This document shows, one piece after another, positions 1 through 64,000 of a stretch of 64,000 nucleotides of DNA (positions are counted from its first letter, which is position 1; each line of letters starts with the position of its first letter). Origin of the DNA: Eledone cirrhosa (Eukaryota); NCBI GenBank assembly GCA_964016885.1, contig OZ024744.1:76384001-76448000 (forward strand), given 5' to 3'. The notes beneath the pieces were generated by a model. It did no database searches, had not been told where the DNA came from, and saw nothing but the letters and a program-made list of their open reading frames with translations. A program made the translations under genes and the position numbers.

Positions 1-89
1 CGCAGAAATGCCCTTTTGTACCGTCCTGTCTTGTCCTGTACTGTCCTTAATGTCTACTTTTTGTAAACCCTTGTGGTTAATAAAGAAAG

Positions 90-120
<31 letters not shown>
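1..120 (+). mobile_element. 3' end (3' UTR and (ATT)n tail) of a Tx1-clade LINE
   Basis: Reverse complement of the Tx1 3' end at 21991-22110 (cgcagaaatgccc...aataaagaaa then ATT repeats); similar to 27736-27870. Confidence 0.75.
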
Positions 121-682
121 TGTATTATTTTTATTTTCCAGTTTACTTTCATAGTAACCATTCTGATTTACATCTCATGGTATTTCTCTTCAGTTTTACT
201 CATTTTCAACTATTTCATTTTTAGTTTATTTTACAGTACTTTATTTTAATTCACGTTATATATTTTTATTATACCATTTGATCGTATCTCTTACATGAAT
301 CCAAACACTTTAAATATAATTTTCTCTTTGTTTTATGAACGTGACTCAACCAATGAGAAAACCACAGTAACAACAGCATCGCACAACCCCCCTCTGTTAT
401 ACACACATGAGAAGAAAAAACAACAACAAACAAACAAATCAACATACAAACAAATAAATAAACAAGCATACAAACAATTTGCTCTTTATTTTCGAGCATG
501 ATTCACCACATCACACGCCTCAACTAATCAGATATGCACATTTGATAACACCAACTTACATTTCACACCCTGAAACTCTACTAATAAGTTGTTATTGGGC
601 TTACGGACTTGACTCAGCATCAATTTTAACCAATCAACCAACAAATCACACTGCATAATTCACTCTCTATTATTTACTTATG

Positions 683-1045
683 ACGCTTTGTAGCATAGTT
701 ATGGCCCTTTACGGCCTGAGTTCAAATCCCGCCGAGGTAAACTTTGCCTTTCATCCTTACGGGGCCGATAAAATAAAGTACCAGTAATGTACTTTCTCCT
801 CCCCGCAAATTACTGGCCTTGTGCCTATACTAGAAATCCTTATTTACTTATGACTATAAGGGTGTTGAGTTGGCAGTATCGGTAGAAGGTCGGACAAGCT
901 TTTCAGCATAGTTACGTCCCTTTACGATCTGAGTTCAAATCCCGCTGAGGTTAACTTTGCCTTTCATCCTTACGGGGGTCGATAAAATAAAGTACCAGTA
1001 ATGTACTGGTTAATTGCTGGCCTTGTGCTAAAAGTAGAAATAATT
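683..1045 (+). mobile_element. Two tandem tRNA-derived SINE copies (family A; first copy 5'-truncated)
   Basis: A-box-like TGGCAGTATCGG, B-box GAGTTCAAATCC and conserved body actttgcctttcatccttacggggtcgataaaataaagtaccag; about 12 copies in the window. Confidence 0.85.
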
Positions 1046-1433
1046 ATTTACTTATGACTCACTACACAGCTCAACCAATCAAAACTAGTCAGATATATCC
1101 TCTAACTTGGATACCCACTCATATACAAATACAGACAAAATAACGTCATGCTATTAATATACACATGCCGCCATGTTTGCATCGGTCTTGTGCATTTAAA
1201 ATATACTTTATAGCTTTCCTATACCTCTTTAAATACTATGTTCTTTTAAATCAGTTTTCCTGATAGAATATTCTATTTATAAATATAATCCCACGTATGT
1301 TAACATCAGTCTCGTAACAACTCGTGAGAATTCAGCTCTAAATAAATTTTATTCAACTTTAGAGTACTGAACATTTTTTTTTTACTTCTTAAGCATTTAT
1401 ACCAATTTGTTCTTCACCCCCCCCCCCCCTCTC

Positions 1434-1474
<41 letters not shown>

Positions 1475-1629
1475 CCCACTCTCTCTCTCTCTCTCTTTCT
1501 CTCCCACTCTCTCTCTTTCTCTCTCACTCTCACTCTCTCTCTTTTCTCTCTCTCTCTCTCTTCTCTCTCACTCTCTCTCTCTTCTTCTCTCTCACTCACT
1601 CTCTATCTTTCTTTCTTTCTCTTGTTCTC

Positions 1630-1674
<45 letters not shown>

Positions 1675-2079
1675 TATGTGTGTGTATGTATGCGTGTATA
1701 TGCGTGTGGGTGTGCACACACATGATTACATATATATATATAGATAGATATATATATACATATATATACATACATACATATATGTATGTATATATATATA
1801 TAGAGAGAGAGAGAATAAGTAAAAGCGAAGTAGTTTCAGATGTTCAAGTCCTTTAATAATAATGCTGTGATATATATTTCACAGAACAGTGTGGCCAGTG
1901 TCGTCATTGAAATATATATCACACGTGAAAATGAGGCTTGTTACATTGGAGTTGCAGCTGAGTACTCACAAGATCATCAGACAAGACTCATGTTTAATGA
2001 TACTTCTAATACATAGGTGAAACCTCAGTGAAACAAGTCACATTACTTAGCCATAATGAAGAATATATATATATACAAA

Positions 2080-2365
2080 GGGTGAAGACCTCTTCGGTCA
2101 CGAATTACCATGGGATTTACACCTAGAAAGTTTTCCCTCCGAAGCACAAGTCCAGACAAAGATGTTTGTGTAAGACCACCAGTCACCCATGCATACCAGT
2201 CCCCCCCCCCCTACACACGCCAGCAATGTAGTTCAAGTGAAAGGCAGTCGCAACTCATTTCTACAACTGAGTGAACTGAAGCAGCGTCAAATACTTCGTC
2301 TTACTCAAGAACAAAACGCAGCACCCGGTCTGGAAATCGAACTCACTACCTCACGACTGAAGGTA
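2080..2365 (-). mobile_element. tRNA-derived SINE (family B, CORE-like central domain)
   Basis: Homologous to 40430-40745; shares the head and central region (cagctgagtgractg...aataaagtgtcttg) with 16790-17080; B-box-like gagttcgatttcc on the minus strand. Confidence 0.7.
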
Positions 2366-2397
2366 GGAAGATCAGTGATGAAGGACTAATTTTATTC

Positions 2398-2473
<76 letters not shown>

Positions 2474-2476
<3 letters not shown>

Positions 2477-2688
2477 AGATGTCAACATGAATGAACCTGT
2501 TATTTTTATCTAAAGACATTTTTTCCAATTCCATCCCACGCGTCACCTCAATCTATCTTATTTCTCATTCTTTCTTCTAATGAACGACTAGAGTCCGAAA
2601 CATTAAGACTCCCTTCCTGCTATATCAAGCGTTAACCTAATATATCCCATCCATATACTGTACCGATTATGTTGTCATTTCTGTTTAC

Positions 2689-2692
<4 letters not shown>
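2474..2692 (+). mobile_element. Penelope-like pseudo-LTR fragment with degenerate minimal hammerhead
   Basis: CTAATGA(2577)...GAAACATT; homologous to 35715-35937 (-), which has an intact CTGATGA...GAAACGTT core; flanked by (TA)n. Confidence 0.55.
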
Positions 2693-2732
<40 letters not shown>

Positions 2733-2985
2733 GTGGGTAATAATAAATATTACCCAATTACACGTATGGAATTAGCACAATGTAAAATACCAAGTATACT
2801 ACAAAGCCAAAGTACAATATAAATGACAATCAAAAAGTGTTTAAAACATTTAATCACTTACGATCGTTTTATCCTAGCACAAGGCCATTTGTGTTTGACA
2901 TTTATCTCCACTTTATCTCTACTCCGAATATCCCGGCCTTGTCATTGGAGAAAACGATCGTAAGTGATACTCTTTGATTGTCATT

Positions 2986-3125
<140 letters not shown>

Positions 3126-3485
3126 AATATATATATATTGGAAAATGTGTGAGATCATTGGTACAGCTAGGTATATTTGAAAAAAAGAAAAAGTATGACT
3201 TCACTTCTAGCGTTAAAAATTTGATTTAATTTTATAATATTATAATATAAAATTAAATCAAATTTTTTAACAAAAGTGAAGTCATTTTTTCCCTTTTTTT
3301 TCAAATATATATATATATATATTGTTATACTTGGGGAGGGTCATATTGTTGTAATATTGCCAGAAATAATAACAGAACACACTCACTGTTTGGTTGGTTT
3401 TCGCTTCTCTATCTTTTATATCTCCATAGTTAATTTATTTAGCAATCAATGTTTATCATTGATTGACCACCAGTTAAAAGTACAG

Positions 3486-3518
<33 letters not shown>

Positions 3519-3522
<4 letters not shown>

Positions 3523-4212
3523 ATCAAAGTTCTTTCGTTGCATATCTGCAACATCATCAGTGGTACTATTATGTTCCCTCCTATTGTATTGTAATGTCTA
3601 TGCCATTTTTATTTTATTTATTTATTTATTTGTTCTTGTCTCTGCGCATTCGATTGCGTGCGTGTATAATGTTTGGTGTGTGTGTTCGCATTTGAGTGTA
3701 TGTGTTATTGTTTTTGTATTCTATCTTTGTTCACCGGTGTGTTTTTATATGTGTTTGTTGTTATTGTGCTTGTTTATATATATATTTATTTATTTATTTA
3801 TTTATATGCTCTTAAGTCAGTACTGTTTGTTTGGGTATGGTTGTTGTTGTTATTCCATTCATTTTTTTCTGTTTAATTTTGGTCTTCTTAGTTCTATCTC
3901 AGTTGCTTCTCTGATTTGCCTATTGTAGAGTCATTTCTATGCTTAGATATTATTTTAATTTCTATGTTGTCTATATTACCATCATGTCTTTGTCTGGCGT
4001 GTTCGTATAGTACTGGACCGTTTTTTTTCCCTTTGCCCCCAGTGTTAGTCTATTCTTTCTCCTATGCTTCGCGCTGTCTCGCCTATGTATGTCGTTGTCA
4101 TGTTTCTGCAAGTATCCTCTGTACATCTTATGCTATAGACTAGATTTACAATTTATCTGAGGGCTCATTTTACATATAACACATTTCTTATTTGTACAGT
4201 GGGTTTTCTTAA
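3519..4212 (-). mobile_element. Penelope-like element 3' fragment: decayed GIY-YIG endonuclease plus hammerhead
   Basis: Manual minus-strand translation across frameshifts gives CTNKKCVIC...NLVYSIRC...TYIGETARSIGER...LYEHARQRH...QIREATEI..RRPKLNRK; downstream HHR core CTGATGA-t-GTTGCA-gata-TGCAAC-GAAA at 3560-3533; bounded by (TA)n. Confidence 0.75.
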
Positions 4213-4324
4213 TATATATATACATTTGTACAGTGGTTCAGAGTTCATGTGATAAGTGTGGCACTGTTTAGAAAATGTTGCCGTGATATCTTGTCAATGT
4301 TCTGTGCAGGCTTTAATATTAATG

Positions 4325-4525
4325 GCGGCAGTATCGGTAGAGGGTCTGACGCCATGCTTTGCAGCATAGAGTTACAGCCCTTTATGATCCGAGTTCAAAT
4401 CCTGCCGAGGTTAACTTTGCCTTTCATCCTTATGGGATCGATAAAATAAAGTACAAGTCGCACACTGGGTCGATTTGATCGACTTTCTCCTATCCTAAAA
4501 TTGCTGGCTTTGCTAAAAGAAACCA
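4325..4525 (+). mobile_element. SINE family A
   Basis: A and B boxes plus conserved body, as at 868-1045. Confidence 0.85.
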
Positions 4526-4787
4526 ATATTAATGGTGGTTATTGCCCTCCTTTAAATTGAAGTTGTTTTAAGAAGAATGTGTTTATATGAACGTGGTAGT
4601 ATATATTTTGTACATTTTTCTTCATCATACTGAAGTCATAGGTTACATTTCTTCGAACCAATTAACTACGGGGCAGAAGTCACGATGATGCTCCAGTTTC
4701 TAAGAATATCACTAATTACATTATCCTTCAGCATCCTGGTTTATTGGGATATTGAAGTTGATTCTAGTATTTTTTTTTATTCTGAAA

Positions 4788-5280
4788 GTATGTGTGTGTG
4801 TGTATGTGAGTGTATGTGTGTGTGTGTGTGTATGTTTGTTTCGTGTGTATGTGATTGTGTGTATGTGTTTGTGTGTTTGTGTGTATGCGTGTGTTTGTGT
4901 GTGTGTGTATGTGTGTGTCTATGTATGTGTGTGTTTGTATGTGTGTGTATGTGTGTGTATGTCTGTGTATGTGTGTGTGTGTATGTGTGTGTATGTGAGT
5001 GTATGTGTTTCTGTGTGTGTGTGTTTGTATGTGTGTTTGTATGTGTGTGTGTATCAGTGTGTGTCTGTATGTGTGTGTATGTGTGTGTGTGTGTGTGTAT
5101 GTGTGTGTGTATGTGTATGTGTGTGTGTGTATGTTTGTGTATGTGTGTGTGTGTGTGTAGGTGCATGTGTGTGTATGTGTTTCTGTGTGTGTGTGTGTAT
5201 GTGTGTCTGTATGTGTGTGTATCAGTGTGTGTATCAGTGTCTGTATGTGTGTGTATGTCTGTCTATGTATATGTGTGCAG
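4788..5280. repeat. Degenerate (GT)n/(GTAT) microsatellite
   Basis: Seen directly; source of the spurious CVCV ORFs. Confidence 0.95.
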
Positions 5281-5423
5281 TATGCATCTGGTTTAAATTC
5301 TTCCTCGGTCGATTATATGTAACTTGTTTTGGTGCCATTTGTAAGGTTCATCTTTACTGTATACATGAGCACTTTTGTGAGAAACATGCTGTTACGTGCT
5401 TTCTGCTGCAGTTGGATGTATTA

Positions 5424-8400
5424 TGGTGTGGTGTGGTGTAGTGTGGTGTAGTGTGGTGTAGTGTAGTGTTGTGTAGTGTGGTTTAGTGTAGTGTGGTGTA
5501 GTGTGATGTAGTGTGGTGTGGTGTGGTGCAGTGTGGTGTGGTGTGGTGTGGTGCAGTGTGGTGTAGTGTGGTGTGGTGTGGTGTAGTGTGGTGTGGGGTG
5601 GTGTAATATGGTGTAGTGTGGTTTGGTGTGGTGTGGTGTAGTGCAGTGTGGTGTAGTGTGGTGTAGTGTGGTGTGGTGTGGTGTGGTGCAGTGTGGTGTG
5701 GCGTGGTGTGGTGTGGTGCAGTGTGGTGTCGTGAGGTGTGGTGCGGTGTGGTGTGGTGTAGTGTTGTGTGGTGTAGTGTGGTGCAGTGTGGTGTGGTGAG
5801 GTGTAGTGTGGTGTAGTGTGGTGTACTGTGGTGTGGTGCGGTGTGGTGTGGTGTAGTGTGGTGTGGTGTAGTGTGGTGTAGTGGGGTGTGGTGAGGTGTA
5901 GTGTGGTGTAGTGCGGTATAGTGTGGTGTGGTGCGGTGTGGTGTGGTGTAGTGTTGTGTGGTGTAGTGTGGTGCAGTGTGGTGTGGTGAGGTGTAGTGTG
6001 GTGTAGTGTGGTGTACTGTGGTGTGGTGCGGTGTGGTGTGGTGTAGTGTGGTGTGGTGTAGTGTGGTGTAGTGTAGTGTGGTGTGGTGTAGTGTGGTCTG
6101 GTGTGGTGTAATATGGTGTAGTGTGGTGTGGTGTAGTGTGGTTTGGTGTGGTGTGGTGTGGTCTGGTGTGGTGTAGTGTGGTATGGTGTGGTGTAGTGTG
6201 GTGTGGTGTGGTGTAGTGTGGTGTAGTGTAGTGTGGTGTGGTGTGGTGTAGTGTGGTGTAGTGTGGTGTGAAGTGGTGTGGTGTAGTGTGGTCTGGCGTA
6301 GTGTAGTGTGGTGTGGCGTGGTGTGGTGTAGTGTGGTGTAGTGTGGTGTAGTGTAGTGTGGTGTAGTGTGGTTTAGTGTAGTGTGGTGTGGTGTAGTGTG
6401 ATGTAGTGTGGTGTGGTGTGGTGCAGTGTGGTGTGGTGTGGTGCAGTGTGGTGTAGTGTGGTGTGGTGTAGTGTGGTGTGGGGTGGTGTAATATGGTGTA
6501 GTGTGGTTTGGTGTGGTGTGGTGTAGTGCAGTGTGGTGTAGTGTGGTGTAGTGTGGTGTGGTGTGGTGTGGTGCAGTGTGGTGTGGCGTAGTGTGGTGTG
6601 GTGCAGTGTGGTGTGGTGAGGTGTAGTGTGGTGTAGTGTGGTGTAGTGTGGTGTGGTGCGGTGTGGTGTGGTGTAGTGTGGTGTGGTGCGGTGTGGTGTG
6701 GTGTAGTGTGGTGTGGTGTAGTGTGGTGTAGTGTGGTGTGAAGTGGTGTGGTGTAGTGTGGTCTGGCGTAGTGTAGTGTGGTGTGGCGTGGTGTGGTGTA
6801 GTGTGGTGTAGTGTAGTGTAGTGTGGTGTAGTGAGGTGTAGTGTGGTGTAGTGTAGTGTGGTGTGGTGTGGTGTAGTGTGGTGTAGTGTTGTGTGAAGTG
6901 GTGTGGTGTAGTGTGGTCTGGCGTAGTGTAGTGTAGTGTGGCGTGGCGTGGTGTAGTGTGGTGTATTGTGGTGTAGTGTAGTGTGGTGTAGTGTGGTTTA
7001 GTGTAGTGTGGTGTGGTGTAGTGTGATGTAGTGTGGTGTAGTGTAGTGTAGTGTAGTGTGGTGTGGTGTGGTGTGGTGTAGTGTGGTGTAGTGTGGTGTA
7101 GTGTGGTGTAGTGTGGTGAGGTGTGGTGTGGTGTAGTGTGGTGTGGTGTGGTGTGGTGTGGTCTGGTGGGGTGTGGTGTGGTGTGCTGTCGTGTGGTGTA
7201 GTGTAGTGTAGTGTAGTGTAGTGTGGTGTGGTGTGGTGTGGTGCGCTGTGGTGTAGTGTGGTCTGGTGGGGTGTGGTGTGGTGTGGTGTGCTGTCGTGTG
7301 GTGTAGTGTAGTGTAGTGTGGTGTGGTGTGGTGCGGTGTGGTGTAGTGTAGTGTAGTGTAGTGTAGTGTAGTGTGGTGTGGTGTGGTGTGGTGCGCTGAG
7401 GCGTAGTGTGGTCTGGCGTAGTGTAGTGTGGTGTGGCGTGGTGTGGTGTAGTGTGGTGTGGTGTAGTGTGGTGTAGTGTGGTGTAGTGTGGTGTAGTGTA
7501 GTGTGGTGTGGTGTAGTGTGGTGTAGTGTGGTGTGAAGTGGTGTGGTGTAGTGTGGTCTGGCGTAGTGTAGTGTGGTGTGGCGTGGTGTGGTGTAGTGTG
7601 GTGTAGTGTGGTGTAGTGTAGTGTTGTGTAGTGTGGTTTAGTGTAGTGTGGTGTGGTGTAGTGTGATGTAGTGTGGTGTGGTGTGGTGCAGTGTGGTGTG
7701 GTGTGGTGTGGTGTAGTGTGGTGTAGTGTGGTGTGGTGTGGTGTAGTGTGGTGTGGGGTGGTGTAATATGGTGTAGTGTGGTTTGGTGTGGTGTGGTGTA
7801 GTGCAGTGTGGTGTAGTGTGGTGTAGTGTGGTGTGGTGTGGTGTGGTGCAGTGTGGTGTGGCGTGGTGTGGTGTGGTGCAGTGTGGTGTGGTGAGGTGTA
7901 GTGTGGTGTAGTGTGGTGTGGTGCAGTGTGGTGTGGTGTAGTGTGGTGTGGTGCGGTGTGGTGTGGTGTAGTGAGGTGTGGTGCGGTGTGGTGTGGTGTA
8001 GTGTGGTGTGGTGTAGTGTGGTGTAGTGTGGTGTGGTGAGGTGTAGTGTGGTGTAGTGCGGTATAGTGTGGTGTGGTGCGGTGTGGTGTGGTGTAGTGTT
8101 GTGTGGTGTAGTGTGGTGCAGTGTGGTGTGGTGAGGTGTAGTGTGGTGTAGTGTGGTGTACTGTGGTGTGGTGCGGTGTGGTGTAGTGTGGTGTGGTGTA
8201 GTGTGGTGTAGTGTAGTGTGGTGTGGTGTAGTGTGGTCTGGTGTGGTGTAATATGGTGTAGTGTGGTGTGGTGTAGTGTGGTTTGGTGTGGTGTGGTGTG
8301 GTGTGGTCTGGTGTGGTGTAGTGTGGTAGGGTGTGGTGTAGTGTGGTGTGGTGTGGTGTAGTGTGGTGTAGTGTAGTGTGGTGTGGTGTAGTGTGGTGTA

Positions 8401-11400
8401 GTGTGGTGTGAAGTGGTGTGGTGTAGTGTGGTCTGGCGTAGTGTAGTGTGGTGTGGCGTGGTGTGGTGTAGTGTGGTGTAGTGTGGTGTAGTATAGTGTG
8501 GTGTAGTGTGCTTTAGTGTAGTGTGGTGTGGTGTAGTGTGATGTAGTGTGGTGTGGTGTGGTGCAGTGTGGTGTGGTGTGGTGCAGTGTGGTGTAGTGTG
8601 GTGTGGTGTGGTGTAGTGTGGTGTGGGGTGGTGTAATATGGTGTAGTGTGGTTTGGTGTGGTGTGGTGTAGTGCAGTGTGGTGTAGTGTGGTGTAGTGTG
8701 GTGTGGTGTGGTGTGGTGCAGTGTGGTGTGGCGTGGTGTGGTGTGGTGCAGTGTGGTGTGGTGAGGTGTAGTGTGGTGTAGTGTGGTGTAGTGTGGTGTG
8801 GTGTGGTGTAGTGTGGTGTGGGGTGGTGTAATATGGTGTAGTGTGGTTTGGTGTGGTGTGGTGTAGTGCAGTGTGGTGTAGTGTGGTGTAGTGTGGTGTG
8901 GTGTGGTGTGGTGCAGTGTGGTGTGGCGTGGTGTGGTGTGGTGCAGTGTGGTGTGGTGAGGTGTAGTGTGGTGTAGTGTGGTGTAGTGTGGTGTGGTTAG
9001 GTGTAGTGTGGTGTAGTGTGGTGTAGTGTGGTGTAGTGTGGTGTGGTTAGGTGTAGTGTGGTGTAGTGTGGTGTAGTGTGGTGTGGTGCGGTGTGGTGTG
9101 GTGTAGTGTTGTGTGGTGTAGTGTGGTGCAGTGTGGTGTGGTGAGGTGTAGTGTGGTGTAGTGTGGTGTACTGTGGTGTGGTGCGCTGTGGTGTGGTGTA
9201 GTGTGGTGTGGTGTAGTGTGGTGTGGTGTAGTATGGTGTGGTGTAGTGTGGTCTGGTGTGGTGTAATATGGTGTAGTGTGGTGTGGTGTAGTGTGGTTTG
9301 GTGTGGTGTGGTGTGGTCTGGTGTGGTGTAGTATGGTATCGTATGGTGTAGTGTGGTGTGGTGTGGTGTGGTGCAGTGTGGTGTAGTGTGGTGTAGTGTG
9401 GTGTAGTGTGGTGAGGTGTGGTGTGGTGTGGTGTGGTCTGGTCTGGTGGGGTGTGGTGTGGTGTGGTGTGGTGTGCTGTCGTGTGGTGTAGTGTAGTGTA
9501 GTGTAGTGTGGTGTGGTGTGGTGTGGTATGGTGTGGTGTAGTATGGTCTGGTGGGGTGTGGTTTAGTGTGCTGTCGTGTGGTGTAGTGTAGTGTAGCGTA
9601 GTGTAGTGTGGTGTGGTGTGGTGTGGTGTAGTGTGGTGTAGTGTGCTGTGGTGTAGTGTGGTTTGGCGTGGTGTGGTGTGGTCTGGTGTGGTGTAGTGTG
9701 GTATGGTATGGTGTAGTGTGGTGTGGTGTGGTGTGGTGCGGTCTGGTGTGGTGTAGTGTGGTATCGTATGGTGTAGTGTGGTGTGGTGTGGTGTGGTGCG
9801 GTGTGGTGTAGTGTGGTGTAGTGTGGTGTAGTGTGGTGAGGTGTGGTGTGGTGTAGTGTGGTGTGGTGTGGTGTGGTCTGGTCTGGTGGGGTGTGGTGTG
9901 GTGTGGTGTGGTGTGCTGTCGTGTGGTGTAGTGTAGTGTAGTGTAGTGTGGTGTGGTGTGGTGTGGTATGGTGTAGTGTGGTGTAGTGTAGTGTGGTGTG
10001 GTGTGGTGCCGTGTGGTGTAGTGTGGTCTGGTGGGGTGTGGTGTGGTGTGGTGTGCTGTCGTGTGGTGTAGTGTAGTGTAGTGTAGTGTAGTGTGGTGTG
10101 GTGTGGTGCGCTGAGGTGTAGTGTGGTCTGGCGTAGTGTAGTGTGGTGTAGCGTGGTGTGGTGTAGTGTGGTGTAGTGTGGTGTAGTGTGGTGTAGTGTG
10201 GTGTAGTGTGGTGTAGTGTAGTGTGGTGTGGTGTGGTGTAGTGTGGTGTAGTGTGGTGTGAAGTGGTGTGGTGTAGTGTGGTCTGGCGTAGTGTAGTGTG
10301 GTGTGGCGTGGTGTGGTGTAGTGTGGTGTAGTGTGGTGTAGTGTAGTGTTGTGTAGTGTGGTTTAGTGTAGTGTGGTGTGGTGTAGTGTGATGTAGTGTG
10401 GTGTGGTGTGGTGCAGTGTGGTGTGGTGCAGTGTGGTGTAGTGTGGTGTGGTGTGGTGTAGTGTGGTGTGGGGTGGTGTAATATGGTGTAGTGTGGTTTG
10501 GTGTGGTGTGGTGTAGTGCAGTGTGGTGTAGTGTGGTGTAGTGTGGTGTGGTGTGGTGCAGTGTGGTGTGGCGTGGTGTGGTGTGGTGCAGTGTGGTGTG
10601 GTGAGGTGTAGTGTGGTGTAGTGTGGTGTAGTGTGGTGTGGTGCAGTGTGGTGTGGTGTAGTGTGGTGTGGTGCGGTGTGGTGTGGTGTAGTGTGGTGTG
10701 GTGCGGTGTGGTGTGGTGTAGTGTGGTGTGGTGTAGTGTGGTGTAGTGTGGTGTGGTGAGGTGTAGTGTGGTGTAGTGCGGTGTAGTGTGGTGTGGTGCG
10801 GTGTGGTGTGGTATAGTGTGGTGCGGTGTAGTGTGGTGTGGTGTAGTGTGGTGTGGTGTAGTGTGGTGCAGTGTGATGTGGTGAGGTGTAGTGTGGTGTA
10901 GTGTGGTGTACTGTGGTGTGGTGCGGTGTGGTGTGGTGTAGTGTGGTGTGGTGTAGTGTGGTGCAGTGTGGTGTGGTGAGGTGTAGTGTGGTGTAGTGTG
11001 GTGTACTGTGGTGTGGTGCGGTGTGGTGTGGTGTAGTGTGGTGTGGTGTAGTGTGGTGTAGTGTAGTGTGGTGTGGTGTAGTGTGGTCTGGTGTGGTGTA
11101 ATATGGTGTAGTGTGGTGTGGTGTAGTGTGGTTTGGTGTGGTGTAGTGTGGACTGGTGGGGTGTGGTGTGGCGTGGTGTGCTGTCGTGTGGTGTAGTGTA
11201 GTGTAGTGTAGTGTAGTGTAGTGTAGTGTGGTGTGGTGTGGTGTGGTGTGGTGTGGTGCGGTATGGTGTAGTGTGGTCTGGTGGGGTGTGGTGTGGTGTG
11301 GTGTGCTGTCGTGTGGTGTAGTGTAGTGTAGTGTAGTGTAGTGTGGTGTGGTGTGGTGTAGTGTGGTCTGGTGGGGTGCAGTGCGGTGCAGTGTAGTTTG

Positions 11401-14400
11401 GTGTACTTTAGTGTAGTGTGGTGCGGTGCGGTGCGGTGTAGTGTGGTCTGGTGGGGTGTGGTGTGGTGTGCTGTCGTGTGGTGTAGTGTAGTGTGGTGTA
11501 GTTTAGTGTGGTGTGGTGTGGTGTGGTGCGGTGTAGTGTGGTCTGGTGGGGTGGGGTGTGGTGTGGTGTGCTGTCGTGTGGTGTAGTGTAGTGTGGTGTA
11601 GTGTAGTGTGGTGTGGTGTGGTGTAGTGTGGTATGGTGCGGTGAAGTGTGGTGTGGTGTGGTGCGGTGTGGTGTAGTGTGGTGTAGTGTGGTGTAGTGTG
11701 GTGAGGTGTGGTGTGGTGTAGTGTGGTTTGGTGGGGTGGGGTGGGGTGTGGGGTGCTGTCGTGTGGTGTAGTGTAGTGTAGTGTAGTGTAGTGTAGTGTA
11801 GTGTAGTGTAGTGTAGTGTAGTTTAGTGTAGTGTAGTGTGGTGTGGTGTGGTGTAGTGCGGTGTGGTGTAGTGTGGTGTAGTGTGGTGTGAAGTGGTGTG
11901 GTGTAGTGTGGTCTGGCGTAGTGTAGTGTGGTGTGGCGTGGTGTGGTGTAGTGTGGTGTAGTGTGGTGTGGTGCGGTGTGGTGTGGTGTAGTGTGGTGTG
12001 GTGTATTGTGGTGTAGTGTGGTATGGTGTAGTGTGGTCTGGTGTAGTGTAATATGGTGTAGTGTGGTGTGGTGTATTGTGGTTTGGTGTGGTGTGGTGTG
12101 GTCTGGTGGGGTGTAGTGTGGTGTGGTGTGGTGTGCTGTCGTGTGGTGTAGTGTAGTGTAGTGTAGTGTAGTGTAGTGTAGTGTAGTGTAGTGTGCTGTG
12201 GTGCGCTGTGGTGTAGTGTGGTCTGGTGGGGTGTGGTGTGGTGTGCTGTCGTGTGGTGTAGTGTAGTGTAGTGTAGTGTAGTGTAGTGTAGTGTAGTGTA
12301 GTGTAGTGTAGTGTGCTGTGGTACGCTGTGGTGTAGTGTGGTCTGGTGGGGTGTGGTGTGGTGTGCTGTCGTGTGGTGTAGTGTAGTGTAGTGTAGTGTA
12401 GTGTGGTGTGGTGTGGTGTGGTGCGGTGTGGTGTAGTGTGGTCTGGTGGGGTGTGGTGTGGTGTGGTGTGCTGTCGTGTGGTGTGGTGTAGTGTAGTGTA
12501 GTGTGGTGTGGTGTGGTGTGCTGTCGTGTGGTGTAGTGTGGTGGGGTGTGGTGTGGTGTGGTGTGGTGTGGTGTGTTGTGGTGTGGTGTAGTGTGGTGTG
12601 GTGTGGTGTAGTGTGGTGTAGTGTAGTGTGGTGTAGTGTAGTGTGGTGTGGTGTGGTGCGGTGCGGTGTAGTGTGGTCTGGCGTAGTGTAGTGTGGTGTG
12701 GCGTGGTGTGGTGTAGTGTGGTGTAGTGTGGTGTAGTGTAGTGTGGTGTAGTGTGGTTTAGTGTAGTGTGGTGGGGTGTGGTGTGGTGTGGTGTGGTGTA
12801 GTGTGGTGTGGTGTGGTGTAGTGTGGTGTGGTGTGGTGTAGTGTGGTGTAGTGTAGTGTGGTGTAGTGTAGTGTGGTGTGGTGTGGTGCGGTGCGGTGTA
12901 GTGTGGTCTGGCGTAGTGTAGTGTGGTGTGGCGTGGTGTGGTGTAGTGTGGTGTAGTGTGGTGTAGTGTAGTGTGGTGTAGTGTGGTTTAGTGTAGTGTG
13001 GTGTGGTGTAGTGTGATGTAGTGTGGTGTGGTGTGGTGCAGTGTGGTGTAGTGTGGTGTAGTGTGGTGTAGTGTGGTGTGGTGTGGTGTGGTGTAGTGTG
13101 GTGTGGTGTAATATGGTGTAGTGTGGTTTGGTGTGGTGTGGTGTAGTGCAGTGTGGTGTAGTGTGGTGTAGTGTGGTGTGGTGTGGTGTGGTGCAGTGTG
13201 GTGTGGCGTGGTGTGGTGTGGTGCAGTGTGGTGTGGTGAGGTGTAGTGTGGTGTAGTGTGGTGTAGTGGGGTGTGGTGCGGTGTGGTGTGGTGTAGTGTG
13301 GTGTGGTGCGGTGTGGTGTGGTGTAGTGTGGTGTGGTGTAGTGTGGTGTAGTGTGGTGTGGTGAGGTGTAGTGTGGTGTAGTGTGGTGTAGTGTGGTGTG
13401 GTGCGGTGTGGTGTGGTGTAGTGTTGTGTGGTGTAGTGTGGTGCAGTGTGGTGTGGTGAGGTGTAGTGTGGTGTAGTGTGGTGTACTGTGGTGTGGTGCG
13501 GTGTGGTGTGGTGTAGTGTGGTGTGGTATAGTGTGGTGTAGTATGGTGTGGTGTAGTGTGGTCTGGTGTGGTGTAATATGGTGTAGTGTGGTGTGGTGTA
13601 GTGTGGTTTGGTGTGGTGTGGTGTGGTCTGGTGTGGTGTGGTGTAGTGTGGTATGGTATGGTGTAGTGTGGTGTGGTGTGCTGTGGTGCGGTGTGGTGTA
13701 GTGTGGTGTAGTGTGGTGTAGTGTGGTGAGGTGTGGTGTGGTGTAGTGTGGTGTAGTGTGGTGTGGTGTGGTGTGGTCTGGTGGGGTGTGGTATGGTGTG
13801 GTGTGGTGTGCTGTCGTGTGGTGTAGTGTAGTGTAGTGTAGTGTGGTGTGGTGTGGTGTGGTATGGTGTGGTGTAGTGTGGTCTGGTGGGGTGTGGTGTG
13901 GTGTGCTGTCGTGTGGTGTAGTGTAGTGTAGTGTAGTGTGGTGTGGTGTGGTGTGCTGCGGTGTGGTGTAGTGTGGACTGGTGGGGTGTGGTGTGGCGTG
14001 GTGTGCTGTCGTGTGGTGTAGTGTAGTGTAGTGTAGTGTAGTGTAGTGTAGTGTGGTGTGGTGTGGTGTGGTGTGGTGCGGTATGGTGTAGTGTGGTCTG
14101 GTGGGGTGTGGTGTGGTGTGGTGTGCTGTCGTGTGGTGTAGTGTAGTGTAGTGTAGTGTAGTGTGGTGTGGTGTGGTGTAGTGTGGTCTGGTGGGGTGCA
14201 GTGCGGTGCAGTGTAGTTTGGTGTACTTTAGTGTAGTGTGGTGCGGTGCGGTGCGGTGTAGTGTGGTCTGGTGGGGTGTGGTGTGGTGTGCTGTCGTGTG
14301 GTGTAGTGTAGTGTGGTGTAGTTTAGTGTGGTGTGGTGTGGTGTGGTGCGGTGTAGTGTGGTCTGGTGGGGTGGGGTGTGGGGTGGTGTGCTGTCGTGTG

Positions 14401-16756
14401 GTGTAGTGTAGTGTGGTGTAGTGTAGTGTGGTGTGGTGTGGTGTAGTGTGGTATGGTGCGGTGAAGTGTGGTGTGGTGTGGTGCTGTGTGGTGTAGTGTG
14501 GTGTAGTGTGGTGTAGTGTGGTGAGGTGTGGTGTAGTGTGGTTTGGTGGGGTGGGGTGGGGTGTGGGGTGCTGTCGTGTGGTGTAGTGTAGTGTAGTGTA
14601 GTGTAGTGTAGTGTAGTGTAGTGTAGTGTAGTGTAGTTTAGTGTAGTGTAGTGTGGTGTGGTGTGGTGTAGTGCGGTGTGGTGTAGTGTGGTGTAGTGTG
14701 GTGTGAAGTGGTGTGGTGTAGTGTGGTCTGGCGTAGTGTAGTGTGGTGTGGCGTGGTGTGGTGTAGTGTGGTGTAGTGTGGTGTAGTGTAGTGTGGTGTA
14801 GTGTGGTTTAGTGTAGTGTGGTGTGGTGTAGTGTGATGTAGTGTGGTGTGGTCTGGTGCAGTGTGGTGTGGTGTGGTGTGGTGCAGTGTGGTGTAGTGTG
14901 GTGTGGTGTAGTGTGGTGTGGTGTGGTGTAATATGGTGTAGTGTGGTTTGGTGTATTGTGGTTTGGTGTGGTGTGGTGTGGTCTGGTGGGGTGGGGTGCG
15001 GTGTGGTGTGCTGTCGTGTGGTGTAGTGTAGTGTAGTGTAGTGTAGTGTAGTGTGCTGTGGTGCGCTGTGGTGTAGTGTGGTCTGGTGGGGTGTGGTGTG
15101 GTGTGGTGTAGTGTGGTGTAGTGTGGTGTAGTGTGGTGTGGTGCGGTGTGGTGTGGTGTAGTGTGGTGTGGTGTATTGTGGTGTAGTGTGGTATGGTGTA
15201 GTGTGGTCTGGTGTAGTGTAATATGGTGTAGTGCGGTGTGGTGTATTGTGGTTTGGTGTGGTGTGGTGTGGTCTGGTGGGGTGGGGTGCGGTGTGGTGTG
15301 CTGTCGTGTGGTGTAGTGTAGTGTAGTGTAGTGTAGTGTAGTGTGCTGTGGTGCGCTGTGGTGTAGTGTGGTCTGGTGGGGTGTGGTGTGGTGTGCTGTC
15401 GTGTGGTGTAGTGTAGTGTAGTGTGGTATGGTGTGGTGTGGTGTAGTGTGGTGTAGTGTGGTGTAGTGTGGTGAGGTGTGGTGTGGTGCAGTGTGGTGTG
15501 GTGTGGTGTGGTGTGGTGTAATATGGTGTAGTGTGGTTTGGTGTGGTGTGGTGTAGTGCAGTGTGGTGTGGTGTAGTGTGGTGTAGTGTGGTGTGGGGTG
15601 GTGTGGTGCGGTGTGGTGCGGTGTGGTGTGGTGTAGTGTGGTGTGGTGTAGTGTGGTGTAGTGTGGTGTCGTGAGGTGTAGTGTGGTGTAGTGTGGTGTA
15701 GTGTGTTGTGGTGCGGTGTGGTGTGGTGTAGTGTGGTGTGGTGTAGTGTGTTGTAGTGTGGTGTAGTGTGGTGTGGTGCGGTGTGGTGTGGTGTAGTGTG
15801 GTGTGGTGTATTGTGGTGTAGTGTGGTATGGTGTAGTGTGGTCTGGTGTAGTGTAATATGGTGTAGTGTGGTGTGGTGTATTGTGGTTTGGTGTGGTGTG
15901 GTGTGGTCTGGTGGGGTGTAGTGTGGTGTGGTGTGCTGTCGTGTGGTGTAGTGTAGTGTAGTGTAGTGTAGTGTAGTGTAGTGTAGTGTGCTGTGGTGCG
16001 CTGTGGTGTAGTGTGGTCTGGTGGGGTGTGGTGTGGTGTGCTGTCGTGTGGTGTAGTGTAGTGTAGTGTAGTGTAGTGTAGTGTAGTGTAGTGTAGTGTA
16101 GTGTAGTGTGCTGTGGTACGCTGTGGTGTAGTATGGTCTGGTGGGGTGTGGTGTGGTGTGCTGTCGTGTGGTGTAGTGTAGTGTAGTGTAGTGTAGTGTG
16201 GTGTGGTGTGGTGTGGTGCGGTGTGGTGTAGTGTGGTCTGGTGGGGTGTGGTGTGGTGTGGTGTGCTGTCGTGTGGTGTGGTGTAGTGTAGTGTAGTGTG
16301 GTGTGGTGTGCTGTCGTGTGGTGTAGTGTGGTGTGGTGTGGTGTGGTGTGGTGTGGTGTGGTGTGGTGTGGTGTGGTGTGGTGTGGTGTGGTGTGGTGTG
16401 GTGTGGTGCGGTGTGGTGTAGTGTGGTCTGGTGGGGTGTGGTGTGGTGTGCTGTCGTGTGGTGTGGTGTAGTGTAGTGTAGTGTGGTGTGGTGTGGTGTG
16501 CTGTCGTGTGGTGTGGTGTGGTGTGCTGTCGTGTGGTGTAGTGTAGTGTGGTGGGGTGTGGTGTGGTGTGGTGTGGTGTGCTTTCGTGTCGTGTGGTGTA
16601 GTGAAGTGTGGTGTGGTGTGGTGTGCTGTCGTGTGGTGTAGTGTAGTGTGGTGGGGTGTGGTGTGGTGTGGTGTGGTGTTGTGTGCTTTCGTGTGGTGTA
16701 GTGTAGTGTAGTGTAGTGTAGTGTAGTGTAGTGTAGTGTGGTGTGGTGTGGTGTGG
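5424..16756. repeat. ~11.3-kb (GTGTR)n pentanucleotide satellite with higher-order duplications
   Basis: GTGTG/GTGTA monomers with recurring variant words; identical ORF translations at 11371-11586 and 14191-14406 (2820-bp offset). Confidence 0.97.
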
Positions 16757-16789
16757 CGCGGTGAGGTTTTTCAATTATAAACTGGACTG

Positions 16790-17081
16790 GCAATCAGTCG
16801 GTTACGATGACACGTGTCCCAGTTGATCCGATCAACGGAACAACCTGCTTGTGAAATTAACGTGTACACTTAACGTAGTTGTCAGGGAGATACGGCGTGA
16901 CACCGAACGTGATAAGGCTGGTCCTTCGAACTACAGGTACAAATCATTTTTGCCAGCTGAGTGGACTGGAGCAACGTGAAATAAAGTGTCTTGCTCAAGG
17001 ACACAACTCGCCGCCGGAATCGATCTCACGACCTTTCGATTGTTAGCTGAATACCCTAACCACAAAGCCACGCGCATTCAC
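16790..17081 (-). mobile_element. tRNA-derived SINE with CORE-like domain (octopus OR/OK-like)
   Basis: Minus-strand head gcgtggctttgtggttagggt...gagatcgattccggc followed by gtgtccttgagcaagacactttatttcacgttgctccagtccactcagctg. Confidence 0.75.
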
Positions 17082-17119
17082 TTCCGGATTGTTTGAGTTT
17101 TATTATTGTTGGATATTTA

Positions 17120-17560
17120 GGGCGATGGATTGGCAGTATCGGTAAAGGATCCGACACCATGCTTTGCAGAATAGAGTTACGGTCCCTGGCGGTCTGGGTT
17201 CAAATCCCACCGAGGTTAACTTTGCCTTTCATCCTTACGAGGTCGATAAAATAAAGTACCAGTCACGAAATGGGGTCGATTTAATCGACTTTCCCCTCCC
17301 CCAAATTACTGGCCTTGTGCCTATAATAGAAATCATCATTAAGAATGGTGGATTGGCAGTATCGGTAGAGGGTCGAGCACCATGCTTTGAAGCATAGAGT
17401 TACGTCCCTTTAGGATCTGAATTCAAAATCCGCCGAGGTTAATTTTGCCTTTCATCTTTACGATGTCGATAAAATAAAGTACCAGTCACGAAATGGGGGT
17501 CGATTTAATCGACTTTCCCCTCCCCCAACATTGCTGGCCTTGTGCCTATATAAGAAACCA
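17120..17560 (+). mobile_element. Two tandem SINE family A copies
   Basis: About 17120-17335 and 17345-17560; both have A/B boxes and body. Confidence 0.85.
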
Positions 17561-17944
17561 TTATTGTTGGATATTTGGAATGTAATATTGTTAAAACTGC
17601 AGAACCTTGACATTGTTCTTCTTATCGAAGGGTTTATTACATTTGAATGTGATGGGGGAAATGTCTACTTATCAAGTACAGGATGTCACCTGTTATTGAA
17701 GACAATGCTCATAATACAAGTGGGGTGGAGGAAACCATATTGTTTTTAATATAATGGAGTGTTTAATACATAATTTAGTTGTTTGTTTGTAACCACTTCT
17801 TGCTAAAGTTTCTTCCTATTAAAACAAGCAAGAGGCGAGTGGGTAAATTGAATTCTTCTTTTTATTTTTTGGTTGAAGAACCGGTTGAATAATTTCCGAC
17901 TAAGCTGGTAATGTTTGTTGGAGTGTTATCTAGTTAGTTAAGGG

Positions 17945-18558
17945 CTGTGGATTGGCAGTATCAGTAGAGGGTCGGACGCCATGCTTTGCAGCAAAGAGTT
18001 ACGGCCCTTTATGGTTTGAGTTCAAATCCCGCCGAGGTTAACTTTGTCTTTCATCCTTACGGGGTCGATAAAATAAAGTACCAGTAATGCACTGGGATAA
18101 TTGCTGGCCTTGTGCCAAAAGTAGAAATAGTTATTTAGTTATTTAGAAATTTTGCTTTCATAAGCTATATCTCCTTTTTGGTTTCTAAAGTAGTGATAAA
18201 TGTTTCTATTTTGGGGAGGGGAAAGTCGACCAAACTGACTCCAATGCATGACTGGTACTTTAATTTATCGATTCCGTAAGGATGAAAGGCAAAATTAACC
18301 TCAATTGAACTCACAACTGAAAAGGCCATAACTCTATGCTGCAAAGCATCGTGTCTGACGCTAGGAGTAATAATTGTTTCTACTTTTGGCACAAGGCCAG
18401 CAATTACCCCAGTGCATTACTGGTGCTTTATTTTATCGACCCCGTGAGGATGAAAGCAAGGTTAACCTCGGCGGGATTTGAACTCAGAACCTAAAAGCCC
18501 ATAACACTATGCTGCAAAGCATGGTGTCTGGCGCTCTACCGGTAATGCCAATCCACTG
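17945..18558. mobile_element. SINE family A cluster: + copy 17945-18128, - copies 18205-18362 and 18372-18558
   Basis: Direct sequence match to family A in both orientations. Confidence 0.85.
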
Positions 18559-21217
18559 CTAGGAGTAATAATGCTTGTCTGACGTCATATCTAACTATAT
18601 AAAACCTAATACATTGACGATACTAAGACAATTCTAAGATTTGCTCTAATACGAGTTAATCCTAAATTTAAATTCTTTAAATATGCTTATTAGATATTTG
18701 GTAAAGTTCTCTGTACTACTTACATTCAAATTGTGGGTGACTGCTGGATGAGTTTATTCTTTTATTAAGGGTGTCTAAAATGTAAAAAGGCGTCTAATTT
18801 GCAGACTTCGGCGCCAACGAAACAACTCTTTAGAGCCACCAAAAAGTTCCACACCCTGAACGAGTTATCATAAAACAAAAGCTATTTCCTGGCGTTCTTT
18901 ATAATGCTGACATCGGTCATGATAATAGCAATGAATTCCCAGGATATACATATATATATATATACTAGCTAAACTACCCGTCCTTTTGACGGTTCAAGTA
19001 GCTTTCGATGTAGCTCATTAAACTAAACAAAGTAAATTTGAATACATAGAAGAAAAACGTACTTTATGTAAACATGAAAACCTTAGGCACTATTCCAGTG
19101 AAATAATTCGGTGTCATCCGTTATTCCATGTAACAACAGAAATCCAGTCTAGGTATACATTTTTTTCCCAACAGTAAAAGCGCATCATGAAATAGAGAAG
19201 TGAAGTGAATAATAGACACTATTATGTACATAGGTTGGAATAACAATACAGATTGGACACAACAGGGGGGAACTGATGGATGAGCAAATCGTTATAAAAA
19301 GAGGTGGATGTTGGGTGGGAGCACTCATTGTCTTTTGGATTATTGAAGAGCAGATTTATACACAACATTTTTGGTTTTCCCATCAGGAGCATAAATAAAT
19401 AGGTTGTCAGGGTTACCAACTCGAGAACAGCCAACGTAAAACTGACCATGTGAAAAGCAATGGGTTTTGAAGATCCAGACAAACAACTTTAAGAGATTGG
19501 TCTTGAGATTTGTTTATGGTCATTGCAAAACTAAGCGTGTGTGTGAATTGTAACCTTTTCATGGGAAATGGACAATCAGAAGGGGTAAAAGGAATTTTAG
19601 GAATAAAAACAGATTCATTTCGCCCGGGTCCTGTGATTATTTCTTCCTCAATTACAAGGTTCATCAGTTGCTTTACCACCAGTCTTGTTCCATTACAAAG
19701 AAGGGGGGGGGGGGGGAGTTAAATTACGTAGCAGGATAACAGGAGATCCACCTTTTAGATAAACTCCTGAGGAGGTAGTCCTGGAGGATCCTGAGAGTTA
19801 AGAAACTCTGGTGGGAAGTTGGTCACTTGATCAAAGTCTGTAACAGTGTCAACTGACTTGTAACAGCGTTGCATAGAGGGCAACTGACCAACTATTTCGT
19901 GATTGATCAGCTTAACAGCAGCATTTGTGGGTGCAAGAATAGCCCTCTCACAAAGCCAATTAGGATTCATGAATTCAGTTGAAAGATTTGGATAAACTGA
20001 AGAACATAAGTCATCGGGCGTTGAGACTGAGCGTCCAATGGTAGAAGTGTCAATGTGCCCATTGACGTCGGACTCAAGTTGACCATCACCGATTTGGAGG
20101 AGTTGAGTGGAAAATGGCGTAGACGGACGACTAGTTTGTAATAGCGATCGCATATTAATTGTTAGTTTTTGTACATCAACAAACTGCCAAAATGAGGACT
20201 TTTTAAGCAGGCGTCCACTTCATCAGCAGGTGATCCATTTGGTACCACGGGAAGTGTCTGTCTGAAGTTACCTGCGAGAAGAAGAGTGGCTCCTCCAAAT
20301 ATATTGTCATTAGATCTAAGATCTTTCATTGTGGTATCTAGTGCCTGAAGAGAGCCTTTATGGGACACGGTTGCCTCATCCCACACAATTAGTTTACAGC
20401 TTTTCAACAGAGCAGCTTCGTCAGAACTATGTGAGATATTGCAGATGGGATTCTCTTGATGGACGACGTTCAGTTGCAGCTTGAAGGTCGAGGGTGCTGT
20501 GCGCCACCTTCTAAAAGAGTCGCAGCTATACCGGAAGAGGCAACAGCAAGTGCAATGTCGCCATTCTGCCTTACCTTAGCAAGAATAAGATTAAGCAGAA
20601 ATGTTTTACTGGTCCCTCCAGGTGCATCTATGAAGATAATCCTGCCAGTATTGCTGTATACCTTGTTTAGAACGGATTATGCGCATTAAATGTCTTGCGT
20701 ATTAAATGATTATGCGCATTAAATGTCTTGCGTAGCATCTTGTTATGTGGAACAACACATTGATTGTCAATTGTAAATTCTCGGTTAGATCCATGTTTGA
20801 TTGTTGCTGTGAAACCGCCATGTCCAGGAGCCTTCTGAGATATATTGGGTAACCGTCGCTACCTGTGATCGTCTCAGCCAAAAGCTTTCGTGGATATTTC
20901 TTATTGCATTTTACGTTTGCCATGCACGAATACGTAGAATTAAAGTGCCGACATGGCCGATGAACCATATTTTTTCGAATGATTTCGTACAACTGGGGGG
21001 TCTTCATTGGGATTTGCACTTATGACTGTGTCCACGTCAGAAGGGCGAAGTTTGCATTGTAGCCAGAGTAAGATTTGGGCGTGAGGTAGACCACGTTTTT
21101 GCCATTCAACAGTATACATAAAACATTTGATCGGCCCGAAAATGTCACCACATTTAAACAAATCAATCATTTTACGAACTTTAAGATGAAAAACGCGAGC
21201 AGTGATATCATGGCGAT

Positions 21218-21677
21218 GTTACTTTATTTGTACTTGTGTCGACATTCACCCTGGACGGGTTGAGCCGGCTTCTTCCCTTGTCCTAACGGCATCCCGAACC
21301 ATGGCAGCCCACGCACGACGGTCTCGGGCTAGGTCACTGGAGATAGCGAGCCAGTCACGGTTTCATCGGCGCAGGCCGACCACCTGCGGACCTGAGAGTT
21401 CGGAGAGGTCCTCCTTGATCGTCGTTGCCCAGGTCTTCAGCTGCCCCCCAACGCGCTTGCGCCTGTTAGGGAGTGGATACGGGAGGAGAACATCGCGGAT
21501 CAGCTCACACTCAGGGCGCCGGGCTGCATGACCAAACCATCTCAAGCGCCGTTGCAGAAGCACTGAAGGAAGGGGTCGAAGATTCAGGCGAAGACAAAGA
21601 GTGGTGGTAGGTACCCGATCAACGCGTCGGCAGCGAAGAATGCGGCGGAGACAGTCATTGTCAAAGACCTCCAGCCA
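21218..21677 (-). mobile_element. RTE-clade LINE 3' fragment
   Basis: LEVFDNDCLRRIL...LQRRLRWFGHAARR...RKRVGGQLKTW (RTE/CR1-type C-terminus); short CAAGTA-like tail near 21218-21240. Confidence 0.75.
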
Positions 21678-21873
21678 TCATAGGCCATGTTGCTAAACAC
21701 AGAGTTCAAGATTTTGGCGAAGGTGCTAGCAAAGAGGTTGGCGCTTGTCGTTGGTGGTCTGCTGGGAGAGGCGCAGACATGTGCCATTCCAGACAGATCC
21801 ATCCAGGACAACCTGCACCTCATGCGATACATCGTGGAGAGGGTAAGCTAGGGAACCTGGTACGGGTGGGTCC
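21676..21873 (+). mobile_element. Tx1-clade LINE reverse transcriptase fragment
   Basis: Translates LLNTEFKILAKVLAKRLALVVGGLLGEAQTCAIPDRSIQDNLHLMRYIVERV. Confidence 0.8.
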
Positions 21874-21990
21874 TTGTGTGTCTGTGTGTGTGTTTGTGTG
21901 TGTATTTGTGTCTGTGTGTGGTTTTATGGTATATCTATAACACAACAACAGCAGCAACAACAACGACAACGACAACAACAGTAACAACAG

Positions 21991-22313
21991 CAATAATAAT
22001 AATAATAATGGTTTCTTTATTAACAACAAGGGTTTACACAAAGTAAGACATTAAGGACAGTACAGTACAATACAGGACAATACAGGACGGTACAAATGGG
22101 CATTTCTGCGAGTAAAAAAAAAAAAAAGGATGTGACAAAAAAGAAACAATGAAAAATTCCCCAGTAGGGGGGAGACGTCCGAAGACCATTGAGGAGAAAG
22201 CCCATTAAAAAAGCCACGGTGACCCTGACCACCAGGGCAAGTGCTCTCTCCCAGTTTTTCACCTTCAATTTACAGGCACATACTCAGAGTAGGCCCATTC
22301 ACTCGGGCCATTC
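21991..22313 (-). mobile_element. Tx1-clade LINE 3' end with (ATT)n tail
   Basis: Homologous to 27736-28090 and to 1-120. Confidence 0.8.
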
Positions 22314-24137
22314 TCATGGCGATCTGCGGGTCGTTGGCCCGGAAGTAAGCTCATTTGGATGTCCTCCCCTTTGGGGTTGCATGTGAACGTTATGAAAAGG
22401 TCAGGGCGGTTGTAAAGACGAACGTATGTGAGAGCCTCCTGCATCTTTTCATGCATATACCTCGTGCCGCCTGTATATAACGATGGCAGGATGATTCGAA
22501 TATCAACCTCAGAAGCAGTTACATTGTCATTGCTATTAACCTCGTCTCGAACCTTGGCATATTCATCTGCACAGAGCTGCTTTTGATTATGGCGAATCTA
22601 AAGAAGTCGTTCCGAGTCAATCTGCAAGAGTAAGGAATAGGATGGTTATGCAAAGATTTTAATAAAAATTATAGGTACACATGACTGAAAGGGGAGTAAA
22701 TCCTACCTTAGCATACATATCCACACAATACTGATTCAGAAGAGCCCCTACTCTGTGAAGACTGTTGAAGTTGTTCGTTCTAAGCACCAATCTGTAACTG
22801 TAGAAGTTCATCTGGGAAACCATTTTTGGAGGCTCTGCTGTTTGGTGTGTTGTAGGTACAATGGTAAGGATATCAGGACTGTATCCATTCTCTCCATAGG
22901 AAAAGAGTAAGGGGTATTGAAGGGCGTCATAGGCTGGACTTAGTTCATTGATCTTCTTAACACGGGAATCCTGCCACTCTAGGATGATATCTCTTTTGGA
23001 AAGAGTTGCATTGGGATTGCAAAGCAAAACAGCAACCTCCTCTGTTTCGGGTCGGTTGTAACAGCGGTGACGTTCCCCAAGAGGAATCCTGTCACTTCTA
23101 ATAACAACCTTAAAGTTGGCATTATCTGCCTGGCGTCGTTGAATAGCCGTTTTAAATTGGTTGATATACCGGTTGTGCTCATGAAGCATTTCCTGAAAAG
23201 GTCCAAGAACAGCCGTGTATATGCCTGGAGCAACAGCAGCCCTACGTGCAATTTGCTTTCTCTCTGGTCCCATAAAATATATCTGAAGAAAATTATGATG
23301 AGAAGCATCTGTTGGTAGAAGAGAACCGATTAAATGGTACGTCTATCCCTTAATGGTAAAAGTGGGATTAAAGTTTACATAAGATATGGGCCAAAACTTG
23401 TCATTTGAAATGCAGAAGAGTATGCCCGTATTTGGTTCATGAAATCTTGAGAATATGGATGCTCACCAAGCAGAAGGGACTTTAAAGGCTGTAGCGTTTC
23501 AGGGCTGTTGGGCAGAGAAACCTTTCCATTTGAGCAGCATAGATCAACAGGCTCTCCCGGCCAAGTACTTTACAGTGTAGACAGATTTTGGACATACGAC
23601 TAATGGCAACATCTTTGTGGTCAGCATAATTTTTAGAGGGGTCATAATGAAAGTCTTTAAAAACCCATATATTCCTCGTAGGCTTTGATGCACCAAGCAG
23701 AACAGCTTCATGATGCGCAATTGTTTGTAGTCGAGTAGTTCTTTCAACCAATGTTTCAGAAGCTATCGCAGCAGTCTGATAAGCACAATCGGAAGCCTGG
23801 CGACGTATACGTTGTTCAGGTGTCTCCGCAGCTCTCGAGACAGCAGTCGCGGCAGCATTACGTTTTGTTCGAGTTGCACGCTGTTCAGGTGTCTCCGCAG
23901 CTCTTGAGGCAGCAGTCGCGGCAGCATTCAGCGCTAACCGAATAGTATGTTCCTCTGTAGACTAATTTGATCGTGAAGCAGCAGTGGTTTGTGCATATTT
24001 TGCCATACGGGCCGCAATTTTTTCTACTGAGTATCAATGTGATGAATGCGAAGTATTGAGTCTTGCGTTGTAGGCAACTAATGTGGATAACCTAGTTGTC
24101 CTCTGCTCCTCAGTTTCATTAGCTCGACATTGCTTTC

Positions 24138-27100
24138 GCCAGCTCGTCTCCTTGAGGGAGCTGCAGTCCTGGATCAAGCGAAGGCCTAACGGCACTTCCA
24201 TGCCTGTAGAGTTTATCCCGAACTGGAAAAGCTCCTCGGTAGCACTGCCAGGCCAGGGATTTCTGGAAGTTGTCCATAGTCTCCGGCCCGAAAGTTCTTC
24301 CGAAGACATTGGCTAGTTGATTTTCGTCGACGCCTAGAGTTTCCCTAAGTACGTCGTCACTGTTCCCCTCCACTAATCCTCTATAGAACGCCAAGGTGGA
24401 GTTTCCACCGATCACATTTCCCGACTGGTCGAGGGCTATGAGAGCCTGAAGACATTCCAGTCGCCAAGCGCTCACTCACGGTCTTCGCTTGAACAAGGAC
24501 TGCAGCTCCGTCAAGGAGACGAGCTGTGGAAAGACGCGTCTAGCAAACGGCGACCACAACTGATCACCTTCGAGGAAGAGGTGGAGATGCCGTAGCCAGA
24601 GCGCGTGTCTGCGCATCATCAGCCACGGCTTGCCCAGCCCTCCTGACCATCGGAGCGTGTCTCTTCCACAAAAAGCGAAATAGCAAACGCTCCAGCGCAG
24701 TCAGGTGAGGTTTAGGACAAGGCACGACGGTCAGGCGGTAGTAGATGACGGACGGGATGTACGCATTCACCACCTCCGCTCGACCTTTGAGGGATAGCTT
24801 CTTCTCTGCCCATTTCTGGGTGAGAGAAGCCAACCTGCTCGTCACCTCGTCCCAGTTCTTGTCCGTCTGGCGGTCTGGACCGAACCAGACCCCTAGCAAT
24901 ATAACCGGCCCGTCCGTCCAGCGGCTGACGAGGTTGTTGGATGGCATGACCCTGCCTCTCCAGGTGCCGAGCTGCAGGCCCACCGACATTTCCTGGTTGA
25001 TCATTGCTCCTGTCACCGCCTCGTATTCACTTTGTGTAGTGCAGATTGCCACGATGTATTTGGCGGTCGACACCACTCCGGTGACATCGTCCGCATATGC
25101 TGACACGGAACTTCCGCATCCTAGTTCGCGCGGGACCCACCTCAACGTCTCCAGTTTGTGCAGTAATGGCTCCAGAGTCAATAAGTACAAGAGAGACTAG
25201 AGGGGACATCCTTGGCGGACCGAACGCATGATGTTGAACGGTGCCGAAAGGTGACCGTTCACTCTCACCACAGAGCAGATGTCGCTGTGCATGGCAGCGA
25301 TCTAGCCTCTGAAGACGGGCTCAAAGCCAGCCGCCCTCAGGACTGAAATTATCTATGTTATCCCCCTTGTTCTAATCCTTTCTCAGAAGCGCCACCGCTT
25401 CTCGGCTCACTGAGCTGGGAATTCTCCCCTTCTGTTGCCAGTTGCAGTAGACGTTCACCAAGAGCCCTCCGGACAAGCCTGGCATCTCTACGTAAAGTTC
25501 ATAGAGCAGACCATCCAAACCAGGTGATTTACCCTTTGTGCAGCCAGTCATTGCCTCCCGTACTTCAGCTGCTGTTATCGGCTTTTCGCAAAACTCCGCC
25601 TCAGTGCCCGACAACCGCAGTAGTCTGTCGAGGTAGACACTAAAGTCCATTCCTCGACCCGGCCCGCCGATGCCCCTGAACAACTGAGCGACGTGTCGCT
25701 GAAAAGCTTCACATATTTGCCCGGGATCGAGTAGCATGCGCCCGTCGTGGTCCACCAAAGAGCGGATCGTGGCTTTGTTGCCACGACGCGCCTAAGGGCC
25801 AATTTCGCCGCAAGTACGTCGTTTTGTTTTGATGCGTTTGTTGTGGGTTTGTTTCTGTTTCGCTTTTTGGTGACTTTTGTGGTGTTGGTGATGATGTTGT
25901 TGGGTTTAATGATGGTGTTGGTGTTGGTGTTTGTGGTGATGGGGTTGATGATGCTGGTGTGGATGGGCGCATAGATATCCTAACCTTTTTGTTTGTTAGT
26001 TTATTTGTTTCCCCCTGTATTTTGTTTTTGGAAGGGGAAGGAAGAGGATTTTTTTCTTTTGAGGGTTCTTTTTCTTTCTTTTTTTCTTGATACAGTTTCC
26101 CACTCCTCGTCGTCACAATCTGTCTCCATTTGCGATAGGTAGGGGAGTGGAAAATCTTCCACAGGCGTTGGTTTTGGCTGTGGCGTGGTGGATGGTGGAG
26201 GCGCTGGTGCTAGTTTTGGTGCGGTGGGTGGTGGTGGTGTTGGTTTTGCTACTGTTGCTGGGGTTGTTGCTGCTACAGTTGCTTCTGTTGTTGCTGCTAC
26301 AGTTGTTGCTGCCATTTCTGCTGCTGGTGGTGTTGATGGTTGAGTCACTTGGGTGGGTAAGAGAGGTGGCCTCAACTTTTTAGCCTGAGGGCAGAAATCC
26401 TTTAGGTGGGTTCTTTCACCACAAACGACACACCTAGGCCTTCTACCCTCAACGATTACGGTGAGGTGACTGCCGTCAGTGAGGTCTATCAGCTCTGGAA
26501 TTTCCTCTATGTATTTTTGGTCCGCTTGGATCAGGAGCTCCATCCCAGATCCGGACCAGTTCTGCTGCTTTTCTTTTGTTACCTCAATTATTTTGGTGTT
26601 GGCTTCGATGCCGGTGAGGACGGCAGCCATTAGCCAGGGAATTTCGATGGCCGGTGGAACGTAGGTCACCCTGATCTTCACGAGTCTCTGACCACAATAT
26701 CTTGGGTCGAGTGTGAAGTCGTCACTTCTTAATGAGGTCATGGAGTGCTCTCTCGCTTCCTGTGGTGTTCCAAAGAACACGTCTACAGTTCCATATTTCT
26801 GCCCACGTCTGATGTGGGTTTTTTCGCCCTCACATGTCCCAAAGCTTTTTGTATTATGGACTCGGATAACCTTTCCACTCGGTGTGCTTTTGTATTTATC
26901 GTCCGATATGACACGGTGCCTAGGCGCCGATGCTCCATTTTATTAGGTGGAGGTTGAGGCTGACCCTGTATCATCTTTTTTTACCATTCGCTTGGCTTCA
27001 TTTAATTCCTCCTGGCTTACCTCGATTGTTTCGCTTTTCTTGGCTGCTTTGGCAAACGACACATTTTGTTTTGCGGTGGTGTTGATGTTGTTGTTGTTAT

Positions 27101-27735
27101 TATCATTGTTGTTATTGCTTTTGTTGTTATTGTTATTTTTAGTTTTAGTTGTAGTGGAGGTGGTGGTGGTGTCAGTGGTGTTCGGCGTGGAAGAGTCGAT
27201 TCTGGGTGAATCCATTTCGATGTCACGAGATAATAATTTTTTTGTTTTGGTTTCTGATGTCGCTGTAGTGGTGGATGTCGCTGTAGTGGTGGTGGTGGTG
27301 GTATCAGTGGTGTTCGTTGTTCTTTTTGACATTGTGGTGGTGGGGGTGGCGGCTTTAACACCTGCAGTTATTGGTAATGGCGGGAAATCCATGCCTTCAT
27401 GCGGCAAATCTAAATAATTCAGGCTGCTATTAATTATACTTTCAGTGTTGGCAACCATGGCAAGGCTTACAATGGTGTTGGTGTTGGTGGTGTGGGGTAG
27501 GGGGGAGTTGGTCTGTTAAAAACAGTAAATTTGTCAAAGAAATATTTTGTTTGATAAATAAAAAGTTTAAGTTTTGGGCTCAAGGCCCCAATATTTTTTG
27601 TGTCCTTTTCAGAAAGCAATATATGTGAACTTATAAACACTTAACAACAAACATTTTCCATAGATGGCAATTTGAAAACAACTGAAAACAACAAACCTTT
27701 GCGGAGCTCACGATAATACGATTTCCTAAGTCGCC
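24138..27735 (-). mobile_element. Tx1-clade LINE copy A: 5' UTR, ORF1 and internally deleted ORF2
   Basis: ORF1 pieces 27458-26001 with CX2CX4HX4C knuckle (CVVCGERTHLKDFC); ORF2 remnants KSPGLDGL, SVRQGCPL, AYADDV, LSLKGRAEV; endonuclease region and part of RT deleted; 3' end lost. Confidence 0.9.
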
Positions 27736-27762
27736 AATAATAATAATAATAATAATAATAAC

Positions 27763-27801
<39 letters not shown>

Positions 27802-30800
27802 TTCTTTATTGGCCACAAGGGCTGACATCAAAAAAACATTACAGACGGTACAGGACGGTACGATGTGGGTTTTGTGCATGTAAAGATTTTTATTATTTAT
27901 ATAAGAAAATTAAAAAAAGACATAGAAACATATAAACAATAAAATTGAAAATTGAAACAATAAAAAATTGCCCAACAGGGCGGAAACCTCCGAGGGCTAT
28001 TCGTGGCGATAACCACAGAAAAGACCACGGCCACCCTGACCACCAGGGCAAGCGCCCTCTCTCAATTTTTCTCAACTTGCAAAAGTTACTTAGGGATTCG
28101 CCGAAGAGGAAAGTGTCTGTCTTTAACCCTTTCAACCTTGTCCACCACACAATCTCTTTCGCCATGTCCACCAGGTAGATGAAAACCGCCTGCCCTTCCT
28201 CATCGAAAGAAGACGCGAGACCATCTGCACAATGGACTCAGTCGATAACCGGATCAGTCCTACACGCGACAGCAACTGTTCGACACAGCTCCACAAGTCA
28301 GCAATGCTCGGGCACTGAACGAGTGCGTGCAGGACGGTTTCGTCGCTCTACGCGCATGTCGGACAGGCCTGTAGAGCTTATCTCGAATCGGCAACGCTCC
28401 CCGGTAGCACTGCCAGGCCAGGGATTTTTGGAAGTTATCTATAGGCCCGGGCTGAAATTTCTCCGGAAGAGAGCAAAGAGCTGATCTTCTTCGACGCCTA
28501 GGATCGCTCCGAGAACGTCGTCATTCTTCCCCTCCACTAGTCCTCTATAGAACGCCGAGGTGGATGTTCACCGATACTGTTGCCCAACTGGCAGAGGGCG
28601 GTGAGTGCCAGTTTCCAAGCGCTATCCCTCCGTCTTTTCTTGTCACAGGACTGCAGCTCCGTCAAGGAGACGAGCTGTGGGAAAACGTGCCTGGCGAACG
28701 GCGACCACACCTTTTCACCATCAAGGAAGCACCAGAGATGTCGCAGCCTCAGCGCATGTTTGCGCATCATCAGCTATGGCATGCCAAGTCATCCACGCAA
28801 CGTGTGTTGACAGCAAATGGATTTTCTGACAATGGGAGAGCGTCCCTTCCACAAAAAGCGGAAGAGGAGGCGCTCCATTTTGGTGAGTGAGAGTTGGGCT
28901 GGAGCAAAGGACGACGGTGAGGCGGTAGCAGATGACGGATGCGATGTACGCATTCGACACCTCTGCCCGGCCTTTCAGTGACAGCTTCCTCTCGGCCCAT
29001 TTCTGGGTGAGGGAGGCCACCCTGCTCGTCACCTCGCTCCAGTTTTTCTCCATCTGGAGGTCCGGTCCAAACCTGACCCCCAGCAATTTAACCGGTCCGT
29101 CCGTCCAACGCCCCACGACGCTGTCGGACGGCATGGACTTGCCACTCCAGGTGCCGAGCTGCAAGCCCACATACTTTTCCTGGTTTATCTTTGCTCATGT
29201 CACCGTTTAGCAGAGTTATGGGCCTGAAGTTATCGATAACATCCCCCTTGTTCGATTTCTTTCTCAGCAGCACCACCGCTCCCCGGCTCACAAAACTGGG
29301 AATGCTCCCGTTCTGCTGCCAGTTGCAGTAGACGTCTGCCAAGAGGTCACCGAACAAGTCTGGCATAAATGCATAAAGCTCGTAGGGCACACCATACAAA
29401 CCTGGCGATTTACTCCTCCTGCAGTTAGCCATCGCTTCCTGTATTTCACCGGCTGTTATTGACTTTTCGCAACAGTGTGCAGCAGTCGTCGAGAGCCGGG
29501 GCAGTATGTCGAGGTATGCACTGAAGTCCATACTCCGATCCGGCCCGCCGCTGCTCCCGAACAGTTCAGCAAAGTGCTGCTGAAAAGCCTCACACATCTG
29601 CTCGGGTTCGAGTAACACGCGCCCGTTTTGTTCAGATAAAGACTGAATTATGGCTTTGTTGCCACGTCGCGCCTCTGCCACCCGGGCCCATTGGACGGCT
29701 TTTGTCCCCTCGTGTTTCAGAGCACGCGATTTATCTCTGACAACGAAGCCTTCGTGTTTTGCGTTGAAGAATTGGTCGCGTGCCAATCTCGCCGCAAGCA
29801 CGTAGGTTGCGATGCATGTCCTAAACGCCTCTTCTAGCTTTCTGACTAGCTCTCCCTCTATTCTATTTACCTCTATCGCTACTTCTTTGCTAAACCTAAT
29901 CGATTCTACTTTAATTGCCCTTTTCAGGGCAAACCACCACCTGTTGTTGACGACCACTCCCGTCAACGCCCGGTTAAGTAATACGCTAATCCGGTCTCTG
30001 TAGACTTTGCGCGCAGGGAAAGACGCGTTCAGCTTCCAGTAACCAGGTCCTTGTATTTGAAATCTGTCTATGTCGATCTCACAGATCTCAAATTTCTGGT
30101 CTGTGTAGTCGACTATTTTAAATTGTGGACAACTTATACTAGCCTTATCTAGTTCTCTGCAGAATACCCTATCGAGATACGATCTGGATGACTCGATGCG
30201 GTTTATCCATGTCCACATTGGCACATTCGGGTAATCCAGTCGATACCTGTCAGACAGTTCAAAACGTCTGAGCAGGTTGGCGAGGCTCTTGCACCCTCCT
30301 CCCCTATCCACTAGCCCCACACAATCCAAGGCTAGTAGCTTGAAACCATTGCCTTCGCTGCCGGTCACGTCCAGCACCACCGACTTACCTTCTGAATCCA
30401 GGAAGATGGCCCGTATCGCGAGATCCAAGTCTCTCCGAAAAAGGACGGCAACCCCTCCCTCCGATCCTGGGCGGCTGGGAGATGCGTATACATCGTAGCC
30501 GCCGAAGATCGGTGCGAAGGCTCGTGCTTCGGAGATTCTGGTCTCGCTGATGGCCACCACGTCTATGTTTAGTAACCCGAGGTCGTTGAGCAGGTGACCC
30601 TGCTTCCAAGATGATACCAGGCAAAGTACATTTATACTGCCTATTATAAGTACGCCCATGTTGGATGAGAAACGGGGCAAGTGAGAAAGGGTCACTTACC
30701 TTGATCGTGTGGTGAAGGGACAGTAGAACCGTCGTTTTGATTGGTCATGGGGGTTTCCAACAGGATGTCAGTGTATATCCTCTTGGTAACCGAGTCTCTA

Positions 30801-31620
30801 AAGTCTCCAACTGCGTTGGGCAATTTTTGTTTTAAAAGTTTTTACTGTTCTATTTTGATATCAATGATGCTTATGTTTGTTGGGAGAGTTCTTGGTGTTG
30901 GTGGGGTGTAGTAGTTTTTTTCTGTGATGTCTGTGTGCTGCTTTATATGTTGTATGAGTTCTTTATTTGCCATGTTTATGGCTGTGTATTTTTTTGGGGG
31001 AGGGGTGATTTTGTTGCTGTTTTCTTCTTGTTGCTGTTTGGTGTGTGTGTGTGTTTTGTTTTGTTTGCGTTGTTGGTGTTTTTGGTGATGCTGGTGGTGG
31101 TGTGGTTGTTGTTGGCGGTGGTGCTTGTGGTGGTGATGGTCATGGTGGTGGTGTTGCTGCAAGTTACCTTGCAGCCTTTACCCTCTTCATGTGCCTTCGC
31201 TTTTGGAGGGTGAAACTAAGGGGCTTTCTTTTTTGTGGCAGACCGTTTGCCACTTCACTCCCGCCTCAGACTCCATGTCGGATTTCGTGGCGTCTGGGAG
31301 GGGTATGTACTCCACGGCTGTTGGTGGTGGTAGGGGAGCCCTCTTCGGCAATTTTGTTGCTGGTGCAGCTACTGCAAATGTAGCTACTGTTGTTGCCGCC
31401 ACTGATGCTGCTGCTTTAGTTGTCCGTGGCCTTGGTACGTGTGCCACGGACGTTGCCCTCCTACTCACCGTGGAAGGGGCTTTTGCGTTTGTTGCCTGCC
31501 CTGCTCTTGGTAGCAGCGGACCAGGTATTGGAAGGAGTGGGGCCTTCTTCTTCGCTGTCTTCTGCGGCCAAAAGCCCTGAGGTGACCCTTTGGCCCACAG
31601 AGATAACATTTTGGCCGTCT
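27736..31620 (-). mobile_element. Tx1-clade LINE copy B: ORF1 C-terminus, APE endonuclease, RT with central deletion, 3' UTR and (ATT)n tail
   Basis: ORF 29088-30695 has APE motifs (SINV, ISETR, SYLDR, GPGYWKLN) and NFRPITLLN; the RT core including YADD is deleted at ~29205; C-terminal Cys/His region ~28300-28400; tail 27736-27800. Confidence 0.9.
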
Positions 31621-31974
31621 TCCTTCTACACTTATAGGGAGTTAATTCTTTGGTTAAGACTACAATATCTAACATGTCTTTTCCTTTTTATGACAACGAG
31701 GTGTAATTAATTTGAGGGACATTTGGCTTCTATTTCAGGCAGGTTAAATATTTCGTAGATATTTAAGATGGCGTTTGTTACGTGAGTTCATACCATATAT
31801 ACAACATATACAAGACATGTACTATACATTTGGCAGCCCCCCCCCCCCAAAAAAAATAAACGAAACGAAAACAGAACATTTTATAACACTGCTACACTGT
31901 TAGAAATAGACACGATATATATATAAAGAAATATATATATATATATATATCCCTTCTCCCTCCACCTCTACACG

Positions 31975-32222
31975 TCTCACATCTTTTCCCCCTTGTTTTT
32001 AACTTTTATTTTCCAACTCACGTGTGTGGTTTTTTTTCACTTCCACCTCATCCTCCTCATCCTCCTCATCCTCCTCCTCCCGCTCCTTCCCACCACTCTC
32101 CCGATGAAGGGCTTATGTCCGAAACGTCGCACAAACACACACACTCCAACTCACAATAAGCGTGAACCTAATACCTTTCGTAACTTTTACTCCTGTGTTG
32201 TTGTTTCTTACTTTCAAATATA

Positions 32223-32259
<37 letters not shown>

Positions 32260-32468
32260 CGAAGGAAATGTGGTAAGGAACCAGGTGGACCATAACGCAC
32301 CAAAGCACTCAATACTTAGGGTAGTAGAGTGGGTAATAGGAACGAGTAGGACCCCGACGGCTGAGCCCAAGACGCCCCGACGGCCAACTCTGGACTAAAT
32401 CCAGATTGATTTAGTCCAGAGTTGGCCGTCGGGGCGGCTTGAGCTCAGCCGTCGGGGTCCTACTCGTT

Positions 32469-32473
<5 letters not shown>
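31975..32473 (+). mobile_element. PLE-type pseudo-LTR with minimal HHR variant, followed by a fold-back segment
   Basis: CCGATGA-a-GGGC-ttat-GTCC-GAAACGTC at 32101-32128; homologous to 49425-49550; inverted copy at 33815-34104; hairpin at ~32336-32473. Confidence 0.6.
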
Positions 32474-32504
<31 letters not shown>

Positions 32505-32782
32505 GAAGTTGTATTTAAATTGTTGGGATACAAGCAAATATTTTAATAACTGATATAAAGCACTCAACAAATTAACTTTTTTCTCTTTTTTCTCTTTCTT
32601 TTCTTTCTCTTTCTCCATACCCCAACGGCTTATTTTAAATCTACTGTAATTTAAACATATCCGACACTAATTTGCATAATATAATAAATAAATTTATAAC
32701 CCCACTATCCGGGAGCTTCCAACAGAAATGGTCGCATTTTTTAAGGGTATGTCAATATTTATTTATAAAACTGATCTATATT

Positions 32783-32849
32783 ATATTTTATCTGATGAAA
32801 GCACACCATAATTTAACTTGGTATCCTTGAAATATGTATAATGAAATAT
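32783..32849 (+). ncRNA. Type I hammerhead ribozyme motif
   Basis: Stem I ATATTTTAT/ATGAAATAT (9 bp including one G-U), CTGATGA, stem II aag..acca/tggt..ctt, GAAA-T-ATGT-A-TA (AUA cleavage triplet). Confidence 0.75.
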
Positions 32850-32886
32850 ATATGGTTTTATAAATATAGTTTCCATTTGTTAATAT

Positions 32887-32991
<105 letters not shown>

Positions 32992-33030
32992 GATATTAAT
33001 AAATGGAAACTATATTTATAAAACCATATT

Positions 33031-33095
33031 TATTTCATTATATATATTTCAAGGATACCAAGTTAAATTATTGTATGCCTTCATCAGACAAAATA
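33031..33095 (-). ncRNA. Type I hammerhead ribozyme motif (inverted paralogue of 32783-32849)
   Basis: tattttgt-CTGATGA-aggcatac..gtatcctt-GAAA-T-ATAT-A-TA-atgaaata. Confidence 0.75.
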
Positions 33096-33719
33096 CAATA
33101 TATAACAGTTTTATAAATAGACATTGACGTACTCTTTTAAAAAGTGACCGTTGCTTTTGTATATTACTGCTCCCCCAGGTGAGCTGAATTTGTAATCCCA
33201 TATAAACGGCTGTTATTTCCAGCACTATGAGTGGGACGTTAGAGGACTGGAATAAGCCGTGTGCAAAACCTCGTGTATTTTCGCTACGCTAACCAGACCT
33301 TAGATATTTTTCTGAGGTGAAGTTATTTAATTTATCTGGATACCTATTGATAAACACGGAAAATTAATTAACTCACTACTAATTAATTAATTATTTCACT
33401 ATTATACCATCCTTTGTGAAACATGTTTAAAGTTTGAAGTTCTGACCGATCTGCGGAAAAAGTTTGTATTTTGAAATTTAAACGTGTCTAGGTACCAAGG
33501 CTTTTTGCCCATATGAGTCTGTGAGTATTGATTTATTATTTTTTAGATCGTACAGGCAAACTTTATGTAGTTGAATTAAGATATTTCATTCTAACGATTT
33601 TATTAGTAAATTGCAACTAAAACATGTAAATGTTCATCAAATATTAATTTATTCTGCTCAGAAGCGATTCTTAGAGCTGAAATGATTGTAAATGACCCCA
33701 TTGAGTGTAAACTCTAAGT

Positions 33720-34104
<385 letters not shown>

Positions 34105-34147
34105 ATATATACAACCAACATATACTTAAAATATATATATATACATA

Positions 34148-35620
34148 TAACTAGGAATTGATCAACATATATATAAATAAATATAAACATGAAAAATCAC
34201 AGGAGATAATGTTTACAAGCGTGTAACCACGCATGGCTAGTAGGTAACAAATAAATAAAGTTAACTAGAACTTCAAAAATATATACCTTTTAATGATTAA
34301 TCTTGCCTGTATATATTTCATTAAAGAAATATATTTCACCAATTAATCAGATGGTAAGTCACGGAAAGTGGATATTATTGGATTATCAACAAGGAAGAAC
34401 AATATCAAGCGATCCATGTTTACACTTCGAGTCAAAATCTTAAACTAGCCGTTACCACGTGTTGATATTACACATCACAGCGGTTTCGTTTCAGTGGCGT
34501 GAATAGGTATTCGACAACTAGAAATAGCAGTCAATTCCCTTCAACAGAGTTAGCGCTACAATTAAGGAGCAGTATTATATATCTATATCCAAAATTAAGA
34601 TAGATTAAAAGAATTCAATCAGAATCGAAATTATGGGTGTCATTCCTTATCAGAATGCGCCATATCGCCCGGAAAATAAGCTCTAGGACTTTGTAAGTAC
34701 GAGCATTTAATAATAACTAGAAATTGATCAACATATATATAAATAAATATAAACATGAAAAATCACAGGAGATAATGTTTACAAGCGTGTAACCACGCAT
34801 GGCTAGTAGGAAACAAATAAATAGAACTTCAAAAATTAGCCATGCGTGGTTACACACTTGTAAAAATTATCTCCTGTGATTTTTCATGTTTATATTTATT
34901 TATATATATGTTGATCAATTCCTAGTTATTAAAATGCTCGTACTTACAAAGTCCTAGAGCTTATTTTCCGGGCGATATGGCGCCTTCCGTTATGGAATGA
35001 CACCCATAATTTCGATTCTGATTGAATTCTTTTAATCTATCTTAATTTTGGATATAGATATATAATACTGCTCCTTAATTGTAGAGCTAACTCTGTTGAA
35101 GGGAATTGACTGCTATTTCTAGTTGTCGAATACCTATTCACGCCACTGAAACGAAGCCGCTGTGATGTGTAATATCAACACGTGGTAGCGGCCAGTTTAA
35201 GATTTTGACTCGAAGTGTAAACATGGATCGCTTGATATTGTTCTTCCTTGTTGATAATCCAATAATATCCACTTTCCGCGACTTACCATCTGATTAATTG
35301 GTGAAATATATTTCTTTAATGAAATATATACAGGCAAGATTAATCATTAAAAGGTATATATTTTTGAAGTTCTAGTTAACTTTATTTACTTGTTACCTAC
35401 TAGCCATGCGTGGTTACACGCTTGTAAAAATTATCTCCTGTGATTTTTCATGTTTATATTTATTCATATATATGTTGATCAATTCCTAGTTATTAAAATG
35501 CTCGTACCTACAAAGTCCTAGAGCTTATTTTCCGAGCGATATGGCGCATTCCGTGAAGGAATGACACTCATAATTTCGATTCTGATTGAATTCTTTTAAT
35601 CTATCTTAATTTTGGATATA
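34148..35620. repeat. ~565-bp tandem unit with one internal orientation switch
   Basis: Forward block 34148-34836 (period 566) and reverse block 34837-35620 (period 564); flanked by (TA)n. Confidence 0.9.
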
Positions 35621-35641
35621 TATATATATACATATATATAT

Positions 35642-35714
<73 letters not shown>

Positions 35715-35716
<2 letters not shown>

Positions 35717-35937
35717 AAAAGTAAACAGAAATAACACAATCGTTACAGTCAGTATATGGAAGGTATATATTAGGTTAACGCTTGATATAGCAGGAAGAGG
35801 GTCTTAACGTTTCGAACGCTATTCCTTCATCAGAACAAAGAATGAGAAATAAAATAGATCAAAGGGACGGGTAGGATTGAATTGGAAAAAATATATTTAG
35901 ATACAAATAAGAGCTCCATTCATGTTGAAATCTCTTG
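35715..35937 (-). mobile_element. PLE pseudo-LTR fragment with minimal HHR (35801-35838)
   Basis: Minus strand reads CTGATGA-aggaatagcgttc-GAAACGTT-aagac; homologue of 2474-2692. Confidence 0.6.
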
Positions 35938-36054
35938 CAAAACTATTGGTGCTGGCGTTTTGTGTGGAAAAGTGGATGATGGAGCGCGTCTACCTGAAAT
36001 GTAAAAAAAAACCTTTGGTAAAAAGAGCTATACTTGAGCACGTGTGTAAGCATG

Positions 36055-36087
<33 letters not shown>

Positions 36088-36192
36088 TATAGGTCCGTAC
36101 GAAGCTTATAAGAGTTATGTAAGTAAAGAGTGTGTGTGCATGTAAGTAGAAAACTGTGAGCTAAGAGAAAGCGATAGGAATCTTGGGGTGCG

Positions 36193-36223
<31 letters not shown>

Positions 36224-36547
36224 TTACTGAACTCTTTTGCAAGATTTTAAATAAGGACGGCTTTGGAATATATTAATTTGGAATCATCTCTGCATTATTT
36301 ACTAAACAAATCTGCCTTTCTTTTTAAATTGAGATTATTAAAAAACGTGATGAAGGATCTTGTACATATGTTTATTCAGTAACGTTTCCGGTGCAAGAAA
36401 ATTGGTTTCCTGGCATCTGAGAGGAATATAAGATCTTTATGTGTGTATATACATATGTAAATATATATATATTTATATATATATATATATGTGTGTATGT
36501 GTGTGTGTTTAGATATATACCTATATATACCTATATATATATGTATG

Positions 36548-36579
<32 letters not shown>

Positions 36580-36654
36580 TACATATGTCTGTGTGTATGT
36601 GTGTGTGTATGTATATAAGTACATATATATATATGTATATATATATATGTATAT

Positions 36655-36697
<43 letters not shown>

Positions 36698-36864
36698 TGT
36701 ATGTGTGTGTGTATGTATGTGCGTGTGTGTGTGTGTACATTCTGTTACCATTTGAAATGAGTGCAATTTTTTTTTTCACTCCTTTACCTCTACAAGCAAT
36801 TATTATTATTATTATTTTTGTTGTTTTGTTTCTCTCGCCTCTTCACCCTCTCTTCCCATTCTCT

Positions 36865-36971
<107 letters not shown>

Positions 36972-37161
36972 CTTTCGTTTAATGGTGCAATACTATCCAG
37001 GCACCACAAACCATTAGGAAGGCTGGAAGATGTCAATAGTAACTAATCACCTATTCCTAATAAATACATGAAATTTAACAAGAATATATAACACCAAACC
37101 AATACCAAAGTCTGTTTGTTTCTATCAGCGTCATATACCTATTTCTAGTATATATTTTAAC

Positions 37162-37450
37162 CCAGGCATGGGCAACCTTTTTCGAGAAGCGGGCGCCATG
37201 AGATATGGCTCATCATCAGGCGGGCTGCAAGCGCTAATTTACATTCGCGCCCACATTAGGTGGTAACAAAAGGGGTGGTAACTCAGGTTGTTTTGTTTGT
37301 TTCTTCAGAATTCGTACACGTTGTTTTCCTCGATCGTAAAAATGATAGAAAGATAAATTACGACTGAAAAGTTTCGGGTAAAAAAATCAGAAAGATGTCA
37401 CTTAGGTGACTTTCAGAAAGCTTTGCGGGCCGCAGGTTGCTCATGACTGG
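37162..37450. mobile_element. hAT-like MITE
   Basis: TIRs CCAGGCATGGGCAACCT / AGGTTGCTCATGACTGG; imperfect 8-bp TSD attttaac/tttttaat. Confidence 0.65.
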
Positions 37451-37453
37451 TTT

Positions 37454-37893
37454 TTAATCCTTTAACATTTAAACCAGCCATATCCGGTCAGGATTGTCTC
37501 ACCTCTTTCTGTTCAAACCTCCCATAACCGGCTGCTCATCCTTATGTTAAGGTATTGTTCTCAAAATAAATAATATCAAAATATCGTAGATTCGATATTA
37601 TGTGAGATAATTATGTAAGATAAAGCATTTACCACAAAAATACAATAGTAAATATAGAGTAATATAAATGTTAAAGGGTTGAATATGCCATATCCGGCCA
37701 GAACTCTCTCGCCTCTTTCTGTTCAAACCGGCTGTAACTGGCTGCTCTTGCTAACATTAAGGTATTGTTCTCAAAATAAATGATATCAAAATCTCGTAGA
37801 TTCGATATTATGTAAGAGAATTACGTAAGGTAAAGCCTTTAGCTCAAAAATACTATAGTAAATACTATAGTAATGTAAATGCTAAAGGGTTGA
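37454..37893. mobile_element. piggyBac-like MITE, tandemly duplicated (~220-bp unit)
   Basis: ttaa-tcctttaacattta left end and taaatgYtaaagggttgaa right ends (TTAA/CCCTTT-type termini); internal sequence repeated twice. Confidence 0.55.
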
Positions 37894-37986
37894 ACATACG
37901 TAAAAAAAAACGTTGTACCGTACGTTGAACATACGTAAAAAAAACGTTGTACCGTACGTTGAACATACGTAAAAAAAAACGTTGTA
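37890..37986. repeat. ~35-bp minisatellite, about 3 copies
   Basis: ttgaacatacgta(n)cgttgtaccgtacg repeated. Confidence 0.9.
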
Positions 37987-38331
37987 AGTGCGGTCGTGGC
38001 TAATGTGGTTAAGGAGTTCACTTTGTGACCCCCGTAGTTACCCATTCATTCGCACTGCATGGCACTTTGACCACATGTTTTCTTCTACAGCAGAGGTTCT
38101 CGAACTGGGCGCTACCACCCTGGGGTGGGGGGGGGCGTTTATAAGGTCCAGGGAGGTTGACAACGTCTAGGGGGCGCTGGAGTAGCGATAGAGATGATGT
38201 AATAGTATATTAGCTATTAAATGATACATATGTATATATGTAAATATAGTAACATAAAAAATATATATTTATTTATACATAGTATATATTATATTATTTA
38301 TTATATGTAATATAATAAATAATAATAAATA

Positions 38332-38718
38332 ATTGTTTCTACTTTAGGCACAAGGCCAGCAATTATCCAGTGCATTACTGGTACTTTATTTTACCGACCC
38401 CGTAAGGATGAAAGGCAAAGTGAACCTCGGCGGGATTTGAACTCAGATCGTAAAGGGACGTAACTATGCTGGAAAGCATGGCGTCCGACTCTCTACTGAT
38501 ACTGCCAATAATAAATAATAACAAATAATAAGGCGGTGGATTGGCAGTATCGGTAGAGGGTCGGACGCCATGCTTTCCAGCATAGTTACGTCCCTTTACG
38601 ATCTGAGTTCAAATCCCGCCGAGGTTGACTTTGCCTTTCATCCTTACGGGGTTGATGAAATAAAGCACCAGTAATGCACTGGGATAATTGCTGGCCTTGT
38701 GCCAACAGTAGAAACAAT
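38332..38718. mobile_element. Head-to-head pair of SINE family A copies (- 38332-38508, + 38531-38718)
   Basis: Near-identical copies in opposite orientation about 22 bp apart. Confidence 0.9.
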
Positions 38719-39259
38719 TTAACTTAAACATAACGATTATACCTTCATATACAGCTCAAGCATATTTCAACCATGACAACCCTCCCTTTTTTTCCTATGT
38801 GAATGGAACGTAGGACCCCACAAGTCAGTGATCATGTCACAGTTATTTCAGTGGTTGTGTGAGAACGCCACACACACTAGTGTTTCAGAATGTTTATCCA
38901 TCATCAGTAACGCTATTTACTTATTGCTGAGACAATAATAAGCTATAGCTTTTATACGTTTTACGTATAAAACATCCGTCCTTGGCTGGGTTGGATTATT
39001 TTGGCGTAGCACTAACATGTGTGATTCGTGATAATAGTGTATATAAAGACACATATGAAGGTCGTCGTTACGATTTCAAGGCATTGACAAAGAAAAGATG
39101 GGAGATACTTCTAGATTTATTCCTGTGGCCACTATGTTTTGTGAGCAGATATGATAATGGGTTTGATAAACGGGTAAAGAATAGGGTGATCCCTGCAAGA
39201 TACATTTTTGATACGGAATGCTAACAGACTCAATTTGCTTCTTATCACCAATAAAGAGT

Positions 39260-39460
39260 AATTGTTTCTACTTTAGGCACAAGGCCAGCAATTACCCAGT
39301 GCATTACTGGTACTTTATTTTATCGACCCCGTAAGGATGAAAGGCAAAGTCAACCTCGGCGGGATTTGAACTCAGACCGTAAAGGGACGTAACTATGCTG
39401 GAAAGCATGGCTTCCGACCCTCTACCGATACTGCCAATCTACCGATACTGCCAATCCACC
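39260..39460 (-). mobile_element. SINE family A
   Basis: Full body; small duplication of the 5' end. Confidence 0.85.
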
Positions 39461-39494
39461 AATAATCACCAATAATCCACCGCCCATCACCAAT

Positions 39495-39830
39495 AAAGAG
39501 TAATGACCAAATTTTTGTCAAGCGTTCGATAGCAATTACAATCGGAAGTGGGACTTTGCTTGACTGTAAAGCCCTGACAATCTACCCATGCTGTATACTA
39601 TCAAAAGTATTTTTGTAGTCCATCCGCACTACAGTCAAGGTCCTACGATTCTTTACTGTTTTTTCTTGTATCATTTTGTTAACTAGAAGCTGCTTTATAC
39701 AACACTCTGACTTCCTACTTTCCCCAACTTGCTCAGGTGTTATAATGTTGCTGGTGGTAAAATGTTCCTGCAAGAAGAGGTTGAGGCCTCTATAGACTGA
39801 CTTGGGATCTCTGGCAAATAACACATTCAG
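39495..39830 (-). pseudogene. R4/Dong-like non-LTR retrotransposon RT fragment
   Basis: ITPEQVG...CCIKQLLVNK...RMDYKNTFDSIQH resembles the EQxG..GCKEQLL..WIDYKKAFDSVPH RT region of R4/Dong elements. Confidence 0.65.
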
Positions 39831-40429
39831 AATTTGCCGTTTATATGTGTGTATGTATGTATGTATTTATGTCAGGTCAATCCCGAGTGCTACTGGTAAT
39901 ATGTAACACAGTACAACCTGTCTGATAGACGGGTCGCCGGCGACTAAACCGGCAACCCCACCAAGCTTGCTTGGTGAGGTGGGTGATATTTGGACACCCT
40001 GCAGGATGAAATACAAAATCCGGAAAAGGGCGGAGGAACTCAATTGAGTCAACGGTCATCCAAATAGTACTTTTATTTTTTCACCTGGGAGTGGAAGGCC
40101 TCCAGTTGTGGTCACAACACCTTTCTAGGAGAGGGAATCTCTGAAAACAAAACCTGTGACTTCGGAATCATCCGATAATGTTGATCAGTTCTCCTTTTCG
40201 GATAGTGTTTTCGATGCTCAGAGAGTGGGATTGGTCGAGTGCAAGGCCTTCCCCATTTAAGAAGCCTTCAAAGCACAGACATTGCTTGTTCAGGATATAT
40301 TACAGGATCGTGTGACTGGCGGTAGACTAAAAGTGCACCAAACTATATAACCTGACAAGCGATTGCAGTACTCTTAGCAGAGTTTGCTGTGATCATGTAT
40401 GTATGTTTCTATCTATCTATCTATGTATG

Positions 40430-40745
40430 TAATGGTAAAGACCCACTTCGGTCACAAATGACCATTTGATTTGCACCTAGAAAGTTTCTCTCCGAGGCAA
40501 ATTTGTTTGTGGAATACCAGTAGTCGCCCATGCATACTAGTCTCCCCTCTCCGTGCCACCAAGGATAAGGCTATGGCTGATACCGCTTGGCACCAGTGAC
40601 GTCGCAACTCATTTCTACAGCTGAGTGAACTGTAACAACGTGAAATAAAGTGTCTTGATCAAGTACACAAGGCACCACCCGGTCCGAGAATCTAACTCAC
40701 AACCTTCCGATTGCAAGCCCTAACCACTAAGCCATGCGCTTTCAC
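40430..40745 (-). mobile_element. SINE family B
   Basis: Homologous to 2080-2365; minus-strand head gcgcatggcttagtggttaggg...gagttagattctc. Confidence 0.75.
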
Positions 40746-41099
40746 CATGTGTGTATGTACGTACATACGTATGTATGTTTGTATACATATAATCAAAATG
40801 CAGTTTAGCTCCAGATCAAAATTGATTGAGCAGACTTATGATTAAAGTATTTCCAACCGTGACCATCACATCTGTTTAGAATTATTTAGTATTCTATTAC
40901 CTAATATATCAACCCATTTCTTTTAATTTTTATTGTCTGGTATAAGCGAGATATGACTCTATTTTCAACAGATTGAAAATGCAAAGAATCGCCAGGTGGT
41001 GATATTAAGTTAGATATGGCCTGAGCCAATAGTGGTTGAAACCTATCAAAGTTATCAAAGTAATCTCGGGCCGGCTCGCATAGATTATTATTATTATTA

Positions 41100-42769
<1,670 letters not shown>

Positions 42770-42843
42770 TAATTTTGAGATAGAGTGTCCGTGCTGTTTG
42801 CTCTGATCAGAGCAAACAGCACGGACACTCTATCTCAAAATTA
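42770..42843. repeat. Perfect 74-bp palindrome
   Basis: Two 37-bp arms with no spacer, centre at 42806/42807. Confidence 0.95.
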
Positions 42844-43037
42844 TTTTTGAAAAGCATTTAGAAATGCGCAACCGGTAAAAACTTAAAAACTTAAAACCAC
42901 AACTGAATACTAACCCATACAATCACTAATACTCTTTTATTCCTAATTAAACCATTTTTCAACTGTGAACAATTTGTCAGCATTTTCTATTCCGTTTACC
43001 AATATATAATAACTTGTGTGTTACACCTCTATTATTT

Positions 43038-43104
<67 letters not shown>

Positions 43105-43201
43105 AGAGAGAGAGAGAGAGAGAGTACTTAACTTTGATAACTTTGATAGGTTTCGGCCAGTATTGGCTCAGGACATGTCTAACTTAATAGCACCACCATA
43201 T

Positions 43202-43237
<36 letters not shown>

Positions 43238-43879
43238 TTCTAATTCTTCATTTTAATTTGTATATCACATATGCAACAACACAGCACGCCATTTTTCATC
43301 CCTATATGCTTTCCCCTTCGCTGTGACCTGTCTTTTTCTCTTCCCTTACTGCTATCCTCTTTCTCTCTCCCCCTTCTCACTCCCCCTTCTCTCTCCTTCT
43401 CCCTCTTACTTTCACTCACCCCCTCTGCTAGTCACCCTCTCTCGGCTAGCCTCTTCCTCACACTTTCACTCACTCACTCTCTGCTACTCACCCTCTCTCT
43501 CACTTCCTCCATCGTCCCACACCGTGAGTAATTCTTTCCTTGCTTACTTTCGCATGGTTGGGATGTGTCTCTCGTCTTCTCGTCAATATTCGCAAGTTCT
43601 TATGTTCAACTGAATCATTGACTTGATTTTCTCATGTTTTCCTCTCTTTACGTTGCCTCACCATTCGTGTTTGTTTACCTGTCTCTCTTTCTCCACCCAA
43701 TTCTTTTTATCCCAATAACTTATTTTAGTTATTGTTCGCGCTAGCTTGAGGTATCTGGACTTTAATGCGAAGAAATACATATGATGGCTAGTAGATCATT
43801 GATGATGGATAGTCCTATTTCTAATTTTTCGTTTTATTTTGTATATCACATATGCAACAACACAGCACGCCATTTTTCA

Positions 43880-43983
<104 letters not shown>

Positions 43984-43986
43984 AAT

Positions 43987-44066
<80 letters not shown>

Positions 44067-44432
44067 CTTATAGGACTTCATTCTACATTATGCAGCCTAA
44101 TTTGAGGGAGATTGGTTTGATATTTCTAGCAGGTCGAGCAAATGCTTAGAGGGTCCCGTGGGAAAAAAAGAACTGGAAAGACTGATCTTTTCATGATTGA
44201 TAAAATAAGTAGTTGTCAAGTAATGAGGCTGATACACAAGTTATGTCTATCCTACTTCGTTATATTTTTATATGTTTTCATCCCCCAAATTAGAAATCAT
44301 TATATACAATTACATAGATTATTGGTTTAGACTACTTCACGTAGCTTCAACACATTTCTCATTTCTTAAGACTGGAACATGCTACTGTCTGTATATATGT
44401 ATTGTATGTATTCTATATATACTATGTATATA

Positions 44433-44528
<96 letters not shown>

Positions 44529-44641
44529 TATATATATATGTACAACTATATATATATATATATATATATGCATATATATACATATACATACATATATATA
44601 CGTATATATTATATATATTATATATATATAAATATATATAT

Positions 44642-44675
<34 letters not shown>

Positions 44676-44714
44676 ATATATACGTATATATATATGTATG
44701 TATATGTATACATA

Positions 44715-44791
<77 letters not shown>

Positions 44792-45269
44792 TATACATAT
44801 ATACATATATGTATGTGTGGGTGTGGGTGTGGGGGTGGGTGTTTGGGTGTCAGTATCTGTGTGTATGTATATAAACATACATTCCATATATTAATATATA
44901 AATGTCTACAGTCTCATTACTTTAGAAGCCAAGATATTTTAAAATATCATGTATGTATAAACTCATGATCCAGCCCATGCTTGATTCAACATGGCAGATC
45001 TGAGAATGTACACCAGTCTGGTTCTAATAACAAGTATGCTTAACATACAAGTAAATAATATTTGTGACCAACAGTTGTTTTTGTTTGTTGGTTTGTTAGT
45101 TGTTTTTTTAGGGGGGGGGGGGATAAAAATATAAAACATAACATATATGTGTGTGTATGTGTTATATATTTATATATTTATATATTTGTATATGGATGGC
45201 ACATATATAATATATATATATATATATACACACACATATATATATACATATATATACATATATATATAC

Positions 45270-45300
<31 letters not shown>

Positions 45301-45311
45301 CACACACACAA

Positions 45312-45358
<47 letters not shown>

Positions 45359-45381
45359 AATATATATATATATATATATAC

Positions 45382-45444
<63 letters not shown>

Positions 45445-45852
45445 TATATATACATATATATATACATAATATATATATACATATATATACATAATACCAT
45501 ATCTACAAAATCCCAGCGTGAGATAAATAGAATAGAAATTGCTAAGTTCTTCTTCTATGTAAATGTAAATCTAAAATCTAAAACTGTGGATTTGATAAAT
45601 AATTGAATTGTGAAGATCTGTCAAGTCTTATCAACATGAATTACGTTAAACGCCTGTATAAAAATATACCCGGTTTATGACTGCACTAAAACCAGTGGAA
45701 TGATTTAGTGTATACATGTTTAAGTTTGACATTAGTCAGTAATAAGGTTAGGAAACAGTAGACATAATTATTAAAGTTCACTTTCACTGATACCCACTGA
45801 TACACAGCCAGCCAGCTAGTCAACGAGAGGGGGGGGAGAGGGGAGAGAGAGA

Positions 45853-45963
<111 letters not shown>

Positions 45964-46174
45964 GCTATGTGGTCGTGGTGCGACATGCTATACGAAGCAA
46001 CGAAAATGAAATCTCCGACGATTCACACACGACTAACTTAGAACTTTAAACAAAAAATAATAAAGAAACAAAAAAAAAAAATAAATAAAAAGGAAAAACG
46101 TAAAACGAAAAACGAAAAACGAAAAACGAATTACGGTGGATAAATTATATTAGATACTATACAAACTAATATTC

Positions 46175-46244
<70 letters not shown>

Positions 46245-46248
<4 letters not shown>

Positions 46249-46312
46249 GTCGTCGAATATGAAATTTGTTTTTTTCTACAAATATCTACAAATTTCATAC
46301 ATGACCACCCAA
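46245..46312. mobile_element. Very small Tc1/mariner-like MITE
   Basis: TIRs TTGGGTCGTCGAATATGAAATTTGT and (reverse complement) TTGGGTGGTCATGTATGAAATTTGT, with TA flanks. Confidence 0.6.
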
Positions 46313-46346
46313 TATATATATACATATATGACTATATAGCAACTAT

Positions 46347-46377
<31 letters not shown>

Positions 46378-46419
46378 TATATGTATATGTATATGTATAT
46401 TTATATTTCTGTGTGTATA

Positions 46420-47010
46420 CTAGACGAATTACCCGCGCCTTGCTACATTTCACACATTTATTTTGTAAATAAATGATGATTGATTTTAAATCAGTGATAT
46501 AATTTATGGAGAAAAACTGCATTTCAATATTACTCAATGTAAAATGTAATTCCTGAAAAATTTTAAAACATTATTTTTTGTAATATATCAAATCAAAATT
46601 ACATTAATAAATCTTATTCTTATTTTGTTATTTTCAAATTAGAAATTAAAAGTTCCAATACTCAACTTATGGCCTTTCAAAATGTTCACTATAGGGGGTT
46701 TAACCCCCATTAGGGTGTCTTAATATTATTGAAATATTGCTGAAGTGTTGTGAATAGGCATCATATCTTGTCATTTACCTATGGCTTAAATTTCATATAA
46801 ATCGAAGGGAAAACATTTTCAGCGGGGGTTTTCAGCCGGGGTTTTGTGTCCCCGGGGAACCCTTTGTTTAAAATGAAATATACTTATCCAAGTACCCTGG
46901 GCAATGTCGTTTCAAAATATATATGGTTATGGGGGTCTAATTTCCAAAACCATAAGAGTAGTTCGTGAACAAACAAACAAACAGACAGGAACACAACTTT
47001 ATATATATAT
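46420..47010 (-). mobile_element. Non-autonomous Helitron
   Basis: 3' ...gcgcgggtaattcgtCTAG|t; 5' region atataaagttgtg...(TGTT)n typical of non-autonomous Helitrons. Confidence 0.55.
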
Positions 47011-47015
47011 ATATT

Positions 47016-47034
<19 letters not shown>

Positions 47035-47046
<12 letters not shown>

Positions 47047-47267
47047 GAGAATGTCTGTCTGTGTCCCTAAAACTCGAGAACCACCCAATCTGTTGTTTTA
47101 ATATATATATATATATAATTATATATTCGTGTACAGATATTTTTGCATACACAATAACAAAATATAAACAAACGTATTTATTTCACGAGACTCGATAAGG
47201 ATAAATATATATCAAATATATAAGAACCCTAGAGCAAATCCCGAGCAATGCCGGGCCATTCTGCTAG
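47035..47267 (+). mobile_element. Short non-autonomous Helitron (same family as 49761-50675)
   Basis: 5' part matches the 5' end of the Helitron at 56563; 3' hairpin CCCG-agcaatgc-CGGG then CTAG|T. Confidence 0.75.
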
Positions 47268-47638
47268 TATACTAATGAAGCTGACGGCCGTATGTATGTA
47301 ACAAACTTTTCGCCAAACGGCTGAATCAAACAGCACCAAATGTTCCCCATAGATGTATTTTTTTTCCAAGTAAGAAAGTGAGGTTATTTTTGTCATCTAA
47401 ATTTGGTTAAAAGATTAAAAATATTATTTAAATATTGACTTCTGTAAAATTTTCAAATGTCAACACTTCCGGTTATACGACATTCCTCTCTCTTTCTTAG
47501 TCTGTATTTTTAGATAGATACATAGTTATAACCTCGCGCCTTTATAATATGTCTCTGTATCTGCCTGTCTGCATTATGAAAAACATTGACTTCGCTATTT
47601 GTACGCGTGTGTATATATGTATATATATATAGTGTGTG

Positions 47639-47792
<154 letters not shown>

Positions 47793-47800
47793 AATATATA

Positions 47801-47835
<35 letters not shown>

Positions 47836-47837
<2 letters not shown>

Positions 47838-49037
47838 AATGCCACGGAACACCCGCCAATCGCCTTGGAGTCGAACAAAGAACTATCTTCATCTTACAGA
47901 CCCACACTCCCCCCGGCCTGAACTCCCCACCCTTATTCCTGTAGCCTTCGAGCGCCCACCTCCTCCCACACGTATCCCCCACTAACACCACTAACACACC
48001 CCTCCTTTTCATCGCCCAACCCACAACTAACAATATTAACACCTCCACTCCACCCCTCATCCGACCACCCTTCCCCAACTAACATACTAACATCCCTCCC
48101 TTCTTCTCCTCCCCCCTCCTTATCACACGCACACACCCACCGGCACATATATACACGCGCTCACACTAAACACACACCCTACTACCACCACTAACCCTCA
48201 CCCCCACACCTCCATCCCACCATCCCGCAACTAACCTCACTAACACCCCCTGACCCCAAGCACACGAACACACGCACCCACTTACACCACCCAGCCACCG
48301 GCAACTAACATCACTAACACCCCCCAACCCCACGCACACGTACCCACACACCCTCGTACACCACCAACTCTACACACCCTACCACCACTAACCCCCACTC
48401 ACACCTGCATTCAACCCTTCCCCACCTCCCGTATACTAACACCCACTAACACCCCCTTCATCAAACTACACACACACCAGTACACCACACTCCCTCCATA
48501 GAACTACACACACCCTTCTCCCCCCGCTCCACCCACACCCTCGCTCCACACTCACTCATCCCACTAACACCTCTACTAATACACACACACACCCTCCTCA
48601 CTCCCACTTTCACACCAACCCATCCTCGCCCCTTTACCATTCCACCGACTGCTGCTATGCCCACTGACCACCTCCCAGCACAAACATACACACAGCACTC
48701 CCACCGCTTGACCACTTCCTGATGAGCGCGCACCCCACATCTCTCCTCTTCCGACCATCTCTTTATGGAATACTCGTATGTGGAACTTGACCACCACAGA
48801 ATCCACTAAACATCATAGGAATTTACCAACATTTCAACCATCCTCTTACGGAATCACCTATATAACTCACCCACAAACACACCCCAAAAAATGTTTTCTC
48901 CCACACGCCACCTACACCCACAACACGCTTAAACCCCACACACACACACGTGCTTTCCACCACATATTTACACCCTCAGCCTCCTGATTCCTCTCCCCCC
49001 CCTCTATCCACACACGCATAGACACTCCGACCTACAA

Positions 49038-49068
<31 letters not shown>

Positions 49069-49550
49069 CACTTCCTGAACATGCAACCCCGTTCTTCCCC
49101 CAACCCTTACTTTCACACACACACACACGTACACCTACACACACACACCACCTTCAGCCCTCCCCGCTCGGACACCCGTCTCCCTCTCCCCACTCCACCC
49201 GCAACCACCCCTACACACCCCACACCCTTCCACCACCTGTTTTACTCCTTTTTAATTTCAGTTTATTTTGATCATGCTTTTATATTTAATTTTATTTCAT
49301 CCCTTGTATTTTGATCATGCTTTATTTTTGCTTTTATTTTTAATTTCATTCGCACCGTTTCCTTTCGCTATATGTCTCTCCACCACTCCCCTACACACCC
49401 TTTGAACTCTGTTCCCACACACTTCTCACCTGAGGAAGGGCTTATGCCCGAAACGTCGTTCCCCACCAACACCCCACTCTCCAGAGCGTGAAATTAATAA
49501 ACATTCGTTGTACTGCCTCTCTGTTTTGTTCCTGTTCAAATTTTTCCATT
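47836..49550 (+). mobile_element. Penelope-like element 3' region: GIY-YIG C-terminal remnant, C/A-rich tract and minimal HHR
   Basis: [22 protein letters not shown] (~47858-47923) fits the PLE endonuclease end R..EQ..IF.L.T..P.GLN; HHR CTGAGGA-a-GGGC-ttat-GCCC-GAAACGTC at 49430-49457; (TA)n on both sides. Confidence 0.65.
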
Positions 49551-49760
49551 ATATATATATATATAGTGTTCGTATCATAAATAAGAGACAGTTTAATTTG
49601 TACATTTTTTATAGCATTCCTTTATACGAATATATACGTATATATACATACATAAACATGTTATTTACAGTTGTATAAAAAAGAAGAATAATTGTTTCTA
49701 CTTTTGGCACAAGGCCACCAACTATTTCAGTACATTACTGGTACTTTATTATACATAATA

Positions 49761-50675
49761 CTAGCAGAATGGCCCGGCGTAGCTCGGGATTCTAAACGTA
49801 GATTGGCATGTTTATCCCTCCTTTCTGAAACAGTACAGAGAAGTACGGAATACCTCGGCCTTGCGACCGTCGAATACCAGATTCCACTGACGATTCGTTT
49901 GCCTGCCTTGGTCTTTTTCTTACCGCTTTCGCAGTGTTTCGGCCAATGGAGTATCTCTTCCTACGAGGCATGGCCTAAAAGCAGGACGAAATACACTAAG
50001 ACTAACTGGTAGAGTAAGGAGTAAACTCGTCAGTGAAGCATGTGATTTGCGAACCGTTGACTATGTTATTGCTGGCCCTATGCCAAAAGTAGTGGAACTT
50101 TTTGGGTGGCATATCGGCAGTAACAATGACGATAAGCCGTCGGTGCTTTCGTGAAATAAATACGTTTGTTTATATTTTGTTTTTGTGTATGCAAAAATAT
50201 CTATGCACGAATATATAATTATATATATATATTAAAATACCAGATTAAAGTTTTAGCAAAGAATCGCTGCTTTCACCCTTAACGGGATGTTCTGAAACTA
50301 AAAAAATCAATCTGTGAACACAGAAGTAATTGTTTCGAAAAACGTTGCAACCGAAGGAAAATAGGAAGAAATAGGAAGACGATACTTTGGTTCGTGAAGA
50401 CGTTTTCATAATGTCGTAATACAGACAGCCAGACATACAGACAGATATTATAAGGGCGCGCCATTATAGCTATGTATCTATCTAAAAAGAGAGACTAAGA
50501 AAGATAGAGAGATTGCTAGCCGGCGCCTAATGCGGTCCCTAGGGCATTGAAAATTTGAAATATTTTTTGCTCAAAACACTCACACGACCATAAGTATTAG
50601 TAAAGTTTGAAAGAAATCGGTTGGGTGGTTCTCGAGTTTTAGGGTATCAGACAGACGGACACACATTCTCTGTTT
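49761..50675 (-). mobile_element. Non-autonomous Helitron deletion derivative
   Basis: 3' CTAG at 49761-49764 with hairpin; carries a copy of the RepHel start region (49860-50055, matching ~55543-55750); 5' subterminal sequence matches 56420-56550. Confidence 0.8.
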
Positions 50676-50703
50676 CAGTACATTACTGGTACTTTATTAT
50701 ATA

Positions 50704-53700
50704 CTAGCATAGGCACCCGGCGTTGCCCCGGAATGAATTTGTTCCTTACATATTAGAAGAAAAGAGCAAAATATGTTGTATAGAAATGTGTTATTCAATA
50801 TTCAATTTATTCTTCAATTGGGACACACGATGAAATCAATTCTGAGTTCATAAAAAAAAATTGTTGTGAGCAAAATAAATTTCCAATTTCATGAAGGAGG
50901 CGAGGGGGGCTAAGAAAGGGTCGTGTGTGTGTTCACCTTTAACCAAAGGAAGCAAATGTTGTTAGGAAAAATATGTAAAGGTAAACAGGGTTTGTTAAGA
51001 AGAGCGATAATGTACCTGCCTGTCTATTGAAGCGCTTATAACACTGTTTTAGCAGATGGTGGTCGATATGAATTTACCATTGCTGTAGCCATCAAACAAT
51101 TTTAAGTAGGGCCTCTTAAATAGGGCTGTGTGTGCGTTCACTGACAGCCCTAAAAACGAAGGCTCACCATCAACAATTTCGGCCCTAAAAAGGGCTGTTT
51201 GATCGTTCGCTTGCAGCCCTAGAAAGGACTCTGACTGCGTTCTCCAATGCCGCAAAAAGTACTTAAGTTGCGTTCATTGGCAGCCATTAGAATGACTCTG
51301 TATGCGTTCACGATTTGTTCAGCCGCCTTAAATTGCCGCGCCGATTGTCAAGCTGGGTTCCTCTATGAAGGCGATCACCTTTAACCGAGGGAAACATACG
51401 TTTTAGTTAAGAGACTGTTTAAAAGCTCATCAGGCTGGCTAAAGAAATGTGATTACCGACCTATCTCCTCGCTGTTACATTCACAACACTTCGTTGTAAA
51501 CGATGTTTCTTATTTTTCCTCGGCGTGCAAATGCGAAAAGACTTTCCCTACTGCCCACCCTAGAGCACGCAACATACAATTGTCCGTGGGAGAAACATGG
51601 TTTTCCAGAAGAAGTCCGGCCACAGAAAGAGTCTGGCCCTGGGACTTGTTGATGGGATCTGGCATCGTGTCAACAGATTTGCAATTGTGAAGAACACCAG
51701 GAAGGGAGTGCAGTAATTGGTCGTTGGTTTTGTTAACAGCGACGTTTTTTGGAGCTAGCACTACTCTTTCACACAACCATGCGTGGTTCTGGTAATTGTC
51801 TCTCAAATCTGGAAACACTTTCTTTGTCTTTCAGCTCCCCCGCAGAATTAACTGAGGTCGAAAATGGCCACACTTCCAACTCTCCTGCAGCGTCCAGAGG
51901 TATTTTGCCGTCGCCAAGTTTCAAATGTCCTGTGCAAATTCTGCGAACGCTTGATCGCCGTGTAATTGAACTCTCATGTTGGTTGTAAGAATCAGTGTCC
52001 TGACATGGCGCCACAGAGGAGAGGACTTTAGGCATGCTTGGACCTCATCTGCTCTTGTGCCTTTGGGAATGACGGGAAGAGTCTGCCAGATGTCACCCGA
52101 AAGCAGAAGCGTAACACCTCCCATGGGAGCCTGGCAGCCTCTGGTGTCTTTTAGATCTCTGTTTAATGCGTCCAGAGCTCCCTTATGGGCCATGGTGCAC
52201 TCATCCCACACAATGAGCTGACATCGGAGGTCTTGCTGATGCTGCAAGTAGGCGTTTCTGACGTTGTTAAATTGAGAAGCAATTTAAAACTGCCACCGGG
52301 CAACAAAATGGCTGCAATTCCAGAAGAGGCAACAGCAACCGCAATGTCCTTGTGCATCCTGACTTTTGCAAGGAGGAGTCCCGTTAAAAAGGTTTTGCCC
52401 GTCTCTGCAGGAGCATCCAGAAACAACATACCTCCTTTTCAGTGGTGCACATGGTCGGCAACAATGGTGTAAGCACGACGTTGGTCCGGAAGAAGTTGTG
52501 GTCCAGTTTCAAGGACGTACTTGGTAAGAGCATCGACGTCGTAGGGAGTTTCTCGGAGAAGAGCTGTAGGAAGTACGTTTGACCCTGTACGGATTGTTTG
52601 GGGCAGACCATATGAGGGCAAATAATTTCCGCCGAGTGATGCAACTCTATCCTCTATGTCAATCAACGCTAGATTGAATACCTCGTCGCTGGTACATTTG
52701 TAGTCCTCAGATAAGTCATATTTATACTTGAGCCATAAAGAGATGGGATTACTCAGTTCGCAAGTTTGCAGCGGTAATGCAAATAGAGATCGTAGGCGCA
52801 TAGGCAATTGAGATGCAATAGCTTCGAATAAAGTGGAATCCCACTGCGCACCGTCTTCTAGCAGGCTGCGCTTGAAGCAAGCTTCCCTGTAAGTGCTGCA
52901 CACAGAACTGTCGGCAGTTCTAAGGTCATGAAAGGACTGGGTCATCTAACCTCATGTAGCAGAAGACGGAGGTAGAAGCACTCATGCTGGTTCGGGTGCA
53001 CTGTGTATACACTCCCTAGGCAACTGTCAAACTTTATGCCAGGATGTCCATCAACAGGCTGACCTACCTTTCTGCGAACCCATTGTTTTTTATTCCACGT
53101 GTAATAGGACGGCACCTGAGGATACAGCAGGGTTTGAGCAAATGAATCGGCCTGACAAAGTTTGAAGAATGCAGTGAGGGTGATTTCCCGTGGTTCCTCC
53201 ACCATTTGAGCAGCATTAACGTCAGTGAAGTACACCCTTTGACCGTTCTCCAGGTGGACTGCGAGCTGTTCAATTGCAGGGTGCCTTTGGTGTATAGGGA
53301 AGCCGAAAATACGCTAGAAAGCCTCGTTGCTGCTGATGTAACGGCCAACTTGGTATTGCGTGACCTCATCACGGCTGTTGTCCTGTTGAAGACCGAACAT
53401 AGCAGCGTCTGAACCCTTATTCACATATTTACATATGTACTTGATTGACTCGGCGGAATTACAGAACTCGACATTGATGTGAGCACCGAAAGTCTTTAAA
53501 AGAAAAGGGCAGTATGGCACTATCCATCTGTTGTCGACCTCGTGCTGTCCAACTGTTGCTGTAAAACCATCGTCTCCGGGTTGGCGTCTCCTGTACAGTG
53601 GGTATCCGTCAACGCCTGTCTGAGTTTCTTGGAGGAACATTCGGGGAAATATTTTGCTGCAGACATTGTCGTTCAAGCAAGGTGAGTTTAAATTGAAGCC

Positions 53701-56204
53701 CCGCCCACATGAACCATGGACAATGTTTGTCTTCACTATGTCATAGAAGTCTTTGTCTATAGACGGATCGTGAAACTCTATGGAGATGATGCTGTCAATG
53801 TCATTTGAAGATATTTTTGTTAACAGCCAAATGAGGATGTGGGCGTGCGGTAGGCCCCTCTTCTGCCACTCTACGGTGTACATGTCGCACTTTACTGGGT
53901 CAAAGACTTGGCCTCTATTGATGAGCTCCATGAGATTGATAAGCTTCAGCCGAAAGACTGGGGCCAGGAGGTCATGCCTGTCTTTGGCCTGTTGCTCTTG
54001 GAATAGTTCTGCCCCGATCTCCTTCCACTTAGGGTTGCAAGTGAATGTGATGAACAGATCGGGCCTGCTGTAATGCCGTACGTAGGTCATAGCATCCTGC
54101 GTTCTCTCGTGCATGTAGCGCGGACTTCCGGTGAAGGTGGAGGGGGAGAATGCAGACTTTTCCTACGCTGCTGGGAGCTGCGTCGTTGTTGATGGCATCT
54201 CGGAGATGGATGTAGCTCGGACCGCAGTTGCCTTTAGTGTGACCGTATGAAAGACAGTCTCTCCGATTTCATGTTTGCGCACATATCAACGGCAAATTGC
54301 TGAAGTAGGTCTCTTGACTGGTGCAAGTGATTGAAGGAATCGTGGCGAACCATGAAGCGGTAGGAGTAGAAATCCATGCATGAAACTGGTTTTTTGACGG
54401 AGTGTTGAGGGTTTACTGGATTATGCTGGTGAATTCCCTACTGATAGCCGTCCTCACCATTTACAAAGAGAAGTGGATACTGGAGCGCATCGTAAGACCT
54501 ATGTGTTTCGCTGATTCTCTGAAGAGTGCTATCTCGACGCTTGAGGACAATGTCTCGTGGATTATGCTGACCCCCATGCATAAGTACAGCGATTTCATTG
54601 CATGCAGGATAATTATACCGACCCGGATGCTCTCCAGATGGAATTTTCGAGGCATCAATTACCACATTAAAATTGGCTGTGGTAATTACCACATTAAAAT
54701 TGGCTGCTTCCAAGGCATACTTGAAGCTAATGACATAGCTGTTTTTTGTGTGCAGAATGTGTTGTAATTTCCTTATGAGCTCGACATTGGTACCGGGTGA
54801 AATGAAGTTCCTCATGGCTGCTTTCTCGTTGACATTCCCAACAAAGTACAGCTGAAGAAATTGAGGTTCTTGATTGGCGGCAGATTGGAGGGATCCGACT
54901 CTATGGTACACCTGACCTTGAACCGTAAATGAGGGCATAAATCCGCCTTCCTTGACAATGTTCGCCCCGAAAGATGTCATTGGAAAGCACAGTTATACAT
55001 CCGGATATAAGTCAGGAAATGCCGTGACTCCGCAGTACTGCCTGAATATAGGAGCTTCAACGGTTGTGGTGGATCCTCCAGGGGACGTAATTTTATTTTC
55101 CATTTGCGCAACACAAGCCAGGTGTTTCTCCGGGCCACATTTTTGCATTGCAGAAAGAGCACGTCTTTGACATACTCCCAATTCGCATGTCTGGATGGCC
55201 ACTGTAATCAATGTCTCGTTCTTGCGAGGTCTGTGTAGCTTGCACAGCAGCAGTATTCGCAGAATCCGTATTCCGACGTCTTTTACGCTGGTCGTACGTC
55301 TCGGCAGCTCGCGCAGCAGCAGTATTCACAGCATCCGTACTCCGCCGTCTTTTACGCTGGTCGTACGTCCCGGCAGCTCGCGCAGCAGCAGTATTCACAG
55401 CATCCGTACTCCGGCGTCTTTTACGCTGGTCGTCCGTCTCGGCTGCTCGTGCACCATAAGTTGATGCGGCATTATCGGTTCGGCGAATGGTTCGTTGATT
55501 GTCTGTTTCAAGTGCTCTTCTGGTGGCAGTACCTTTAGCATCTTGCGACCGTCGAATAGCAGATTCCACTGATGATTCGTTTGCCCGCCCTGTTCGTGTT
55601 GTTGCTGCTTTCGCAGTTTTTCGGCCAATGGAGTATCTCTTCCTTCGAGGCATGACCTAAAAGCAGGCCGAAGTACACTGAAACTCACTGGTAGAGTAAG
55701 GAGTAAACTCGTCAGTGAATTAAAAACCGATGCATGTGATTTCCGAACGGGGTATGGATAGGGAAAGGGGTAACAGTAAGAGCAGCGGTTGGGATGAGTG
55801 TAAGTTAGTGAATATGTTGTCAGTGACAAAAATGGCGTAAATGAAACGCCACACGCAAGTACACACACACACTGCAGCACGCAAACTCACACACACACAT
55901 GTTAATAGATTTAACTCATAATTGAACCCTGCGCGCACGCACACACACACGCGCACATGCACACATACGCGCGCGCACGCACGCACGCACGCACGCACGC
56001 ACACACACGTGTTAATTACTTATAGCTTTCCTTCCCCTCTTCCAACGTCTCTCTCTCTCTCTCCCGCTACCCCCCTCTTTTAGTATGTCTGTTTTTTTCA
56101 TTCTCACTCTTTCTCTTTATAACTCACTCACATTAACACTAAAGGGTTAAGGTATTGTTCTCAAAATAAATAATATTAAATCTATGAGAAAAAGACGGCG
56201 TCTG

Positions 56205-56247
<43 letters not shown>

Positions 56248-56563
56248 GTAACTCGTTCACATTTCTCCCCTCTATCGAAAAACGCCATGACAAATGGGGA
56301 GAAGGAGGAGGAGTAGAGAGCCACTTCTTCACTTCGCCTTTCCGTTTCTGTCTCTCCCCTCTCACTCCCTCATTATGTACAGACATTGGCCACTTCACTA
56401 ATTCGATCCCTAAGTCAGAATAATTTGAATTTTTGTTTTGCTCAAAACACTTCCAGGGCCATACGGGTTACATGTGTAAAGTTTGAAAACAAACGGTTGG
56501 GTACTTCTCGAGTTTTAGGGAAACAGCCACACGGACAGACATCCTCTGTTTTATATACATAGA
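50704..56563 (-). mobile_element. Near full-length decayed Helitron (RepHel)
   Basis: 5' A|TC at 56563; 3' hairpin CCGG-N7-CCGG then CTAG|T at 50704; fragments MPRRKR.., CSFC..MWPGETPGLCC, YDALQYPLLF, PDLFITFTCNP, VEWQKRGLPHAHIL, IKYICKYVNKG, APAETGKTF, IVWDEC, INKSQGQTL. Confidence 0.95.
55245..55445 (-). repeat. 60-bp coding tandem repeat (about 3 copies) in the Helitron N-terminus
   Basis: Encodes DQRKRRRSTDAVNTAAARAA repeats. Confidence 0.85.
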
Positions 56564-56879
56564 TAATATATATAATACGACATTCCTCTCTCTTTCTTCC
56601 TCTGTCTTTTTAGATACATAGCTATAACGTTGCGCCCTTATAATATCTGTATGTATGTCTGCCTGTCTGCATTGACTTCGCTTCTAACCAACTTTTAATT
56701 CATTATATATATATAATTATATTGGAATAAATGCTCTGAAGTAGCGATATATATGTGAATATAGACATAGAATATTCGAAAATATTCTGTATGTTTATAA
56801 TAAACATTTTGAAGACCTAATCGCTATAGAATAGAATACGTCACGTATTACAATTAGATTCTCGATAAAAGCAAGGGAA

Positions 56880-56922
56880 GTAATCTACGCGTTTCATTCT
56901 TGTTAGAAATCATCAGGACTAC
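56880..56922 (-). ncRNA. Type I hammerhead ribozyme (repeated every 310 bp; 6 minus-strand copies)
   Basis: GTAGTC-CTGATGA-t-TTCT-aaca-AGAA-t-GAAA-C-GC-G-TA-GATTAC; palindromic ACGCGT stem III; 16-bp inverted repeat extends stem I. Confidence 0.85.
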
Positions 56923-58802
56923 ATATCCAGTGCTTTTATCGAGAATGACACAGCTAGAGACTTATAGAATACTTAGCTGTGTACAGGAACTGGTTTGAAA
57001 GAGCGGTTGCCGGTCCGGCAGAAATTAGAAATTGGAATAAATGCTCTGAAGTAGCGATATATATGTGAATATAGACATAGAATATTCGAAAATATTCTGT
57101 ATGTTTATAATAAACATTTTGAAGACCTAATCGCTATAGAATAGAATACGTCACGTATTACAATTAGATTCTCGATAAAAGCAAGGGAAGTAATCTACGC
57201 GTTTCATTCTTGTTAGAAATCATCAGGACTACATATCCAGTGCTTTTATCGAGAATGACACAGCTAGAGACTTATAGAATACTTAGCTGTGTACAGGAAC
57301 TGGTTTGAAAGAGCGGTTGCCGGTCCGGCAGAAATTAGAAATTGGAATAAATGCTCTGAAGTAGCGATATATATGTGAATATAGACATAGAATATTCGAA
57401 AATATTCTGTATGTTTATAATAAACATTTTGAAGACCTAATCGCTATAGAATAGAATACGTCACGTATTACAATTAGATTCTCGATAAAAGCAAGGGAAG
57501 TAATCTACGCGTTTCATTCTTGTTAGAAATCATCAGGACTACATATCCAGTGCTTTTATCGAGAATGACACAGCTAGAGACTTATAGAATACTTAGCTGT
57601 GTACAGGAACTGGTTTGAAAGAGCGGTTGCCGGTCCGGCAGAAATTAGAAATTGGAATAAATGCTCTGAAGTAGCGATATATATGTGAATATAGACATAG
57701 AATATTCGAAAATATTCTGTATGTTTATAATAAACATTTTGAAGACCTAATCGCTATAGAATAGAATACGTCACGTATTACAATTAGATTCTCGATAAAA
57801 GCAAGGGAAGTAATCTACGCGTTTCATTCTTGTTAGAAATCATCAGGACTACATATCCAGTGCTTTTATCGAGAATGACACAGCTAGAGACTTATAGAAT
57901 ACTTAGCTGTGTACAGGAACTGGTTTGAAAGAGCGGTTGCCGGTCCGGCAGAAATTAGAAATTGGAATAAATGCTCTGAAGTAGCGATATATATGTGAAT
58001 ATAGACATAGAATATTCGAAAATATTCTGTATGTTTATAATAAACATTTTGAAGACCTAATCGCTATAGAATAGAATACGTCACGTATTACAATTAGATT
58101 CTCGATAAAAGCAAGGGAAGTAATCTACGCGTTTCATTCTTGTTAGAAATCATCAGGACTACATATCCAGTGCTTTTATCGAGAATGACACAGCTAGAGA
58201 CTTATAGAATACTTAGCTGTGTACAGGAACTGGTTTGAAAGAGCGGTTGCCGGTCCGGCAGAAATTAGAAATTGGAATAAATGCTCTGAAGTAGCGATAT
58301 ATATGTGAATATAGACATAGAATATTCGAAAATATTCTGTATGTTTATAATAAACATTTTGAAGACCTAATCGCTATAGAATAGAATACGTCACGTATTA
58401 CAATTAGATTCTCGATAAAAGCAAGGGAAGTAATCTACGCGTTTCATTCTTGTTAGAAATCATCAGGACTACATATCCAGTGCTTTTATCGAGAATGACA
58501 CAGCTAGAGACTTATAGAATACTTAGCTGTGTACAGGAACTGGTTTGAAAGAGCGGTTGCCGGTCCGGCAGAAATTAGAAATTGGAATTAGCGATTAGGT
58601 CTTCAAAATGTTTATTATAAACATACAGAATATTTTCGAATATTCTATGTCTATATTCACATATATATCGCTACTTCAGAGCATTTATTCCAATTTCTAA
58701 TTTCTGCCGGACCGGCAACCGCTCTTTCAAACCAGTTCCTGTACACAGCTAAGTATTCTATAAGTCTCTAGCTGTGTCATTCTCGATAAAAGCACTGGAT
58801 AT

Positions 58803-58845
58803 GTAGTCCTGATGATTTCTAACAAGAATGAAACGCGTAGATTAC
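58803..58845 (+). ncRNA. Type I hammerhead ribozyme (also at 59113-59155 and 59423-59465)
   Basis: Same motif read directly on the + strand; predicted cleavage after GTA at 58839. Confidence 0.85.
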
Positions 58846-59605
58846 TTCCCTTGCTTTTATCGAGAATCTAATTGTAATACGTGACGTATTCTATTCTATA
58901 GCGATTAGGTCTTCAAAATGTTTATTATAAACATACAGAATATTTTCGAATATTCTATGTCTATATTCACATATATATCGCTACTTCAGAGCATTTATTC
59001 CAATTTCTAATTTCTGCCGGACCGGCAACCGCTCTTTCAAACCAGTTCCTGTACACAGCTAAGTATTCTATAAGTCTCTAGCTGTGTCATTCTCGATAAA
59101 AGCACTGGATATGTAGTCCTGATGATTTCTAACAAGAATGAAACGCGTAGATTACTTCCCTTGCTTTTATCGAGAATCTAATTGTAATACGTGACGTATT
59201 CTATTCTATAGCGATTAGGTCTTCAAAATGTTTATTATAAACATACAGAATATTTTCGAATATTCTATGTCTATATTCACATATATATCGCTACTTCAGA
59301 GCATTTATTCCAATTTCTAATTTCTGCCGGACCGGCAACCGCTCTTTCAAACCAGTTCCTGTACACAGCTAAGTATTCTATAAGTCTCTAGCTGTGTCAT
59401 TCTCGATAAAAGCACTGGATATGTAGTCCTGATGATTTCTAACAAGAATGAAACGCGTAGATTACTTCCCTTGCTTTTATCGAGAATCTAATTGTAATAC
59501 GTGACGTATTCTATTCTATAGCGATTAGGTCTTCAAAATGTTTATTATAAACATACAGAATATTTTCGAATATTCTATGTCTATATTCATATAATTATAT
59601 ATTCG

Positions 59606-59785
59606 TGTACATATTTTGAACAGTAATACTATATATTTTCAACAGTAATACTATACTATACTATATATTTTTAACAGTAATACTATACTATACTGTATAT
59701 TTTCAACAGTAATACTATACTATACTATATATTTTCAACAATAATACTATACTATAATATATATTTTCAACAGTAATACTATAGT
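59606..59785. repeat. ~31-bp minisatellite (ttttcaacagtaatactatactatactatata)
   Basis: About 6 imperfect copies. Confidence 0.85.
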
Positions 59786-59833
59786 GCTCAGATGGGTTAT
59801 CGTCTGTTTATCCAAGCGAAGCTAGGTATGTCG

Positions 59834-59875
<42 letters not shown>

Positions 59876-59888
59876 AGAACACGCTAAG

Positions 59889-59937
<49 letters not shown>

Positions 59938-60009
59938 GAAAAAGTTAGTCCTTCATCAGTGATCTTCCAACCATCATTGGTATTTCAAGCAACCACGCAA
60001 CACGTTTAT

Positions 60010-60146
<137 letters not shown>

Positions 60147-60530
60147 AGGTATAGTATGAAATTAAACGGATACAACAGCAAATAAGGTGAATATAAAACA
60201 TAGAAAACATATACAAGAAATACAAGACGCACGGATGATAACAGTTACTTATGACAATCATAGGAGGAGTTCGTTAACAAACAACCAGACATGAACTACA
60301 ACTTAATATATATATAAGATATATTAACACATTTTGATCTGCTTATCTTCAAGAACTATGCCTGTAAACAACATTATTTTTTCTTTCACATTGCCTTATT
60401 ATGCTCCACATTACGCTCCTTTTTTTTTTTTTCACTTTTCACTTCATAAACCTTGTTTGTAAATAACATTATTCTTTCTGCACCATTTCCTTAACATGTC
60501 CAACACCACCATTCTACACCAATACATATT

Positions 60531-60578
60531 ATTATCATTTGATAATGCATAAAAATGTTGAAACCGGTAATAGACAAT
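60531..60578 (+). ncRNA. Minimal HHR, U3-A8 core variant
   Basis: TTGATAA-t-GCAT-aaaa-ATGT-t-GAAA-C-CG-G-TA with imperfect stem I. Confidence 0.55.
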
Positions 60579-60763
60579 TATTAAATATATAAATAAATAA
60601 ATAAATGCCATTGTTAATTAATAAATAAATTAACTAATACCTTAACACTTCACACAAAGTAAAATATTTTGTTTTAATCATTTTCTAAGAAAAAAGAGAG
60701 AAAAAATAAAAAGGAAAAAAATATATTTTTCTTCCTAATAATCGTCTTTTTCTCCCTGTTTTC

Positions 60764-60867
<104 letters not shown>

Positions 60868-60944
60868 GTGCGTGCGTGTGTGTGCGTGTAAATGTAACCT
60901 TAACCCCCCTCCTGGGTCACGTACTGATCATTTTTATGTTTTCT

Positions 60945-60989
60945 ATGCCCTTGAGAAGCCCTTTTTGAGCGAAACGTACGTAGGTGCAT
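60945..60989 (+). ncRNA. Minimal HHR, U3-A8 core variant
   Basis: ATGCCC-TTGAGAA-gc..gc-GAAA-C-GTAC-G-TA-GGtGCAT. Confidence 0.6.
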
Positions 60990-61037
60990 TTTTATATAAA
61001 CATGTTTTAACGGTATATACTCCTTTGTATTTATTTC

Positions 61038-61082
<45 letters not shown>

Positions 61083-61114
61083 AGAAAAACCACAGACCCT
61101 CCATCTCAACTCTA

Positions 61115-61150
61115 CTTTTGAAAAGCAAAAGAACTGCGAAACCGGTAAAG
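61115..61150 (+). ncRNA. Minimal HHR, U3-A8 core variant
   Basis: CTT-TTGAAAA-GCA-aaagaac-TGC-GAAA-C-CG-G-TA-AAG. Confidence 0.5.
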
Positions 61151-61279
61151 GAACCAAATAAATATATATATTTTTTTTAAAATAAGACTCCAATTGCATT
61201 TTCCATTTCATCTTTTTTTCTTTATACTTTCACTCGTGTAGGACACCTCGGTTATTTTTCATTTTGTAAAGAAAACCTC

Positions 61280-61347
<68 letters not shown>

Positions 61348-61351
<4 letters not shown>

Positions 61352-62298
61352 GTTTACATATATATATATATAAAGTCATAGATATATATGTGTTTTGCAA
61401 CGGGTCACTTTGTGGCTCAATGAAGAATTAATAAATTAAATAATCAGAGCTATATATCATAAAACATGTCTATAGAATCACTACATAAAATATATACCGT
61501 TTCTTCTCCCAATTAGCATAATTAACCATATAAAAAGTCAATTAGACCAAGCTATAAGAATAAAGGCTCCTATGAAGAAATCTCCGACAAATAACCGAAA
61601 GCAGCCCTTTCGCGGCGGTTACGACGGAGTATTTATCGAACATGTCGACACCATGTATAAATCGACCACATATACAATCAACTAAACAGAATTAGGTGTA
61701 AAATAAACTAGAAGAAATGTTTACATATTTAATTACCTCTACCATGGTTTCGTCCGTATTTTAAGACATCCGATAACAGGGGATATCTAGAGCTTCGGAT
61801 TCATCAGGAAGTTAGCTCAAATTTAAACAATTAATTTTCCAAAGTGATCGCGCCAAGGATACATTAAAAAGTGGCTAAGAATCGTGACGTGGCAGCGGTC
61901 ACGTTAGAAAGGATGTGATTAGTTGCTTACGGCTGGTAAGCTTATTGCTAGAAAGCGCAGCCCAATACAGCCAAATTGCATCTCAACCTAACGGGAGATT
62001 ATTACATATAAAGGTTTACATATATATATGTATAAAGTCATAGATATATATGTGTTTTGCAACGGGTCACTTTGTGGCTCAATGAAGAATTAAAAAATTA
62101 AATAATCAGAGCTATAATATCATAAAACATGTCTATAGAATCACTAGATAAAATATATACCGTTTCCTCTCCCAATTAGCATAATTAACCATATAAAAAA
62201 TCAATTAGACCAAGCTATAAGAATAAAGGCTCCTATGAAGAAATCTCCGACAAATAACCGAAAGCAGCCCCTTCGCGGCGGTTACGACCGAGTATTTA
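61348..62298 (-). repeat. 662-bp tandem unit (about 1.45 copies) carrying a type I HHR at 61735-61812
   Basis: ggtttacata at 61351 and 62013; minus strand ACTTC-CTGATGA-atccg...cggac-GAAA-C-CATG-G-TA-GAGGT. Confidence 0.8.
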
Positions 62299-63900
62299 AT
62301 TTTCAGATTGGTGGTGTTTGGGGAGGGAGGAAATCCTTTTAGTGGGACACGGTTAAGGGGCTTTTGACAAGGGGGTCCACATCATGTGGGAAGTTCTCTT
62401 TTAAAGTTTCATACTGTAGGTTTGTTACCCTGATAAGTTTGAGGTTTGGGGTGGGTCGTTGGTTGGTGGGAAGGTTTTCCCTTCCGTTTGTATTGTGGGG
62501 TCCTTTCGGACAGTTTCCACCAGTTCTTTGTTTCTTGTTTTTATGTATGTGTAATGTATTTTGTTTTTTATGTGTACTGCTTCTGTTTATAGTTTTCTTT
62601 TTGTGGTTGGGCTTTGTGATTGTGGTGGTGTGGGTCTTTGTTTTGTTGTTGGTGAAGTGTTTAGGTGTGTTGGTGGTAATTGTGTTGTTGGTGTTTTTGT
62701 CGTTTGTGGCGGTGTGTTGGGTGTGTTGGGCGGTGGGGTTGGGTGTGTGCGTGTTTTCTGTAGATGTGTTTGTGTCTTTTTATTTATTTTTATTTTTGGC
62801 GTTCCTCTTCATTCTCACTTGGAGATGTAGAGGTTCCCGTGTCTGAGACTTCTGAAGCAGGGGTAGATGGGAGGGGTATGTTGTGTGGTGGAGTGTTTGT
62901 GCAGGTGTTTGTGGAAGTATTTGACAGGGAAGGAGGCGGCAATGGAGGGTTTTTCAGTGGGATTTTGTGTGTGGTTGTCTCTGGTCTGTGGTGGTGTGGG
63001 AGTGGATGTTGCAGGTTTTTGTGTTGTGTTTGGTTTGGGGTGTTGATGTTGGGGTTTTTGGTGTTGGTAATAACACCTTGTTTGTCCTTGGTTTGTTTAA
63101 GAGAGGGCAAAAGGCCTTTAAGTGTGTGGTTTTCTCACACTTATGGCACTGAGGTCTTTTCCCCTCCACTAAAATGGAGATGACATCTTCCTCAAGGACG
63201 ATCCTGTCCGGTATTTTCTCTACTCTCTCTGGCCTCGTTTGTACCAGAACCTCGATGCAGGTTCCAAACCAGTTATTCCGGTCTGTCCTGTCTACAGATA
63301 GGAGGGTGTCCTCATCCTTATTCAGGATGCAGCGTAGGATCCACCATATGTTGACCTCTGCTGGGATCCTGGTTATTTTTATTTTGTAGGATCTTCTTCC
63401 CATGTATGTGGGGAAGAAGATGTGTTGATTCGTTTTTATTAGGTGAACCGAGTGTTTTTGTGCCAGAGTTTCGCTCTTAAAGAGCTCTGACACACTTCCA
63501 TACTGTTTAGCTCTTTGGAGGTATGCCACGTCTGGCTTGATATCTTTTAGTGCAGCTTCGATAGTGCTTGTTGGGAACGTTATGGGTTTTTTGGTAGTGA
63601 TGTCAACTGTTCTATAAATTGGTTTCTTTTTTTGTGTCATTTCTCTTACTTGTGGGGGTATGTGTATGTGTGGGGTGTCTCCCTCAAACGTCACATAGTT
63701 GGAAGCTTCTTCCAGATATTGGGACTTTTGGAAAATGTCCATGGAGTAATATTTAAAATCCTGTTACTTAGCAACGGTTGCTGCAAATGAAATTTTGTTA
63801 TTGTTGTTCTTGTTGGTAGTGATGATGGTCTCATTCGCTGATGCAGCTGATTCCTTTTGTTGTGTTGTTGTTGTTCTCATTTATTGTGTTGTTGTTGTTG
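62299..63900 (-). mobile_element. Tx1-clade LINE ORF1 (gag-like), truncated before ORF2
   Basis: ORF 62954-63742 with CHKCEKTTHLKAFC knuckle, preceded by VEGKRP; colinear with the ORF1 at 26001-26974. Confidence 0.8.
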
Positions 63901-64000
63901 GTTGTGGTGGTCTTAGTGTTTGCTACACATACTTCCTTTTGTGTGTGGATACATGTGATGTTTGTGACGACAGGCGTGTTCAGTTGCTTACAAGCAGCTG

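Follow-up and report, generated by a model that had tools for sequence, protein, structure and literature searches.

In the accessible text of the papers that describe them, metazoan non-LTR retrozymes consist of non-coding tandem units of 170–400 nt with low GC content and one type I hammerhead each (PMC7229834; Li et al. 2026). Their copies are flanked by duplications of more than 4 bp, and Penelope-like elements (PLEs) occur in the same genome (PMC7229834; bioRxiv 10.64898/2026.07.22.740005). A circular RNA template has been proposed for these elements (PMC7229834), and a cycle in which PLEs mobilise them through such circles is, as far as the same portions of text go, already proposed but not shown (PMC7229834; Li et al. 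2026). EN+ PLEs, as the available parts of two further papers describe them, leave an inverted 5'-truncated copy and a tail of 30–40 bp at one end, and insert into (TA)n targets (PMC8557442, PMC3846280). The PLE Poseidon from green anole cuts and extends both DNA strands at AT-rich DNA in vitro (Frangieh et al. 2024, PMC11167929). Reverse transcription starts inside the RNA, at two adjacent sites that delimit the tail and lie downstream of the hammerhead; in this system the ribozyme is dispensable, uncleaved RNA is used, and the start site is the same for both strands (PMC11167929). Finally, if L1 twin priming works as the accessible part of its description has it, the first arm should end at the second priming site (PMC2837659).

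Here we describe an insertion that combines traits of these systems. It lies in the window, the whole 64,000-nucleotide stretch of Eledone cirrhosa DNA that was analysed. Unit positions are counted from window position 58589, which is position 1 of the repeated unit. The features are as follows.

56660–56710, plus strand: left part of the host repeat, which continues uninterrupted into the right part in paralogues
56711–56722: left copy of the 12-bp target-site duplication, a word within the (AT)n tract of an older host repeat
56723–58588, minus strand: tail-bearing arm, 6.0 identical units, inner end at unit 99, sense 3' end at unit 104
56880–58472, minus strand: six hammerhead motifs, with cores ending at 56916, 57226, 57536, 57846, 58156 and 58466
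58589–59588, plus strand: tail-less arm with 3.2 identical units, running from its inner end at unit 1 to a sense 3' end at unit 70
58658–58694, plus strand: segment between the inferred priming sites, the PLE-type "tail" (unit 70–106), with an AT tract at 73–80
58774–58868, plus strand: long helix (about 16 bp) predicted by folding to extend stem I and close the unit into a rod
58803–58845, plus strand: type I hammerhead motif of the first plus-strand unit; cores at 58809, 59119 and 59429, with a 310-nt period
59589–59600: right copy of the 12-bp target-site duplication, the same 12-nt word
59601–59783, plus strand: right part of the host repeat with a 32-bp tandem, defined by paralogue comparison

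A preliminary description of this DNA had reported identical 310-bp units, six on the minus and three on the plus strand, with the sense pointing outward from a switch at 58588/58589. Comparison of the units confirmed each of these points. Every base of both arms matches a single 310-nt unit with a GC fraction of about 0.34, and the 9.3 units of the window do not differ from each other. Including the AT shared with the target, the left arm covers 56721–58588 on the minus strand (unit 99 to 106, 1,868 nt, 6.03 units). The right arm, including one shared end base, covers 58589–59589 on the plus strand (unit 1 to 71, 1,001 nt, 3.23 units). The strand switch is blunt. The first nucleotides of the right arm match the continuation of the left arm over 7 nt, which had suggested a microhomology joint; we set this aside because the joint is blunt and 13 nt are missing. 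The block contains no open reading frame of 150 or more amino acids, and poly(A) is absent from the insertion. Unit size, low GC content and one hammerhead per unit, together with duplications of more than 4 bp and PLEs in the genome, resemble metazoan non-LTR retrozymes as the accessible text presents them.

The target-site duplication is real. The flanking 12-nt word proposed earlier stands at 56711 and again at 59589, and related sites without the insertion carry it once. Exact matches to the uninterrupted site number 111 across the genome; of the 12 empty sites retrieved, 11 consist of the left flank of the window, one copy of the word and the right flank of the window. The word itself is a palindrome, and the last 2 nt of its left copy also match the unit end. 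The empty-site controls originally named within the window (near 47113 and 50213) did not hold up: only about 35–40 nt around the word are common, and both flanks differ. Among 11 informative loci with an interrupted AT tract elsewhere, eight carry a duplication of 11–14 nt, which measures 12 nt in six cases, and three (L078, L079 and L090) show no duplication of that length. The duplications at L089 and L181 were read by eye. An AT-rich or (TA)n target is seen in the flanks of the sampled loci; the search patterns required AT at one end and left the other end free.

Other copies of the repeat are abundant. An internal 18-mer has 17,825 exact genomic matches, corresponding to at least 17,825 units, and exact matching also found 1,099 ends at unit 106 followed by AT and 607 ends at unit 72–80 followed by AT. 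Despite this abundance, no candidate came back when a 111-nt piece was searched against the genome; counts from such DNA searches therefore badly understate the family. Our main sample comprises 97 of the first 100 listed places with the 106 end, taken in position order on contig C1; we excluded L031, which was analysed separately, an internal hit in L168 and a further array within L108. In this sample 90 of the 97 loci are two-armed with outward sense, five are single-armed and two adjoin gaps. All 90 two-armed loci have their other end at unit 68–80. Since this sample was chosen by one end, we selected 29 further loci by the 72–80 end, without the exact 106 pattern. Sixteen of these are two-armed with the far end at 100–114, 12 are single-armed and one is interrupted by a gap. 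In no case do both ends lie near 80. The sampled copies show duplications, inversions and a variable phase of the inner ends, features for which the preliminary description had proposed to search. Its framing of the block as an unusual single event of L1-type twin priming is not supported, since two-armed insertion is the usual mode of the family: the block in the window is one young insertion, ordinary for its family.

The outer ends follow a rule. The last informative base is A104 at one end and C70 (48 loci) or C72 (26 loci) at the other, and therefore two sites 32–34 nt apart are used; the insertion in the window is of the C70 type. In the 90 and 16 two-armed loci the same site is never used at both ends. 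The one exception is a structure in L036 (G000:C6:87876700-87886600), one of nine loci found by DNA search. This locus contains two copies of one insertion with a common inner junction and another inverted hammerhead repeat in between; the second copy has both ends at unit 106 and looks like a later rearrangement. Fixed ends at 1,099 places and the duplications at eight of 11 informative loci indicate dispersal with duplications longer than 4 bp, as for retrozymes. The inverted 5'-truncated arm (in 90 of the 97 loci), the one-sided tail and the AT target are those of a non-autonomous PLE, while the block lacks the open reading frame with reverse transcriptase (RT) and GIY-YIG domains that defines an autonomous one. 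Compared with EN+ PLEs as the available sections portray them, the head-to-head arm, the one-sided tail of about 32–34 nt, the AT-microsatellite target and the duplication of about 10–12 bp are shared; in contrast, our element has no open reading frame, and both of its arms are multi-lap concatemers of one monomer. In summary, the element has the sequence features of a non-LTR retrozyme and appears to work like a non-autonomous PLE.

For inner ends and arm lengths we analysed 85 two-armed loci of simple structure. Inner ends are spread almost evenly round the unit (Kolmogorov–Smirnov p 0.59 and 0.37; Rayleigh p 0.30 and 0.031); by the Rayleigh test alone, the secondary ends are weakly non-uniform. 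Arm lengths fit exponentials (p 0.29 and 0.28) with means of 5.1 and 4.2 units, and the lengths of the two arms are weakly correlated (rho 0.31, p 0.0035). Both arms exceed one unit in 68 of the loci, and at least one predicted cut site is crossed by 78 and 81 of the 85 arms, respectively. One arm of the family reaches about 45 units. A pile-up of arm ends at the cut site is ruled out, given that 0 and 5 of the 85 inner ends lie within 5 nt of it, with 3.0 expected in each case. The junctions between the arms show overlaps of at least 2 nt in 37 loci, of 1 nt in 13, blunt joints in 13 and inserted bases in 22.

This geometry bears on the twin-priming reading offered earlier. A staggered cut, priming from both strands and outward arms are retained from that reading. 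The L1 type of the process, in which the arms abut, is rejected: inner ends at unit 60–90 occur in 11 of the 85 loci, with 8.5 expected, and there is no poly(A). The accessible account of L1 twin or dual priming (Meyer et al. 2010, PMC2837659) matches our insertions in the primers provided by a staggered cut and in the outward arms inside a duplication. Unlike L1 as presented there, these insertions lack poly(A) and use a second site that is fixed rather than opportunistic. In addition, the arms overlap over many laps instead of abutting with a deletion, and do so as a rule rather than occasionally. We conclude that paired priming of the PLE type is very probably responsible for the two arms.

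We then turned to the hammerhead. The block contains nine cores 310 nt apart, six on the minus and three on the plus strand, and core and stems of a type I hammerhead motif are present in all nine full units. The preliminary claim of one hammerhead per unit is thus upheld at the level of the motif; cleavage is predicted. The cut would fall at 58839/58840, after unit position 251. The best Rfam match is Hammerhead_HH9 with an E value of 0.025, below its gathering score, and at gathering scores Rfam gave no match in the window. The motif has a 6-bp stem I extended by the long helix, a stem II with a U-U at its base and a stem III that consists of one pair with a palindromic tetraloop. The assignment follows the hammerhead core numbering, with position 7 free. 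The monomer folds better than 100 of 100 shuffled sequences (z = -4.5). The unconstrained fold is not a hammerhead (-31.9 kcal/mol, versus -25.2 kcal/mol for the hammerhead-constrained form). As far as the available text allows comparison, the ribozyme combines the one-pair stem III and palindromic tetraloop of HHR_Amex1 with the U-U stem II base of HHR_Amex2 (PMC7229834; Li et al. 2026). For the retrozymes of those papers, circles and cleavage of the RNA are documented in the portions available, whereas the present family is known from DNA sequence alone. Outside the block, the window contains 11 more hammerhead-core-like motifs, against 1.5 expected in all, including those at 3533–3560, 32792–33087, 35810–35833, 37180–37219, 38883–38907 and 49430–49453.

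Variants in the ribozyme differ sharply according to whether they were inherited. Of the substitutions shared by a whole array, none of nine breaks the core or a pairing, while 16 of 17 singletons do (Fisher p 3e-6); these classes depend on our own pairing scheme, exclude four indels and count one core deletion. Array-wide variants keep the structure, and therefore the propagated templates seem to have kept a working motif. This pattern fits a step of cleavage and circularisation, and appears opposite to what long uncleaved templates would favour. As in Poseidon, two adjacent internal start sites bound the tail downstream of the hammerhead. Unlike in Poseidon, within an insertion each strand starts from its own site, and the variants that were propagated conserve the ribozyme.

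Haplotypes provide a second line of evidence on the template. Both arms carry the same haplotype at 66 of 70 loci, compared with 11.2% for arms of different loci. The 79 loci with at least three units contain 30 array-wide haplotypes, 21 of which were seen once, and singletons are rare (118 in 270,422 bp, or 4.4 per 10,000 bp). Because of this identity of the two arms, the many array-wide haplotypes and the low singleton load, the arrays appear to be rebuilt from one monomer very often. If both primers instead copied the same end of a linear array with the singleton load of today, sharing of minority alleles between arms should be common. Where an offset is covered in both arms, 76 minority alleles are confined to one arm, with sharing only in L088 and L107. 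In L107 (G000:C1:136716500-136726400) the two outer units have one haplotype, followed by another, in both arms; L088 has one variant at the same offset in both arms. Such patterns cannot arise from a monomer circle without coupled template switching. From them it also follows that the two enzymes are able to begin within a single unit and copy one and the same stretch. Together with L078, which is a mosaic, and L167, the arms of which differ at one site, these loci fit linear or oligomeric templates or coupled switching. In the long arrays L067, L068 and L092 minority alleles are shared among non-adjacent units, which shows later shuffling. Two array-wide 1-nt insertions are located 2 nt from the cut site, and the variants of the arrays contain no per-lap scars at this site. 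We consider it probable that a circular monomer is the main template. The earlier suggestion of rolling on circular RNA is supported to the extent that the template is probably a circle, and needs correction in that two loci argue for linear multimers.

One base of the window is peculiar. At unit position 86 (58674 and its repeats) the haplotype of the window is unlike nearly all loci sampled by position, and the same base recurs on several backgrounds among the best hits. Either recurrent change or template recombination would account for it.

Relative to retrozymes as their accessible descriptions portray them, the two-armed inversion, the fixed paired priming sites, the haplotype identity of the arms and the selection on the ribozyme stand out. 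A literature search that covered openly available main texts yielded no account of retrozyme insertions with two arms, of start sites split between strands or of ribozyme selection.

The alternative that deserves most attention keeps the same PLE enzyme and the two priming sites, and has an array transcript, either linear, long and uncleaved or a large oligomer, take the place of the circle. Variants at the same offset in both arms of L107 and L088 speak for such a template, L078 fits one that is heterogeneous, uncleaved RNA is the main substrate in vitro (PMC11167929), and the absence of a pile-up at the cut site would be equally expected. Yet shared offsets are confined to two of 70 loci against the 76 unshared alleles, and arms reach about 45 units. 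Furthermore, the 21 of 30 homogeneous haplotypes that occur once would call for repeated steps from monomer to multimer, and a transcript that need not be cleaved should favour ribozyme-dead variants, none of which was inherited. We regard this alternative as unlikely. Growth in place is much less likely still: here short PLE-type insertions would expand later by unequal crossing-over or slippage and be homogenised by gene conversion. The shuffled alleles of L067, L068 and L092 speak for it, and local amplification is favoured for Xenopus arrays in the available text of Li et al. 2026. Against it, the window shows no difference among 9.3 units, most minority alleles are singletons, and private haplotypes are shared across the inversion at loci of which 68 in 85 have both arms longer than one unit. 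The exponential lengths also argue against growth in place, the start of which would in any case need a terminally redundant template.

A circle could also be mimicked by an enzyme that jumps repeatedly from the 5' end to the 3' end of a cleaved linear monomer. This process would likewise yield homogeneous arrays and need an active ribozyme, and the two array-wide insertions 2 nt from the cut site could be its traces; however, arm ends do not accumulate at the cut site (0 and 5 of 85, with 3.0 expected each) and scars from each lap are missing there, which makes it highly improbable. We attach the least credence of all to the idea that the inversion is a fold-back artefact of assembly or reads, or that the second arm arose by self-priming of cDNA on the first. 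No run contig among the matches listed bridges 58588/58589, the arms of L100 and L184 are exact mirrors, and self-priming has been proposed for inversions of rotifer PLEs in the accessible part of PMC3846280. However, mirror fold-back is ruled out as a rule: near-mirror junctions (within 15 nt) were found at nine of the 85 loci with 8.5 expected, and the second arm is longer than the first in 37. The inner junctions are not palindromic as a rule, in contrast to the rotifer junctions that this source uses to argue for self-priming. Moreover, the outer ends differ by rule, the duplication was checked against empty paralogues, and run contigs contain other minus-to-plus joints as well as AT-tailed ends at 69 and 80.

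The reading we prefer is therefore one of paired priming on a circle. It seems fairly likely that the family is an abundant 310-nt non-LTR retrozyme, pasted by the RT and GIY-YIG activities of a PLE that copies one RNA, probably a circle, from both sides of the cut. Arrays would be transcribed, and the hammerhead, probably as a dimer, would cut the transcript to monomers that are ligated to circles. The enzyme would nick both strands about 12 nt apart. One 3' end would then prime at unit ~104 with at most 2 nt of pairing, and the other would pair with the AU tract at unit 73–80. Both enzymes would circle the template with strand displacement and stop at random, and end-joining with short microhomology would link the two cDNA ends. 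In a minority of events, multimeric templates or a template switch are probably involved. A more specific version, which we advance tentatively and with slightly less than even confidence, has a PLE dimer hold one 310-nt circle at two fixed sites about 33 nt apart, nick (AT)n 12 nt apart and run two simultaneous rolling-circle reverse transcriptions on that one circle.

Which PLE might supply the enzyme? The genome is rich in PLEs: at least 150 GIY-YIG matches were scored among 10,597 candidates, and RT and GIY-YIG domains occur in one frame at L150, L153, L154 and L125. L150:2773-8960 (G000:C1:145868000-145877900) is a PLE with a 938-aa RT plus GIY-YIG frame; its terminal repeats are 99–100% identical, and it ends in (AT)n. 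The last 8 nt of its AT-adjacent end are common with a minor end of the retrozyme at unit 113. L150 is only a lead for the mobilising partner. Among 25 GIY-YIG loci, 12 RT loci and 11 loci of diverged relatives, drawn from thousands of candidates, neither a pLTR nor another PLE repeat resembled the unit. Another PLE family (L155-L166), which is older, has a minimal hammerhead-like motif about 45 nt from the AT-adjacent end.

Older sister repeats (L040:2695-3383, L042, L046 and L116, on C2, C7 and C1 of G000) are about 75% identical to the retrozyme over unit 1–176. They carry different hammerheads, and L040 ends at the same AT tract. Their sequences suggest that the sister repeats may have kept an enzyme-binding module (the priming region, unit 1–176) and swapped ribozymes. 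The open reading frames beside the sister arrays L040 and L043 were rejected as partners, being adjacent insertions at shared AT targets.

A near-identical unit is present in twenty sequencing runs with 17 organism labels from 16 studies; no RNA run is among the matches listed. Four of these runs were examined. X3 looks like deep host DNA. In X1 the ratio of unit to host repeats is similar, with a depth about a thousand times lower; X2 and X4 contain the unit at a depth of 10–12 and the host repeat hardly or not at all. The unit in runs with other labels is most simply read as trace carry-over. Because it would explain the pattern among the runs, we do not claim horizontal transfer, nor do we exclude it. 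Closed 340-nt contigs in X2 and X4 were discarded as candidates for RNA circles, since such contigs are expected from a collapsed tandem array.

Broken Helitron remains lie just to the left of the block (52439–55656; Helitron_like_N, E 5e-38), and frames at 19755–23961 resemble Helitron remains, with no Pfam match. The window also contains decayed frames of a non-LTR retrotransposon at 24564–30695 (endonuclease domain, E 2e-6) and an 11.3-kb GT-rich pentamer satellite with strong strand skew at 5424–16767.

The origin of tandem and inverted PLE insertions is stated as unresolved in the accessible text of PMC8557442. With more than 1,000 young insertions that obey measurable rules, the family described here is an unusually clean record of this unresolved mechanism. 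The rules are the stagger of about 12 nt, the strand-split start sites, one haplotype per event, exponential arms and selection on the ribozyme, and each is testable in the existing in vitro PLE system. If the version with paired initiation on one circle is true, it would have left its trace in all EN+ PLEs as the inverted copy and the one-sided tail, and conservation of the ribozyme would prove from the genome that the circle step cannot be dispensed with. If the preferred reading holds, the family is a natural case of target-primed rolling-circle reverse transcription, by which about 5.5 Mb (17,825 x 310) were added to the genome of one animal.
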